This document shows positions 1 through 64,000 of a stretch of DNA of 64,000 nt, one piece after another; position 1 is the stretch's first letter, and every line of letters starts with the position of its first letter. Origin of the DNA: Bacillota bacterium (GTDB taxonomy: Bacteria; Bacillota; DTU025). The DNA lies in assembly GCA_050951805.1 (NCBI GenBank), contig JBMNJT010000002.1, forward strand, positions 480,001-544,000. The letters are read 5' to 3'. A program made the translations under genes and the position numbers. Below the pieces are notes generated by a model that saw only the letters and a program-made list of their open reading frames with translations, did not search any database and was not told the origin of the DNA.

Positions 1-1
1 T

Positions 2-697
2 GCAGGCCGAAAGGGTGAAAAAGGGGTTCTCTATGTTGAAAGGGATGAGCTTTCACCCCTTGTGACAGAGTGTGTGAAAAATGGCATCAGGGTATCGATC
101 CATGCAATAGGTGAAAGGGCCATAGAGCTTGCTATATCCTCTTTGGAGGATGCCGCTCGGGAGGTCTCCGTAGAGAGTGTGCGAGCTATGCGAAACAGGA
201 TAGATCATTGCGTATTGCCTACTCGAGACCACTTGAAGAGGATCCGAGATCTTGGGCTGGTGATCGAGGCGTCCACGTCTTTCATGTATGCTTTGGGCGA
301 CAGCTGGATATCGAACCTCGGCTACGAGAGGGCATGCCGCACATTCCCTCTAGGGAGCGCTATGGACATAGGCATTCGGGTGGCCGGCAATTCTGATTCG
401 CCGGTGTGCGATGGCAGTCCTCTTCTGGGGATGTATGCGGCGGTGACAAGGAAGACTTCGAGCGGTATGACACTCGGTAATTCAGAGAAGATGACAGTGG
501 ATGAAGCTCTCCGTTCGTATACGGCAATAGGTGCCTATGCAGGCTGTGAGGAGAATCTTTGTGGCAGCATCAGCCCTGGCAAGTTTGGCGATTTAGTTGT
601 CTTGTCGGAAAACCCTAGGTCGGTTCCTCCCGAGCACCTGAAGGATATAGATGTTGAAATGACATTCGTCGGAGGAGTCAAAGTCTTTTCCAAGTAA
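2..697 (+). CDS. Amidohydrolase family 3 (YtcJ-like) protein, 5'-truncated by the window edge
   Basis: Motifs IHAIGERA, RNRIDH, NSDSPV, ALRSYT..GAY and GSISPGKFGDLVVLSENP; the frame is open back to position 2. Confidence 0.85.
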   Translation, partial: AGRKGEKGVLYVERDELSPLVTECVKNGIRVSIHAIGERAIELAISSLEDAAREVSVESVRAMRNRIDHCVLPTRDHLKRIRDLGLVIEASTSFMYALGDSWISNLGYERACRTFPLGSAMDIGIRVAGNSDSPVCDGSPLLGMYAAVTRKTSSGMTLGNSEKMTVDEALRSYTAIGAYAGCEENLCGSISPGKFGDLVVLSENPRSVPPEHLKDIDVEMTFVGGVKVFSK

Positions 698-1459
698 TCT
701 TGCTCCTACCTGAACCGGATCAGTGGAGAGAGCATGCCGGCAGAGGATGGCGTCTGACCCCGCGGGGGCTGCACAGGCCTTGCCCGGGGCGGCGCCAGGT
801 CCTTGTCACATTGCATGCCTCCGGGCCGTGACACTCACCATGCCTGAAGGAAGGGGATTGTCGGGTGATCAAACCGAAGCCTGTTTCCGGCATAGGAGCA
901 TGTGCCTGTCCAGGCTGGAAGACCGTTATTGCCTGCTACAGCTTGGAAAATAACCTTCAAAGCCCCAACTTTGTCCTGGCGGGCCCGGTATCCCATTACC
1001 GGCTTTGTTCAGATTGAGTGAGGCCTGTTAGTTGGAGCCCAGTTTCATGCCGCCAGACGACGCAGGATCAGCGCCCATGCGCATGAAAAAGCGCGAAGCC
1101 TGAGAACACTCCTGTTGCTGCAAACCATCGCATATGTGCTATAGCCGGCTGCAAAGGATCTATGTTAAATGCCGACATTTCCTGGACTGATTTGTATGAC
1201 CAGGGCACTGGCGATAAGTCCCGAGCAGGGGGTGGGTGGGGAAAGCATTCGAAGCGCCGCGGTATTATCCTGGCTACAGGAATCATGTTCGCCTTCTTGG
1301 TTTATACACAGGTCCGATATGGTCATGATCAGGAGACAGAAATGCTATAGTTCTATCTGTGGGAAATTGATGAGCCGTATTCCCCCGAGTGCACTCTCTA
1401 CCCACTTGGATGCCTGTGTGTGATGCTTACTATGGCGCGCTGCAAAGGAGCAGATTTCG

Positions 1460-2530
1460 ATGGAGATTTCGAAGATAGGAGAGTTCGGCCTGATATCCCG
1501 GATCGATGATGGATGCGTGAATGATCCGTCCTCAGTAGTTCAGGGAATCGGAGACGATGCGGCTGTCGTGAGGGTTTCCCCCGGATGCATGCTTCTTATA
1601 TGCACTGATATGCTTGTAGAGGATGTCCATTTCATAAGATGCGCTGCTCCCTGGACACATATAGGATACAAGGCTGTGGCTGTAAACCTGAGCGATATTG
1701 CCGCCATGGGCGGCGAGCCTAAGCATTGCGTAGTGTCGATCGCTCTTCCGCCATCGGAGAGGGTGGAGAATGTGGACCGGCTATATGAGGGAATGAAGTG
1801 CCTGCTTGCGAAGGACCGAGTCAATCTCGTCGGGGGCGACATGGTTGAATCCAGCATCCTTGCGATAAGCGTGACCATGGTGGGCCAGGCAGATGAGAAG
1901 AAGATAAAGTACCGCTATGGCGCAAGGCCCGGCGATGTAGTGATGGTCACCGGGGACCTGGGCGCGTCAGCAGCGGGCCTGCATCTTCTCGAGGCCGAGC
2001 TGAAAAGTGGAACATGGACTATCAATTCGGCGCCGGACATGGAAGAGCAGCCTCACCAAGAAGACCCCCGTTCAACTGCTTTGCGCGCTCATTTCCTGCC
2101 GGTTCCGAGGCTGGAAGAATCGAGAACCCTAGTAGGCCTTGGCCCTGGTTGCGTCACGGCTATGATCGATGTCAGTGACGGACTGGCCAGCGAAGTGGGG
2201 CACATATGCGATCGGAGTGGGACCGGTGCCTTGATCTATTCTGATCTCGTGCCAGTATCCGAGTCCGCCAGGATGATTGCGGACGAGGCAGGAATTGATC
2301 CACTCGAGTGGGCTCTTTTTGGAGGCGAGGATTTCGAACTCCTTTTCACCGTCTCCAAGGGTTATGTACGAGATGTAGAAGATGCATTCGAGGCAGCTGG
2401 CCTTTGCCGTGTTACCGCTATCGGCGAAATAACTGAGCCTTCTCTGAGACGGTCCATTGTTATTGCAGGCGGCGAGAGGGTGGACTTGGCCCGGGACGGG
2501 TACGTCCATTTTAGGCAGGCTTTTAGATAA
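1460..2530 (+). CDS. thiL: Thiamine-monophosphate kinase
   Basis: GEFGLI, GIGDDAA, TDMLVEDVHF, NLSDIAAMGG, LVGGD, MIDVSDGL, GGEDFELLFT and GYVHF motifs; AAGGAG RBS. Confidence 0.95.
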   Translation: MEISKIGEFGLISRIDDGCVNDPSSVVQGIGDDAAVVRVSPGCMLLICTDMLVEDVHFIRCAAPWTHIGYKAVAVNLSDIAAMGGEPKHCVVSIALPPSERVENVDRLYEGMKCLLAKDRVNLVGGDMVESSILAISVTMVGQADEKKIKYRYGARPGDVVMVTGDLGASAAGLHLLEAELKSGTWTINSAPDMEEQPHQEDPRSTALRAHFLPVPRLEESRTLVGLGPGCVTAMIDVSDGLASEVGHICDRSGTGALIYSDLVPVSESARMIADEAGIDPLEWALFGGEDFELLFTVSKGYVRDVEDAFEAAGLCRVTAIGEITEPSLRRSIVIAGGERVDLARDGYVHFRQAFR

Positions 2531-2902
2531 ATTTGTCGTGGAGCATTGTACTGAGGTCGGCTTGTCTCGGGGTGTTTTAGACATCATCCGAATCAGCGCA
2601 GATAGGGGAGAGCACGACGCTGAACGAGTCATTGGGCTGTACGAGGATGGCCTCGTGCTATTTTTCTGCCCGGCAGAGCCGAGATGCGTCTGTGAAATGA
2701 CGGAGAAATGGTGCAGCAGGGAATTGGTTCGCCATCAGGCGCAGACTGGCAAACATCGACAAACTGGCTTAAGTGATGATACTATGGGCATGTGATCACG
2801 CGAAGATGCCATTTGGGCGTCTGCGCGGCCAGTGATCCTCTCTCAAGTGCTAGATCGTCGGGGGATAATCAATTGGTTTCAGTTAATGGGGATTCCCCAT
2901 CG

Positions 2903-4225
2903 ATGCCCGAAGGGCAGAAGCGCTCGTCTCGTCTGATTAATCGAACCCTGATGACATTTCTCGTAGCCATGATTTTCGCAAATATTGCATCTGAGATGGG
3001 GCAGCCCCTCATGTCGCTGTATGTGCAGTCGCTTGGCGCCAACGTGCAGCAGGTGGGGCTCTTGTTTACGATTGCATCTGTCGTGCCATTGGCATTTCAG
3101 ATTCTCGGCGGATTTGTGTCAGATTCAATTGGGCGTCTTCAGGCGATTGCAATTGGCAGCGTTGCAGGGATTGTAGGGTATGCGCTTCACGTAGTGGCGC
3201 CAACGTGGCAGTGGATTATCCTGGCGCAGAGCATATCTTCTCTTGCAGGCTGTTTTGTGGCCCCAAGCTTTCGAGCGTTTATCGCCGAGCAATCGTCAGA
3301 GGAGATGCGTGCAAGGTGTTTCGCTCTTACGGACTCGATATACATGATAGTAGGGGTTGTTGGACCGCCTATCGGGGGCATTGTGTCGGAGAAGTACGGG
3401 TACCGCGCGATGTTCGCAACGGCAGGAGTACTTTACGCAGTCGCGACAATCATACGGTTTGCCATGGCCAGATCCGCTCAAAACAGGACAGGTCCTGTGA
3501 TGGAGAGGATGACCTTTCCGAAACTCAAGAAAGACATCGCGTTCATGATGTCGTCTGTATTCGCTGGAGGCATACTCACGTGGCTCTTCATCTCTGATGG
3601 GGTCTTCGATGTGGCCTACAGCACGTCATATAGGTTTGAGCCGCTCTACCTCGGAAACATAGTGGGTCTGAGCAACAGGCAGATCGGACTCTTGAGCTCG
3701 TTGTTCTCTGGGGCGATGATGATATTGTTGCCTTTTGGCGGATGGTTTGCGGACAGATTCGGCGAGCGAGCAGGATTGGTATCCGGGCATGCCTTACACG
3801 CGATAGGGTATCTGATTCTGCTGCTGTTTGCCAGAGAACACTGGCATTTCGCGCTTATCTGGATTCTGTACGGAATCGGGGCTGCGCTGCTCAGCCCCGC
3901 CTACAACTCCTTGATTTCAAAAGTTGTCCCACTCGAACTGCACGGAACCGCATTTGGCTTGTTTTCAACGAGCCTGGGACTGATATCGCTTCCTGCGCCA
4001 TACATAGGAGGCCTCATGTGGGATAACATCGGTCCAAAGGCGCCATTTATCGTCCCCATGGCTGCGAGCGCGATAATGATTCCGGTTCTGTGGAGTAAGC
4101 TTGATCCGGGCAAAGCTGAGGATTGTGGCCGAGGTGGAATTGCGGAGAATGAGGGGGAACTTTCTGATTCTTCAGGTGGAGACGTTTCAGGGGATTCGTC
4201 TACTCCTCAGGACGAACTGAGTTGA
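2903..4225 (+). CDS. MFS transporter (about 12 TM)
   Basis: Motif A GGFVSDSIGR and GGWFADRFGER; hydrophobic helices; start moved to ATG 2903 (ORF track gives 2792). Confidence 0.88.
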   Translation: MPEGQKRSSRLINRTLMTFLVAMIFANIASEMGQPLMSLYVQSLGANVQQVGLLFTIASVVPLAFQILGGFVSDSIGRLQAIAIGSVAGIVGYALHVVAPTWQWIILAQSISSLAGCFVAPSFRAFIAEQSSEEMRARCFALTDSIYMIVGVVGPPIGGIVSEKYGYRAMFATAGVLYAVATIIRFAMARSAQNRTGPVMERMTFPKLKKDIAFMMSSVFAGGILTWLFISDGVFDVAYSTSYRFEPLYLGNIVGLSNRQIGLLSSLFSGAMMILLPFGGWFADRFGERAGLVSGHALHAIGYLILLLFAREHWHFALIWILYGIGAALLSPAYNSLISKVVPLELHGTAFGLFSTSLGLISLPAPYIGGLMWDNIGPKAPFIVPMAASAIMIPVLWSKLDPGKAEDCGRGGIAENEGELSDSSGGDVSGDSSTPQDELS

Positions 4226-4489
4226 TTCCTTTAGGGCAGCAATAGAGGAGTTGCGGGCAGTGTATAGAAAAAGACAAACATGTTGGTGATTTAGGCCGAA
4301 TCATGCCTATTTAAAAAAGGATAATGGCGCGGACCGGGAGAGCAGGAGAGGTCTGTCATGTTGGCGCATACGGCCTGATCGTCGTTTGTTGCCGAAGATG
4401 GCAGGCTTTTTCATTATTATGCTCAAAGTCTGGAAGACGGGACATCGATGGGATGCTGAGATCAATTGTGTAAGGGGTGTATATCCTGA

Positions 4490-5281
4490 GTGGCGGAAGA
4501 GATCAGGTGCCTTTTGGTCGACCTTGACGGGACGATTTACCTTGGGGACAGACTCATTGACGGCGCTTTGCGGTTGAAAGATGTGGCGGAGGAAAAGGGC
4601 ATACAAGTATTCTTTATGACGAACAACTCTTCAAGGTCTGTGAATTTCTACTCGGAAAAGCTGACTAGGCTAGGCTGGCCCGTAGGCACAGATTCGATTC
4701 TCAGCTCGCAGGAGGCAACAGCCTTGGAATTGAGCCGGCGAGGAGTGTCGAGCGTGTATTCGGTGGGCACCGAAAGCCTCAAGGCAGAGTTGGAACGCTA
4801 TGGTATGACAGTTCATGCAGGCTATGATGAATCTGCTGAGTACGTTGTGGTGGGGTTCGATACTACGCTTACATACGAGAAACTAGTGATTGCCGGCAGA
4901 CACATACAACGGGGGGTGCGTGTCATTGCTACGCATCCCGACACTGTGTGCCCGGTAGGAAAAACCGAGTTCATACCGGATTGCGGGTCGATAATCGCTT
5001 GCCTCAAAACCGCCTACGAGCAGATGACGGTGGAGGTCATGGGGAAGCCTGAAGCTGGAATGGTGAAGTTGGTCGAGTCGCGGACCCCGTTCCGGGGCAA
5101 ACAGATAGGGGTTGTTGGCGATAGGCTTTACACAGATATGAAGTTCGCCAAAAACTGGGGCATGCGCTCAGTGCTAGTGCTTTCGGGGGAAACTAGCCGA
5201 GATGACATCACCGAAGAGAACAAGCCCGACATAGTCGTGGACCACGTAGGCGTATTGGCGGACATGCTATTGATGGAATAA
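4490..5281 (+). CDS. HAD-IIA family hydrolase (NagD-like)
   Basis: DLDGTIY, TNNSS, THPD, GKP, VGDRLYTD and VLSGET motifs. Confidence 0.92.
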   Translation: MAEEIRCLLVDLDGTIYLGDRLIDGALRLKDVAEEKGIQVFFMTNNSSRSVNFYSEKLTRLGWPVGTDSILSSQEATALELSRRGVSSVYSVGTESLKAELERYGMTVHAGYDESAEYVVVGFDTTLTYEKLVIAGRHIQRGVRVIATHPDTVCPVGKTEFIPDCGSIIACLKTAYEQMTVEVMGKPEAGMVKLVESRTPFRGKQIGVVGDRLYTDMKFAKNWGMRSVLVLSGETSRDDITEENKPDIVVDHVGVLADMLLME

Positions 5282-5291
5282 CCAAAGGGAA

Positions 5292-5325
5292 GGAGGGGCG
5301 GATACGATCCGCCCCCCCGGTTTTC
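5292..5325 (+). terminator. Rho-independent terminator
   Basis: GGGGCGGAT-ACG-ATCCGCCCC stem followed by a short T tract just after the HAD stop. Confidence 0.7.
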
Positions 5326-5968
5326 AGTTGCGATTTGCTTTGCGCCATTTACATCCTTCAAAGCTCGTATTCTACCAGGCGTTGCATGTTTACAGGCTCA
5401 AAATCAATCCAGGCAAAGCCGCAAGGCCGGATGCTGCGGTCCCTTCGCAGACGGGACTATGCACATGCTCTGAATCTGCTGTGGTTACCAGATCCCTTGC
5501 GGCCTAATCGGGCGTGTGCTGTCATGTCGGGATGAAATAGGATGCTGGCAACTCGGCGAGCGGGGTTCTTTGTACGAAGAGTGTAATAGCTGTAGGGCCG
5601 CTCCACGGTACCACACCCAAGTAGCGCGAGGTCTGCGATATGCCCCAAGTGAGCCCATCTCCAAAACAAGTGCTTTTCCTGATCTACTATGAGCCAATCA
5701 GAGCCCTTCGTGACATGCTTCAGGGCGTCCTTTACAACGAGTCAACGGTCTCATGGGATGGAGGCAGCGCAAGGATCTTGCCAAGCTAGTATATTATGGA
5801 TACCCGTGCGAACGTTTGAGGGCTTGAGCGATCCATCGGCAGACTGCAACTGACTCTACTTACTGAGAAGGATTTGTACAATGAAAGAAGAAGTGGCAAT
5901 TAATACAGGTTGTACGGTCTTGTTTCGTCGCAGCAAAAAGTCTGGCTTATCGGAGGGGGTGACTATCC

Positions 5969-7381
5969 GTGCGAACCAAAGCCAAAGGGGTGCTGCTTAT
6001 CGTTGTAGTCGTGGCGCTCTGTGCGCCCCGAATTTGCTCAGCCAATATGTACCCTGGTTCTGAATGCCATGGTACGCTTGATTTCAGCGCAGATTTAAAC
6101 AACATAGAGGAGATCATCCGAGAACTCGCTTCTGAAAAGTATATGGGTCGTCTTCCCGGTACCCAAGGGAATTGGGATGCAGTAGAATACGTAGCCGACT
6201 ATTTCCGCCGACTCGGGCTTGTTTGCCCTGAAAGCCTCGATGGTTATCTGCAGCCATATGTCCAGCCGGTCCGGATGTTTCGGCGTGCTCCAGAGCTTCA
6301 GATCGTAGACGCAGTTGGCAATCTGGTATCGAACTTTGATTATGTAGAACAATACGCCCCAGCGCCTATGCAAGGTTGGATGGTATCTAAGGAGGTTGTG
6401 GGGAAAGGAGTTGTCCTCGAGAGACTGAGCCATCTTGATGATATGGAAGACGGGAAGATCCTGCTCATTCCGCTGCCCATATCGGAGAGCGCCGCAGATA
6501 TGCACATTCTATATAATCGCCTCGCATCAGAAGATGAAGATCCGCCGGAATTTGCCGGCATTGTCCTGGAGACAGACATTGCTGAGATCGGTTATTTCCC
6601 CGTATACGGTCTGATATCGCAGGACGTCGAGTTTCAGGACCGTGATGCCCATCTCTCGTCGGGACCTGTGATCTTCAAGTGCGATGTTGACGTCTTCTCG
6701 CGGCTCGTTGAAGCGAGCGGATGTGGGCTGCGCATCAGGATGGACTGGGATTTCGCGGTGGAGGATGTTATTGCCGCTAATGTCGTTGCTGTGCTTTTGG
6801 GGCCTGATGGAGAGGTGGACGAAGACCACGTTATCATCGGTGCCCATATCGACCATATGGGCAGCAACTTCAACGGCACGTATAACCCGGGGGCCATGGA
6901 CAATGCCTCAGGGATGGCGGCTATGATGGAAATAGCCAGGCTGCTTGCGGAAACTGCGCATCGCCCGAGGCGGGCGGTGGTCTTCATTGCCTTCAACGGG
7001 GAGGAAGAGGGGATGTGGGGATCGAGGTATTACTCGAACAACCCGTGCTATCCTCTGGATGAAGCAGTGATGATAAACATCGACAATGTCGGATCGAAAT
7101 ACGATGTTCCCCTAGTCATCGAGGAATACGCCATGATGCTCACTAGTCTTGTCTACCATCTTTATGGCATAGCCCTGCAGCACGGAATCGACTCAGAGAT
7201 GGGAAGCGGTTCAATGTGCGACAACGCCTCGTTTGCGCTTGCCGGCATTGAGGCTGTAAGCCTCATTCACCCTGACTACAGTTACGGCTTCCACGGGCCT
7301 GCTGATACGCCGGACCGTGTTGATGCTAGACGAGTTGCTGAGATCGTCGACATCATACTCAACTATTTATACAGCTACTGA
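5969..7381 (+). CDS. Secreted M28 family metallopeptidase with a PA-like insert
   Basis: Signal peptide; GRLPGT, IGAHIDH, GAMDNASG, FNGEEEGMWGS, NIDNVG and FHGPAD motifs. Confidence 0.9.
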   Translation: MRTKAKGVLLIVVVVALCAPRICSANMYPGSECHGTLDFSADLNNIEEIIRELASEKYMGRLPGTQGNWDAVEYVADYFRRLGLVCPESLDGYLQPYVQPVRMFRRAPELQIVDAVGNLVSNFDYVEQYAPAPMQGWMVSKEVVGKGVVLERLSHLDDMEDGKILLIPLPISESAADMHILYNRLASEDEDPPEFAGIVLETDIAEIGYFPVYGLISQDVEFQDRDAHLSSGPVIFKCDVDVFSRLVEASGCGLRIRMDWDFAVEDVIAANVVAVLLGPDGEVDEDHVIIGAHIDHMGSNFNGTYNPGAMDNASGMAAMMEIARLLAETAHRPRRAVVFIAFNGEEEGMWGSRYYSNNPCYPLDEAVMINIDNVGSKYDVPLVIEEYAMMLTSLVYHLYGIALQHGIDSEMGSGSMCDNASFALAGIEAVSLIHPDYSYGFHGPADTPDRVDARRVAEIVDIILNYLYSY

Positions 7382-7574
7382 TTTTGGCAACTTGCTGCTG
7401 CAATGGAGTTCTCTCCAATAGATTTACCCCGACATATGTGGTATGATTTTGGCAATTGTGTTAGTGCCTTGTTCATACTTTGTTATGCAGTAGACGGTGG
7501 CACGCCATAATCGTGTAGGGGAAAACCTTTAAATGGAATAAATAGGAAGGCGGACGTCGAAAGGGTGGAATCGT

Positions 7575-8417
7575 TTGATCGAAGTGAGGGACCTCGTCAA
7601 GCACTACGGAGATGTAAGGGCTGTTGACGGCGTGAATTTCGTCTGTTCTGATGGCCAGATAACAGGATTGCTGGGCCCGAACGGGGCAGGGAAGACGACC
7701 ACGCTTAGGATGATATGTGGGCTGATTCGTCCGACGCGTGGCACTGTTGTCGTTGACGGACATGACGTGATACAGGACCCTGCGTCGGTTCGCAGGGTCT
7801 TAGGAGTGCAAACGGATTCGAGCGGCGTTTACCCGCGACTCACTCCGAGAGAGCATCTCAGGTACTATGGTGCGTTCTACGGAATTGCCGGAGATAGGCT
7901 GGAGCAGAGGATTCAAGAAGTCATTGACGCCTTGGACATGGGAGAATTCGCTGACAGGAGGGCCGAGGGTTTTAGCCGCGGGCAGAGGCAAAAGGTAGTT
8001 CTCGGCCGTGCCCTCGTGCATGACCCCAAAAACATCATCATGGATGAGCCCACCACTGGCCTTGACGTGATGGCTGTGCGGGAGACCCGTAGCATGATTC
8101 GGGCTCTTAGAGACAAGGGCCATTGCGTGCTCTTTACCACTCATTACATGGATGAAGCCGCAAGATTGTGCGACAGGATCGCTGTAATCATCCGCGGCAG
8201 GATAGCCGCGTTCGGCAGCCCGCGCCAACTGATGGAGCAGACAGGCCGGGACTCGCTCGAAGACGCCTTCGTCGAACTTGCCGGGGGCGGCGAAGGGCTG
8301 CTGGTGAGCGGAGATGCGGGAAACGGCGACAACGATGATCAAACGATCGTGGCTAATGGCCTTGACGGATGCACAGAGGATTCTGCTCGGGTCGGTGCTG
8401 CGGTGGACCGGAGGTGA
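7575..8417 (+). CDS. ABC exporter ATP-binding subunit (NatA-like)
   Basis: Walker A GPNGAGKTT, signature FSRGQRQ, Walker B MDEPT, H-loop. Confidence 0.9.
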   Translation: MIEVRDLVKHYGDVRAVDGVNFVCSDGQITGLLGPNGAGKTTTLRMICGLIRPTRGTVVVDGHDVIQDPASVRRVLGVQTDSSGVYPRLTPREHLRYYGAFYGIAGDRLEQRIQEVIDALDMGEFADRRAEGFSRGQRQKVVLGRALVHDPKNIIMDEPTTGLDVMAVRETRSMIRALRDKGHCVLFTTHYMDEAARLCDRIAVIIRGRIAAFGSPRQLMEQTGRDSLEDAFVELAGGGEGLLVSGDAGNGDNDDQTIVANGLDGCTEDSARVGAAVDRR

Positions 8418-8424
8418 GGAGAGC

Positions 8425-9612
8425 ATGTGGACGGATTTTGTGAACATTTGGCGCAAGGAGATGGTTACTACAGTACGTGACCGAAAGGGAATGACCCAGG
8501 CCATACTCGTGCCGCTGATCATTGCGGTCTTCTATGCCAGTTTTACGCCACTGTTGAATAAGGCGATGTTCGAGAGGAGCCAGAAGCCCCTGATTATTCC
8601 GGCAAAAGGGGTTGCGTATGTGGATAGTGGGTTTCTGGACACGATGCGGGAATTCGGCATTACACTCGAGGAGTATGAGGGAGATCTCGAGGCGGTCATA
8701 CGCCGCGGCGACAAGGAATCGGGATTGATATTCGAGCCAGGATTTGCCGAAAATGTAGCTGAAGAGAGGCCTGCCCAGATCAGACTTGTGACAAACGGAA
8801 CGGCAGGCGGCATCTTTGGAGGTGGGTTTTCCGATAGCCGTCTTCAGCTGGCAGTGAGCGTTTTCAACCAGAAGGCGGCTGCACAGCGTGTGGCAGTTCG
8901 GGGGATAGATCCATCAGCTCTTGTGCCGGTGGTTTTGGAGACAGAGGATGTTGCGACTCCGGAGCAGGAGGGGGCGCTTTGGGCCTCTTTCTACCTTCCG
9001 ATACTTGTGGCGGTGGTGTTGGCCCAGGGCGGCTTGTTTGTAGCAATAGATGTGACTGCGGGCGAGAAGGAGAGGGGAACTCTAGATGCTTTGCTTGTCA
9101 CGCCTGCATCTGATTGGGCGATTCTCCTTGGCAAGATGGCGGCGGTTTTTGTTATAGGGCTCATTCCTCTTTTGCTCAGCGTGACGGCATTCTGGGTCGT
9201 AAGCAACATGATGCCGTCTGTGGCCGCTGTATCGCAGCAAGGCTTGCCCGTTTTCGTGCTCTGGGGTTCGTTGCTCATAGGCATCCCTATGGCATTGGTA
9301 ATGAGTGTTGCACAGATGATAGTAAGCGTTCGAGCACGAACCTTCCGTGATGCGCAATCGGCTGCAAGTCCGCTCGTGTTCGCCATGATGATTCCCGGAT
9401 TCGTCGCTGCTTTTGCTCCTCCAAAAGCCCTATGGCCGTGTCTGGTCCCTCTATATGGCCCGTTTGCCGCTCTGAGCAGGATGACGCAAGCCGGCAAATT
9501 GCAGTGGGATTCGCTTGCGCTTGCGACTATTGGCAGCATTGTCTTGGCAGTGATCTTGATGACCGTGGCGGTCAAGCTTTTTGACAGAGAGAGGCTGCTT
9601 TACGGGGCCTAG
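8425..9612 (+). CDS. ABC-2 exporter permease (NatB-like)
   Basis: KE...VRDRK N-terminus and AGEKERGTL..LLVTP motif; ATG 8425 follows a GAGGAG RBS. Confidence 0.88.
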   Translation: MWTDFVNIWRKEMVTTVRDRKGMTQAILVPLIIAVFYASFTPLLNKAMFERSQKPLIIPAKGVAYVDSGFLDTMREFGITLEEYEGDLEAVIRRGDKESGLIFEPGFAENVAEERPAQIRLVTNGTAGGIFGGGFSDSRLQLAVSVFNQKAAAQRVAVRGIDPSALVPVVLETEDVATPEQEGALWASFYLPILVAVVLAQGGLFVAIDVTAGEKERGTLDALLVTPASDWAILLGKMAAVFVIGLIPLLLSVTAFWVVSNMMPSVAAVSQQGLPVFVLWGSLLIGIPMALVMSVAQMIVSVRARTFRDAQSAASPLVFAMMIPGFVAAFAPPKALWPCLVPLYGPFAALSRMTQAGKLQWDSLALATIGSIVLAVILMTVAVKLFDRERLLYGA

Positions 9613-9995
9613 CTAAGTCTTGATAATGTGTTGCGTCATTCTCGAGCTCTTCGTAGCCTCGGCTTTCCCCGGTTGGCCTGCGCCAGGCAAATATCAGCCG
9701 TTAGAGTATTCCCACGAGATGCTCAATACTGGGGATGTAAACGGCCTTCATGATCAGTTGAGTAGTTGTTTGTTTGCGAAAGTATACTCAGATAAGCATT
9801 TCGTCCCCGGCTATCCCGAACGCCTGAGTATCGCTCCAAACAACTTCTTCCCGCTTGTTTCCTCATTCGAATCATCCTGGACGATCCTCTTACACTGCTT
9901 GAACATTACCCATAGGAAACGGTGTTATGCAAAGGCTTGCATCCCGATCGCAAAACTAGGCAGATTATGTCATGCTGGTTTATCGCAGGGTTCTA

Positions 9996-10050
9996 TTGAC
10001 ATAAGCGGAACCATATTGTACTATTGTCTTACGAACTATAACGTTATAGT
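9996..10050 (+). promoter_or_regulatory. sigmaA-type promoter with LacI-family operator
   Basis: TTGACA(9996)-17 bp-TACTAT(10019); perfect 16-bp palindrome ACTATAACGTTATAGT at 10035-10050. Confidence 0.75.
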
Positions 10051-10224
10051 AAATGCTATTTTAGCGATTTATCAATACAAATGCCAGCCATTTATACACA
10101 CATGCACTACCCGCCACTTGCGCGCAAGTATGTTCGGCGGGTCTGGGTTCCCGGTTTGACCGTCGTATTGCGCACGTTGCTTGAAGAATGTTACTACAGA
10201 CCTTCGGGAGCATGGGAGGCGGCC

Positions 10225-11466
10225 ATGATTAGCTCAGACAAATGTGAGTGCAATTCCAATAGCGAGAGTTTTGAAGGTGCAGAGGCTGTAGCGCATCGGA
10301 GTGGAAAGTCGGATACGGCCCAGGTCCCGGACGGCTCACGTGTTGCCGGCCAAGCATGCGACAAACGCGCAAGACGTGTCACCATAAGGGAGATTGCTGA
10401 AGCTGCAGGCGTATCTGTGAGCACAGTATCCCATGTCTTGAACGAATATGGGGATATTAGCCCCGATACGGAACGCCGTGTTCGGCAAGTCATGAAAGAT
10501 ATGAATTACTATCCGAGTGCGCTTGCCAGGCGACTGGTAAAGAAACGAAGCTACCTCTTCCAATTGCTCATTTTCTCAGCAGAAGGCCTCCACCATCCCT
10601 TTTTCTATGAAGTTATATGCGGAGTAACGGACGAAGCCGAGAAGGCAGGATACGAGCTGTTGCTCAGCGTCAAGGATTCGGGCGACAGGCGATGGCGCGA
10701 TTCCCTCAAGCGATGCTATGAATCGAAGGTCGAAGGTCTTATCGTCATGGGATCGCTGCCCGGCCCTGAGCTGTTCGAGGAGATCGGGGTCGGCGGGATC
10801 CCCACCGTATTCATTGATATTCCGTACGAAGGGCCCCGTGCTACTTATGTATCCTCTGACAATGTATGTGGTGCGCGGATGGCGACCGAACACCTCATTT
10901 CCTTAGGCCATCGCAACATAGCTTTTCTCGACGGATATGACACGGGATTGCCTGTTCAGCCTCTATTGCATGGAGGACCTGCCGTAGATGGATGCGGAAC
11001 TGATTCTGCTACGCCAATGTGGGGGATCTCCGAAGCACGCCGCGCAGGGTATGCTGAGGCTTTGGATGCCCACGACATCATCTTCGATCCGGACTTGATA
11101 CTTTACGGCGACTATACTCAGGAAGGGGCGAGACGTGCCGTGTTTCAGATGCTTCAGGAGCGTCCGGATGTCACGGCAATCTTTGCTATTAGCGATGTGA
11201 TGGCTATTGGCGCCATGCAAGCTGTGCGTGAGTCGGGGCGGAAGGTCGCCAGGGACGTGGCAGTAGTCGGTTACGATGACATAGAGTCTGCCTCCTATGT
11301 ACGGCCTGCACTTTCCACCGTCAAGCAACAGGGAGAGGAGATGGGGAGGAGTGCTGTCCGACAGGTTTTGCGCCTCATAGGCAACCCTGCTGAGGCGCCT
11401 GCAAAGGTTATTCTTCCAGTCGAGTTGGTGGTTAGAGAGTCTTGTGGTGCGGGGCGGGGCCGGTGA
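10225..11466 (+). CDS. LacI family transcriptional regulator
   Basis: HTH VTIREIAEAAGVSVSTVSHVLN and C-terminal LVVRESC; ATG 10225 follows GGAGG. Confidence 0.92.
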   Translation: MISSDKCECNSNSESFEGAEAVAHRSGKSDTAQVPDGSRVAGQACDKRARRVTIREIAEAAGVSVSTVSHVLNEYGDISPDTERRVRQVMKDMNYYPSALARRLVKKRSYLFQLLIFSAEGLHHPFFYEVICGVTDEAEKAGYELLLSVKDSGDRRWRDSLKRCYESKVEGLIVMGSLPGPELFEEIGVGGIPTVFIDIPYEGPRATYVSSDNVCGARMATEHLISLGHRNIAFLDGYDTGLPVQPLLHGGPAVDGCGTDSATPMWGISEARRAGYAEALDAHDIIFDPDLILYGDYTQEGARRAVFQMLQERPDVTAIFAISDVMAIGAMQAVRESGRKVARDVAVVGYDDIESASYVRPALSTVKQQGEEMGRSAVRQVLRLIGNPAEAPAKVILPVELVVRESCGAGRGR

Positions 11467-11661
11467 AGTTGGCGTTGGCCCTGCTACTCGTCGATCAGGA
11501 GGTGGTAAAGGACTTCAGAAGTCTCGAGATTGAGGAATCCGGTTTGGTATGGGCTATGTTGTCTGTGAGCGATTAATGTTGACTCGAGTACGGCGAGGTT
11601 TGAAGGGTCCGATGTTGTCTCCGACCGTGCGACGGTCGAACTTGGAAGGAGGTAACCAATA

Positions 11662-12924
11662 ATGAAGCGGGCGATTGCATTCATATTGACGGGTGTCCTG
11701 TTCTTCGCTCTAGCGGTGCCGATGGGCGCTTTGGCTCAGAAGAAGGTCACGTTCACTCTTTGGACCAAGGAAGGCGAAGTGACAGGAGGGGTGCTGGAGG
11801 ACATTGTCGAGCTGTCAAAGGAGTTTGCTAAATCCCGTCCCGGGCTCACCATTGAAGTGGTCAGTTATGGCGTCGAGGAATTGAGGCAGAACTTCCAGGC
11901 TGCTGCCTTTGCCGGGCAGGGGCCGGATCTTCTTTGGACTGTGTCGGACCATGCTGGCCCATTTGTCGCCATGAAAATTATCAAACCTGTCGACAACATC
12001 TTTGGGAAGGATTTCTTGAAGGAGTTTGTAAGGCCAGGGCTTGAATGCGTGGAGCTTGACGGCAAGACGTGGGGAGTCCCCATTAGCGTTGGGAACCATC
12101 TGATGCTTCTGTACAACAAGAATCTGCTTAAAACGCCTCCTAAGAATACCGACGAGATGATCAAGGTCGGCAAGGAACTGACGCGCGACCTGAACAAGGA
12201 CGGCGTGCCCGATCAGTACGGACTCGTTTACAATCTGAACGAGCCGTTTTTCTTTGCTCCATGGCTTGGAGGGTTCGGAGGCTGGCCCCTCGATGGCACA
12301 AAGCCCACGCTGAACACTCCGGCGATGGTTAATGCTCTTCAGTTCGTGCACGATCTGAAATTCGTCCACAAGATTGTGCCTGTGGAATGCGACTATGATG
12401 CAGCGGATGCACTATTTAAGGAAGGCAAGGCCGCCATGTTGATCAATGGTGACTGGTCACTCACGAGTTACCAGATGCCTGAGGTTAGGAAAAAGGTTGA
12501 TCTTGGTGTGGCCCGCATACCCATGATAAGCCAGACAGGGCTCTGGCCGACGCCCATGACATCGGGAATATACTTCATGCTCCCCGATTACCTGACGGGC
12601 GAGAAACTCCAGATCGCAAAGGAGTTTGTGGAGTTCATCTCATCTGACAAGGTTCAACTCCGTTTCCTCGAAAAACACATGCGTCTCCCAGCTACCGCGT
12701 CGGCGCTCAAGAACCCGAAGATAGCCTCTGATCCGCTTCTCAAAGGCTCTGCGGATCAGATGGTTGTTGGCAAGCCAATGCCAACCGTCCCTGAAATGAG
12801 GGCGGCTTGGGACGCCATCAGGCCTAATCAAGAAGCGGTCATGGCGGGCAAGATGTCGCCTAAGAACGCTGCCAAGGCAATGCAGGATGCTTGCGAGAAG
12901 TTGATTCGAGAAATGACGAAATAG
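11662..12924 (+). CDS. Maltose/maltodextrin-type ABC substrate-binding protein
   Basis: Signal peptide; GPDL, LYNKNLL..PP, FKEGKAAMLINGDW and PMPTVPEM.AAW (MalE/MdxE-like); AGGAGG RBS. Confidence 0.85.
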   Translation: MKRAIAFILTGVLFFALAVPMGALAQKKVTFTLWTKEGEVTGGVLEDIVELSKEFAKSRPGLTIEVVSYGVEELRQNFQAAAFAGQGPDLLWTVSDHAGPFVAMKIIKPVDNIFGKDFLKEFVRPGLECVELDGKTWGVPISVGNHLMLLYNKNLLKTPPKNTDEMIKVGKELTRDLNKDGVPDQYGLVYNLNEPFFFAPWLGGFGGWPLDGTKPTLNTPAMVNALQFVHDLKFVHKIVPVECDYDAADALFKEGKAAMLINGDWSLTSYQMPEVRKKVDLGVARIPMISQTGLWPTPMTSGIYFMLPDYLTGEKLQIAKEFVEFISSDKVQLRFLEKHMRLPATASALKNPKIASDPLLKGSADQMVVGKPMPTVPEMRAAWDAIRPNQEAVMAGKMSPKNAAKAMQDACEKLIREMTK

Positions 12925-13000
12925 ACGGAAACCATGAAGCGAACGGTCCGGGTTGTTTTTTCGGCACAGCCCGGACCAATTTCCCCAGGAGGCGATTGAC

Positions 13001-14026
13001 GTGATCCCTTTGACTTGGGAAATTGCGTCCCGTGGGCTGACAGAAGCGGGAAGGATCCTCGTGATGCTGGCCGTCGGGGTCGCAGTCATTGAAGCGCTTG
13101 CGTATCTGATTTTGCACAAATGGCTGAAGCTAAAGAACGCGTTGCCTTTCATGCTGATACTCCCGGCATTCATTGCCGTGGTTGCACTGGTCATATACCC
13201 ATTCCTATTCAATCTTCAGCTCGCGTTCAGCAACATGAGCATGTACAGATTCAAGGAGTTCTCGGTTGGCCTTTCGTATGGCATCCAGAATTTTCTTGAT
13301 GTGTTCAGGGCACCGGTGCTTCAAAATGTGACCTTTGCCCAACTGCTCCTTCGGACGGTGGTGTGGACAGCGGTGAACGTCTTCTTCCATGTTCTAGGGG
13401 GGCTCTTTCTGGCGATCCTTCTGAACAGACCGCTCCGCGGCAAGGCGATATACCGCACTTTGCTCACAATACCTTGGGCGATTCCCCAGGTCATTGCCGC
13501 CCTTGCCTGGAAGAACGAATTCCATTATCAATACGGGTTTATAAATGTCTTGCTACAGAAATTAGGATTCGCTCCAGTTCAGTGGTTGTCGGATCCCAAA
13601 TGGGCTTTTGTTGCAGTCATAATAGTCAATATCTGGTTGGGCATCCCATTCATGATGGTGATAATACTGGGCGGACTCCAGAGTATATCGCCGGACTACT
13701 ATGATGCTGCTCAGATAGATGGAGCATCAGGGTTTCAGCAATTCAGGGCGATCACTATGCCGCTGCTCAAACCCGTTTTGACGCCTGCGATTATTCTCGG
13801 GGTAGTTTGGACCTTCAATAATTTCAACGTCATTTATCTCATAACCAAGGGCGGGCCTATGGAGGGAACTGATATTCTGGTCACTTCGCTTTACAAGGCA
13901 GTTTTCGAGTTTTATAGATATGGTTTTGGGGCTGCCTACTCCACTGTGATTCTCATCATCCTCCTTATCTTCACGTGGATATACCTGAAGGTGACCAAAG
14001 GGATGGGGGAGGTTGCGGACGCATGA
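13001..14026 (+). CDS. Sugar ABC permease (MalF/MdxF-like)
   Basis: EAA loop YDAAQIDGAS, PWAIP and FNNFNVIYL; GTG start follows AGGAGG. Confidence 0.9.
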   Translation: MIPLTWEIASRGLTEAGRILVMLAVGVAVIEALAYLILHKWLKLKNALPFMLILPAFIAVVALVIYPFLFNLQLAFSNMSMYRFKEFSVGLSYGIQNFLDVFRAPVLQNVTFAQLLLRTVVWTAVNVFFHVLGGLFLAILLNRPLRGKAIYRTLLTIPWAIPQVIAALAWKNEFHYQYGFINVLLQKLGFAPVQWLSDPKWAFVAVIIVNIWLGIPFMMVIILGGLQSISPDYYDAAQIDGASGFQQFRAITMPLLKPVLTPAIILGVVWTFNNFNVIYLITKGGPMEGTDILVTSLYKAVFEFYRYGFGAAYSTVILIILLIFTWIYLKVTKGMGEVADA

Positions 14027-14898
14027 AAAAGGAAAGTTCGAGGATACACAGCTTCTTCAGGAGCGGGAAGGGAGACAGCCCCGCAAAGAAACTCTTGATT
14101 CATCTAATCTTGATAATGGCGTCAGTGATCGCCGTATATCCGTTTCTGCGAGTGGTGGCCATTTCGTTGCGACCGGGGTCGCAGTTGCTCTCGACTGATC
14201 TTTCGCTGATACCGTCCAATGCGACCTTGGAGAACTACCGTACACTCATATTTGAGAAGGATTTTACGATCTGGCTTTGGAACAGCCTTGTTGTCTCGCT
14301 TACCACTGTGATTGTTGGCATCGTGCTATCGGCCAGTGCCGCCTACGCTTTTTCAAGATGGGATTTTCCCGGGCGAAAACAAGGCCTTGTCTTTCTCCTG
14401 ACAACGCAGATGCTCCCCCCGAGCATGTTGTTGCTTCCTATCTATGTGATGGTTGTGAGGCTTCAGCTGTTCAACACCTATACGGGAATGATACTTGCGC
14501 ATTCTGTGGGCGCTGTGCCGTTTTCGATCTGGCTGCTCAAGGGATATTACGATACTATTCCCAGGGAACTCGAGGAAGCGGCCCTCGTTGACGGCGCCAG
14601 TCGCCTTGAAGCCTTCTACAAGATAATCATCCCTCTATCTACTCCGGCATTGGGTGTTTGCGGGCTGTTCAGTTTCATGACCTCGTGGAGCGAATTCATG
14701 ATGGCCAGAGTCATGCTGCAGAAGGCCGACCTGTTTACGTGGCCATTGGGTTTCCAGAAGCTTCTTGATCAGTTCACTACCCAGTGGGGAGTTTTCTCAG
14801 CGGCTTCGGTGTTGGTAGCCGTGCCGGCTATGTTGCTGTTTATGTATTCCTCGAAATGGCTCATATCAGGGCTCACGCTTGGAGGGGTGAAGGAGTAA
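14023..14898 (+). CDS. Sugar ABC permease (MalG/MdxG-like)
   Basis: KGYYDTIPRELEEAALVDGA and C-terminal SGLTLGGVK; ATGA overlap with the upstream permease. Confidence 0.9.
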   Translation: MKKESSRIHSFFRSGKGDSPAKKLLIHLILIMASVIAVYPFLRVVAISLRPGSQLLSTDLSLIPSNATLENYRTLIFEKDFTIWLWNSLVVSLTTVIVGIVLSASAAYAFSRWDFPGRKQGLVFLLTTQMLPPSMLLLPIYVMVVRLQLFNTYTGMILAHSVGAVPFSIWLLKGYYDTIPRELEEAALVDGASRLEAFYKIIIPLSTPALGVCGLFSFMTSWSEFMMARVMLQKADLFTWPLGFQKLLDQFTTQWGVFSAASVLVAVPAMLLFMYSSKWLISGLTLGGVKE

Positions 14899-14984
14899 CG
14901 ATATCTGGGGGTCATCGTGGATACTGATGCAGTACAGATGGGAAGACGAAAAACCTTGATAGCTCCAATGTCCATTGGGGCAGT

Positions 14985-15030
14985 ATGGCAGCCAGGTGTA
15001 GCTTCAAATGAAGCTCAGCCTGGCTGCCAT
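14985..15030. terminator. Long stem-loop after the maltodextrin ABC operon
   Basis: ATGGCAGCCAGG...CCTGGCTGCCAT enclosing AGCTTCA-AA-TGAAGCT; no clear U-tract. Confidence 0.5.
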
Positions 15031-15434
15031 GGTATTAGAACTGAGCATGGGTGCACTTTATGAAGTACTGGCGGCAGTCTCATGCGCTTTATGTCGTGGG
15101 TCACAGATGGAGACTACATCTGATTAACCTTGACTGCATTCAAGTTTGCCATGACACCCATACGCATGTTCAGTGCCACATCTCCGTGGGAACCGTTTCT
15201 TTAGGTTTTTATCGAATTAATGGTAGACGCCTTCATCTATATAGTGACAATGGAAATAGCATATAGGACAAAAGGAATAACAAGGGCGGTAGCGAATCTA
15301 CTTCCGTACTGCATGTCCAGACACGTAGTTTCGGGCAGCAAGCGTGATGTTGCTCTTTTCGATGCCTTCGTCAAACATGCGCAGCAAGGCAGGACGTGTA
15401 ATCCTATGTGGAAGGGGCGTTTGCGGTATTGCAG

Positions 15435-16331
15435 ATGGACCGTGCTAGCAGGAAACACCGTGAATTGAGGAAGTTTGTGCAGGGGTTCCTTTACCTAGTT
15501 CCTGCGATTGTTGTGTTTGTTGCTTTCGTCTTCTACCCGTTGGCCAACAGCATTAAGCTCAGCCTTTACCAAACGGATTTGTTTGGTAAAGGACAGGTGT
15601 TCGTGGGTGTGCAGCAGTACAAGGACATCTTTGCCAGCGGCGATTTTGGCCGGAGTCTCAAGATCACTTTCCTGTATGCCCTGTACACCGTCATACCGGG
15701 AATCGTGATTTCGCTGCTTTTGGCGCTAATGGCAAATTGGCGACTTGCCGGCATTCGGGTCTATCGAATGATATTCTCGTCTCCAATTGTTGTAGCGGTG
15801 GCTTCGGCCTCCATAATCTGGGCAATGATATTCAGTCCGGCCCAAGGCATGCTCAGATACATCCTTAGCCTCTTTGGACGCCCGCCTGTCAATTGGCTTG
15901 CAGATCCTAAATGGGCCTTGCTATCAGTTTCGATGGTGGCAGTCTGGCGCGGATTGGGCTTCAACACAATCCTACTCCTAAGCGGGATACAGTCTGTGTC
16001 AGAGGAACTATATGAGAGTGCAAAGCTTGATGGGGCTGGGCCATGGACGATGTTTTGGAAGATGACATTGCCGATGATCTCCCCGGTCTTGATGTTTCTG
16101 TTGGTCGTGTCTACCATAAATGCCCTCCAGTCGTTCGGGGAGATAAACATATTGACCCAGGGTGGCCCGGCAGGTTCCACCAAAGTGGTGGTTTACTCCA
16201 TATACCGAGAGGCCTTCTTCAACTACAACTTCGGTTTTGCAGCTGCTGAGGCCATGGTCCTATTCCTGATAGTTTTGATCCTCACCATCATACAGTTCGG
16301 GCTGATGGAAAGGCAGGTGTTCTATCAATGA
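15435..16331 (+). CDS. ugpA: sn-glycerol-3-phosphate-type ABC permease (UgpA-like)
   Basis: LYESAKLDGA and FGEINILTQGGP; start uncertain (15408 or 15435). Confidence 0.7.
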   Translation: MDRASRKHRELRKFVQGFLYLVPAIVVFVAFVFYPLANSIKLSLYQTDLFGKGQVFVGVQQYKDIFASGDFGRSLKITFLYALYTVIPGIVISLLLALMANWRLAGIRVYRMIFSSPIVVAVASASIIWAMIFSPAQGMLRYILSLFGRPPVNWLADPKWALLSVSMVAVWRGLGFNTILLLSGIQSVSEELYESAKLDGAGPWTMFWKMTLPMISPVLMFLLVVSTINALQSFGEINILTQGGPAGSTKVVVYSIYREAFFNYNFGFAAAEAMVLFLIVLILTIIQFGLMERQVFYQ

Positions 16332-17188
16332 CAACGACGCGCCACGTTACTGCCAATCAACACAGGAAAAGGGCGATGTGGCAAAAGGCCATATGTTACG
16401 TTTTCCTTACGCTTGCTGGGGTAGTGGTCTTTTTCCCGATTTACTATGCTATTGCAACGAGCTTTTTCACTCCAGCTGAGAGCTTGTCATATCCACCCAC
16501 GCTTTTCCCATCCAAGATTACGCTGGTCAGCTATGAGGAGGCCTTGAGGCGGGCCCCTGTATTCAGATTCATTCTCAATAGCTTCATAGTATCGGCCTCA
16601 GTCATGTTTGGGCAGCTTATTACGGCAAGCTTGGCCGCATACTCTTTCAGTTTCTTGGAATACAAGGGCCGTCAGGTTCTTTTCTACATAGTTCTATCCA
16701 CGATGATGGTTCCTTGGGAAGTGACGATAATATCGAACTACTTGACTATCAAGGCACTAAACTGGACTGATACTTACCTGGGTCTTTCAGTGCCGTTCAT
16801 GGCATCGGCATTTGGCATATTCCTCCTCAGACAAGGGTTCATGACGATACCGCGAGAGTTGAAAGATGCTGCAGAGATTGATGGATGCAGCGATCTGCGG
16901 TTCTTTACCACAATTGTGCTGCCGTTGTCTAGGCCCATGATGGCCACATTGGCCGTCTACACATTTCTTAATACCTATAACCAATATCTTTGGCCGCTTC
17001 TGGTTACCAATGTTGATAGAATGCGCACTGTCCAGATTGGCCTTGCCATGCTGCAGTGGGATGAGTCGGTAGCCTGGAACAGTACGATGGCGGGCGTCGT
17101 GATGGTCCTGGTTCCTACAGCCATATTAATGCTATTCGGTCACAAACAGCTGGTAAGCGGGCTTACGTCTGGGGCACTCAAAGGATAG
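16328..17188 (+). CDS. ugpE: ABC permease (UgpE-like)
   Basis: ASAFGIFLLRQ.F.TIPRELKDAAEIDG and NQYLWPLL. Confidence 0.7.
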   Translation: MTTTRHVTANQHRKRAMWQKAICYVFLTLAGVVVFFPIYYAIATSFFTPAESLSYPPTLFPSKITLVSYEEALRRAPVFRFILNSFIVSASVMFGQLITASLAAYSFSFLEYKGRQVLFYIVLSTMMVPWEVTIISNYLTIKALNWTDTYLGLSVPFMASAFGIFLLRQGFMTIPRELKDAAEIDGCSDLRFFTTIVLPLSRPMMATLAVYTFLNTYNQYLWPLLVTNVDRMRTVQIGLAMLQWDESVAWNSTMAGVVMVLVPTAILMLFGHKQLVSGLTSGALKG

Positions 17189-17322
17189 ATGACGAATCTG
17201 AGGCCTGCATGTGAGAAGAAATGTCTGGGGAAGGCGGTGATATGCGGCGGAGGATTGGCTAAACGTTAGGGTGTGCAGCCTGTGGTTTCGACCCGACCGA
17301 ATAATGTGGGGGAGGATTAAGG

Positions 17323-18651
17323 ATGTCCAATAAGCTGAGAACATGTCTACTCCTGTTGACCGTGTTGTTTCTCTCCGGGCTTGTGATGGATGTCAGCTCC
17401 GCGGGTCCTACAAAGATCGTCTTCTGGTATTCCGTAGGCGGTAAGGTCGCCGAGACTACGCGTGTGTTGGTGGACCGGTTCAATGCTACTCACCCTGATG
17501 TGTATGTGGATGCGATATATCAGGGGAGTTATGACGATGCCATGAACAAACTGAAAGCGAGCATACAGGGCAAGTCTACTCCGAATGTCATGCAAATATA
17601 CGAAATCGGCAGCAAGTTCATGATCGACTCAAATGCGATCGTGCCTGTTCAGAAATATATCGACAAAGAAAACCTCGATGTTTCTTCCTTCGAAAGGAAT
17701 ATACTAGCCTATTACGAGATCAATGACCAACTGTACTCTATGCCGTTCAATGTATCGACTCCTATTCTTTACTATAACAAGAATATGTTCCGTGAAGCTG
17801 GTTTGGATCCCGGAAACCCCCCGGTTACCTTCGATGATGTGGCTCGGTACGCCAAGATCTTAACCGTGCGTGACTCGGCGGGCAGGGTTTCCCGGCCGGG
17901 AATGGCGCTTGCAGTTTACGGCTGGTTCTTCGAGCAGTTCCTCGCCACATCCAATCTACTCTACGCCAATAATAACAACGGCCGGGACGGCGTTGCTACA
18001 GCAGTGGCATTTGCCAACCCTCAGGCTGCCTCGATTATAGATTGGTGGGTTGGAATGGTTCGGGAGGGCGTATGTGCTAATCTGGGAAGGAAGACAGCCG
18101 ATACCCAAAAAGCCTTTATATCCGGGCAGTGTGCCATGACTATTGACTCCACAGCTGTGCTGGCCACGATACTATCCGGTGTGGACGGCAAGTTCGAGGT
18201 GGGCACTTGTTATCTCCCAAGGCAAGCAGGGGCAAAGGGCGGGGTGATCATTGGCGGCGGCTCACTTTGGCTTCTAAAGGCTACTTCTGCGCAAGAGGCA
18301 GCATCATGGGAGTTCATCAAATGGATGAGCTCCCCCGAACAGCAGGCATTTTGGCACATCAACACTGGGTACTTCCCGATTACAAAGAAGGCATACGACA
18401 TACCAGCGGTCAAGCAGCACCAGGCCAAATACCCTCAGTTCACTACGGCGGTTAGTCAGTTGCGTGATAGCCCAATAACCAGGGCTACACAGGGTGCGCT
18501 GCTTGGCGTCTTTACTCAGGCTCGGGAAATAGTGGAGGACGCTATAGAGCAGGTTCTTGCTGGCAGGGCCACTTCACTCGAGGCTTTGAAGAAAGCAGCC
18601 CAGCAGATTGATGCAGCTATAGGTCGATACAACATGACTGTAGGCCGGTAG
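17323..18651 (+). CDS. ugpB: ABC substrate-binding protein (UgpB-like)
   Basis: Signal peptide; YQGSYDD, QIYEIG, SMPFNVSTPILYYNK, IGGGSLW and TGYFP. Confidence 0.72.
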   Translation: MSNKLRTCLLLLTVLFLSGLVMDVSSAGPTKIVFWYSVGGKVAETTRVLVDRFNATHPDVYVDAIYQGSYDDAMNKLKASIQGKSTPNVMQIYEIGSKFMIDSNAIVPVQKYIDKENLDVSSFERNILAYYEINDQLYSMPFNVSTPILYYNKNMFREAGLDPGNPPVTFDDVARYAKILTVRDSAGRVSRPGMALAVYGWFFEQFLATSNLLYANNNNGRDGVATAVAFANPQAASIIDWWVGMVREGVCANLGRKTADTQKAFISGQCAMTIDSTAVLATILSGVDGKFEVGTCYLPRQAGAKGGVIIGGGSLWLLKATSAQEAASWEFIKWMSSPEQQAFWHINTGYFPITKKAYDIPAVKQHQAKYPQFTTAVSQLRDSPITRATQGALLGVFTQAREIVEDAIEQVLAGRATSLEALKKAAQQIDAAIGRYNMTVGR

Positions 18652-18761
18652 TCACTGGGCGCCTTGGCACATGGTTCTTCTTGCAACAGTGTTCGTGCTT
18701 TGAGTCTGGCCAATTTGTGCTCTAGACGACTTCAAAACGTTCGATCGGGCACGCAAAAGCA

Positions 18762-18787
18762 AGGGCAACCCAGCTGTGGGTTGCCCT
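18762..18787. terminator. Hairpin terminator between convergent genes
   Basis: AGGGCAACCCA-GCTG-TGGGTTGCCCT preceded by an A tract. Confidence 0.7.
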
Positions 18788-18823
18788 CAATCGTGCCTTG
18801 TTTTGGCTATTGAGCAGTGGTTC

Positions 18824-20449
18824 CTATAGCCGTTCGTCCGGGTATATCGCGGCTTCAACGACGCGCTCGATTTCCTTTTCGACAGTGTTGTCCCAGACAT
18901 TGGCGTTCTTCTTCACAAGCTGCAGTACGTCTTCTGCCGCCTTTCCTGACCGCGTGCCAGGATAGGCTTTTGCGTGGTAGGCAAGTGCGCTTATTGCCTC
19001 GGGGCGAATCGATCCGTCGCTGCCATGATGGGGAGTGTTGTTCGTTCCCAGCAGCAACGCTCTTGCAGCCGCGTTGAATCGGATCCTTGCTTCGTCTGCA
19101 AAAAGTGAGTATGGATTGCTCTCGAGATATGCCTCCCACCCGGCTGTTCTACGACTCAGCTCCTTCATGGAGACTACGAGAGCGCTGTCGACAAGCCATG
19201 GCTCGTTCCTTTCCACGTCATCGAGCTCGACGAATCTCGCGACCGACGGAGTTAGCATCGTCCCGAACTGTTCTGCGTAGAATCCGGCACGGGGCTGTAC
19301 AGTCCACAGCCCTTCGCCAGCGTAAACCGTTGTAAGGCCGGCACGTTTGTATGCGTGTGACACGTTCTTGTCTGCGGCGATGTGGGGAAGACGGGCGTAG
19401 GCGGCGAGCATGTCGTCTGAGTCCTTCGCATCGACAATTCCCGCTATGCGCTCCAGTGATTCAGCTTCTGCTTGTGCTATTGCCAAGTGGAACTTCCTAA
19501 ATTCTGCGAAGGCTAGTTCTCGGAATGCCGGAGGAGCGTTCCAGAACCTGAGCTTGTAATCAGAAATGGCTTTCTCCACAGCGTCAGCAGGATCTGAGTG
19601 GTCTATGGATTCGAGGTACTCAGTGTATGCGTCGGGCACGAGGACCGGAGTAACGTCGATTGAGGCGATCTTGAGCTCGCCGTCGACATATCTCCAAGCG
19701 GTGCGAATCATCCCTACAGAGTTGGCATGGTAGATTGCCCATACCTTCTGATACGTCACAAACTCGCACAGTCCGCTCTTGCCGTCGATCGGCGCGAGCT
19801 CTGCTGCGGAGACATCATCAATACAAATGTCTATAGGTTGAAGCAGTTTTCCGGATTCTGAGTAATACTCACTGTACGGATCGAACTCGTCAGACTCATC
19901 TGGCTTGATGAGTCCGAGGAGAAATCGATCGCCCTTGGATTTGTCGACAAGTTCTATAGTAAAGTGGTCCAAACTGCGGGTATCAAGCTTAGGCCCGCGG
20001 GCAAGCTCCTCCGCGTCGACGAGCATACGCACATTACCGTCTCTCGCGGATACGATGAAGTGATTGGTGATCCCTCCCGAACCGCCGGTTGGGATTGCTA
20101 CGACGATCTCGGAACCGCAGGCCCCGTCGAGCTCGCCCACTGAGAGCGAACCGGGATACCCGGCGCCCAGATCGCCTAGATCAAGGGTTGCCTTCTTTTG
20201 GGTTGCGCCGTCTTCTACTACGACTTCATGCGAACGGCAGAACAGACCCCCAAGTTCAGACTGATAACCTACAAGGAGAATGGCGTCATTTATGCCGTCG
20301 CCTGTGACATCTGCTTCAACACGAGCATGGACGATGCCTGGCGATGACTGTTTGCTTTCGGCGAATCCTCTCACAGGTATGGTTAGGAGGGCGATTACGG
20401 CTATGGATATCTTTGCGATTCGGTTGAATCGGGTATTGCTCATATTCAT
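18824..20449 (-). CDS. Secreted hypothetical protein: N-terminal VCBS/FG-GAP-like domain plus C-terminal helical domain
   Basis: Signal peptide; ADVTGDG..D.I.LVG and GELDG...EI.V.IPTGGSGG; 541-aa ORF. Confidence 0.75.
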   Translation of the reverse strand: MNMSNTRFNRIAKISIAVIALLTIPVRGFAESKQSSPGIVHARVEADVTGDGINDAILLVGYQSELGGLFCRSHEVVVEDGATQKKATLDLGDLGAGYPGSLSVGELDGACGSEIVVAIPTGGSGGITNHFIVSARDGNVRMLVDAEELARGPKLDTRSLDHFTIELVDKSKGDRFLLGLIKPDESDEFDPYSEYYSESGKLLQPIDICIDDVSAAELAPIDGKSGLCEFVTYQKVWAIYHANSVGMIRTAWRYVDGELKIASIDVTPVLVPDAYTEYLESIDHSDPADAVEKAISDYKLRFWNAPPAFRELAFAEFRKFHLAIAQAEAESLERIAGIVDAKDSDDMLAAYARLPHIAADKNVSHAYKRAGLTTVYAGEGLWTVQPRAGFYAEQFGTMLTPSVARFVELDDVERNEPWLVDSALVVSMKELSRRTAGWEAYLESNPYSLFADEARIRFNAAARALLLGTNNTPHHGSDGSIRPEAISALAYHAKAYPGTRSGKAAEDVLQLVKKNANVWDNTVEKEIERVVEAAIYPDERL

Positions 20450-20752
20450 CTTTTCTCACTCCGACATAGAAGATTTTGCCGCGGCCGCAAAGCACGCTGC
20501 AATTAGATTATATCGACAATTGCATGCAAAATGCAGGGTATGTTATGGAAAAGCAACCTGCCCAATAACGGGCGGAGGAGGCTTTTAAATCTCGGCTGGG
20601 CTTGGGCGGTTTAGGCGTGTAGGCGATCTCGAATTCTAAGAACACTCCCAGTCAAGCAATAATCACTAAAATAGAGCATTTGCACGGATCTGTCGACAGG
20701 ACCTTTCAACATGTTCCTCCCATTCCTATAGCAAGGTTTTCCTTGACCAGTA

Positions 20753-20798
20753 TTGACATGCAACTCTATGTTTGCTATTCTAACCTTAACCGGTTAAG
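20753..20798 (+). promoter_or_regulatory. sigmaA-type promoter with LacI operator O1
   Basis: TTGACA(20753)-17 bp-TATTCT(20776) with extended TG; perfect palindrome CTTAACCGGTTAAG at 20785-20798. Confidence 0.8.
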
Positions 20799-20946
20799 TT
20801 GTCCTCAGAAGGTTGTCCAAGACAACACGAAGCTGCTTTAACTGCATGCTCGAGTATGCTAGGATGGCTGGATTTGGTAGGATGTCCCTGGCACAGAGCC
20901 GGGGCGAGCGGCGGGAATGAATGCCCGCCTTCTATTGGAACTCGTG

Positions 20947-20960
20947 CTTAATCGGTTAAG
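20947..20960. promoter_or_regulatory. Second LacI operator O2
   Basis: CTTAATCGGTTAAG, one mismatch to O1, 162 bp downstream. Confidence 0.7.
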
Positions 20961-21047
20961 TGGAGAATTATTCGTTCCTTGAAGATACGATTGCGAGGAT
21001 TTTCGCGGTTCGGCTACCCAATCTTGATTTTGGAAGGTGGCTTGGTT

Positions 21048-22073
21048 ATGTCTCCCACGATCCGTGACATTGCCGAGGCAGCTGGCGTATCGACGGCGGC
21101 AGTCTCTTACGTCATCAACGATAAGCCCGGTGTGGGCGAGGAGACTCGTCGCAGGGTGCTCAAGATAATGCGCGAGATGAACTACAGGCCTAACCCGCAG
21201 GCAAGGGGGCTCGCGGCCCGACGCACGGGAATGATTGGGCTCATGATCCCCGACATTACCGACCCATTCTATGTCAACATCGTCCGCGGCGTGGAGGCTA
21301 AAGCCAACGAGCTCGGGTACACCTTGAATCTGTGCACCACCCACGGAGATGCCGAACGCGAACGTGACGTGGCAGAGCTCTTTGCCAGCGGAGGAGTGGA
21401 CGGGGTTATCATGATGACATACAAGCTCACGCCCTCTGAGCTTAAGGAGCTAAGCGAGGGGCGGGCCCCCGTAGTGGCCATCGATAACCCCGAGGCTGCA
21501 GGGTGGGTGCCATCAGTACTCGTCGACAATATTGCGCTGGGGCGGACCGCTACATCCTATCTGACAGAACTAGGCCACACACGGATAGGATTCATCCATG
21601 GCGTTGAAGGGTCGATTGCGTCTATGCGGCGTTATGAAGGCTATGTGCAGGCGCTGAAGTCGCAGGGAGCTGAATTTAGCCCTGAATTGGTTGAATATGG
21701 GGGGTTTACGCATGCAGGGGGAGTCGAAGCAGCGCGCGTACTCCTGTCCCGTCCCCAGCGGCCTACAGCCATTTTTGCCGCAAACGATCAGATGGCGCTC
21801 GGAGCGATGAGCGCTGCAATGGAGCTTGGCCTTTCGGTGCCTTCGGATCTATCCATAATCGGGGTCGATGATATTGAGGCGGCGGCTCTCGTGGTCCCTG
21901 GCCTCACAACGTTGAAACAGCCTACGTGCGAGATTGGGGCGTGTGCCGTCGGGATCCTTGCCGATCTGATCCGTAGTCCCGAAGGCGATGACGAGGCAGG
22001 CGCTTCAGACGTTGGTCAACGGGTATTCGAGGCTAGGTTGATTGTTCGCGGATCATGTGCTCCCCGGCAATAG
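21048..22073 (+). CDS. LacI family transcriptional regulator
   Basis: PTIRDIAEAAGVSTAAVSYVIN HTH, YRPNPQARGL and LIVRGSC. Confidence 0.95.
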   Translation: MSPTIRDIAEAAGVSTAAVSYVINDKPGVGEETRRRVLKIMREMNYRPNPQARGLAARRTGMIGLMIPDITDPFYVNIVRGVEAKANELGYTLNLCTTHGDAERERDVAELFASGGVDGVIMMTYKLTPSELKELSEGRAPVVAIDNPEAAGWVPSVLVDNIALGRTATSYLTELGHTRIGFIHGVEGSIASMRRYEGYVQALKSQGAEFSPELVEYGGFTHAGGVEAARVLLSRPQRPTAIFAANDQMALGAMSAAMELGLSVPSDLSIIGVDDIEAAALVVPGLTTLKQPTCEIGACAVGILADLIRSPEGDDEAGASDVGQRVFEARLIVRGSCAPRQ

Positions 22074-22128
22074 GATTGACAGCGGGAACCTTTACATACA
22101 GAAGCGATGAGAGGCGGCTGAAAGTCAT

Positions 22129-24531
22129 ATGAGGAGATTCGAATCGAAATACGGCTACTTCGATGAAACGGCGCGAGAATACGTGATAACGACTCCCCAT
22201 ACCCCAAGGCCCTGGGTGAACGTGATATGTCCGGGAGACTGGGGCCTTGTCCTTTCCCAAACCGGCGGCGGTTACAGCTGGCGCACGCATGCGTCGCTCA
22301 ACGCCATCACCCGCTGGTCTCAAGACATTGTGCGCGACAATTGGGGAAAATACATATACGCGCGTGATGATAACTCAGGCGAGATTTGGTCTCTTTCGTG
22401 GATGCCGGCAAGGCGCAAGCCCGACCGATATCGCGTAAGGCATGGAATTGGTTATTCTGTCATAGAATCCGAGAATTCGGGTATTTCAAGTGAGCTCACG
22501 GTCACCGTGCCGCCAGGCGAGCCTCTAGAAGTGTGGCTTGTCGAACTTTCGAATGACGGCAGTGAAGACCGTGAGCTCTCGCTTTTCACGTATTTCGAAT
22601 GGTGTTTGGGCGCATCGCCCGACTGGCATCGTGAGTTTCACAGGACCTTCATCGAGACCTCTATCGAACCGGATGCGAGCACCATGTGGGCACGCAAGAG
22701 ACTGTGGGAGATCCCCAATGATAGGGGAGAGGCTTGGAACAGGCCGTGGGAGTATTCGGCGTTCCATGCATCGAGCCTCGATGCTGCTGGTTTCGAAGGC
22801 GACAAAGAGGCTTTTCTCGGAATGTATGGGGATTTGGCAAGGCCCGCAGCGGTGGCGCGTGGCGTTTTGTCCAATTCACATGGCAAATGGACCGATGCAA
22901 TCGGGTCGATCCATGTGAAAATCAAGCTGCCCGCCGGTGAAAAGAGGCGTGTGTCCTTCCTGCTCGGTGCTGTGGAGGCGGGCCGTGAAGATGACGCCCG
23001 CGCTCAGATCGCACAATACCGTGATCCGGGTGAGGCGGCAGACGCCATGCGGCGCGCCTCGGAGTTTTGGTGCGATCTTCTCAAACCATACGAAGTTAGG
23101 ACGCCGGACGAGGCATTTAACATCATGAACAATACCTGGCTTCCCTATCAAGCAATCTCCGGGCGGATGTGGGGTAGGACCGGGTATTATCAGGCAGGTG
23201 GGGCTTATGGATTCCGTGATCAGCTCCAAGACAGTCAGGTTTTCCTCCCACTCGATCCTTCTGAAACGGCAAAACAGATAAAGCTGCACGGGGCGCACCA
23301 GTATGTTGACGGCCATGTCGACCATTGGTGGCATCCGATCTCTGAAATAGGCGGCGGCGGCCTCTATTCCGACGACCTTCTTTGGCTTCCTTTTGTTACT
23401 ATTGGCTATCTAAAGGAGACAGGGGACTATGCCTTGCTCGATGAGGAGGTCCCATACCGCGACGGAGAGCCCGAAAGTATTTGGCAACACTGCATCCGCG
23501 CTATCGACCTCAGCCTGTCGCGCCGAAGCGAGAGAGGGCTTCCGCTCATGCTTGGTGGCGACTGGAATGACGGAATGAATGCCGTAGGAACCGAGGGCAG
23601 GGGAGAGAGTGTGTGGGTGGCGGAGTTTCTCTGTACCATTCTTCCGGATATTGCGCATGTTGCGCGTCGTCGCGGTGAAGAGGAAGTGGCTAGCCGTTAT
23701 GAGCAGGCATGGCGCGAGCTTGCTGACGCGGTTAACACCCACGGCTGGAGCGCTGAGGGGGGATGGTACATCCGCGCCATATGCGATGACGGCATGCTCA
23801 TAGGCGATCCTGGTTGCAAATACGGGAAGATATTCTTGAATGCCCAGGTCTGGGCGATAATGAGTGGTATTGCTACAGGCAAACGCGCCGAGTCTGCCTG
23901 GCGGGCAGTGGTCAAACACCTTTCAGTGGATTCCGGCCCTGTGCTTTTTGCGCCAGCCTACGGCGAACCGGACGAGAGAATAGGCTACTTGACCAGGTAT
24001 GCGCCTGGAGTTCGGGAGAACGGCGGCCGTTATACCCATGCTGCCACGTGGGCCATGATAGCTGCGGCTATTATGGGAGATTCATCGGAGGCATGGCAGA
24101 TGTATAGCAGGATCTGCCCGGTGAGGTGCGGATCGTCGCCAGATGTGTACAAGGCGGAACCGTACGTTACTCCAGGCAATGTTGCCGGGCCGGACTCAGA
24201 TAGGTACTGCGAGGGGGGATGGACCTGGTACACTGGTTCGGCAACATGGCTGTTCCGTGTAGGCTCAGAGTGGCTCCTCGGCGTCCGTCCCGAATGGGAT
24301 GGGCTCAGAATCGACCCTTGTATTCCCGCGCATTGGGACGGGTTCTCCATGAGACGGAATTTCAGGGGCGCTACGTATGAGATTCACGTGAAAAACCCCG
24401 ATCACGTTTCGTCCGGAGTCTTTAGGATGATCATGGACGGACGCAAGATCGACGGCTGCCTGTTGCCGATTGTAGGCGACGGCAGGGTTCATCGTGTCGA
24501 GATCACCCTTGGAAAGTCAAATAAGGATTAG
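22129..24531 (+). CDS. GH94 glycoside phosphorylase (NdvB/Cgs phosphorylase-like)
   Basis: YGYFD...REYVIT...TPRPWVN, YYQAGGAYGFRDQLQD, YSDDLLWL, GDWNDGMN, GESVW, ENGG.YTH and WYTGSA. Confidence 0.92.
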   Translation: MRRFESKYGYFDETAREYVITTPHTPRPWVNVICPGDWGLVLSQTGGGYSWRTHASLNAITRWSQDIVRDNWGKYIYARDDNSGEIWSLSWMPARRKPDRYRVRHGIGYSVIESENSGISSELTVTVPPGEPLEVWLVELSNDGSEDRELSLFTYFEWCLGASPDWHREFHRTFIETSIEPDASTMWARKRLWEIPNDRGEAWNRPWEYSAFHASSLDAAGFEGDKEAFLGMYGDLARPAAVARGVLSNSHGKWTDAIGSIHVKIKLPAGEKRRVSFLLGAVEAGREDDARAQIAQYRDPGEAADAMRRASEFWCDLLKPYEVRTPDEAFNIMNNTWLPYQAISGRMWGRTGYYQAGGAYGFRDQLQDSQVFLPLDPSETAKQIKLHGAHQYVDGHVDHWWHPISEIGGGGLYSDDLLWLPFVTIGYLKETGDYALLDEEVPYRDGEPESIWQHCIRAIDLSLSRRSERGLPLMLGGDWNDGMNAVGTEGRGESVWVAEFLCTILPDIAHVARRRGEEEVASRYEQAWRELADAVNTHGWSAEGGWYIRAICDDGMLIGDPGCKYGKIFLNAQVWAIMSGIATGKRAESAWRAVVKHLSVDSGPVLFAPAYGEPDERIGYLTRYAPGVRENGGRYTHAATWAMIAAAIMGDSSEAWQMYSRICPVRCGSSPDVYKAEPYVTPGNVAGPDSDRYCEGGWTWYTGSATWLFRVGSEWLLGVRPEWDGLRIDPCIPAHWDGFSMRRNFRGATYEIHVKNPDHVSSGVFRMIMDGRKIDGCLLPIVGDGRVHRVEITLGKSNKD

Positions 24532-24544
24532 GGAGGCGGCTCGT

Positions 24545-27500
24545 ATGAAGTGGTCTGAGAGTAAGGGCAAGCGCGCGTTGAATGCGTCGATCTGCGCTCT
24601 TGCATTGGCTGTCGTGTTCGCCTTTTCATGTCACTGGCCGGCGAACGCAGCCGGGATCGATCGGACATATCTGTTTGGAATGGATACTGAAGAGGAGATC
24701 GCAAAGTTCGATAATGACAATACCGGTGCCAGGCTCGAGCTCACTCGGGAAGTCGTGAGACAGGGTTTTGGGGCTATGAAAGTGACTCCCAGCGGCAAGG
24801 CTCTGGAGACTAAGGTCGCTGTCGATATCGACGGAGTGACGCTCAACGAGTGGATAGGCAAAGATGTGCTGGCGGTCCACGTTTACATCCCAGAGGACAT
24901 GGCGATTGCGCCCAATTCTTTCTTCTTGGGCATGGCGGATCTGTCGGATGGATGGGCGTGGGTGGACGGAGTCTTTCCCAAAGTGGAGGTTGTGCCAGGT
25001 TGGAATGACGTAGTCTACAAGCTTTCTGACGGGATGAAGAAGGTCAAGGAAGGCGGCCATTACAAGCTGTATTTCTCCTTCTTTGCCGTCGACGAAGGGG
25101 GCGCCAAGATTCCGCTGACAGAGTCGTTCTTCTTGGACGGGATCTGGCTGGAGACCCTCGATGGTGATGCTTCCGCTTCGTCGGGAGCTCCCGTGGGGGA
25201 TTGGCTTTGGGCTATGGATGACGAGGCTGAGTTGGCAGGATACGAGAACGATAACACTGGGGCCAAGTTCGAACTAGATGCAGGGATAGTCTGCCAGGGA
25301 CTCCGTTCTGTTGCGGTCATTCCTGACGGAAAGGCTATCGAAACAAAGCTAGCTCTCGACCTGACCGGAGAGAGGCTCGAGAGATGGATTGGCGAGCGTG
25401 AAGTGGTTCTCAATGCTTACCTGCCTCCAGAGAACGAATTCAATCCCACCATGTTCTTCCTTGGCATGGCGGATCTCTCAAATGGTTGGGATTGGGTGGG
25501 GGGCATATTTGCCAAGGTCGAACCGGGCCCGGGTTGGAATCGCATAACCTATCCTCTTCCCGATGAAATGAGCAACCTCAAACCTGATGGCAAATACAAG
25601 CTCTATTTTGCCTGGGCTCACGTAGATGAGGCAGGGAAGAAGCTTCCGCTGAGGGAGAAGTTCTACATAGACGGCATAGGGCTCGCAGAGGCCAGAGTCT
25701 CCCGAGATGACCTTATCCAGCGGATTCCCGAGGCAACGAGGTTAGAAGTAGCAGCAATGCTAGAACTGGATGATGAAGAGCTTATAGAGGCGGTAGCGCG
25801 GAAGACCTTCGATTATTTCTGGCGCGAGGCAAACCCGGCTAACGGGCTGATTCGGGACAGAAGCACCAAGGATTCGCCGTGCAGCATTGCGGCTGTAGGC
25901 TTTGGCTTGTCGGCGATTCCAGTGGGGATAGAGCGAGGTTGGATCACCAGGGATGAAGGATATGAACGCGTGCTCGTCACCTTGAGAACGTTCGCCAGTG
26001 GAGGGGTTGAGGGCAAGAACGGATTCTACTACCACTTCGTCGACATGTCCGAAGGACGACGGTTCGGAGACTGCGAGATCTCTTCGATAGACACGGCGAT
26101 CTTTCTTGCGGGTGCTCTTACCGCCGGACAGTATTTCGCAGGAACCGAGGCAGAAGCTTTGGCGAACAAGGTTTACGCGGCCGCGGACTGGGAGTGGATG
26201 ATGAACGAAGGCGACACCCTGTCGATGGGCTGGAAACCGGAGATCGGGTTCCTCTCGGCAAGATGGAACTCGTTCAACGAAGGCTTACTCGCCTATGTTC
26301 TGGCGATAGGCTCTCCCACGCATCCTATATCGGCTTCAGCATGGGATAACATCTTCCGTCCGGTAAACGAAAACTACATCTGTCTTCCTCAGGAGACGCT
26401 TTTCGTCTACCAATACCCTGCTGCATGGATCGATTTCCGCAACAAAGAGGACAGTTACGCAAACTACTTCAACAATGCGGTGACGGCCACAAGGATGAAC
26501 CGCTTGTTTGCCGTGTTGCGCAGGTTTAACTATTCAACTTACGACATGGACATATGGGGAATCTCCGCATGTGACGGACCTGCAGGGTACAAGCCTTATG
26601 GTGCATCCGAAGGAAACCACGATGGCACCGTGGCTCCGTACGCGTCCATCGCATCGATGCCGTTTACGCCTGAGCTTTCTATGGCTGCAATCAGGGCCAT
26701 GCTAGAACGTGAAGGCGGGCTGGTGTGGGGCGAGTACGGCTTCGTGTCGGGATTCAACGTGGACCAGAACTGGTATTCCGACCAGTATGTGGGGATAGAC
26801 CAAGGGATCATCTTGCTGATGCTGGAGAACTACCGTTCGGAGTTGATCTGGAAGCACTTCATGGCCCATCCTGCCATCGAAGAGGCCATGGAGAGAATCG
26901 GATTCGTGAAAAGCGATTCGGATTACGCAGTTACCCCGGCATACCTTGATGCATGGGAGAGGATGCGCCTCGCTCCTTCGGAAAAGAAGGCGGTGGCGAA
27001 GCGGGCCGCCACGCCAGTCGTTATAGACGGGGATCTTTCGGAATGGAAAGGCCTCGAAGGCTACGTGGTGGATGAAGACATGAATGTTCCCGCCGGTGGC
27101 ATAGAGAAGGTCGACAAGAAGAAGCAGGTGCTCAATTCGACTTTCTATGTGCAGTATGACGAGGAATACCTGTACATTGCCGCAAATGTGGCAGACGAAT
27201 ACATCGTAATCAACATCAAACCCGAGGATAAGGCGGGCTACTACCGTACAGACTCAGTCGAGTTCTATATAGATCCTTCAAGGGCTGGATCTGGTGCTGG
27301 ATTGATGAAACTCGCCATCCTGCCTTTTGACACGGAAGGCAATGTTCAGGCTGTGCGGCATGAGGACACCAAGCCCGGCCCAATCGCCAAAACGAACCCC
27401 CGGATCCGTGTGGCCTCGAGCCGGACGGAGCGGGGATACGCAATAGAGGCGGCGATACCCCTTGCTGATCTGGGGATAAAGGCTGAACCAGGGACGAAAC

Positions 27501-27643
27501 TCGGGTTCTGCCATACAGTGCACAACAGTAATGACAGGGAAGCGAAGATAGGGCAGTACGTGAGAACTAACGTGATTGCGTGGAACAACCTTCCCGAGAT
27601 CTGGGCCAACCCGGACCTGTGGGGAGAACTCGTATTCGAGTAG
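24545..27643 (+). CDS. Secreted multidomain GH144-like (endo-beta-1,2-glucanase type) enzyme with two N-terminal repeated domains and a C-terminal CBM9-like domain
   Basis: Signal peptide; core motifs SIAAVGFGL, GFYYHF, SSIDTA, GWKPE.GF, WGISACDGP, DGTVAP, GEYGF and GIDQG; C-terminal IDGDLSEW...YDEEYLY...DSVEFYID. Confidence 0.85.
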   Translation: MKWSESKGKRALNASICALALAVVFAFSCHWPANAAGIDRTYLFGMDTEEEIAKFDNDNTGARLELTREVVRQGFGAMKVTPSGKALETKVAVDIDGVTLNEWIGKDVLAVHVYIPEDMAIAPNSFFLGMADLSDGWAWVDGVFPKVEVVPGWNDVVYKLSDGMKKVKEGGHYKLYFSFFAVDEGGAKIPLTESFFLDGIWLETLDGDASASSGAPVGDWLWAMDDEAELAGYENDNTGAKFELDAGIVCQGLRSVAVIPDGKAIETKLALDLTGERLERWIGEREVVLNAYLPPENEFNPTMFFLGMADLSNGWDWVGGIFAKVEPGPGWNRITYPLPDEMSNLKPDGKYKLYFAWAHVDEAGKKLPLREKFYIDGIGLAEARVSRDDLIQRIPEATRLEVAAMLELDDEELIEAVARKTFDYFWREANPANGLIRDRSTKDSPCSIAAVGFGLSAIPVGIERGWITRDEGYERVLVTLRTFASGGVEGKNGFYYHFVDMSEGRRFGDCEISSIDTAIFLAGALTAGQYFAGTEAEALANKVYAAADWEWMMNEGDTLSMGWKPEIGFLSARWNSFNEGLLAYVLAIGSPTHPISASAWDNIFRPVNENYICLPQETLFVYQYPAAWIDFRNKEDSYANYFNNAVTATRMNRLFAVLRRFNYSTYDMDIWGISACDGPAGYKPYGASEGNHDGTVAPYASIASMPFTPELSMAAIRAMLEREGGLVWGEYGFVSGFNVDQNWYSDQYVGIDQGIILLMLENYRSELIWKHFMAHPAIEEAMERIGFVKSDSDYAVTPAYLDAWERMRLAPSEKKAVAKRAATPVVIDGDLSEWKGLEGYVVDEDMNVPAGGIEKVDKKKQVLNSTFYVQYDEEYLYIAANVADEYIVINIKPEDKAGYYRTDSVEFYIDPSRAGSGAGLMKLAILPFDTEGNVQAVRHEDTKPGPIAKTNPRIRVASSRTERGYAIEAAIPLADLGIKAEPGTKLGFCHTVHNSNDREAKIGQYVRTNVIAWNNLPEIWANPDLWGELVFE
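24667..25690 (+). repeat. Tandem duplication of a domain of about 165 aa inside the GH144 gene
   Basis: Both copies contain NDNTGA, QG, GKA.ETK, WIG, FFLGMADLS.GW.WV.G.F, PGWN, YKLYF, VDE.G.K.PL and F..DGI. Confidence 0.92.
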
Positions 27644-27690
27644 CGATAGATTGAGGAGAGCGGCGTCGACTGTATAAATCAAGGAGGGAC

Positions 27691-28911
27691 ATGAATATGC
27701 GAAGAGCGGCATCAATGATTCTGTGTGGCGCGTTGCTCCTTGGGATCATGGTGTCATCCGCTGCTGCAGCCCCCGTCAGACTGACAGTTTGGGCAATGGG
27801 TGCGGAGGCTCAAAAGATCGGGGAGATGACCGCCAAGTTTGAGCAGGCCAATCCCGACATTCGCGTGACAGTTCAGGCCATACCGTGGAGCGCAGCTCAT
27901 GACAAGATCATCACTGCGGTGGCAGGCGGAACCGGGCCAGATGTTGCACAGATGGGCACCACGTGGATGGCGGAGTTCGGATCTATAGGAGTATTCGAAG
28001 AGCTGTCCCGGTATATGTCGAAATCAAAGGTAGTAGACAAGAGCCAATTCTTCTCAGGATCTTACGGCACGTGCGTTGTGGGCGGGAAAGTGTACGGTGT
28101 GCCTTGGTACGTAGATACTAGGGCCCTGTTTTACAGGAAGGACTTGCTTGCGCAGAAAGGCTTCAAGCAACCCCCTCAGACCTGGGACGAACTGAGGGCG
28201 GCCGCGGCGGCTCTGGCTGCGGACGGAAAGGGATACGGCATGGCCCTTTCAACCAATAATTACCAAGAGTTCTTGCCGTTCGTATGGCAGAACGGCGGAC
28301 GGATTCTGGATGAGAAGGGCCGACCGCAGGTGACGGAACCAGAGTTCGTGGAAGCGTTGGACTTCTACGCTAAGCTCTTCCACGACAAGATAGCCCCGAT
28401 CGACAGCGGCGGCAGCGATCTTTTTCAGGAGTTCGCGAAGGGCACTATGCCAATGTATTTCAGCGGACCATGGATGATCAATCTCACTCGTGAACAGACA
28501 CCGGAGATTGATGGCAAGTGGTCGGTAGCGCTATGTCCCAAAAAGAAGACGAGAACGTCATTTGTGGGCGGGTGCAATCTTGTAGTATTCAAAGACTCGC
28601 GGAACAAGGATGCCGCGTGGCGTTTCGTGGAGTTTATGAGCGATCCCAGGACTCAGCTGGAATGGTTCAGGGTTTCAGGATGTCTTCCTGCGGTGAAAAA
28701 GTCGTGGGATGCTAGAGACCTGGCGGGAAACCCCATGATGGCGGTCTTCCGGGAGCAGCTGGATGACGCCCGTGCGCCGGAGAACGTGCCGCAATGGGCC
28801 CAGATAGAGGTCGCTGTCCAAAGGAGGGTGCAGGAGGCGTGCTATGGCAAGAAGACTGCCATGGAAGCTGCCCGTGCTCTCGAAGCGGACATAAAGGCGA
28901 TCATGAGGTAG
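27691..28911 (+). CDS. Sugar ABC substrate-binding protein
   Basis: Signal peptide; VWAMG, PDVAQMGTTW, VPWYVDTR and SFVGG.NL; AGGAGG RBS. Confidence 0.92.
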   Translation: MNMRRAASMILCGALLLGIMVSSAAAAPVRLTVWAMGAEAQKIGEMTAKFEQANPDIRVTVQAIPWSAAHDKIITAVAGGTGPDVAQMGTTWMAEFGSIGVFEELSRYMSKSKVVDKSQFFSGSYGTCVVGGKVYGVPWYVDTRALFYRKDLLAQKGFKQPPQTWDELRAAAAALAADGKGYGMALSTNNYQEFLPFVWQNGGRILDEKGRPQVTEPEFVEALDFYAKLFHDKIAPIDSGGSDLFQEFAKGTMPMYFSGPWMINLTREQTPEIDGKWSVALCPKKKTRTSFVGGCNLVVFKDSRNKDAAWRFVEFMSDPRTQLEWFRVSGCLPAVKKSWDARDLAGNPMMAVFREQLDDARAPENVPQWAQIEVAVQRRVQEACYGKKTAMEAARALEADIKAIMR

Positions 28912-28961
28912 ATCACGTGGGCAAGTGAGGCGGAACTTGCCGCCGCGCTCACCCACGCGCA

Positions 28962-28997
28962 GCCTGCGCCGAGGGGCATGAACCTCTCGGCGCAGGC
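28962..28997 (+). other. Intercistronic stem-loop between the SBP and permease genes
   Basis: GCCTGCGCCGAG...CTCGGCGCAGGC 12-bp stem. Confidence 0.6.
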
Positions 28998-29110
28998 GAT
29001 CCGGCCCTGATCTTGAATTTTGGATCCGGTTTTGGTTTTCGTTATTAGCCGCGCTGCGTGAAGCCGATTGCTGGCTGGCAAGGCATGTGCGGCGTTTGGA
29101 GGTCGTTGCC

Positions 29111-29992
29111 ATGCAGCGAAATGCTAAGGTGGCATACATGTTCTTGGCGCCTGCTCTGGTATTGATGATGGTGTTTGTCGTAATACCGGTGGTTGCTTCT
29201 TTCGTGATAAGCCTGACCGATTTCGACATCTTTGCCCTGGCCGATTGGAGCAATGCTAAGTTCATCGGGTTCGACAACTATGTCCGGCTTTTCCAGGACG
29301 AACTGTTTTGGAAGGCTCTGAGCAACACCCTTTACTTCGTGGCAGTGGGAGTTCCCCTCGCAATAGTGTTATCGCTTATTCTCGCAGTCCTTCTCAACTC
29401 TCCATTCAACCACGCGAAGGACTTGTTTAGGGTGGGATATTACCTTCCTAGCATTACTGAGACTGTGGCCATCGCCGTGGTGTGGAGATGGGTCCTCAAT
29501 CCGAGGTATGGAATTCTCAAACGCGCCCTGGAGATCTTCGGGTTGCCTTCGCCCAACTGGCTCGGGGATCCACGATGGGCGATGCCTGCAATAATCATGA
29601 TGGCGGTGTGGAAAGGACTGGGTCACAACGCTCTGATATTTCTCGCCGGCCTTCAGAGCATCCCGTCAACGGTGTATGAAGCGGCGCAGATCGATGGGGC
29701 AGACGGCTGGGAGCAGTTCAGGTTCATCACATTGCCGCTATTGGCACCTACCACGTTTTTTGTGGCGATAATGACTCTAATCGGCTACCTGCAGCTCTTT
29801 GCCGAACCTTACACCCTTACAGACGGTGGGCCATTGGATGCAACCCTGTCCATAGTGCTTTACATGTACAGGCACGGGTTTAAGTTCTTCAACCTTGGAT
29901 ATGCCTCTGCCATGGCTTACGTTCTGTTTGCCATGATATTCGTTGCCACACTGCTATCGACGAGGTCAAGGGCCGAAGAGGTGACTTACTGA
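29111..29992 (+). CDS. Sugar ABC permease
   Basis: YEAAQIDGA and LQLFAEPY.LT.GGP; ATG follows GGAGG. Confidence 0.92.
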   Translation: MQRNAKVAYMFLAPALVLMMVFVVIPVVASFVISLTDFDIFALADWSNAKFIGFDNYVRLFQDELFWKALSNTLYFVAVGVPLAIVLSLILAVLLNSPFNHAKDLFRVGYYLPSITETVAIAVVWRWVLNPRYGILKRALEIFGLPSPNWLGDPRWAMPAIIMMAVWKGLGHNALIFLAGLQSIPSTVYEAAQIDGADGWEQFRFITLPLLAPTTFFVAIMTLIGYLQLFAEPYTLTDGGPLDATLSIVLYMYRHGFKFFNLGYASAMAYVLFAMIFVATLLSTRSRAEEVTY

Positions 29993-30041
29993 TGAGGGAG
30001 CTGTTTGAATCGTTAAAGGACAGGAATGGAGGGAATCGGGG

Positions 30042-30872
30042 ATGAAGGCAGCACGAAACATTCCCATGACAGTCCTCGTCAACTTCTTGCTCATTGTGGG
30101 GCTTGTGGGCATGGCCGCGCCTTTCGTGTGGATGTTGTCGACGTCGTTCAAAGGGACGAAGGACATCTTCCGGTACCCTCCCCAATGGATACCCCAAGAG
30201 CCCACACTCGACAATTACAGAAAGCTGTTCAGAACGGTCAACATCGGCAGACCCTTGATGAATACGGTGATTACTGCCCTATCAATCACTGGACTTTCTC
30301 TGATTATCTGCTCGATGGCGGGATACGCTTTTGCCAAGTTCGAGTTTCCCGGGAAGAATGTGCTTTTCATGGGCGTTCTCGGAACGTTGATGGTTCCAGG
30401 GCAGATCACCATGATACCTGTCTTCCTCCTCTTGAAGAAACTAGGGCTCCTAAACACCTATTCGGGCCTTGTTCTGCCCGGCATAGCCAGCGCTTTCGGG
30501 ATATTTTTCATGAGGCAATTCATGGTGACGCTGCCAAACGAGCTTTTGGAGGCGGCGCGGATAGACGGGGCGGGGGAGTTTTTCATATTCAACCGCATAG
30601 TATTGCCTCTGTGCAAACCGGCCCTTGCGACCCTGGGAATCCTCAATTTCACTGGCTCATGGAACAACTTCCTGTGGCCGTTGATCATATCGACCGATGA
30701 GAGCATGTATACATTGCCTGTTGCCGTTGCCAATCTGGCAGGGCAATACGCGACCGAATACGGATTGCAGATGGCAGGCTCTGTGATGGTGATAATGCCT
30801 ATCGTGATATTCTTCTTGTTTGCGCAGCAGTGGTTCATGGAAGGGGTTGCGATGACGGGAATGAAGGGCTAG
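30042..30872 (+). CDS. Sugar ABC permease
   Basis: ELLEAARIDGA, WNNFLWPL and C-terminal GMKG. Confidence 0.92.
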   Translation: MKAARNIPMTVLVNFLLIVGLVGMAAPFVWMLSTSFKGTKDIFRYPPQWIPQEPTLDNYRKLFRTVNIGRPLMNTVITALSITGLSLIICSMAGYAFAKFEFPGKNVLFMGVLGTLMVPGQITMIPVFLLLKKLGLLNTYSGLVLPGIASAFGIFFMRQFMVTLPNELLEAARIDGAGEFFIFNRIVLPLCKPALATLGILNFTGSWNNFLWPLIISTDESMYTLPVAVANLAGQYATEYGLQMAGSVMVIMPIVIFFLFAQQWFMEGVAMTGMKG

Positions 30873-30944
30873 AACTGGTTGAGGTTGAGCAGTCGGGACT
30901 TGGTGCAATTGTCTCACGCTAAGCACGACGCTCAACCCCTATCT

Positions 30945-31214
30945 TCAGAGCCGGTTCAATGTCCGATCCCGACTGCGAGCAACTTGTTGAGAGGCCGGGC
31001 GCATCAATCCCAGAACGCTGCCTGCTCTTTGGTCAAGAACATGGCCAATAGCTTCTTCGATCGCTTCATCCCAGGCAGACTTCGCAAAGAATGCCCAGTT
31101 CGCCCCGGCGCTGTTCCTCCGGGAAGATCTCCGCATCTCTTCGCAGGCTTCCGCCACGGTGCGTTCGACGGCATCGAGAAACTTCTTGTCCAATTGCAGC
31201 GTAAACTGGTTCAC
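30945..31214 (-). CDS. Small helical hypothetical protein (about 89 aa)
   Basis: GTG start 31214 follows an AAAGGTGG RBS; sigmaH-like promoter upstream. Confidence 0.5.
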   Translation of the reverse strand: MNQFTLQLDKKFLDAVERTVAEACEEMRRSSRRNSAGANWAFFAKSAWDEAIEEAIGHVLDQRAGSVLGLMRPASQQVARSRDRTLNRL

Positions 31215-31333
31215 GGATGTTCCACCTTTCTCTGTTGCAGCATGGAAATAGGCATTCGCATTATCCAAGGGCACGAGCTACAGGGAGCCGTAGGCTTCCG
31301 GCGACTGCGCTGCGCCCCGTTTCATCCCCATTA

Positions 31334-31363
31334 GAATTCTCTCAGCGGCTGTGAATGTCCTTC
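31334..31363 (-). promoter_or_regulatory. Candidate sigmaH promoter
   Basis: Minus strand reads gaAGGAcat-12 bp-agaGAATtc, matching the Bacillus sigmaH consensus. Confidence 0.45.
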
Positions 31364-31407
31364 TTGGATAATGGTAATTGCGCCGACTGCACGTGCATAT
31401 CTGTGTA

Positions 31408-31467
31408 TTGACAGAGAGGTGAAACAACCCTATCATTATGACTGACTAGTCAGTCATAATGATAGGG
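31408..31467 (+). promoter_or_regulatory. sigmaA promoter overlapped by a perfect 40-bp palindrome (TetR/FadR-type operator)
   Basis: TTGACA(31408)-17 bp-TATCAT(31431); CCCTATCATTATGACTGACT|AGTCAGTCATAATGATAGGG at 31428-31467. Confidence 0.85.
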
Positions 31468-31528
31468 CGGTTAACCAACGCAATGCTTCAAAACCCTGAC
31501 AAAGGGGTTACTAGGATGGAGTGAGATA

Positions 31529-33916
31529 ATGAGTTTCATTGCAGGATTCGTGTGCCGCCGACCGTGGGTTGTTATTGCCGCTGTAATCGCCATAACGTGC
31601 ATATCAATCCTAGGTACAATGCGCATCAGAGTCAGTTCCGGACTACGTGAGTTCTATGCGCAGACAGACCCGCAAATCAAATCGATGGACCTGATAGAAG
31701 AGACTTTCGGCGGATCCGAGTACATCATGATCGCCTTCCCTTCTGAACAGGTATTCACTGTAAGAGGCCTTCGGGCTTTGTCCGCACTCTCCGAGGGATT
31801 GGAGGAGATTGAAGGAATAGCAAGGGTGAGGTCGATTACCAACATCGCAGAGGTTACAGGTACGCCGTGGGGCCTGGAAGTCTCGCAGACACTCGAGGAC
31901 ATGCCTGAAACCGAGGAAGAGGCAGAAGCCTTTAGGGTGCGAATTGAAGAGAGCAGCGAAATATCGGGCGCCTTGCTTTCCGGAGATGGAGACCATGTCC
32001 TCACCCTTGTCGGGCTCAGTCCTGGGGCAGATGCCGGTCGGGTCGCCAAGTCGGTGCAGGAGGCTACTGGAAGATTGGCACCGGACTTTTCCCCTCATTA
32101 TGCCGGTGGGCCGGTTCTTGCCGGTGCTGCAGACGAATTCCTCAAGACAGACATAAAGAAGCTTCTTCCAGTGTGTACAATAGTGATCGTCGTCGTACTC
32201 TTTGCCAGCTTTCGCACTGTGGCAGGGGTTGTGTTGCCGCTTGCCACTGTGATGCTGAGCGTTGTATGGACCATGGGCCTCATGGGGTTTGCCGACATCC
32301 CGTTCACACAGATCACGTCAGCCCTTCCGGTGGTCCTTCTTGCCACAGGAAGCGCGTACGGAATACACATTATGCACAGATACTACGAAAACCACGCAAG
32401 TGGCGCCGACGGCAGTTCGGCTGCGAGTTCTGCTGTGGAATCGGTCGGTGTTGCTATTGTGCTGGCAGGCATTACCACGATTGCAGGCTACGGTTCTAAT
32501 GCCGCCAGCAGTGTTGTGAGGATTCGCGAATTCGGGCTTCTTGCAGGGTTCGGCGTGAGTGCCGGGTTGGTGATAGCATTAACTTTCGTTCCGGCAGTCC
32601 TGTCCATCTTTCGACCCGCCCCTCGCAAGGTTGCGCTGGAGGGGAGTGGGTGCCCTGGAGGCGGCTGTCCCCCTGTGGTCGCCCGAATAGGGCGATATGG
32701 CTCTACGGTAAACGATAGCAGCGATTGCGCTTCCAAAGAGCATCCAGTGGGGGCTGGAGAAGTTGAGCGGTCCTGGAGGGACTCATTGTTCGCAGCACTC
32801 AGCCGGTTGGTGGCACGCCGAGGGTGGGCAACCGGGCTGATTGCCGCAGCACTTGCGGTTTTTGCCCTTGCAGGTGTTGCCCGCATCCAGGTTGATACAA
32901 GCCCAGTCACATTCTTCCCATCCGACAGCGTCGAAAGGCGCGACTTCGATCTGATTCGATCGGAATTCGGCGGCGTTGACACTGTACAGATAATGGTTGG
33001 CGGCGATATCCTGGATCCCAAGACCTTGAGTGCAATCGAGCGTGTCCATGCAGAGTTTGAGTCGGTGGGCGGGTACGGCCGAGCTCTGTCAATCGTGAAC
33101 GTTCTCAAACAGGCATCCCGAGCGTTGCACGACAATGACAAGGCCTGGGAGAGGCTGCCTTCCACACGAAAAGAGGCTGCCCAATACGTGCTGTTGGTGT
33201 CGATGTCAGGAGATGTAGGGCTAGATGAAATGATCACCATCGACAATCGCAAGGCCAGGATTGAGGTGATGGCGGATACTGTAGATAACTCGACGAACAA
33301 AGCGAGTAGGCTCCAATCGGCGGTGGAGATTGTCAAGGCGAATCTGTCGGGAGTGTCGACTATTTCGAGCCTTTCCATAACCGGTATGCCATTTCTCGAG
33401 CAGAGCATGGGGGAGATGGTCATGTCGAGTCAGAAAATGAGTTTGTTGTTTGCGGCAATAGCCGTCGCGTTCATCGTCTACATGAGCTTCGGGCGGTCAT
33501 GGGATTCCTTCCTTTGCCTGCTTCCAGTGGCCCTTACCATTCTGGCGAATTTCGGAATGATGGGATGGGCTAAAATCTCTCTAAACCTGGCCACTGCCTT
33601 GGTGAGCTCTATTGCAGTGGGAATTGGAATCGACTATAGCGTACACGTCTATTCCCGTTTCAGGCAAGGGATCATGGAGGGGTATAGTCCTGAGGACGCT
33701 ATGCGCGCTACTATAGCCAATACAGGAAGGGCTGTTGCTCTGAACGCGTTAGCAGTTGCAGCAGGTTTTGCGGTCATGCTGCTATCCGAGTTTCCGCCCC
33801 TTCAGCAGTTCGGAGCTTTGATAGCCCTTACCATGGCGGTATCCGCGGGCGGAGCTTTGACGATCTTGCCCGCCAGCCTTCTAGCTGTTGCGCGGAGGCG
33901 CAGCTTAGCACCGTAA
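31529..33916 (+). CDS. MMPL/RND-superfamily (HAE3/HpnN-like) transporter
   Basis: Two repeats of TM, soluble domain and 5 TM; GSAYGIHI, GITT.AG and GIGIDYSVH. Confidence 0.9.
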   Translation: MSFIAGFVCRRPWVVIAAVIAITCISILGTMRIRVSSGLREFYAQTDPQIKSMDLIEETFGGSEYIMIAFPSEQVFTVRGLRALSALSEGLEEIEGIARVRSITNIAEVTGTPWGLEVSQTLEDMPETEEEAEAFRVRIEESSEISGALLSGDGDHVLTLVGLSPGADAGRVAKSVQEATGRLAPDFSPHYAGGPVLAGAADEFLKTDIKKLLPVCTIVIVVVLFASFRTVAGVVLPLATVMLSVVWTMGLMGFADIPFTQITSALPVVLLATGSAYGIHIMHRYYENHASGADGSSAASSAVESVGVAIVLAGITTIAGYGSNAASSVVRIREFGLLAGFGVSAGLVIALTFVPAVLSIFRPAPRKVALEGSGCPGGGCPPVVARIGRYGSTVNDSSDCASKEHPVGAGEVERSWRDSLFAALSRLVARRGWATGLIAAALAVFALAGVARIQVDTSPVTFFPSDSVERRDFDLIRSEFGGVDTVQIMVGGDILDPKTLSAIERVHAEFESVGGYGRALSIVNVLKQASRALHDNDKAWERLPSTRKEAAQYVLLVSMSGDVGLDEMITIDNRKARIEVMADTVDNSTNKASRLQSAVEIVKANLSGVSTISSLSITGMPFLEQSMGEMVMSSQKMSLLFAAIAVAFIVYMSFGRSWDSFLCLLPVALTILANFGMMGWAKISLNLATALVSSIAVGIGIDYSVHVYSRFRQGIMEGYSPEDAMRATIANTGRAVALNALAVAAGFAVMLLSEFPPLQQFGALIALTMAVSAGGALTILPASLLAVARRRSLAP

Positions 33917-33943
33917 GTCTGTTCTTTAAAGGAGGGCATTGAT

Positions 33944-34870
33944 TTGACATCCCAGAGTTTCCCCGGAATTGGCAGGAGTACTGTTCTCTCTAAACATGCG
34001 GCACGGTCCTCGCAGCGGGTTGACCTGTCCCGGCTGGGCATTTGCCGGGGCAAGGTGGGAGCCTTGTCCGGAATCGCAATCGTGCTTTTTGCGGCAGTAG
34101 CGTGCGCTGCTCTATTGTGTGCGGGGGCTGTCGCAGCGGCTGGCTTGCAGGTTAGAGGAGATCTTACGGCCAAGCAGATCCTGGACTCTATTGAAGGGAA
34201 GGGATCTCTTGCCGGCAATGGCCGCGCCGTGGTGGAGATGGTTGTTGAGAGGGGCAAGAGCCAGAAGTTGAACCGGGTAGAAGTGATGAGGTCGGATGAT
34301 GGCAACGGCACAATCAAGCAGCTTGTGGAGTTCCTAGCGCCCGCTGATGTGAGGGGGATGAAGTTTCTGAGCATTACGGCTCCCGGAGAAGAGGATCAGA
34401 TGTGGCTTTACCTCCCTGCGGTGGGCAGCGAAAGACGAATTGCAGGCAGTGCTGCATCAGGCAAATTCATGGGAACGGACTTCACCTTTGAGGAAATCTC
34501 TGCAAGCGCGAAAACGTGGGAGCCTTACAAGCCCGAGCGGATGCCGGATGAGACTGTGGATGGGCAGAAGTGCTATGTGCTACGGTTGATGCCAGAAAGC
34601 GGAAACTTGCCGTATGGAGCTGTAACGATCTGGATCTGGCAGGAGAATGTCTTGCCGCTGAGGATAGAGTTTTTCAACAATTCAAAGAAGCTCCAGAAAG
34701 TGATGACCTTTTCCGATCTGAAGAAGAACAAGAGCGGAGAATGGCAGCCGCATACCATAGTCCTTCAGGACATTTTGGGAGGTAGCCTAACTACCGTTCG
34801 GATACTCGAGATGGATGATAGGCCTGTGCCGGATGAGGTATTTACTTTGAGATATCTAAGGAAGAGGTGA
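33944..34870 (+). CDS. Outer-membrane lipoprotein-sorting (LolA-like) protein
   Basis: F.APADVRG.KFL, DQMWLYLPA...RRIA, FMGTDFTFEE and F..RYL; true start uncertain. Confidence 0.85.
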   Translation: MTSQSFPGIGRSTVLSKHAARSSQRVDLSRLGICRGKVGALSGIAIVLFAAVACAALLCAGAVAAAGLQVRGDLTAKQILDSIEGKGSLAGNGRAVVEMVVERGKSQKLNRVEVMRSDDGNGTIKQLVEFLAPADVRGMKFLSITAPGEEDQMWLYLPAVGSERRIAGSAASGKFMGTDFTFEEISASAKTWEPYKPERMPDETVDGQKCYVLRLMPESGNLPYGAVTIWIWQENVLPLRIEFFNNSKKLQKVMTFSDLKKNKSGEWQPHTIVLQDILGGSLTTVRILEMDDRPVPDEVFTLRYLRKR

Positions 34871-34941
34871 AGCTTGTGACCAGTGGGCTGTTGAGGCGTT
34901 GGGTGAAACAGGTTGAGAGAGTGTGACTTGCTGTTGGCGCG

Positions 34942-35325
34942 GTGAAGTGGATGACGGCTCTTTTGATAGCAGTGATCGGCTGCACGTGTGCCTCTTATGC
35001 GGCTTTGGCGTCGGAATGGGATCCGCCGGAGATAACCGGGAGTGCCGAGTGGCAGATTGACTATTTGCCAGGAGAACAAAAAGTTGCGGCAAACGGACTC
35101 AGTCTCAAAGTCAACCTTGATGGCTACTTCATTGATTCTATCGGGTATAACCTTGATTTTGGCGGACGGCTTGATATGCTCTCGTAGGGCGGAAGCTGCA
35201 TTGGGCCAAGCTTATATCGGTGCGCAGCCGGGGCCTTTCAATATGCGGGCTGGCAGATAGGTGGTCAGTTGGGAAACTGCGGACTTGATTAGTTCGACAG
35301 ACATGGTGAATTCCATTGACATTGC
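34942..35325 (+). pseudogene. Decayed outer-membrane beta-barrel (DUF1302-like) gene
   Basis: Signal peptide and beta-strands, a frameshift near 35185, then LGQAYIG..GPFNMRAGR*VVSWETAD..SSTDMVN, a degenerate GRQ.V.WG.AD..NPTD.N motif with a probable CAG>TAG change. Confidence 0.7.
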
Positions 35326-35607
35326 ATATGGCTCGGGATGGCGGGATGGAATGTAGGCATATGCGGCGTGTTTCATGATCGAGGAGATGCCCGAAAGGAT
35401 GCGTCGGGAGATTGGATTTGGAGAGGATAATAGATAGACTTCTTATAGGTCGTGGATGCGAGGTTTTCTGGAGTCACGTGGTTGGCTGTGCGGCTCGGGC
35501 AAGGTTAGCTGACATGTCGGTGGGTGGGCTATGGACATCAGCAGGGGTGTATAGCAGAGGGGTGTATGGTGGGTGAAGCATGGTTGCGCATGACAATTAA
35601 TGTAATA

Positions 35608-35883
35608 CAGCGAATGGTTCGTAGTGTTTTTTGCTACACTACGAATATTTCGTGGATACGATTACAGTTATAGGTAATGTGTGGAAAGTAATGTATATCG
35701 GGGCATGCCGAGGTCGAATTGACCCCGTTTCGGGGTCGGGTGGTTTCCATATCAGTCCAATAAGATACAGAGTATTCCATATTGCACCCAGATCAACCAG
35801 GGCGCTCTCACGTTATGTTAACTTATATTTTGGCCCTACGATTTTTTCGTAGCATAGGAAAAAACACTACGAGAAAATCGTAG
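35608..35883. repeat. Pair of inverted 48-bp repeats, each made of two CTACGA-N5-TCGTAG boxes 14 bp apart
   Basis: Boxes at 35608-35624 (degenerate), 35639-35655, 35836-35852 and 35867-35883; spacers TGTTTTTTGCTACA and, reverse-complemented, TGTTTTTTCCTATG. Confidence 0.85.
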
Positions 35884-36699
35884 GGTCAGTGGTAATCGAC
35901 CCACGCCTGATGAGCCGTTCACCAATTCGTCGCATAGTTGACGGGTCTGCCTCTATAACTGTAAGCGTCAAATAGCCATTCCCCGACTTCCCAGACCCCA
36001 GATGCGGATATGTTCGTCTGTAGACTATGGGGTTAGCTTCACACGAACTCAGACTCACACGAAAGATGAAGCCGAGGACCGCAAGCTTTATCCTCGGCGC
36101 ACTCTCAGTCGCAGCTTTCACTCTGCCTTTGAGTTTTGGCGAGATGACCCATATAGCTATCGTAGATCTGAGTAAGTTCGCTTACGTCGAGGCTGCGCTA
36201 TGCTTCGCATGACGCGTGCACCTTTGAGTCTGTCGGGTTTGTGGGTTTTGGCGGTAATGGGAGATAGAACCTCCGATCTTGTTGCTTTGCGCCCGACCGC
36301 CAGTGGCTGTGCTGCAGGCATCAGAATAAGCTTTTGACCAAGTCATAAGGGATGTCTCGGCGTCCCTTTTGAGCCATGGTTGTCCGGCCTTCGTTAGAGC
36401 AGCAGACTTTTCGGGAGATGTTTGGGCACACAGTGGCGAATCGCACATAGCATGCAGGCGTCTGCGGGCCGGTGGCGGAGCGCCCCTGCCGCTTTCGTAT
36501 GTTGCCGCAAAGAGAGCGTGCCGGTGTAAAGGTTCGGCTCTCTTTGTGCTATGCAACAAGGGAATGCCGTGTGGAAGGGGGAAATATAAAGATCGGGAAT
36601 AATCTAGAGTAACAATCGAACTGGCCATTGCCTATCCTGCAGTGTTCGAAAATCCGAATGGCGGGAGGATGCAGGCGGTGGTGAGGAGGGAGGCGCAGT

Positions 36700-37299
36700 A
36701 TGCACAACGATTATATGGTGCCCGTGGCTGACAAGCGCCAACTGATACTAGATGCTGCACAACATGTGTTTGCCGAAAAAGGCTTTCATACTTCCACAAT
36801 GGATGCGGTGGCCGAGGCTGCAGGTGTAGCCAAGGGCACTATCTACCTTTATTTCAAGGGAAAGAACGAACTCCTCATTGAGCTTGTTGATGACCGGACG
36901 CGACGGCTGACGGATATGATACTCAATGGCATCGCATCGGCTGAGGACGTGTTCGGAAAGGTTTTTGCTGTTATCGAGGCCCATTTCCAGTTCTACTCTA
37001 TTCATAGCGAGTTCATGCTGCTCTTTTCGGGGCAGCTAGGACTGCTTTCTCCAGAAATGGAAGAGCGATTAGTGACCGGCACAGCAGCGCTCATCAATAT
37101 GGTGTGCGGAGTGATAGAGGAGGGCATGGCTTTGGGCGTGATCAGTTCAAACGTGGATCCAATGAGAGCTTCCTTCGCTCTTGAAGGCATGATTCATTCG
37201 GTAGCATATCAGTGGCTTTCTGCAGGCAAGAGCGTTTCCGTAAGCGTTGTGAGCCACGAAGTGTATACGCTGTTCACCCACGGCATAGCTTGCCCCTGA
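36700..37299 (+). CDS. TetR/AcrR family regulator (FadR/YsiA-like)
   Basis: ILDAAQHVFAEKGF..TMDAVAEAAGVAKGTIYLYFKGK; GGAGG RBS. Confidence 0.92.
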   Translation: MHNDYMVPVADKRQLILDAAQHVFAEKGFHTSTMDAVAEAAGVAKGTIYLYFKGKNELLIELVDDRTRRLTDMILNGIASAEDVFGKVFAVIEAHFQFYSIHSEFMLLFSGQLGLLSPEMEERLVTGTAALINMVCGVIEEGMALGVISSNVDPMRASFALEGMIHSVAYQWLSAGKSVSVSVVSHEVYTLFTHGIACP

Positions 37300-37458
37300 G
37301 CATCGCATCGGCGCTTCACAGGCGATGTCGCTGCTTCGTCGAAAACGGGCTACAGGGGTGATCGTCCCACAGAGCGCCAAGAGGCGCCAACGCGTCCCCA
37401 AAGTGAGGGCTGCGAGGCGCCTTGCTGCTGGCATCGAAACATTGCCTCTCCGAGATTA

Positions 37459-38181
37459 TCACCTGGGGACTGGTGTAAGCGAGTACAGATCCCCACGCAT
37501 AATGAATCTCAGATAGTAAAAGGGCTCTTCTTCATCTTCTAGGATTATCCATCGCTCCATCTCAAGCACCTGAGGTTCTTTATCGAGGTTGAGCAGCTTT
37601 TTCTCTTCCGCTGTGGCTTTGCGGGCAGCGACTATCTGTTCGACCCGGGATATCGATATTCTCAATTCCTCAAGGAGGAGGCGGGATATGGATCCTGAGA
37701 GATCTTTCAGCTTGAGAAACTTGGCTGTGGAATCGTTGAAGAACGATTCTTCAATTGCCAAGGGAATGCCGTCTCCGTGCCTCACTCTCTTGACGTAAAG
37801 ACACTCCTTGGGCTCTTTCCATCTCAACAAACGAAGGAGTTCCTCGTCGGGAACTATGATGCTGTTCTCCACAACTTGGCTTTCGCTCGAAGCCCCCATA
37901 GACTCTACATTGTATGCGAAACTTATCAGGGGCTCGAAAGCCATAGATGGTTGCTGGCGCGCGACGAATGTTCCGCGGCCTCGCTGTTTCACAAGAAAGC
38001 CTTCATTGACCAGGCTGGAAATGGCGTTTCTCACCGTGGCACGACTGACTTCGTACTTCTCCATCAGCTCGTTCTCGGTAGGAATCTGCTCTCCCACTTT
38101 CCAAACTCCTTCAATCACGTTCCGCTTGATCCCATCCCTCAATTGGATGTAAAAAGGGACTGGGCTTAGTTTGTCTATCAT
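37459..38181 (-). CDS. GntR (HutC/UTRA) family regulator
   Basis: P.YIQL...I, IPTENEL..YEVSRATVR.A and RGRGTFV; UTRA-type C-terminus. Confidence 0.92.
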   Translation of the reverse strand: MIDKLSPVPFYIQLRDGIKRNVIEGVWKVGEQIPTENELMEKYEVSRATVRNAISSLVNEGFLVKQRGRGTFVARQQPSMAFEPLISFAYNVESMGASSESQVVENSIIVPDEELLRLLRWKEPKECLYVKRVRHGDGIPLAIEESFFNDSTAKFLKLKDLSGSISRLLLEELRISISRVEQIVAARKATAEEKKLLNLDKEPQVLEMERWIILEDEEEPFYYLRFIMRGDLYSLTPVPR

Positions 38182-38230
38182 GCACAACCCTCGCCATACT
38201 GCTCACTAGCCCCGAAGGGCACATAATGCC

Positions 38231-39952
38231 CTACTCAATCGGTCTGCGGAACGATTCTTCTAGATCGAGGGCCAGGGTTCCTCCAGGGTTCATGATGTTG
38301 TTTGGGTCAAAATGCCGCTTCAATGCTCTGAGCACGGCAACGTGGTTTTCACCCATTGCGTCTTGGTACCATGGCGCCAGCATCTTTCCGATCCCATGGT
38401 GATGGCTGAGCGCTCCGCCGTTGGCCCGTATGCTATCAATGATGCTGGCTTGGTAATCGAGGTATTCATCGATAGTCTCAAAACGTCCGATAAAAATGAA
38501 ATAGAGGTTCGTTCCTTGAGGGTAGAAGTGGGACGAGTGGCTCATTACTACCGTTTTCGGCCTGGCCTTGCAGACCTTTCTGGTCTCAGCCCACAAGGAT
38601 TCGATCTTATCCCATGCGACGGCGCATTCCAAAGTATCAATGATGATTCCATAATCATGGAGGTCCTCCCGCATGAAGGGATCGGTGAAACGGCCTTTTT
38701 CCCATGACTTGGCGACGTATCCCGTGGTATTCATCGCGCCGTATCTTTTCGCTATCCTGTTTATTTGCCTTTTTACGTTCTTGGCGAAATTCTCTTCACC
38801 CTCAGACATCCCCAGCATTAGGCAACGCTCCATACGCTTGTACCCACGAGCATCCATCATCTTATCGAGGATAGTGTCTTCTACTCCATACAGCTTTAAT
38901 GCCACATCAGTCTCTTCTGGGTCGGAGATCCGGAGCACCGATGGATATCCGAACCTGCTTTGCATCATTTCGCGGGATGCTGCGAGGCCATTGCTCCACG
39001 TTGGGAAGATGTAACTGAAACGCTGTGTTGTTTCCGGCGTATACCTGAATATCTTCAGGGTAACGGATACGAGAACCCCGTATGTGCCTTCGCTGCCTAT
39101 CATTATCTGGTCGATGGAAGGTCCAACCGCCGCTCTCGGGAACTCCTTTGTTTTTATATCTCCCGCAGGGGTGACATACTCCTGACAGAGGACGAGGTCT
39201 TCTATCTTGCCGTAATATGTTGAGTTCTGCCCTGCTCCCCGGGTCACAACTGAACCGCCGACGGTGGCGCCTATGAAGGACTGAGGCAGATAACCCGCGG
39301 TATAGCGCCTGGAGGCTCCGAAGAACTCGGGTGCCTTATTCAGTCGCGCTTCAAGGTCGGGAAGGTATATGCCAGGTTCTACTGTGATAGTGTGGTTTAC
39401 CTCATTGAGGGTGAGGATGCGGTTCATGTGCTTCGTGAGATCCAGAGATATTCCGCCATGTACGCATTCGGTGGCCCGCATGACTCCGCTCCCGCCACCC
39501 CGCGGATAGACTGCTATTTTATGCCTGTTGCAGTAGCCTATGATCTCCGACACATCCTGTTTGTGCCTGGGATATACGACGATATCCGGGAGGTTCTCGA
39601 CGATTCCTTCACGCAGACGTATGTTGTCGTAGATCATTTTGCCATATGAAGCTCTGAGTCGCGAGTAGTCGTCTGTCGCGACATTCTCCGTTCCGACGAT
39701 ACTTGTGATGGCTTTGAGGTGTTCGCCGGAGAGCGTTATCGGTACATCAAAACTGACCTCCTCAAGCCCTAAGTTGACCGGGGCGCGAAAATCCTCATCG
39801 GTCATCTCGAATACTTCCTTCATAAGCTCATAGAGATGAAGGTTTGGGTGCTTGTATTCATCGGCGCCTCCCCACTTGAATATCGATCTATATGACTTTG
39901 GAGGGATTGGCCCTTCATACCAATCAGGCTCGAACGGTTTCTTGTTGCTCAC
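38231..39952 (-). CDS. FAD-linked oxidoreductase, alkylglycerone-phosphate synthase (AGPS)-like
   Basis: PRGGGS, PQSF..ATVGG..TRGAGQNSTYYG.IEDL, GSEG.YG, DTLE.A, SHSSHFY..G.NLYF, SHHHGIG and NIMNPG. Confidence 0.85.
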   Translation of the reverse strand: MSNKKPFEPDWYEGPIPPKSYRSIFKWGGADEYKHPNLHLYELMKEVFEMTDEDFRAPVNLGLEEVSFDVPITLSGEHLKAITSIVGTENVATDDYSRLRASYGKMIYDNIRLREGIVENLPDIVVYPRHKQDVSEIIGYCNRHKIAVYPRGGGSGVMRATECVHGGISLDLTKHMNRILTLNEVNHTITVEPGIYLPDLEARLNKAPEFFGASRRYTAGYLPQSFIGATVGGSVVTRGAGQNSTYYGKIEDLVLCQEYVTPAGDIKTKEFPRAAVGPSIDQIMIGSEGTYGVLVSVTLKIFRYTPETTQRFSYIFPTWSNGLAASREMMQSRFGYPSVLRISDPEETDVALKLYGVEDTILDKMMDARGYKRMERCLMLGMSEGEENFAKNVKRQINRIAKRYGAMNTTGYVAKSWEKGRFTDPFMREDLHDYGIIIDTLECAVAWDKIESLWAETRKVCKARPKTVVMSHSSHFYPQGTNLYFIFIGRFETIDEYLDYQASIIDSIRANGGALSHHHGIGKMLAPWYQDAMGENHVAVLRALKRHFDPNNIMNPGGTLALDLEESFRRPIE

Positions 39953-39968
39953 AATTGATCACCTCTTC

Positions 39969-41525
39969 CTAGCTTTCGGGATATCCGGTAATCGCGCGCA
40001 TTTCCTCATAGAGCGGCTTGAGGCGCGAATACATTTTCTTGTATACACACTTATATAGCTGGTCATATGTTCTTGCAGTCGGTGGATCTGGTTGGAAGTG
40101 GGCTTCGTAGTGAACCATGTTGGCAACTGCATCATCGAAGCTGCTGTAATATCCCGCGCCGCAGAATCCTATGATTGCAGCGCCAAGTCCAGATCCCTCG
40201 TAGGTTTCGCCGCGCAACACAGGCTTGTTGAATACATCCGCTGTTATCTGGCATATGGAGTCTGTTTGCGCGCCGCCGCCCGATATCATTATCCGTTCTA
40301 TCTTTGTGCCGGAGACTTTTTCAACCTTGTCAGCCGCATCTCGTAGAGCGTATGCTACGCCTTCTATTATCGATCGATACAGATGGGCACGCGTGTGAAT
40401 GTCTCCAAACCCGATTACGGCGCCGCGGGCTTCTGGCATCCTGAGCCCCGCGCCCCAGTATGGCTGGAGCATCAGGCCCATGCAGCCCGGCGGAGTCTCA
40501 TGGAGTAGCTCGTTTAGGATTACCTCAGGAGCGACTCCACGCTGTTCTGCTATGAGCACTTCGCGGTATCCGAATTCTTGCTTGAACCAGTTGATCATCC
40601 AATAGCCGCGGTATATCTGCACTTCAGGGTTGAAGTGTCCTGGCACTACTGCAGGGTAGGGCGGCATGAACTTGATCGGTTCCATGTACTTTTCGGTAGT
40701 TATCTGCAATGTTGCTGTAGTTCCAAGGCTGATGCATGCACTAGTTGGATTGAGGCATCCAGTTCCGAGGGTTTCGCATCCTTTGTCAGATCCCCCGGCA
40801 TATACCGGGGTGCCTACTGGCAGCCCAGTAGCCTCTGCTGCTTCAGGCGTTATGGTGCCTATCACTTGCGCGGGCCTTACGAGCTGAGGAAGGTGTCGCC
40901 GGCTCAAACCACTCATGTACCATCTGTAGTCTAACTTCGAAACGGGCCACCTTTTGTGTTTGTAGTCGAATGGAACGTGTCCTATCTGGTTTGCAACCGA
41001 GTCCGCCATGTTTCCGGTGAGCTTGTAGTTGAGCCATCCGGAAAGGAGCAGGAACTTGTTCATCTTGTCCCAAATATCCGGCTCATTTTCACGGATCCAC
41101 TGTGACTTGCATTTCTTGCGAGTGAGCTCCGCTGTTTCGAGCATCCCTACTGCGCCGAAGGCGAGTCTGTAGATAAAAGGATAGGGCTTGTTGCATTCGG
41201 CCATTCGCTGATCGAGCCAGAGCATGGCCGGTCTCAGCACATTGCCATTCTCGTCAACGACTACGCAGGTATCGCGTTGGGTGGTCAGGACTACTCCTAC
41301 AATGCGACCCCAATCATCAGGAGCGCTTGATGCCAGGTCATGGCATGCCTTGCAGATGGCGTCGAAATAGACTTCAGGATCTTGCTCTGCCCAGCCTGGC
41401 TGCGTAGAAAAGTAGGGTTCAAACTCCGCCTTGCCCTTTGCCACCAGGCTTCCTCTACAATCAAATAGCAGCGCTCGTGCGCTTTGGGTTCCGCAATCAA
41501 TGGAAACGATCAGTCCTTGTTTCAA
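39969..41525 (-). CDS. FGGY family carbohydrate kinase (not canonical GlpK)
   Basis: IDCGTQSAR, WAEQDP, TTQR.T, WLDQR, GGSDK.CE.LG.G, SLGTTA and ISGGG. Confidence 0.9.
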   Translation of the reverse strand: MKQGLIVSIDCGTQSARALLFDCRGSLVAKGKAEFEPYFSTQPGWAEQDPEVYFDAICKACHDLASSAPDDWGRIVGVVLTTQRDTCVVVDENGNVLRPAMLWLDQRMAECNKPYPFIYRLAFGAVGMLETAELTRKKCKSQWIRENEPDIWDKMNKFLLLSGWLNYKLTGNMADSVANQIGHVPFDYKHKRWPVSKLDYRWYMSGLSRRHLPQLVRPAQVIGTITPEAAEATGLPVGTPVYAGGSDKGCETLGTGCLNPTSACISLGTTATLQITTEKYMEPIKFMPPYPAVVPGHFNPEVQIYRGYWMINWFKQEFGYREVLIAEQRGVAPEVILNELLHETPPGCMGLMLQPYWGAGLRMPEARGAVIGFGDIHTRAHLYRSIIEGVAYALRDAADKVEKVSGTKIERIMISGGGAQTDSICQITADVFNKPVLRGETYEGSGLGAAIIGFCGAGYYSSFDDAVANMVHYEAHFQPDPPTARTYDQLYKCVYKKMYSRLKPLYEEMRAITGYPES

Positions 41526-41940
41526 TTGAGGATACCCCCATTGGCATAGTAGCGCTTGCCGACGCTATTACGTTCGCGCCAGTGCCTGCCACGTTGTGGA
41601 TAATGACGTCTCCCATGTCCACTCCAGTGCTCACATCTACAACAGCCTTGATGATCTCTGCCATTACACGGGGAACGTCCTCCAGCGGCACTTCGATGTC
41701 GGTCCTTACGGGAAGGAGCGGACAGGATCGGTCAGTCGTTCTCGCAGTAGAACACACGACTCTCGTGGGATTGTTTACTTCTTTTAGGGCAAAATCCCTA
41801 CCCATTGGGCACCTGTTCCCCGATATTCTCCAGCCGTCTTCCACTAGTTCAGCTGTAAGATCGCAACTGCGCGGACAGACTATGCATGTAAAGGCCTTGT
41901 GTTGGGATATTTGGCCTTTATCAACGCTTTGAGCTGTCAT
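41497..41940 (-). CDS. DUF1667 family four-cysteine small subunit
   Basis: TCIVCPRSC...GNRCPMG..FA..E..P.R.V.ST. Confidence 0.88.
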   Translation of the reverse strand: MTAQSVDKGQISQHKAFTCIVCPRSCDLTAELVEDGWRISGNRCPMGRDFALKEVNNPTRVVCSTARTTDRSCPLLPVRTDIEVPLEDVPRVMAEIIKAVVDVSTGVDMGDVIIHNVAGTGANVIASASATMPMGVSSIETRTDRFH

Positions 41941-41945
41941 AATGA

Positions 41946-44900
41946 TCACTCCTCTCCCATGTTCGATTGGCGCATCGCCAGCTCCAAAGAGAGTGGGGCA
42001 TGTGGATCGAAGCTTGCGTTCGTGGCCTTCACCCCTATGGCCTGCATCTGCTGGGATCGCACCACGGGATACTTCGATTCGGCGAGGACCTTGCCGCTTT
42101 GGGTTAGCCGGACCACGACATTTTGGTGTGTGCCTCGTGATCTGAAGTAGATCGTGAAGGCTTCATTTGCCATTTCGGCGTCGATGAATTGGGGAACGGA
42201 ATAGAGGAGATCGTCAGAGGGGCATACATGGGTTATCTGGCCAATTCTTCGCTCTCCTTGGGCGTATTGGGCGGCACTCAGCCCGGCCACTCTGCCGCTT
42301 TGTGTTACGTAATCGACGAGGTCGTGAACGTGAACGCAGTTGCCGCAGGCAAAGAGTCCTGGAATAGTGGTTTGGAACGTCTGATCAACCTTGGGACCGC
42401 GAGTTGTGTTGGAAATTTCGGCTCCCAGCGTTTCGGCCAGCTCGTTTTCGGGAATCAATCCAACTGCGACGATGACGCAGTCGCATTCGATTCTTTGCTC
42501 TGTCCCGACGATCGGCTTCATTTCGCCGTCAACTTGGGCGATCTCTATCGCCTCAACGCGTTCGTCGCCGAAAACCTTTGTTACGGTCTGAGAGAGATAA
42601 AGAGGGATGCCGAAGTCATCTAGGCATTGGGAGATGTTCCGGGGAAGGCCAGTCGGCTCTGATTTGGCTTCATAAACAGCCACCACCGTGGCACCCTCCA
42701 GTGTCAGTCTGCGAGCCATTATGAGGCCCACATCGCCGCTTCCAAGTATTACGCACCTGAGGCCGGGCAGCCGCCCTTGCACGTTCACCATATACTGGGC
42801 TGTACCTGCACTGTATATGCCGGCAGGTTTCGTCCCGTGGATGAAGACTTGTCGAGCTGTGCGTTCTCTGCACCCTGTGGCTAGGACCAATGCCTTCGAT
42901 TCAATGTTGAATATTCCGTCCCGGTTTTCCACAGTAAGTGCAAAATTGCGGCCTTCCGAGGGCCTGAAGTTATCTGGTTTGCGTCCATCTCCATTGCGGG
43001 CTACATCGAGCACGAACGTTTGCGTGTAACATGTAATGTCCCGCTGGGCTGCCTGCGACATGAAGCGTTCGGCGTACTCTGGGCCAGTCAGATGCGTGTT
43101 GAACTCGATCGTTCCGAAGCCGTCGTGGACGCATTGCTTTAGGATGCCGCCGAGGCGCGCTTCGCGTTCTATGAGTCCGACTTTGGCGCCTGCGTCATGT
43201 GCGGCAATGGCTGCAGCGAGCCCGGCCGGCCCTCCTCCGATGATCACTACGTCATACGCTCCCAAAGCCTGTGGAGTGCAGTCTTCATCGTTTGTCGCAG
43301 AGAGCACTTCCGCATGCCCGATCGGTGCGTTTCTGCGGGGATTGACACTGATTGCCTCCTCCAGTTCCGGGCGTGTGGGACCGGATATCAGATACGAGGC
43401 TCCGCCCTTTTTGGTGAACTTATCTGGGGCGATCCCCGTTTCATCGCAGGCGATATCGAGTACCAGGGGGGTGCAGAATCCGCCCTGACACCGTCCCATG
43501 CCAGTCCTGACCCTCCGCTTTAACCCGTCAAGGGTTGTGGGGGGAACAGGAGAGCGAAGCGCGGCCCGAATCTCGCCTTCCGTGATAACCTCGCATCTGC
43601 ATACAACCCTGCCGTAATCCGGGTTTGCCTTGATAATTCTCTGGCGTTCTTCCAGCGGGAGTTGGGCGAAATCAGGGGGGACGTTCCTGCGAGGGTTGAA
43701 CTTGGCGTTGGGCCTGACTTCGACTTCATGCGTCTCTTTGAGCACATCGATGCACATCGATGCAACCTCATGCGCGATGGCAGGCGATGAGGTTAGGCCT
43801 GGCGACTGTATTCCTGCTGCATGCACCAGGTTGCGCACGCGTTCTGACCGTTCGATGACGAAGTCTTCCTCATATGTTGCTGCCCTCGTGCCGGCAAAAT
43901 AGGTGATCACATCAGATGCTGATATTCCGTTGATGAATCTTTGTTGCTTTTTGACGAGGTTCTCGGTTCGTTCCGCTGTAGTCGCGTAATGTTCGCGATA
44001 GGGCAATTCGACGGCATCGGGCCCAATCAGGATGTTGCCATCGATGGTGGGAATCACGCCACCGCCCTTGGTGTCAGTGCGCGCCTGATAGACAGGGGGC
44101 ATGGAGAGGGTGGATCTTGCCAGGTTGCCTTTCTTCTTGTCGAGGATCAGCATTTCGCCATGCCTAGGATGGATTGTGAAGAACATGTCGCCTGCGGCCT
44201 CGGCAACCGTGTCCGCCCATAGCCCGGCGGCGTTCACTACTGCCTTGGGAAAGAGGACACCCCGATTGGTGACAACTGCCAGAATCCTTCCGTGTTCAAC
44301 GATGAATGATTCTGCCATGGTGTTTAGCCAGACGGTAGCGCCGTTTTCAACTGCATTTTCAGCAAATGCTATTGTGAGCATGAAAGGGTCTATGATTCCG
44401 CTTTGCGGCATGAAGAAGGCGCCTCCGATGTCGTCCCTGACGTTAGGCTCCATGGATTGTAGTTCGGCTGGGGGCACAAATCTGATCTCACCTGCGCGGT
44501 TTCGTCGCGCCCTGTTGGCGAGAACGGGATAAGCGATTCCATATATTCGCCGTTCTACGATTATCGTCATGCCGTTGTATCTGAAAGGGACACCTAGTTC
44601 ATCCGCGATGGCCGGGATCATCGGATTCCCCAATGAGTTGAATTGCGCTTTCTTCGAACCGGGGGAGGGCGCCAGGGCCGGATGGATCATGCCGGCGTTT
44701 CTGCCGCTCTGATGCATGGCGAGGTCGGCTTCTTTTTCTATGAGACATGCTCGAATATCCCACCTGGAGAGCTCTCTTAAGATTGCGGTGCCGATCACTC
44801 CGCCGCCGATAACAAGAACGTCCATGCGCTCTCCTTCCAGGGACGCGTCTCGAATGGAAGGCGCTTTGGGGCCGGGCATGGCCAGAATTCCATCGCAAGT

Positions 44901-45077
44901 CAGGCGGTTGACTACACCCTTGTAGCCTAGCTTTGCTCCGCTTTTGCCGGCAGCAACAACATGATCCCATGTGGGCACATTTCCTTCCAGGACTATGGCG
45001 CTGTCTTTTTCGTAGCATGAGATGTCGCGATTGAGCTTCTTGGCAAGCGACTTTTCGAGAGAAGACGCTTTCGACAT
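41946..45077 (-). CDS. Fused BON-like domain, GlpA/LhgO-type FAD dehydrogenase, BFD [2Fe-2S] domain and NAD(P)/FAD oxidoreductase
   Basis: N-terminal IVLEG.V..W..V.AAG...GVVNRL; IGGGVIG, SGRNAG.IH, GIQSPGL and CRCE..GMGRCQGGFC; second Rossmann fold IGGGPAG, QCVHDGFG..LTGPEYA, GSGDVG and CGNC.HVHDLVD. Confidence 0.88.
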   Translation of the reverse strand: MSKASSLEKSLAKKLNRDISCYEKDSAIVLEGNVPTWDHVVAAGKSGAKLGYKGVVNRLTCDGILAMPGPKAPSIRDASLEGERMDVLVIGGGVIGTAILRELSRWDIRACLIEKEADLAMHQSGRNAGMIHPALAPSPGSKKAQFNSLGNPMIPAIADELGVPFRYNGMTIIVERRIYGIAYPVLANRARRNRAGEIRFVPPAELQSMEPNVRDDIGGAFFMPQSGIIDPFMLTIAFAENAVENGATVWLNTMAESFIVEHGRILAVVTNRGVLFPKAVVNAAGLWADTVAEAAGDMFFTIHPRHGEMLILDKKKGNLARSTLSMPPVYQARTDTKGGGVIPTIDGNILIGPDAVELPYREHYATTAERTENLVKKQQRFINGISASDVITYFAGTRAATYEEDFVIERSERVRNLVHAAGIQSPGLTSSPAIAHEVASMCIDVLKETHEVEVRPNAKFNPRRNVPPDFAQLPLEERQRIIKANPDYGRVVCRCEVITEGEIRAALRSPVPPTTLDGLKRRVRTGMGRCQGGFCTPLVLDIACDETGIAPDKFTKKGGASYLISGPTRPELEEAISVNPRRNAPIGHAEVLSATNDEDCTPQALGAYDVVIIGGGPAGLAAAIAAHDAGAKVGLIEREARLGGILKQCVHDGFGTIEFNTHLTGPEYAERFMSQAAQRDITCYTQTFVLDVARNGDGRKPDNFRPSEGRNFALTVENRDGIFNIESKALVLATGCRERTARQVFIHGTKPAGIYSAGTAQYMVNVQGRLPGLRCVILGSGDVGLIMARRLTLEGATVVAVYEAKSEPTGLPRNISQCLDDFGIPLYLSQTVTKVFGDERVEAIEIAQVDGEMKPIVGTEQRIECDCVIVAVGLIPENELAETLGAEISNTTRGPKVDQTFQTTIPGLFACGNCVHVHDLVDYVTQSGRVAGLSAAQYAQGERRIGQITHVCPSDDLLYSVPQFIDAEMANEAFTIYFRSRGTHQNVVVRLTQSGKVLAESKYPVVRSQQMQAIGVKATNASFDPHAPLSLELAMRQSNMGEE

Positions 45078-45188
45078 GATACTCACCACTCGATAATTAA
45101 TGGGGAGAGCACTGTTTTGCTAAGACTCGGGCATAAGCCTTTGCAGACTGTGGGCAGGGCCCAACAAATTGGTACTAATAATACGGAT

Positions 45189-45229
45189 GTACGTACCTTA
45201 ACACTACTACTTATGGACTCATGTGTCAA
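45189..45229 (-). promoter_or_regulatory. sigmaA-type promoter with candidate GntR operator
   Basis: Minus strand TTGACA(45229-45224)-17 bp-TAGTGT, then the palindrome GTACGTAC at 45189-45196. Confidence 0.5.
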
Positions 45230-45692
45230 CTCTGGACTGAATTGGAATGCATGGATAAATAGTCTCATGGGAGTGGGCATCCTGTTTGCCAGCTTAAAGC
45301 GGAATATCTATTAAAGCTAGCAAGTTCCGTCGATGGCCAATGGCGGATGGGGATGATGACGGGATTGGCCATGAAAGTGGGCTATGCTGATTTGCTCGGA
45401 GCATCATCTGTAAGATGCTGAATGAATCGGCTTTTGACGCGGTTGGGCCTCTTGGGGATTGTGAAGGCACGTGGCATGATACGATATTCTGTTTTTGGGG
45501 ATAACCTGTCGTGTATAGAGGATTTTTGGCCCTTTGGGTAGAAAAGCAGGTGGGCATGTGTTATTATACTGTCGTAGTCGGAAAAGGGAAAAGGGATCAT
45601 GTTAAATAGGACGGAGATTTGGAGAGTCCTACAGCGGGACGGAGCTTACATGGCTTCTGCTCGATGAAGGGCTTTTCTTTTTGCTCGCTTAG

Positions 45693-47261
<1,569 letters not shown>

Positions 47262-47286
47262 GGTGGGAAATCTAGGGGGTAACGAT

Positions 47287-48807
47287 ATGGCGGCAACGAA
47301 ACGGATTACAGCAGATGTTGTTGTTATCGGCGCGGGCATTGTAGGCACTGCCATAGCCCGCGAGCTTTCCAAATATGAGTTGAGTGTTGTGTTGGTTGAG
47401 AAAGAGGCAGATGTGGCCTTTGGCACCACCAAGGCCAATACGGCCCTTGTTCATGCTGGTTATGACGCAGATCCAGGGACTTTGAAGGCCAAGCTGAACG
47501 TGGCCGGCAATGCTCTTTATCCAAAGATCACTCAGGAACTAGGGGTTCTCTACAAGAACACCGGCTCGTTGGTGGTAGCCCTTGACGAAGATCAGATGCT
47601 TCACATTCACGAGCTCAAGATTAGGGGAGAGAAGAATGGTGTGCCTAGGCTCGAGGTCATTCCTGCGGAGCGGTTGCTCGAGCTTGAGCCGCATGTGAAT
47701 CCGGATGCGGTTGGCGCGCTCTGGGCTCCCACAGGCGGTATAACCTGCCCGTGGGAGTTGGCCATTGCCTATACAGAAAACGCGGTCCTCAATGGGGCAC
47801 GGGTATTGCTAAGTTCGCCGGTGATTGGCATAGATGTGCACGAGGGGCGCGTTACGACAGTCCATTGCCCCAATATCTCTATAGATGCGAGGTTCGTCGT
47901 GAACGCCGCTGGAGTTTGGGCTGATGACATAGAGAGGATGGCAGGCCGGGATGACTTCGAAGTCACACCCAGACGGGGAGAATACTACCTCTTTGACAAG
48001 AGGGCTTCTCGTATCGTTGCACGGCCGCTTTTCCCAGTGCCTACGCCGTTCTCCAAAGGGATCGTGGTTGCCCCTACAGTCGACGGGAACCTGCTTGCCG
48101 GACCCAATTCAGTTTTGACAGGCAGGAAAGATGATTATGCCACAACAGCTCCGGGCCTGGCTGAGGTTTTGGAAGGTGCTAGGAAGCTCATTCCTGACCT
48201 TCCAGTGAGGGAGGCCATTACCAATTTTGCCGGACTTCGCGCAGTAGCCGAACCGGGTGGAGACTTCATCATAGGAGTGTCGCCCGGTTTGTCAAACTTC
48301 ATAAATGCAGCAGGCATACAGTCTCCCGGACTTACGGCGGCGCCTGCCATAGCGGAGATGGTCCGCGATATACTGTCAGACGCCGGCTTGGAGTTGATGG
48401 AGAAGCCCGATTTCGATCCCATTCGCAAGCGTCCGCTCCGATTTACCGAATTGACCCGAGAAGAACAGGCTCGGATGGTGGCGGAGGATCCGAAATGGGG
48501 CCACATCATATGCAGGTGTGAGACTGTGACCGAGGCCGAGATAGTGGCGGCTTTGCACTCGCCGGTTCCTTGCACCACAGTTGACGGGGTGAAGTTCCGC
48601 ACTCGCGCTGGTGCAGGAAGGTGCCAGGGGGGCTTTTGCGGGCCGAGGGTAGTTGCGATCATCGCACGCGAGCTAGGCATTCCTGTGGAGAAAGTAACTA
48701 AAAAGGGCGGCAAATCCCGTATCGTGATGGGACCTAGCAAGGAGCCGCTCCTTGAATGCTCGTGCAGCGTAGAGGGCACGGAGAAGGAGGTCGGCGACGA
48801 TGTCTAG
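47287..48807 (+). CDS. FAD-dependent glycerol-3-phosphate dehydrogenase (GlpA/LhgO-like) with BFD [2Fe-2S] domain
   Basis: IGAGIVG, TTKANT..VHAGYD, GIQSPGL and CRCE..GAGRCQGGFC; directly follows glpK. Confidence 0.85.
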   Translation: MAATKRITADVVVIGAGIVGTAIARELSKYELSVVLVEKEADVAFGTTKANTALVHAGYDADPGTLKAKLNVAGNALYPKITQELGVLYKNTGSLVVALDEDQMLHIHELKIRGEKNGVPRLEVIPAERLLELEPHVNPDAVGALWAPTGGITCPWELAIAYTENAVLNGARVLLSSPVIGIDVHEGRVTTVHCPNISIDARFVVNAAGVWADDIERMAGRDDFEVTPRRGEYYLFDKRASRIVARPLFPVPTPFSKGIVVAPTVDGNLLAGPNSVLTGRKDDYATTAPGLAEVLEGARKLIPDLPVREAITNFAGLRAVAEPGGDFIIGVSPGLSNFINAAGIQSPGLTAAPAIAEMVRDILSDAGLELMEKPDFDPIRKRPLRFTELTREEQARMVAEDPKWGHIICRCETVTEAEIVAALHSPVPCTTVDGVKFRTRAGAGRCQGGFCGPRVVAIIARELGIPVEKVTKKGGKSRIVMGPSKEPLLECSCSVEGTEKEVGDDV

Positions 48808-50152
48808 GATAGAATGCGATGTGGCGGTGATAGGTGCAGGACCGGCTGGTCTGGCGGCTGCGGAGCGGGCGAAACAGTCGGGCGCCGGCCGTGTGATTCT
48901 GTTGGACCGTGATCGCGAGTTGGGCGGAATACTGAATCAGTGCATACACAATGGATTTGGGCTCCAGTTGCTGGCGCAGGAGCTTACAGGGCCGGAGTAT
49001 GCGGAGCATTTTATCAACAAGACATTCGATTCTGGAGTAGAGACGATGCTCGATACCATGGTCTTGGATGTAACACGCGACAGACAGATAATCGCGATCA
49101 ACAGCGACGAAGGGCTGATGAGGATAGATGCGGAGGCAATCATACTGGCTATGGGCGCTAGGGAGCGCAACCGTGGGGCAGTAACTATCCCCGGAACGCG
49201 GCCCGCGGGAGTTTTCACTGCCGGGGCGGCGCAGCGATTCATCAACATGGAGGGATACATGCCTGGCAGGCGCGTCGTGATTCTAGGGTCAGGAGATATA
49301 GGCCTGATCATGGCGAGGCGTATGACGTGGGAAGGCGCCAAAGTCGAGGCGGTTCTCGAGATACTGCCTTTTCCTTCAGGCTTGACGAGAAACATAGTCC
49401 AATGCCTGGATGACCAGGGGATTCCGCTTTACCTGAGCCACACTGTTATCTCCGTGAAAGGAGAGGAGAGGGTCGAAGGTGTGACCGTGGCCAGGGTGGA
49501 CGAAAACCTCAAGCCGGTGCCCGGCTCCGAATGGGACATCGAATGCGACACGCTTCTGCTTTCGATCGGGCTGATACCCGAAAACGAACTGAGCCGTGAG
49601 GCCGGCGTAGAGCTGGATGCGGTCACTGGAGGACCTGTTGTAACAGATGAGATGGAGACATCAGTTCCGGGTATCTTTGCATGCGGCAATGTAGTGCACA
49701 TCCATGACCTGGTCGATAATGTTACCAGGGAGGCCTGGGCAGCCGGTGAGGGTGCGGCAAGGCTCGTGACCGGGAAGCAGCCGCGAGGTGCCACAATTCG
49801 CACTCGCGCCGGAGACGGGATAAGGTATGTGGTTCCACACGTAGTCCATGTGCAAAACCTCGCTGATCGCGACGTGCGTCTCTTCATGCGGGCAACGCAT
49901 CCTGCGGAGAACGTGAGGGTGGAGGTTGTGGTCGGCGACAATGTGTTGTTCAGCAAGTTCGAGCGTGTCGTGCGTCCTGCGGAGATGCTGGCCCTTACTA
50001 TACCAGCTGGAAGAATCTCTGAGGAGGCAATAGCCAGTGCGAGCCTGGCCGATGCGGGCCGGCGGGGAGAAGAAGGCTCGAAAAACGGTCCTGAACTTGT
50101 GGTGCGCGTAACACCGCGTGACGTTCATAAGAGAGGAGGAGTACAGGCATGA
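48800..50152 (+). CDS. NAD(P)/FAD-dependent oxidoreductase subunit of the G3P dehydrogenase complex
   Basis: IGAGPAG, QCIHNGFG, LTGPEYA, GSGDIGLIMARR and CGNVVHIHDLVD. Confidence 0.88.
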   Translation: MSRIECDVAVIGAGPAGLAAAERAKQSGAGRVILLDRDRELGGILNQCIHNGFGLQLLAQELTGPEYAEHFINKTFDSGVETMLDTMVLDVTRDRQIIAINSDEGLMRIDAEAIILAMGARERNRGAVTIPGTRPAGVFTAGAAQRFINMEGYMPGRRVVILGSGDIGLIMARRMTWEGAKVEAVLEILPFPSGLTRNIVQCLDDQGIPLYLSHTVISVKGEERVEGVTVARVDENLKPVPGSEWDIECDTLLLSIGLIPENELSREAGVELDAVTGGPVVTDEMETSVPGIFACGNVVHIHDLVDNVTREAWAAGEGAARLVTGKQPRGATIRTRAGDGIRYVVPHVVHVQNLADRDVRLFMRATHPAENVRVEVVVGDNVLFSKFERVVRPAEMLALTIPAGRISEEAIASASLADAGRRGEEGSKNGPELVVRVTPRDVHKRGGVQA

Positions 50153-50613
50153 GTGCAGAGATGGACACGGCCGTCATTACTGCCAAGACAAAGGAAATCA
50201 GGGAGCTTACATGCATTGTATGTCCTGTCGGTTGCAGTCTGCAAGCCACTATTGAGGATGGCAATGTCCTAGACGTTGAGGGCAATTCCTGTAAGCGCGG
50301 GCGTGAGTACGCAGTGGATGAGCTGTGCGCCCCGAAAAGGACTGTTACTTCCACGGTGAGGGTGGAAGGCGGGTTTCTTCCCCTCGTGCCTGTGCGCACT
50401 GCTGCGCCGATTCCCAAGGAAAAGATCGATCAGGCTCTGTTCGAGGTCGCAAAGGCTACCTTGGAGGCGCCTGTAAGAATCCATCAGGTTATCATTGCAG
50501 ACGTGGCAGGCACCGGCGTTGACGTGATTGCCAGCAGATCCATGCCGAAAACTGTTGGCACATACCCGGCTTCTGGTGCCAAGACGGTTCTGGTTCACGA
50601 TGCATGCGTGTAA
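50149..50613 (+). CDS. DUF1667 family four-cysteine small subunit
   Basis: TCIVCPVGC...GNSCKRG.EYA..E..P.RTVTSTV; ATGA overlap with the upstream gene. Confidence 0.9.
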   Translation: MSAEMDTAVITAKTKEIRELTCIVCPVGCSLQATIEDGNVLDVEGNSCKRGREYAVDELCAPKRTVTSTVRVEGGFLPLVPVRTAAPIPKEKIDQALFEVAKATLEAPVRIHQVIIADVAGTGVDVIASRSMPKTVGTYPASGAKTVLVHDACV

Positions 50614-51586
50614 CTTGGCATTGGCGCGGTCTTGTGCCGCGCCTGATTTCATGCCTGAATACCTGCCTTTTTCCTGAAGCTATTTGCGTAGTATGCGGGA
50701 TATAGTAGGCAACGGCTGCTCTTCAGTCTACCAAAACGAGCCATGTGGTCGCGTAAGGCCCTCGCAGTTTTTGTCGTTCCTGTCATTGCTGTAGGGGTTA
50801 TGCCTGTCGTGGCGTCTTGGGATGCACTGGCTAGCGGGGGCGAGATATATTCGTAGCGGAGCTTGAAGAGGCCGGCTGTCCTACACGTGAGGCTGCCAAT
50901 TTCTTAAAGCTGATCGCGATTGCTTTGTTCCGGCAGATGACCGGCGCCTACGATGCGGATCTGATTGCCCATACGTGGGGCACAGCTTCCCACGAGACCT
51001 AGTATTGATATGTATCCCCTCCATTTCCTATCAGGCTGCCCCAACCAGGATGCGCTGGTTCTTCCCATTTCCATGGCTTTCCTCGGTGACAAGACTAGCA
51101 GCATCTTTGTGTCCACGCATTCCCTGACGATCTCCTGACCAACGGAAATCGGGTTTCTTTTGTGGGTACACGGGCCTGCTGGGTTCCCGAACTACCTGTG
51201 AGGATAGAAACCGCTGTCACTCTCCTTTATCTGTGCACGGCAGATGGGTTGGGGGTGTTGTTGAGTGTTGAAGGAGAAATGCGTTTTGCAGGGATATGGC
51301 TGACAAATGCTCTTCTCGGTCGAGTTAACCCCTGATCATTTCCGTTCTCTTGAGCTTGCCGGCAGAAGAAATGTTGCAGGTCTTTATGCGGGAGACAGAT
51401 TCCCGAGCTCCAAGGCTCAGACGGGATGAGGCTCTTGCCACTGTGAGTAGGTGGTCTGCTGAAGCCGAACGGCCTTATACACTGGCGAAGTCACTGCTTA
51501 CTCAGGACGTCGTTCTTTTACAGCAGTTCCGTGCCCGCCTTGAGGGTAAAGTCATGGGAGCAATCGATATAGTAGCTTTTGGAGTA

Positions 51587-51650
51587 TTGACAAACCAGCC
51601 ATTACACCATTAAAATATCCTCAACGATTAAACGATTGCTTAATCGTTGA
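51587..51650 (+). promoter_or_regulatory. Promoter with ArsR/SmtB operator
   Basis: TTGACA(51587)-18 bp-TAAAAT; inverted repeat TCAACGATTAA-8 bp-TTAATCGTTGA at 51621-51650. Confidence 0.8.
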
Positions 51651-51679
51651 ATGGCCAGATGGCTCTGGGGGGTGTCTGT

Positions 51680-52030
51680 ATGGACGAAGTTGAAGGAAGA
51701 ATCCCAGAAGTAGCCGGCATCTCAGAAATATTCCAAATACTTGGCAATGAAACGAGATGCCGAATTCTCTATTTGCTTTCATCCGAGGAGCTTTGCACTT
51801 GTCATATGGCTGAGATGCTCGGCATTACCATGCCTGCAGTATCTCATCATCTGAGACTTCTAAGGGCCCATCGCCTTGTGAAGACGCGGCCAGAAGGCAA
51901 GCATGTATATTATTCTCTTGCTGATGAGCATGTTTTGACACTGATACAGGTGGCCCAGGAGCATTACGAAGAGGAAGGCTTGCTTGGGGCAGAAAGTGGA
52001 GGATGCGGAGATGGCGGGAGAGAATCATAG
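51680..52030 (+). CDS. ArsR/SmtB metalloregulator with alpha5 Zn site
   Basis: TR.RIL.LL..ELC, AVSHHLR.LR and DEH-x10-H..E. Confidence 0.92.
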   Translation: MDEVEGRIPEVAGISEIFQILGNETRCRILYLLSSEELCTCHMAEMLGITMPAVSHHLRLLRAHRLVKTRPEGKHVYYSLADEHVLTLIQVAQEHYEEEGLLGAESGGCGDGGRES

Positions 52031-54068
52031 TTGTCATTGCAGCGATGACAATGTTCATGGACACGATTGCCATGGGCATGGAAAGGGTAACGAAACTGCA
52101 AGGGTTTATGAGACGGTGTTAGCGCTCGCTCTTTTCGCACTTGGCATGTTGGTAAAAGCTTGGAGTTCATCTGAGGCTGCCGTTCTAGTCTCCGATAGCA
52201 TACTTCTGGCCTCGTATATCGCGGCGGGCTGGAGGGTACTGTGGGGCGCAGCCCGCAACATACTCCGTGGGCAGGTGTTCGACGAGTTCTTCTTAATGAG
52301 CATCGCATCTCTCGGTGCTATTGCGATAGGAGAATTGCCCGAGGCCGTTGGAGTGATGGCTTTCTTCGCCGTTGGCGAGCTCTTGCAGGACAGGGCTGTG
52401 GAGCGTTCACGCACTTCCATAAGGGCGCTGATGGATGTAAGGCCCGATTATGCCAATCTTGTGCGTGATGGGGAGTGCATACGGGTTAGCCCGGAGGAAG
52501 TGTCTACGGGCGATCTGATCATGGTTAGGCCTGGCGAGAGGGTTCCATTGGACGGCGTGATTATCGACGGCGAGACTACAATGGATACATCTGCTCTGAC
52601 CGGCGAATCGATGCCTCGGACCTTCGGCGCCGGGGATCAGGCATTGGCGGGGATGATCAACAGAAGCGCTGCTGTAACCGTCAGAACCTTGAGGCCCTAT
52701 TCGGATTCGTCGGCGGCTCGCATTCTTGAGCTGGTGGAAGAGGCCGAAACTCGGAAGGCCCACACAGAGCGGTTCATAACAACATTCAGCAGATACTATA
52801 CTCCGGCAGTTGTTGGGCTGGCCGTTGCGATTGCGGTCTTGCCTCCGCTGATCATACCTGGTCAGGTTTTCTCCGAATGGCTACACAGGGCTCTGGTTCT
52901 TCTTGTGGTATCATGCCCGTGTGCACTCGTGATCTCGATCCCCCTCAGTTATTTTGCAGGCATAGGGGGAGCGTCGAGGCGCGGCGTGTTGATAAAGGGC
53001 GCAGACTGTTTGGAGGCCCTAAACGATGTGGACTCAGTGATCTTTGACAAGACTGGCACACTCACTCAAGGCTCATTTCGGGTTGTGGAGACAACAGGCG
53101 AAAACGGTTTTACAGGGTACGAGGTGCTCAGGCTGGCGGCGCACGCCGGCGCCAATTCAAGCCACCCGGTATCGACATCCATCCGTGAAGCATTCGAAGG
53201 TGAGCCCGGTCGGGGCAGGATAGATGTCTCAGTAATCTCCGACAGCCGCGAACTGGCCGGAATGGGAGTTGCAGCTGAGATCGGAGGAGAGCGGGTGATT
53301 GCCGGGAACGACCGCTTGTTGCATCATGAAAACGTGGTCCATGATGTATGCGTTACTGACGGGACTGTGGTGAACGTGGCCAAGGACGGGATCCTCGCAG
53401 GCAGAATCCGTCTTGCAGATGAGATAAAGCCTGGGGCGAGTGAGGCAGTGCAGCGCCTTCATGAAGCAGGCGTCAACAGGATAGTCATGCTCACTGGCGA
53501 CGTTGGCGATGTCGCGGAGCGCGTGGCCGGCGAAGTCGGGATAGGCGAATATCGAGCGAACCTTCTGCCTGATGAGAAGGTCAGGGCGGTAGAGATGATC
53601 ATGGCTGAGCAGGTTAGCATGGCACAATCGGGGGGAGGCTGGCCAGATGCGTCTGCACACAGAAGGGTTTGCGGCGCTTCGGGAAGGGGAGCCGGAAAGG
53701 TTGCTTTTGTGGGCGATGGGATAAACGATGCTCCAGCCCTTGCCAGAGCCGACGTGGGCATTGCAATGGGGGCGTTGGGATCTGACGTGGCAATTGAGGC
53801 AGCTGACGTGGTGATCATGGACGACAATCCTGCCCGAATTGCAGATGCCATCGAAACTGCGCGGCGCACCAGGCGGATAGTGATGGAGAACATCGTTTTC
53901 GCCATAATTGTAAAGCTGGCGGTTCTTGCAATGGGCACCATGGGTGTGGCAACCATGTGGAACGCCGTCTTTGCCGATGTAGGTGTTGCGTTAATCGCAG
54001 TCGTCAATGCGACTAGAGCATATGGGAATCTGGGGCATGCGCGGGGATCTGCGAGCGGCCGGGCCTGA
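52011..54068 (+). CDS. cadA: P1B-2 heavy-metal (Zn/Cd/Pb) translocating ATPase
   Basis: His/Cys-rich N-terminus; TGES, SCPCAL, DKTGT, HP, GDGINDAP, TM7 Lys and FADVG. Confidence 0.9.
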   Translation: MAGENHSCHCSDDNVHGHDCHGHGKGNETARVYETVLALALFALGMLVKAWSSSEAAVLVSDSILLASYIAAGWRVLWGAARNILRGQVFDEFFLMSIASLGAIAIGELPEAVGVMAFFAVGELLQDRAVERSRTSIRALMDVRPDYANLVRDGECIRVSPEEVSTGDLIMVRPGERVPLDGVIIDGETTMDTSALTGESMPRTFGAGDQALAGMINRSAAVTVRTLRPYSDSSAARILELVEEAETRKAHTERFITTFSRYYTPAVVGLAVAIAVLPPLIIPGQVFSEWLHRALVLLVVSCPCALVISIPLSYFAGIGGASRRGVLIKGADCLEALNDVDSVIFDKTGTLTQGSFRVVETTGENGFTGYEVLRLAAHAGANSSHPVSTSIREAFEGEPGRGRIDVSVISDSRELAGMGVAAEIGGERVIAGNDRLLHHENVVHDVCVTDGTVVNVAKDGILAGRIRLADEIKPGASEAVQRLHEAGVNRIVMLTGDVGDVAERVAGEVGIGEYRANLLPDEKVRAVEMIMAEQVSMAQSGGGWPDASAHRRVCGASGRGAGKVAFVGDGINDAPALARADVGIAMGALGSDVAIEAADVVIMDDNPARIADAIETARRTRRIVMENIVFAIIVKLAVLAMGTMGVATMWNAVFADVGVALIAVVNATRAYGNLGHARGSASGRA

Positions 54069-54131
54069 GGCGCTAATGGCGCCGTGGGCTGGCAGACTGG
54101 CAGGGGAGACGCACATGCCCGCTCTCTGGTT

Positions 54132-55175
54132 TCATCTTGTCCATATTGGCGACGGTGAGGCTTTACCATCGTCAGTCGCGCCGACTAGCTCCGCGAGGGA
54201 GCATATCTCGTAGCCGTTATCCCTCAAGAGCTGAATGATTGACCTTAGCGCGGAGACCGTGGCGTTTCTCTGGCCTCCGCCATCGTGCATGAGCACTATG
54301 TTCACCTGCGAAGCCGTCGCGCTGGCAACAGCTTCCGCCACCAGCCGATCTGCATCTGCTTGTTTGGCGACGCGCCAGTCCCGGGTATCCACATTCCACA
54401 GGACTATATTGTGTCCGGTCGATTCTGCAGCGGAAATCACTTCCGGTGATACGACTCCGCCAGGTGGCCTCAACCAAGTTGTTGGTGAGCCCGTGGCCTG
54501 CTCGACTATTTCAGAAGTGCGCCGTATTTCGCAGACAAGTTCTTCATATGTAGCAGATGCGGGATCGAGATGGCTGTAAGTGTGATTGCCGATCTCATGT
54601 CCTTCAGCGGCCATCCTTGAGAGCAGATGGGGACGGGATTCTGCCTGACTGCCAACGACGAAAAAGACTGCGTGGACACCTTCGTCCTTCAGAATATCGA
54701 GGATCTCAGGGGTGTAGGTTGAAGAGGGCCCGTCATCGAATGTGAGGATCGCGCGCTTCCGACCGTCCATCGGCTTGGTCACGGTCATGCTCAGCAACGG
54801 CGCCGCACGTGCAGCACTAGATGTCCTGGAAACAAAGGAAAGCCTTGATTCTTCGTCGAGCGGGCAGGCGACTTCAGTTTTGGTGTTGCTTGATGTGCGA
54901 TCCCTAACAGATAGCATTCCGCTTCCGGCTACGATCCCTGAGAGCCCCTTCTTTTCCGGCCGCCATCTCGCGCCTTCTGAATTCTCGAACCGGGCCTTTG
55001 AATCCAAGCAAGGCAGTACATGGCATGTGTGGGCCAAAGGGTTGATGCACTCTGGAGACTTATTTGTTGCCATGGGGAGTCCTACCACAGCAGTTGCGTC
55101 TTGCACCACTATGCTGACAACAGCGATTGCCGCCATCGCCAGCCTGCGAGCGACAGGGTGTGTGGGCATGCGCAT
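54132..55175 (-). CDS. Secreted or membrane-anchored polysaccharide deacetylase (CE4/NodB)
   Basis: LTFDDGP, NHTYSH, RPPGG, DTRDW and LMHD; N-terminal hydrophobic segment. Confidence 0.92.
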   Translation of the reverse strand: MRMPTHPVARRLAMAAIAVVSIVVQDATAVVGLPMATNKSPECINPLAHTCHVLPCLDSKARFENSEGARWRPEKKGLSGIVAGSGMLSVRDRTSSNTKTEVACPLDEESRLSFVSRTSSAARAAPLLSMTVTKPMDGRKRAILTFDDGPSSTYTPEILDILKDEGVHAVFFVVGSQAESRPHLLSRMAAEGHEIGNHTYSHLDPASATYEELVCEIRRTSEIVEQATGSPTTWLRPPGGVVSPEVISAAESTGHNIVLWNVDTRDWRVAKQADADRLVAEAVASATASQVNIVLMHDGGGQRNATVSALRSIIQLLRDNGYEICSLAELVGATDDGKASPSPIWTR

Positions 55176-55218
55176 TTCACAGACCTCCAAGTCTGAGACC
55201 TGATGGACTGTGCGCGTG

Positions 55219-55707
55219 TTATGAATCTAGAGCGTCGACAGTGTCAGCTATCACAATAAGGGCATTGGAGCCTATGGTGATGACGTTTTTTGTGTCAATA
55301 TCAACTGAGAGTGATTGCCCTTTCAGCCGCACCAAGAATGATTCGATTCTGCCTGTCTCATCATCCACGGCAAAGTCCTCAACATATCCTATTATCTTCC
55401 CGGTGCGGGCTATTACTGTGAGTCCACACAATTCCGAATCTGTTTTTCCAATGGTAGTCAGTTCCGGCAGCGAGGAGAACTCGGCCATTGCCGATTTGTT
55501 CTCGATCATCACTGCGTCTTCACCTAGACCTTGCACCAATGGAAACGGAACTGCTTTCGGGGCGTTGAAACGCTCGTTGGTAGAGACGATGAGCGCAACA
55601 GCGTGCACACTGATGGGATCGATCACCAGCCCGGTTATGCGCCCTGCCTCTGCCCCTTCATCTATGGTCATCACTGGCATATCGAGCAAATCTTTTCGGT
55701 TCGTCAT
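55219..55707 (-). CDS. Tandem PRC-barrel domain protein (YrrD-like)
   Basis: L..MPV.TIDEG...GRI..LVIDP and G..VIARTGKIIGYVEDF.VD.ETG.I. Confidence 0.85.
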   Translation of the reverse strand: MTNRKDLLDMPVMTIDEGAEAGRITGLVIDPISVHAVALIVSTNERFNAPKAVPFPLVQGLGEDAVMIENKSAMAEFSSLPELTTIGKTDSELCGLTVIARTGKIIGYVEDFAVDDETGRIESFLVRLKGQSLSVDIDTKNVITIGSNALIVIADTVDALDS

Positions 55708-55713
55708 AACCGA

Positions 55714-56559
55714 CTACCCCCTCAGCATCACATTGAGTCTACTTACTCGTTCACGCAGTCGTTGGTCAAACAGGCCTTTTTCCTGCGGACTAAGGCGGTT
55801 GCGTAATCTCAACGAAGATTTAGCTGCATGAAGAGATCTTTGTATCTCCACTAACTTACAGCTGATTGCCTCATCTCTTGCAACTTCAGAAAGGGTTAAC
55901 AGGCGCATGACGGAGCTTAAGGCGTTGTCTATCGATGGCTCGGTCCATTCCACAAACGGAGTGAGGATGAGAGGAGATGACCAGTCGAACGCCAAGTCGA
56001 TGCCGTAATCCAGCGCTATATTGGCAATGCATCCGATATCGTCGCGCTGTGACGCGCCCCGCTTGACGTGCAATTGCTCTCCTGTACCGGACCTCGCTAT
56101 CCATGGAAGAAGTTGCTTCACGACTCGGAGAGATCTATCTAATAGTTCGCGCATTAATGACGTGAGGGAAATGGTGAATAAAAAGAGCTTCGGCAACCAG
56201 GGTCGGCCTGTTGGCTCGCATGCGTTGCCTTCACTCGATCCAGTTCGGGTCCGCAAAAGGGCATAATGTCGTAGTTCAGCATCTGGAGGAGAGAAAGACG
56301 AAAATAACGGGACTACGGCTGCGGCCAGGCAGGGTCTTCTGTCTATGGACGATGTCGAAAAGAACCTGCGGACTACCGCGTCGCATGCTACGGCGAAGGC
56401 TCCCAAGGCAAGGATCGCTATACTTCTGTTAAAGGAGGGTAGCTGCCACAGAGACCTGTAGGTTGTAGACATCATAGAAACCGAAGAGAGAAGAGATGCC
56501 ATTATTGAGGTAATAGCTGAACAGGTCAAGGTTATATCCCCCCTGTTGGCATTGAGCAT
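55714..56559 (-). CDS. Hypothetical protein, probably co-transcribed with the PRC-barrel gene
   Basis: 281-aa ORF ending 6 bp before the PRC-barrel start; no recognised motif; start uncertain. Confidence 0.5.
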   Translation of the reverse strand: MLNANRGDITLTCSAITSIMASLLSSVSMMSTTYRSLWQLPSFNRSIAILALGAFAVACDAVVRRFFSTSSIDRRPCLAAAVVPLFSSFSPPDAELRHYALLRTRTGSSEGNACEPTGRPWLPKLFLFTISLTSLMRELLDRSLRVVKQLLPWIARSGTGEQLHVKRGASQRDDIGCIANIALDYGIDLAFDWSSPLILTPFVEWTEPSIDNALSSVMRLLTLSEVARDEAISCKLVEIQRSLHAAKSSLRLRNRLSPQEKGLFDQRLRERVSRLNVMLRG

Positions 56560-57060
56560 TGAGAGGAAAAGCGTTAGATATCATGTGGTTCAAGTGATGT
56601 GGTATCTAAAAATATATGTTTTGAGACGGCTTGAGTCAAGAAGAAAGTTCCATTGATTTATTCCAATCTACAGTTTTTGTCTGCAGTTATCGAGAGGCTT
56701 CGGGTATATGCTCTATCGCGCCGATTGCGAGTCGTGCTTGCCATGGTCATACTTGAGTGACAGTATGGGGCCTTCGACCGCAGCATGTCGCGATTTAGAT
56801 TGAACGGAGTCAAAGATGTGATAGGCTGTGGCGGCGGTACTGGATTGAAATCGAACTGTCGAAAAGCACAGGAACATTGCGAAATAGGGAGTTAGCATTT
56901 TGTGGCGCCCTGTGACATTCACGGAACTATGCCGTTGCCTGCTGTACCCGACGTGAAAGACGGGTTTTCCTGTGATGCTCAACTCGGGCTGAGAGGTTTT
57001 GCATTCTTCACATAGAAACAGTGTTCATAGATTAGACACAGGGATGGAGGATTACAAGTC

Positions 57061-57879
57061 TTGAATATCGGTGTATCGACTCTCCTTTACGAAAATGAAG
57101 ACATAATCACTGCTGTTTCCAGTATCGCAGAGGCGGGTCATAAGAGGATCGAACTATTCTGCGAGATCGACGGTTTTCGCCCGGGAAAGGTTTCCGATGA
57201 AACCGTGGACACTCTTGCGGCCCTCGCTTTAGAACATGGGATTACGTATTCCATTCATCCACCTTGCATAGGTCTGAATCCTGCTTCATCTGATTCGTCC
57301 GAACGGGCAAGGGTAGTTGAAGCCTATATCGGTACTATTGAACTCGCTACCAGGCTCGGCATTCGCGATATGGTGGTCCACTGTGGGAGCAAGTCCGACC
57401 CTAGGGTGCCGACGGAGATCGCCCTGGGCTTTGCGCGTCAGACATTGCAGACCGTGGGGGACGTTGCACAACAGGCCGGAGTAGTGATGATGCTCGAAAA
57501 TACGTGTTGGAAAGAGACTAGCATTCTGGAGAGCCCCCAAGCCCTCATCGATCTGGCTGACTTGTGTCCGCCTTCTACGCGCCTGCTTCTTGATGTGGGG
57601 CATGCGATGATCTGGGGAGTGAATCCTACTGAATGTGCCCGCGCTTGGTTTCCTAGGTTAGCGCAGATCCATGCCCACGACAACCATGGCGAGTGCGATG
57701 AACACCTGCCGCTGGGAGATGGCATCATAGACTGGAAAGAACTCATATCCTTCCTTGCAATGGAGAGATGGGATGGGGTATTCATGATAGAAGTGGGACA
57801 GCAGGAGGACTCTGCTGAGGCGCTCGAGAGTTCTCTCGATATAGTACGCGAATGCTTGGCCCAGTGTGCCAATGCGTGA
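57061..57879 (+). CDS. Sugar phosphate isomerase/epimerase (AP endonuclease 2 TIM barrel)
   Basis: SIHPP...NPAS, VVH.G, LEN, LDVGH, HAHDN.G..DEHLPLGDG.IDW and IE. Confidence 0.9.
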   Translation: MNIGVSTLLYENEDIITAVSSIAEAGHKRIELFCEIDGFRPGKVSDETVDTLAALALEHGITYSIHPPCIGLNPASSDSSERARVVEAYIGTIELATRLGIRDMVVHCGSKSDPRVPTEIALGFARQTLQTVGDVAQQAGVVMMLENTCWKETSILESPQALIDLADLCPPSTRLLLDVGHAMIWGVNPTECARAWFPRLAQIHAHDNHGECDEHLPLGDGIIDWKELISFLAMERWDGVFMIEVGQQEDSAEALESSLDIVRECLAQCANA

Positions 57880-57938
57880 GTAGGTGATAGAGTCGGCCTG
57901 CAGCCTCTGCTGGCACAAAAGGTGGGGAGGGAAACTGC

Positions 57939-58769
57939 GTGGATGTGAGACGCGATAATGGCTGCGTATGCAGGGTGAGGGAGTTTTACGAATCCAACGT
58001 CGAGATGGAATGGGTGCGGCTTGCAAGACATAGGACGGAATTTGCGCTGACTGCGCGGGCCATGGAGGAATTCTTGCAGCCGGCATCTACCGTCCTGGAC
58101 TGCGGAAGCGGTCCCGGCCGGTACTCTCTCTTGCTTGCCTCTCGCGGACACAAGGTTACGCTGCTGGATATCTCCGAGGAGAGCCTCAGGTTCGCGAAAG
58201 CAAGAGCGGAAGAGCAAGGTGTCCGGTTCGAGGAATGTGTAAGTGCTTCCGCCGTGGATATGAGCATGTTCGAAGACGGCAGTTTCGATGTTGTACTTCT
58301 GATGGGGCCCCTTTATCATCTTTTGGATCCATCTGATAGGGTTACCTGTCTTACGGAGGCAAGACGTGTTCTGCGCTGCGATGGTCTGGTCTTTGCCACG
58401 TTTCTGGTGCGTTACGCCGCTCTGCGGGATGTGGCCAAGTACGATCCGGAGTGGCTGGCCGATTACCCGGATGATGCAAATCGCATTTTGAAAGACGGGA
58501 TCTATACCTTCGAAGGGCGGGACAACCCGCCGTTTACTGATTTTTGGTCTGTGCACCCAACCGAGGCAGCAGCTATCATGGAGAAAGCCGGCTTTGAAAC
58601 TCAGATTCTCTTGGCGCAGGAAGGACTCGTGAGCATGATTGATGAGAAGGTCAATCTATTGCAAGGAGAAGCCTGGGAGGCATGGGTTGACTTGAACTAC
58701 CGTTGTGCTTCAGACCCCACAATTTACGGTGCGGCAGAACACCTGCTTTATGTTGGTAGGCGCACCTAG
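57939..58769 (+). CDS. Class I SAM-dependent methyltransferase
   Basis: EW.RL..HR.EF, VLDCGSGPGRYS and FDVVLLMGPLYHL. Confidence 0.92.
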   Translation: MDVRRDNGCVCRVREFYESNVEMEWVRLARHRTEFALTARAMEEFLQPASTVLDCGSGPGRYSLLLASRGHKVTLLDISEESLRFAKARAEEQGVRFEECVSASAVDMSMFEDGSFDVVLLMGPLYHLLDPSDRVTCLTEARRVLRCDGLVFATFLVRYAALRDVAKYDPEWLADYPDDANRILKDGIYTFEGRDNPPFTDFWSVHPTEAAAIMEKAGFETQILLAQEGLVSMIDEKVNLLQGEAWEAWVDLNYRCASDPTIYGAAEHLLYVGRRT

Positions 58770-58958
58770 GCAGCCTCGGAAAAGCACTCGAGCATTTCCC
58801 GGCAGCCAAGGCTAGAACCTCAGGCAGAAAAGGTCGGATTGTCCAGGCCGACATATGGCGTACAGTTGATCTCTTGTTGGCGCATTGATGAGACGGTTTG
58901 GGGGCGGCTTTCGGTGAGCTTAGGCAAAGACGCATCATCTGGCGCGGCAGAGGCCAAC

Positions 58959-59883
58959 ATGTTGGTGCAACCTGACAAGAGGGTTTTCATGGTTTATGTT
59001 GGGCTGATGGCGTCCGGATACGAACTGGCTTCGCTCGAAGAAGGTGAACCCATGGCGAGGGTTGCCGCGCGAGCTGCAGACGTTGAGTGGTCGCCGGATC
59101 TGCTCGCCTACTATAGGTGGGCGAGGGTTGAATCACGTGAAGTCAACCTATATTGGCCTCGAGCGTTCCTCCTGGTTGCGGCCGGCTTGCGAATCTAAGA
59201 GGGCCGGGACTGGGATTGGGGCTGCCCGGGCGGCAGCAATGTGGCTTCTTGGATCAAATCCCTTCCGATCGGTCCTGAGCATAAAGAAGCCGTGGGTGAT
59301 CAATCTTTCCTTCCAGTTTCAGCGCATGTCCGATCATCCGTCCTTCAGCAGACTGTAGAAGGACTATTTAGACGCTGTATCTCCCGACTTGACAAGATAC
59401 GAAGAAGCTATGCTTCAGGCGGCGCGTGCCGTCTCAACTCGACTTGGCGTTCCTGAAGGGCAGTTGCCTCAGATGATCCTCGTGCCCAATCCGCTACAGG
59501 CGCCGCAGATCGCCGAGGCTGTGGCCGTGGATGAAAGGGTCTTCTTGATCATGGCTGAGCCGGAACTTGAATCCATAGTCCACGAGATGCTCCATCACCT
59601 TTTGGCTCCTGGAATTATGGCTGCCAAGGCCAGCATAGACCGGGCATGTGCTCTATGGAAGCCTGTGCGAGACGACATGATGAGAATGGGATACGAGAGT
59701 GCTGATTCGTGGAGGCGCGTCTTTGAAGAGAACTTAGTGAGGGCAGGGACGATCTGGGTAGTGCAGCATGCAGAGGCAGATCTGGATCTGGGAACGGGAG
59801 AGGTTGGAGGGTGCCCACAGTCACAGGAAGCTGAGGCAAAGCGAGCTGGCGCACCAGCTCGCATAAGCGATTCCTCTACCTAA
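58959..59883 (+). pseudogene. Disrupted hypothetical protein with an HExxH motif
   Basis: Continuous reading interrupted by TAA at 59196, a frameshift near 59290 and TAG at 59356; the distal part contains VHEMLHH. Confidence 0.65.
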
Positions 59884-59942
59884 AAAGGACCCATGGACAT
59901 AGAGCCGCGTTCAGCTGTCTGTGGCATCAGTTGGCTCGAAAC

Positions 59943-60941
59943 CTAATAGATCTCGTCTGTTATCGACATGAGGTTTTCGATGGCCAGCTGCGCCAGTTCG
60001 ATATCTACCTCAGAGAGCCTCATTAGGGTCTTGCGAGCCTGTGTCTCATTGCCAGTGAGCAGATAGGCGTATATCAGGTTGAAATAGGCTTCGGAGAGCG
60101 TCGGATCGAGCTTGATAGCTTTCTCCAAAAGGGGTATTGCTTTGCTTGGCATCTCTGCGTTCAGCCCGTAAAAATTGCCTATTTCGACTGCAAGGTCGGC
60201 ATCTTCTTGGGCTTCCTCTATGAGATTGTTGATTATGCTGATTGCGGCGTCCGTTTGCCCGGTTTCGTAGAGGGCCTTGGCTCTCCAGACGTCGATCATG
60301 TGATCGTCGGGTTCACGCTTCGCAGCTTCGCCAAAGGCTCTGGCGGCATCGGCCCATTGGCCCGTTTCGTATAGAGCTACTCCTAAAAGAAATGGCGGAA
60401 CAGCGTTATCTGGTATTCCATGGGTTGCTCTGATTAGGTGCTCTATGGCATCCTCGTAGTTGTCGAGGGCGATATAGGCACTGCCAAGCGTCAGTGATGC
60501 CTCTGCAAGTTCTGGCTGTATTGACAGAGCCCTTTCGGCAGCGTCCCGAGATTCATCGGGGAACCCTATTTCGAGAAGGGCGTCTGCGAGAACTGATGTG
60601 AGTTCTCCGTCGCCCTCAGCAAGGCTCAGCGCCCGCATCAGGTAATGGTAGGCCGTCGAAGCGTCATTTCCTCCACGTGCATAAGCCAGACCGACCATAA
60701 CGAGTTCTCCGATGTCATCCGATATGTAGCACGAGGCTGCCTTGACCGCATCTGTGGCCGCCTCGAGGTCTCCAGCCATCCAGCAGGCCAATGATGCTGC
60801 AAGCAGAGAATCAACTCGTGTTGAGTCAAGTACGAGTGCCTTGTCGATGAGCCCTCGGGCCTCTTGAGCGTTTCCGTCCGCCAGGGCCTTCAGCCCCGAG
60901 GAGAGCAGATCTTCGACGTTTTGTCTGTGTTCATCTGTCAT
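59943..60941 (-). CDS. Tetratricopeptide repeat protein
   Basis: Several TPR units (A.LTLG.AY....YEDA..L..A, EAYFNL..AY); start set to ATG 60941 because the longer ORF runs into the IS end. Confidence 0.85.
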   Translation of the reverse strand: MTDEHRQNVEDLLSSGLKALADGNAQEARGLIDKALVLDSTRVDSLLAASLACWMAGDLEAATDAVKAASCYISDDIGELVMVGLAYARGGNDASTAYHYLMRALSLAEGDGELTSVLADALLEIGFPDESRDAAERALSIQPELAEASLTLGSAYIALDNYEDAIEHLIRATHGIPDNAVPPFLLGVALYETGQWADAARAFGEAAKREPDDHMIDVWRAKALYETGQTDAAISIINNLIEEAQEDADLAVEIGNFYGLNAEMPSKAIPLLEKAIKLDPTLSEAYFNLIYAYLLTGNETQARKTLMRLSEVDIELAQLAIENLMSITDEIY

Positions 60942-61196
60942 ATGGAATATTCGCCGCCTTTCCGGCCGTAGCCGATCGTTATGTACGAGTCTCTCTACCG
61001 CGGATTCAAGGCATAGTGGATGGCGTCTATCAACGTCTGCCAGACGCTGGATCGCCGCTTCTCCTTGTGATTCTGTCAATTTAGATAATCTCCTGCCAGG
61101 GAAAGGATCGAGCTTACCAGAGGGCGTATTCGAGCTGACAATTACGTGGGCAGCTGTGCGGGTTGGGCAGTATAGAGCATGCACCGTCAATGGCGC

Positions 61197-62889
61197 GAGC
61201 CATTTTTGATGTAACGGAAGCCCACGATAACGCGGGTTTGAAAGGCGGCTAAAAAATCGTTTCCCCCATGGGAAAAGCCCGTTTTGCGGCGAGAAAAATG
61301 AAGGCAACCAGCCCAAAGTGTCGAATGTTGTAAGTAGAGCTAACAACGGAGACACAGGGGGTTACCTTCATGGCAATTATACCACAGAAGCAGCTGTTCA
61401 AGTGGGACGAGGTCGAGGAATTGGGCGATTTGGAGCGGTTGAAGCTTGTTATAGATTACCTGCCTGATGAAGAGTTGATGCAGGCGCTAGAGAACGAACG
61501 GGCCAATGGCAGGAATGACTATCCGGTCAGAGCAGTATGGAATTCAGTATTGGCAGGCATTGTGTTCCAGCATCCAACTATCGAGAGCCTTCGCAGGGAA
61601 TTATCGAGAAACGCACAGCTCCGCCAGGTTTGTGGCTTTGACATCACCCTGGGCGTAGAAGGAGTCCCTTCATCATCGGCGTACACGCGGTTTTTGAGGA
61701 GACTGATGACGCACCAAAAAGAACTCGATGAGATGTTCGATAACCTGGTAAGGATGTTATGCGACGAACTCCCGGACTTTGGGGAGACGCTTGCTATAGA
61801 CGGGAAAGCGCTGGAGAGTTACGCAAAGCCAAGACGTGCCGAGAGCGAAAAACCTTATGATGGCCGCCGGGACATAGATGCGAATTTCGGAGTGAAAACA
61901 TATAAAGGCAAGAACAAGGATGGCAGCGTATGGGAGAAGACCATGAGCTGGTTCGGATATAAACTGCATCTTATTGTGGACGCCAACTACGAGCTGCCTG
62001 TAGCTTTTCGGGTTACGCAGGCGTCGAGGAGCGAGATAAAGGAGGCGCGCACTCTTATAGATGAAATGGCGCTTAGGACGCCGGAAATCGTTGACAGGTG
62101 CACTTATCTTACGGGCGACAAAGGCTATGACGACACCAAGATGACGACTAAACTGTGGGACGAATACAAAATCAAGCCTGTAATCGATATCCGAAACGCT
62201 TGGAGGGACGGGGAGGAAACAAAGCTGGTTACCGGCAGAGAAAACGTGGTCTACGATTACAAAGGGACCGTCTACTGCTACTCACCCGAAGACAATAGAA
62301 GGCGCGAGATGGTTCCGGGGGGCTTTGAGAAGGATCGTGACGCCTTGAAGTGCCTCTGCCCTGCCAAATACTATGGTGTGGAATGCCGGGGCAAAGACGC
62401 CTGCCCAGTCAAAAGTGGAGTACGGATCCCATTATGTGAAGATAGAAGGGTATTCACTCCGGTTGCGAGGCCAAGCGCCAAGTGGAAAAAGATTTATAAC
62501 AAGCGCACCGCAGTGGAACGGGTAAACAGCAGGATAGACCGGGTCTTCGGTTTTGAAGACCATTGTGTCCGCGGGCTCCGAAAAATGAACCTCAGATGCT
62601 CACTAGCCCTTATAACAATGCTTGCAATGGCTTTGGGCAGGATAAAAACGAAACAAGGGGACAAACTCCGTAGCCTTGTCCAGGCTGCATAAAAGCAGCC
62701 TTTGATGAACTGAACAATGAGATGCCAGTGCGGTTAGTTTAAGGTGCCCATTTTTCCCATAGCGAGCTGAAAACAGCCTGTTGACGCCTACCTCGGCAAA
62801 TGAGACTGCTTCATTGCCAGGGAGGAAGCTGCTTTTGACAAATTATGCAACTGGCATGCGCGAGAAATCGGCTACAACGCAAATGCCTC
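61197..62889 (+). mobile_element. Insertion sequence (IS5/IS1182-like DDE), 1693 bp, with 5-bp target duplication GGCGC
   Basis: Imperfect terminal IRs GAGCCATTTTTGATGTAAC and, reverse-complemented, GAGGCATTTGCGTTGTAGC; GGCGC at 61192-61196 and 62890-62894. Confidence 0.85.
61370..62692 (+). CDS. DDE transposase
   Basis: GRNDYP, AIDG, WFGYKLH, DKGYD and Y.KRTAVER.N motifs. Confidence 0.93.
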   Translation: MAIIPQKQLFKWDEVEELGDLERLKLVIDYLPDEELMQALENERANGRNDYPVRAVWNSVLAGIVFQHPTIESLRRELSRNAQLRQVCGFDITLGVEGVPSSSAYTRFLRRLMTHQKELDEMFDNLVRMLCDELPDFGETLAIDGKALESYAKPRRAESEKPYDGRRDIDANFGVKTYKGKNKDGSVWEKTMSWFGYKLHLIVDANYELPVAFRVTQASRSEIKEARTLIDEMALRTPEIVDRCTYLTGDKGYDDTKMTTKLWDEYKIKPVIDIRNAWRDGEETKLVTGRENVVYDYKGTVYCYSPEDNRRREMVPGGFEKDRDALKCLCPAKYYGVECRGKDACPVKSGVRIPLCEDRRVFTPVARPSAKWKKIYNKRTAVERVNSRIDRVFGFEDHCVRGLRKMNLRCSLALITMLAMALGRIKTKQGDKLRSLVQAA

Positions 62890-62903
62890 GGCGCGGGTAA
62901 CTA

Positions 62904-62932
62904 TTGCATACTGGCGCGTGGCGTGATATACT
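62904..62932 (+). promoter_or_regulatory. sigmaA promoter of tRNA-Leu
   Basis: TTGCAT-17 bp-TATACT with extended TG. Confidence 0.65.
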
Positions 62933-63002
62933 AGCTGAGCAGGCTGGGATGTGCCTTTTTCACAGGGCGCATCCAAAGCGACAAGTGAACATGTTTGATC
63001 GT

Positions 63003-63090
63003 GCCGAAGTGGTGGAATTGGCAGACGCGCTAGATTCAGGGTCTAGTGGGGGTTAACCCCGTGCGGGTTCAAGTCCCGCCTTCGGCACCA
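63003..63090 (+). tRNA. tRNA-Leu(CAG)
   Basis: GCCGAAG/CTTCGGC acceptor stem, anticodon arm CTAGA-TTCAGGG-TCTAG, long variable arm, GGTTCAAGTCC T-arm, encoded CCA. Confidence 0.97.
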
Positions 63091-63097
63091 TTATTTT

Positions 63098-63130
63098 GGG
63101 CAGGATTGTTTCCTGCCCATTCATTTTGTT
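63098..63130 (+). terminator. Terminator after the tRNA
   Basis: GGGCAGGA-TTGTT-TCCTGCCC followed by a T-rich tract. Confidence 0.7.
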
Positions 63131-63339
63131 TCACATCTGAGGGCCCATGCTCTGAGCCTGGCGCAAGAAATCGGTTCCGATCGCTGGCGCCAGGCATCGT
63201 AATTTCTGCTTTCGCAGCACTGAAGTGCTGAGACAGCTTCAGATGGCCTGCGGTATCTGGCAGGCCAAATTGGCAAGCTTCGGCAGCGAGACCACGCGAA
63301 ATCGGCCGCTACCCGCTGACAAGCTGGCCACGCCACCGT

Positions 63340-63933
63340 CTACGGGAAGATGAGCATGACTACGGCAGTTGCCCCAATCCCCACTAATGCGCCTGACCAA
63401 AGCTCGCCTTTGGAATGCCGCTTCATACAAAGCCTGGCCCAGAATACGAGCGGCAGAAGGGCAAAGGCCCAAAGGGCAACAGGGCCTATGACCATTGACA
63501 CGAGAGTCACAGGGCCGGCGAAGCCACATGCATGGCCGCTTGCTTTGAACTTGAAGGCGGCGTTTATAAGGCTTAATAAGCCTCCTGATGCAAGATATGA
63601 TAGAAAGAATGCAGACACAATCCGCGGAGCCTTGGCTATCAGGCAAACTGCGGCGCCGACTACGTAGCATATGACGGAAACTATAAATGCCAATTTTCTC
63701 TGACCTTTTCTGCCTGTCGCTCTGATGCTCGGCACCATGTACGCTACTACATATGAAAACAAGGGAATCGCGGTGAGGAGCATCAGTGTCACCAGATACC
63801 AAGTCGTGCCATCCCCAAACAGCGTAGGATCGTAGTGACGAACCGTTGCTGCAGCGGCGCCCGCCATTACGGGGGGAGCGGTAATGATGCCTATCAATCG
63901 GGCAAACCAGTTCACTGTCTTTTCTTCTTCCAT
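63340..63933 (-). CDS. Membrane protein of the PAP2-like superfamily
   Basis: About 6 TM segments; KASGH and W.R...RH...L.G motifs; GGAGG RBS. Confidence 0.75.
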   Translation of the reverse strand: MEEEKTVNWFARLIGIITAPPVMAGAAAATVRHYDPTLFGDGTTWYLVTLMLLTAIPLFSYVVAYMVPSIRATGRKGQRKLAFIVSVICYVVGAAVCLIAKAPRIVSAFFLSYLASGGLLSLINAAFKFKASGHACGFAGPVTLVSMVIGPVALWAFALLPLVFWARLCMKRHSKGELWSGALVGIGATAVVMLIFP

Positions 63934-64000
63934 AAGTTGTCCTCCGTTCTTCAGCGCTTACCGAGTAAGCCTCTATTGGATAGTGCGCGGCTAGGGAGTT

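Follow-up and report, generated by a model that had tools for sequence, protein, structure and literature searches.

A conserved gene module joining an AGPS-like flavoprotein, an FGGY kinase and a paralogue of the FngABC glycerol-3-phosphate oxidoreductase in a Bacillota bacterium

The window, that is the whole 64,000-nucleotide stretch of DNA that was analysed, carries an operon for a flavoprotein, a kinase and a dehydrogenase. The flavoprotein comes closest to AGPS (alkyl-dihydroxyacetonephosphate synthase, the ether-lipid-forming enzyme of animals) in sequence, in fold and in its catalytic residues, and the dehydrogenase is paralogous to FngABC, the electron-bifurcating glycerol-3-phosphate (G3P) oxidoreductase reported in 2026. 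The gene set is widespread and constitutes a conserved, uncharacterised module, distinct from the housekeeping glycerol route. No description of the anaerobic operon was found in the literature, where the nearest system is the PA3024-PA3026 trio of Pseudomonas aeruginosa. As a tentative reading, which is possible rather than established, we propose that a glycerol substituted on O-1 is phosphorylated and oxidised by these enzymes and that its substituent is finally exchanged or removed.

The operon, its dehydrogenase and the distribution of the module

The relevant features of the window are as follows.

37459..38187, minus strand: GntR regulator of the HutC subfamily (GntR HTH and UTRA effector domain; Pfam), last gene of the operon
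38231..39952, minus strand: AGPS-family flavoprotein, 573 aa (Pfam FAD_binding_4 and FAD-oxidase_C)
39969..41525, minus strand: FGGY-family kinase, non-GlpK (Pfam FGGY_N and FGGY_C)
41497..41949, minus strand: DUF1667 protein, FngC-like subunit (Pfam DUF1667, 80.5 bits)
41946..45077, minus strand: fused FngA-FngB-type dehydrogenase, 1047 aa in one open frame (Pfam)
42315-43256, minus strand: its Pyr_redox_2 domain (Pfam, residues 612-925)
43452-43607, minus strand: its BFD [2Fe-2S] domain (Pfam, residues 495-546)
43758-44822, minus strand: its DAO domain (Pfam, residues 90-444)
44835-45077, minus strand: its BON-like N-terminal extension, 81 aa (orthologue profile matches and structure model)
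45170..45232, minus strand: candidate promoter/operator 5' of the operon (TTGACA −35-like box followed by an AGGTAC...TTAGTA block)
45747..50613, plus strand: divergent canonical glycerol operon, glpK-fngA1-fngB1-DUF1667/fngC1
45747-47261, plus strand: glpK (NF000756, 843.8 bits, cut-off 498)
about 47287-48807, plus strand: fngA1, DAO and BFD, without N-extension
48800-50152, plus strand: fngB1 (Pyr_redox_2)
50149-50613, plus strand: DUF1667/fngC1 (DUF1667)

The five minus-strand ORFs within 37459-45077 (37459-38187, 38231-39952, 39969-41525, 41497-41949 and 41946-45089, the last containing the ATG at 45077 from which a protein starting MSKASS is read) are separated by 43, 16, −29 and −4 nt and thus form a single, tightly spaced operon. 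The gene content given in the preliminary description, namely a dehydrogenase, a DUF1667 protein, a non-GlpK FGGY kinase, a flavoprotein with an SHHHGIG motif and a HutC-type GntR regulator, agrees with the ORFs and with the Pfam and NCBIfam matches. The regulator scores 66.1 bits for GntR and 89.2 bits for UTRA in Pfam and reaches no NCBIfam equivalog (HutC model, 127.9 bits with a cut-off of 220). Of the sequence 5' of the dehydrogenase gene, the candidate operator alone gives a local alignment with a same-genus relative (L009); a consensus promoter scan did not flag it, the number of sites being no higher than in shuffled sequences, and no clean palindrome was found in the region.

The suggestion that an Fe-S/NAD-linked dehydrogenase takes the place of GlpD could be sharpened to an enzyme of the FngABC type, which is electron-bifurcating in Pyrococcus furiosus (PMC13689815). 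By gene order, which matches both the adjacent glpK operon and the FngABC layout, the DUF1667 protein would correspond to FngC; in the available excerpts of Schut et al. DUF1667 is tied to a G3P dehydrogenase complex by co-mention only. FngA and FngB are fused in the window and in L009 (1067-aa ORF), and are separate in the other 41 Fng-type loci. The AGPS-linked FngA proteins form their own clade, with 42 of 43 rows behind a branch of 99% SH-aLRT. The dehydrogenase had been called BON-fused, a statement that is moderately supported. The 81-aa extension of the window protein has no Pfam match even at E<=10; when the extensions of the window, of L009 and of eight other orthologues were scanned, BON was the top match for 8 of the 10 (E 4.6e-5 to 0.079), all below the 27-bit cut-off. 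Modelled with AlphaFold (pLDDT 79.8), the extension shows a helix-strand-strand-helix-strand order. Foldseek ranks two BON proteins highest against this model, OsmY at E 3.8e-3 and DolP at E 6.5e-3 (TMq 0.62), with no match at E<=0.001; the entry title of DolP mentions phospholipid binding by BON. Such an extension, scored as a GxGxxG motif at position >=60, is found in 35 of 39 AGPS-linked FngA ORFs; tblastn with the window's extension gave no match across 10 glpK-linked loci, and in fngA1 the first in-frame Met lies 10 residues ahead of GxGxxG.

FngA, FngB and DUF1667 are encoded beside the AGPS-like gene in 42 of 80 related loci, and all five enzymes are present in the order and strand of the window in 27. 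Fifteen further loci have the FGGY kinase without FngB, mostly with a lone DAO-type dehydrogenase adjacent; the partner dehydrogenase therefore varies in type, and the trio of kinase, G3P-type dehydrogenase and AGPS-like enzyme stays and recurs across phyla. A kinase orthologue adjoins the AGPS-like gene in 42/80 loci, and a GntR-UTRA gene adjoins the module in 15/80. Other regulators nearby include FadR-type GntR (10 loci) and TetR proteins (6 loci). Six of the 80 loci encode a lipid kinase of the YegS/DAGK type; three of them (L069, L072 and L080) lack the FGGY kinase and have this gene after the AGPS-like one. Since these three belong to one clade, the replacement counts as one evolutionary event. 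Cultured carriers of the module include Clostridium subterminale and Caloramator quimbayensis. No transporter family recurs among the loci surveyed, and a polytopic membrane protein, of mixed kinds, lies within four flanking ORFs in 20 of 68.

The AGPS-like flavoprotein and ether-lipid synthesis

A grouping of the flavoprotein with AGPS, as opposed to GlcD or the lactate dehydrogenases, was borne out both by sequence (AGPS chains 2uuu, 4.5e-64, and 4bby, 1.5e-56; best non-AGPS chain, 4.6e-27) and by fold. With its AlphaFold model (pLDDT 77), AGPS chains match at TMq 0.70-0.81 and, in a Foldseek listing that leaves out similar chains past rank 10, all matches listed to rank 31 are AGPS chains (E about 1e-35 to 1e-33), the first non-AGPS match listed being mLDHD at rank 38 (4e-27). 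The SHHHGIG loop corresponds to residues S516-G522 (nt 38387-38407), with H517-519 aligned to H615-617 of the HHH loop of guinea-pig AGPS, while R341, R428 and Y484 align with R352, R447 and Y508 of the Dictyostelium enzyme, which are named as important for catalysis in the available part of PMC3509576; all six residues are invariant in 16/16 aligned family members. The flavoprotein is the only FAD-oxidase_C gene product of the genome. It lies off the branch of the AGPS proteins that most resemble the eukaryotic ones: it scores 220 and 196 bits against 2uuu and 4bby, as compared with 321 and 282 bits for a distant Myxococcota homologue (34% identical to it) that is nearer eukaryotic AGPS.

Retention of the whole AGPS catalytic set also speaks for an oxygen-independent biosynthetic route to 1-O-alkyl ether lipids. 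Acyl-DHAP would then come from oxidation of lysophosphatidate (1-acyl-G3P) by the FngAB-C paralogue, which would stand in for the DHAP acyltransferase that is missing. The AGPS-like enzyme would trade the acyl substituent for a fatty alcohol, reduction of the resulting alkyl-DHAP to 1-alkyl-G3P would fall to the FngAB-C enzyme itself or to a further reductase, and the kinase would supply or salvage the glycerol backbone. The acyl/alkyl exchange noted for AGPS is indeed the reaction given in the available part of PMC3509576 (acyl-DHAP and alcohol to alkyl-DHAP), which describes ether formation only, with neither alkyl release nor use of water. Furthermore, Schut et al. (PMC13689815) note that the reaction is favourable in reverse, with NADH driving reduction of the keto compound, and agps homologues already serve as markers of ether-lipid capacity in metagenomic studies. 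Myxococcota members of the window's flavoprotein family (56-59% identical) adjoin SDR, acyltransferase and YegS-like lipid-kinase genes and nest within the family tree, but on a branch other than that of the AGPS proteins closest to eukaryotes; of 61 Myxococcota genomes sampled, 5 contain the family (48-58% identity) and 20 more give weaker matches only (27-42% identity over the matched part). However, neither a fatty acyl reductase nor an acyltransferase nor an alkyl-DHAP reductase was found within the window and, among the families recurrent beside the 42 Fng-type loci, an SDR appears once (L068) and no acyltransferase was seen. A search of the genome for FAR-type domains gave weak, partial matches only, to a family that also matches 14/14 control genomes. 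Along with the catabolic appearance of the local repressors and of the adjacent glycerol operon, these findings make biosynthesis unlikely.

The kinase, the adjacent glycerol operon and the possible substrates

The kinase is below the cut-off of every NCBIfam equivalog (GlpK TIGR01311, 145 bits with a cut-off of 590; XylB, 279 with 380) and is 24% identical to the window's GlpK, in keeping with its earlier designation as non-GlpK. The nearest solved chains span several specificities (1e-42 to 1e-38), with xylulo-, glycero-, glucono- and AI-2 kinases at equal distance from the protein. It retains equivalents of what we take to be the functional Arg (with Asp in place of the adjacent Glu), Trp and catalytic Asp of GlpK, and lacks counterparts of the presumed Tyr135 and Phe270. 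To our knowledge, no FGGY kinase acts on a lipid.

FGGY proteins being sugar and polyol kinases, the substrate could be a small molecule, either a C4/C5 polyol or a glycerol-like compound such as a small glycerol substituted on O-1. The kinase and dehydrogenase would then operate as they do in routes of the erythritol type, and the keto-phosphate would undergo some transformation by the AGPS-like enzyme. HutC-type regulators, such as that of the window, sense mostly small polar effectors, and all the proteins appear soluble except for the BON-like tag. Moreover, 32% of FngABC systems lack glycerol-related neighbours, are often found with sugar kinases and are read as polyol enzymes (Schut et al., PMC13689815). 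On the other hand, an operon for a polar substrate would normally carry a transporter, and none is conserved; the flavoprotein family has no electron-acceptor partner, which makes a plain dehydrogenase role unlikely, and has kept all the residues acting on C1 of substituted DHAP. With the BON-like tag and the recurrent FadR-type/TetR regulators and YegS-type kinases, these features render a non-lipid substrate rather improbable, though worth keeping in mind.

Plain glycerol had been assigned to the adjacent glpK operon, and rightly so, as shown by the score of glpK (843.8 against 498 bits) and by its own dehydrogenase genes, in the order of the operons of FngABC plus glycerol kinase of PMC13689815. 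GlpK is above the equivalog cut-off in 33 of 40 carrier genomes, and glpK adjoins its own FngABC in 10 of 20 genomes examined among the carriers with GlpK. It is because of the glpK-fngABC operon next door, the presence of GlpK in most carriers and the separate FngA clade that the module is set apart from the housekeeping route. A redundant route in which the kinase and dehydrogenase yield G3P and then DHAP, with the AGPS-like enzyme coming in afterwards on acyl-DHAP of other origin, has been put forward for PA3024-PA3026 from database mining, with some non-Pseudomonas carriers lacking glpK or glpD (PMC8151288, as excerpted); the GlpK-like Arg, Trp and Asp of the kinase would suit it. The true glycerol operon alongside, the divergence of the kinase from GlpK and the added domain of the dehydrogenase make it very improbable here. 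A fermenter, besides, already obtains DHAP from glycolysis.

Returning to a substituted glycerol, its most likely form is a lipid-derived 1-O-alkyl- or 1-acyl-sn-glycerol. The kinase would phosphorylate the free primary hydroxyl; the dedicated FngAB-FngC paralogue, whose family is established and whose substrate is predicted, would oxidise C2 to give a 1-substituted dihydroxyacetone phosphate, with the fused FngA-FngB probably retained at the membrane through the BON-like N-terminus and the electrons handled as by the ferredoxin/NAD-linked FngABC. The AGPS-family enzyme, in which the catalytic apparatus is conserved, may then swap or remove the C1 substituent by covalent flavin-N5 chemistry, yielding DHAP for glycolysis and a fatty alcohol or acid, and the HutC-type GntR protein would repress the operon until its effector is present. 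Local repression and a location next to the glycerol catabolic genes would fit a catabolic or salvage operon, so that we lean towards salvage or catabolism over de novo synthesis. The BON-like tag, the FadR/TetR regulators, the YegS-type lipid kinases of some loci and the absence of a conserved transporter are hints of a lipid substrate. Against it weigh the want of any known lipid-acting FGGY kinase, the usual effectors of HutC-type regulators, the sub-threshold BON assignment, the single origin of the YegS-for-FGGY replacement, the lack of a phenotype on deletion of PA3026-PA3024 (see below), the description of AGPS for exchange only, the position of the flavoprotein off the eukaryote-nearest branch and the reading of non-glycerol FngABC copies as polyol enzymes. 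Should the proposal hold, the operon would represent an anaerobic, O2-free way of handling lipid-derived substituted glycerols.

Comparison with known systems

The kinase-dehydrogenase logic is that of the Brucella erythritol route, in which EryA (an FGGY kinase) precedes EryB (a GlpD-like, FAD-dependent polyol-phosphate dehydrogenase), accompanied by isomerases and transporters and without an AGPS-like enzyme. With AGPS/ADPS (EC 2.5.1.26; Dictyostelium 2uuu, guinea pig 4bby) the flavoprotein has in common the two-domain flavoprotein architecture and a near full-length alignment (residues 63-557 with chain residues 80-581) at about 24-28% identity. It differs in that its own bacterial branch is a separate one, with the eukaryotic enzymes closer to other homologues from bacteria, in being encoded next to a kinase and a G3P-type dehydrogenase rather than FAR, GNPAT or a reductase, and in its strict-anaerobe-type fermenting host, where the AGPS-like activity is predicted. 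For a bacterial AGPS homologue, Myxococcus xanthus MXAN_1676 (with MXAN_1675/1674), the excerpts of PMC13012113 and PMC11868695 give genetic evidence of a role in ether lipids; MXAN_1676 may belong to either the window-type or the eukaryote-near branch, and Myxococcota also hold the window-family members beside SDR and acyltransferase genes.

The P. aeruginosa trio cited in the preliminary description is real: according to the excerpts of PMC8151288, GliR controls and co-induces (>130-fold) an FAD-binding oxidoreductase, a GlpD homologue and a carbohydrate kinase, and its regulon also holds a YegS-like kinase and a phospholipase, while deletion of PA3026-PA3024 had no phenotype on the media tried. 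As in the window, one operon (PA3026-PA3025-PA3024(-PA3023)) combines an FGGY kinase with a homologue of G3P dehydrogenase and an oxidoreductase annotated as AGPS-like, a likeness drawn from annotation, and the YegS-like lipid kinase alongside recalls that of 6/80 surveyed loci. The dehydrogenase is of the GlpD type instead of the FngABC type, the regulator a divergent AraC-type protein instead of GntR, and the host aerobic.

Finally, P. furiosus FngABC (ferredoxin-/NAD-dependent G3P oxidoreductase) presents DAO plus [2Fe-2S], Pyr_redox_2 and DUF1667 in the same order as the window, whose neighbouring glpK operon is the textbook arrangement of the system (PMC13689815). The AGPS-linked copy departs from it by the A-B fusion, confined to the window and L009, by the extra BON-like N-terminal domain, and by its association with the AGPS-like gene in a clade apart from the glpK-linked copies.

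Gene content and control region

The gene set of the preliminary description, a minus-strand operon for a dehydrogenase, a DUF1667 protein, a kinase, a flavoprotein resembling alkyl-dihydroxyacetonephosphate synthase (AGPS or ADPS, EC 2.5.1.26) and a GntR regulator, was recovered at its positions by the ORF map and by the Pfam and NCBIfam searches. The adjacent operon to which plain glycerol had been ascribed is indeed a canonical one, the plus-strand glpK scoring 843.8 bits against an NCBIfam cut-off of 498.

Features of the operon and its flank, the genes being given in transcription order
45089/45077 down to 37459, minus strand: operon of five ORFs, with spacings of -4, -29, 16 and 43 nt
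First gene, minus strand: fused dehydrogenase, 1047 aa (Pfam: DAO, 90-444; BFD-type [2Fe-2S], 495-546; Pyr_redox_2, 612-925)
Second gene, minus strand: DUF1667 protein (Pfam/NCBIfam)
Third gene, minus strand: FGGY kinase (Pfam/NCBIfam), below every equivalog cut-off
Fourth gene, minus strand: flavoprotein, FAD_binding_4 and FAD-oxidase_C, 573 aa (Pfam)
Fifth gene, minus strand: GntR and UTRA (HutC-type) regulator (Pfam)
45170-45232: candidate promoter/operator, TTGACA box and AGGTAC...TTAGTA block (local alignment with L009)
Beyond a 656-nt spacer, plus strand: divergent canonical glycerol operon with glpK, a DAO+BFD gene, a Pyr_redox_2 gene and a second DUF1667 gene

The regulator combines an N-terminal GntR winged helix-turn-helix with a C-terminal UTRA domain (Pfam), the arrangement of the HutC subfamily. 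When the spacer was compared with that of L009, the locus of a same-genus relative, only 45127-45232 could be aligned locally; the conserved candidate promoter block recovered in this way, which had been misplaced by a global MAFFT alignment, is the stretch previously proposed for EMSA experiments. The operator search returned no HutC-like palindrome and one weak overlapping palindrome at 45326-45347, the scan for consensus promoters and terminators gave no more sites than shuffled sequences, and Rfam applied to 45078-45760 yielded a chance-level snoRNA match only (E 0.69). About 100-140 nt upstream of glpK, a 43-nt block (45605-45647) is identical to that of L009, the flanking spacer having diverged, and contains two GGACGGAG repeats on the plus strand. 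It is matched by no Rfam family, and may be a glpK leader or antiterminator target.

Lipid-transport-type genes near the operon, at most candidate members of it, are a plus-strand pair encoding an MMPL-family transporter and a LolA-like protein (31529-34870) and a gene for a FadR-like TetR regulator (36700-37299), which is convergent with the GntR gene of the operon. A LacI regulator, a GH94 phosphorylase, a large glucoamylase-like protein with CBM9 and an ABC sugar transporter (20979-31334) form a glucan or cellobiose-type utilization cluster, and a DDE transposase (DDE_Tnp_1 + DUF772; 61370-62692) is found close to the window end.

The flavoprotein as a relative of AGPS

With its VAO-type FAD_binding_4 domain (112.3 bits) and FAD-oxidase_C cap (123.1 bits; Pfam) in 573 residues, the flavoprotein has the architecture of AGPS, here taken as both domains in about 570-660 residues, and it is the product of the sole FAD-oxidase_C gene of the 2.75-Mb genome. 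The PDB sequence search placed the Dictyostelium and guinea-pig AGPS first (2uuu, 4.5e-64; 4bby, 1.5e-56), the next match being of the glycolate oxidase/D-lactate dehydrogenase type (4.6e-27). A Foldseek search with the AlphaFold model (pLDDT 77, pTM 0.78) returned, among the matches listed and with similar chains omitted past rank 10, AGPS chains in all rows to rank 31 (TMq 0.70-0.81), mouse D-lactate dehydrogenase (mLDHD) being the first non-AGPS protein at rank 38 (TMq 0.61-0.65). AGPS is nearest by both sequence and fold, and the protein does not group with the lactate/glycolate dehydrogenases, one of the outcomes named beforehand as contrary to the proposed pathway.

The SHHHGIG motif corresponds to residues 516-522. 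By counting along the PDB-search alignments, the Dictyostelium residues R352, R447 and Y508, which are important for catalysis (PMC3509576), correspond to R341, R428 and Y484. Guinea-pig R419, Y578 and H615-617 correspond to R341, Y484 and H517-519, the first two being mutated (Arg419His, Tyr578Phe) in PDB entries 4bc7 and 4bca according to the entry titles. R341, R428, Y484 and H517-519 are invariant in 16/16 aligned family members. In AGPS the pro-R hydrogen is taken from C1 of acyl-DHAP and a flavin-N5 adduct is formed, the fatty acid is then expelled and a fatty alcohol adds in a ping-pong mechanism, and the substrate path to the active site is a C16-size hydrophobic channel (PMC3509576).

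Against 2uuu/4bby, a distant Myxococcota homologue, L094, which shares 34% identity with the window protein, reaches 321/282 bits and outscores both the window flavoprotein (220/196 bits) and the myxobacterial family member L028 (241/175 bits). As judged from sequence, the window's family is therefore sister to the AGPS type closest to eukaryotes, and by these scores it is not orthologous with the canonical eukaryote-type lineage. The flavoprotein tree groups the window with L009/G002 and a Pseudothermotoga locus and shows a Myxococcota clade nested inside the family. Five of the 61 Myxococcota genomes encode a homologue 48-58% identical to the window flavoprotein, and 20 more gave weaker matches only (27-42% identity over the matched part).

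Distribution of the gene set and the reactions proposed for it

Of 8000 candidates scored in a protein search, at least 6246 are relatives of the flavoprotein at E ≤ 0.001, the top 120 being 59-99% identical and carrying, where one is given, the name 'FAD-binding oxidoreductase' or 'alkyldihydroxyacetonephosphate synthase'. In the species-genome collection a relative was found in at least 575 of the at least 600 stretches matched by a pattern scan. The best 80 loci were kept with flanks of up to 10 kb, and neighbours were called by tblastn with the window's proteins. The neighbourhood survey that the preliminary description had called for places FngA, FngB and DUF1667, the subunits of the FngABC enzyme discussed below, beside the flavoprotein in 42/80 loci, and in 27 loci the order and strand of all five enzymes are those of the window. 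The Fng trio is found without the kinase in 15 loci, the kinase without FngB in another 15 (in most of them beside a lone DAO-type gene, and often along with a FadR-type GntR), and neither in 23, of which 11 are from Myxococcota and several others are cut by contig ends. Among the carriers are members of Bacillota, Thermotogota, Spirochaetota, Chloroflexota, Bacteroidota, Acidobacteriota and Thermodesulfobacteriota. Only three of 41 related genomes (the window's own, one of the same genus and one of the same phylum) encode an orthologue at ≥61% identity, and the distribution is therefore patchy. The dehydrogenase partner varies: fermenters have FngABC, Chloroflexota a lone DAO enzyme, and the Pseudomonas aeruginosa trio PA3024-PA3026 of the GliR study GlpD (PMC8151288). 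Persistence of the trio whatever the type of dehydrogenase argues for functional coupling.

Clustering of the 1165 ORFs of the 80 loci brought out GntR-UTRA (15 loci), FadR-type GntR (10) and TetR (6) proteins as recurrent regulators and a YegS/DAGK-type lipid kinase (six loci), an AMP-ligase (four) and a HAD protein (three) as recurrent enzymes, further families being mostly housekeeping genes. No recurrent transporter family was seen beside the core; a polytopic membrane protein is among the four flanking ORFs in 20/68 loci, the kinds being mixed (MatE, ABC exporters, FtsW). Where the FGGY kinase is missing in L069, L072 and L080, the lipid kinase comes after the AGPS-like gene, which counts as one event because the three loci form one clade; in P. 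aeruginosa a YegS-like kinase and a phospholipase C belong to the GliR regulon (PMC8151288). Only two loci, both from Clostridiaceae (L013:12014-12574 and L052), have a CDP-alcohol phosphatidyltransferase, a phospholipid head-group enzyme, whose gene is immediately downstream of that for the AGPS-like protein and on the opposite strand. The 11 Myxococcota loci (L027-L051, e.g. L048:3575-5281) contain AGPS-like family members in different, conserved company, namely two acyl-CoA dehydrogenases (ACAD), SDRs, a GST-N-like protein, an acyltransferase, a YegS-like lipid kinase, a CoA-transferase and BKACE genes. SDR and acyltransferase occur together in these loci, and their presence along with ACAD was considered as proof of biosynthesis and dropped, since those family members are not of the AGPS type nearest eukaryotes.

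The FGGY kinase reaches 279 bits with XylB (cut-off 380; NCBIfam) and is not GlpK (TIGR01311, 145.1 versus 590.35; NF000756, 134.2 versus 498), with 21-27% identity to the window's GlpK. Counterparts of GlpK Arg (with Asp for the neighbouring Glu), Trp and the catalytic Asp are kept and those of Tyr135 and Phe270 are missing, the roles of all these GlpK residues being assumed here. The nearest solved kinases are an unassigned FGGY protein, AI-2 kinase, xylulokinase, glycerol kinase and gluconokinase (1e-42 to 1e-36), and a search of the ESM Atlas led to generic FGGY clusters only. GlpK is present above the equivalog cut-off in 33/40 carrier genomes, the remaining seven being assemblies of 1.6-2.0 Mb, possibly incomplete, and glpK stands beside its own FngABC in 10/20 examined of the GlpK-carrying genomes. 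The module is very probably distinct from the ordinary glycerol route, and a redundant feed of plain glycerol, as drawn in the GliR paper (PMC8151288), is very unlikely.

From gene content and homology, the module is tentatively assigned to the salvage or breakdown of a 1-O-substituted glycerol, which would yield DHAP. This reading is favoured because only three enzymes are conserved, no acyltransferase, fatty acyl reductase (FAR) or other reductase accompanies them, the repressors are local and glycerol catabolism is adjacent; action of a kinase and then of a C2 dehydrogenase on a 1-O-substituted glycerol would produce the substituted DHAP that AGPS chemistry needs. The more specific proposal of an oxygen-independent pathway for processing glyceryl ethers (and lyso-glycerolipids) is possible, if on the doubtful side. 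In its three steps, the 1-O-substituted glycerol would be phosphorylated by the kinase at the expense of ATP, oxidized at C2 by a membrane-tethered electron-bifurcating dehydrogenase and processed through flavin-N5 covalent catalysis by the AGPS-type enzyme, run 'backwards' or with water, with release of the sn-1 alkyl chain and DHAP left.

As to partners for lipid synthesis, neither a fatty acyl reductase, nor a DHAP acyltransferase, nor an acyl/alkyl-DHAP reductase was found in the window (Pfam/NCBIfam); among the recurrent families beside the 42 Fng-type loci no acyltransferase was seen, and an SDR in one locus (L068). PF07993, with which the genome was searched for a FAR, yielded no more than weak partial matches (36.7 bits at best) and is uninformative because the family matches 14/14 control genomes. 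Ester-to-ether synthesis via lysophosphatidate oxidation, in which the exchange would run in the direction described for AGPS, is unlikely with such partners missing from the window.

No FGGY kinase is known to act on a lipid, and the flavoprotein branch is not canonical AGPS, both of which count against the salvage reading. Also on this side, the ADPS section of PMC3509576 documents neither alkyl release nor use of water by AGPS, deletion of PA3026-PA3024 had no phenotype on the media tested (PMC8151288), and Schut et al. favour polyols for such FngABC copies (PMC13689815). A small non-lipid substrate, which would agree with the latter suggestion, is somewhat unlikely. Full-text literature searches returned no description of the operon in anaerobes, the GliR study (PMC8151288) being the nearest, and five supplement spreadsheets of PMC13689815 have 0 occurrences of AGPS and FAD-linked-oxidase terms, and generic FGGY entries only. 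For the terms searched, these spreadsheets neither list nor exclude a link between FngABC and AGPS.

Glycerolipid ether bonds are chemically stubborn, and their textbook cleavage enzyme requires oxygen. AGPS-type chemistry is commonly treated within the 'aerobic' plasmalogen pathway; here the full AGPS catalytic apparatus is combined with a kinase and with a dehydrogenase of an anaerobe-specific, presumably ferredoxin-linked type. If true, the glyceryl-ether pathway would be the first anaerobic route cleaving, or in reverse forming, non-activated alkyl-glycerol ether bonds, and would be relevant to where the monoalkyl glycerol ethers of guts, digesters and sediments come from and what becomes of them. 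Should substituted glycerols be the substrate, lipid turnover would gain a new anaerobic step and the orphan P. aeruginosa PA3024-PA3026 genes a function, and a different reading would be needed for 'agps' matches in metagenomes, which metagenomic papers take as markers of ether-lipid synthesis with gene context not considered. A small polyol would still imply an unassigned pathway with a non-redox flavoenzyme step.

The dehydrogenase compared with FngABC

DAO+BFD, Pyr_redox_2 and DUF1667 are the subunit set of FngABC, the ferredoxin- and NAD-dependent, electron-bifurcating G3P oxidoreductase of Pyrococcus furiosus (Schut, Poole and Adams, Biochemistry 2026, PMC13689815). The operon encodes all three in that order, A and B being fused, and from this match of domain set and order the Fe-S/NAD-linked dehydrogenase initially noticed can be assigned to the FngABC class. 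FngABC is mostly encoded together with glycerol kinase; about one-third of the bacterial copies are without glycerol-related neighbours, other polyol derivatives having been suggested as substrates, and ferredoxin-dependent NAD reduction (bifurcation) is demonstrated in that work for the P. furiosus enzyme only (PMC13689815). In a quick LG+G4 tree of 70 FngA-type sequences, midpoint rooted, 42 of the 43 AGPS-linked copies are set apart from 11 glpK-linked copies and 16 lone DAO genes by a branch with 99% SH-aLRT.

The N-terminal extension of the window's protein, earlier read as a fused BON domain, has no Pfam match even at E ≤ 10. BON is the top match in eight of the 10 extensions scanned (the window's, that of L009 and those of eight other orthologues), with 13.7-24.1 bits, all below the 27-bit cut-off of PF04972. 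The AlphaFold model built from 20 aligned extensions (pLDDT 79.8) has the topology H-E-E-H-E, the BON fold being alpha-beta-beta-alpha-beta. Foldseek ranked two BON proteins first, OsmY (E 3.8e-3) and DolP (E 6.5e-3, TMq 0.62), with E. coli DolP, Rv0899 and BonA lower in the list and nothing passing E 0.001; the title of a DolP PDB entry refers to phospholipid binding as a BON function. The description of the extension as BON-like is moderately supported.

A regular expression for the BON-like signature was set aside as too strict: it matched 24/35 sequences, and on inspection the pattern is visible in the other 11 as well. In 35 of the 39 FngA ORFs with an adjoining FngB gene, GxGxxG begins no earlier than position 60 (for the most part at 87-95), and the extension is thus general in the AGPS-linked FngA clade. 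In the window's glpK-linked DAO+BFD gene the first in-frame Met is 10 residues ahead of GxGxxG, and tblastn with the window's extension found no match in 10 glpK-linked FngABC loci. L040 and L046 have two tandem FngA-FngB-DUF1667 sets about 5 kb upstream of the AGPS-like gene, the first without and the second with the N-terminal extension, and a GntR-UTRA gene in between.

With respect to FngABC, of which the window's plus-strand glpK operon is the textbook form, the module copy differs in having FngA and FngB in one reading frame, a fusion seen only in the window and in L009 (the other 41 Fng-type loci have separate genes), in the addition of an 81-residue N-terminal extension and in its place in the FngA tree, apart from the glpK-linked copies. 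It is linked to a non-GlpK kinase and the neighbouring copy to glpK.
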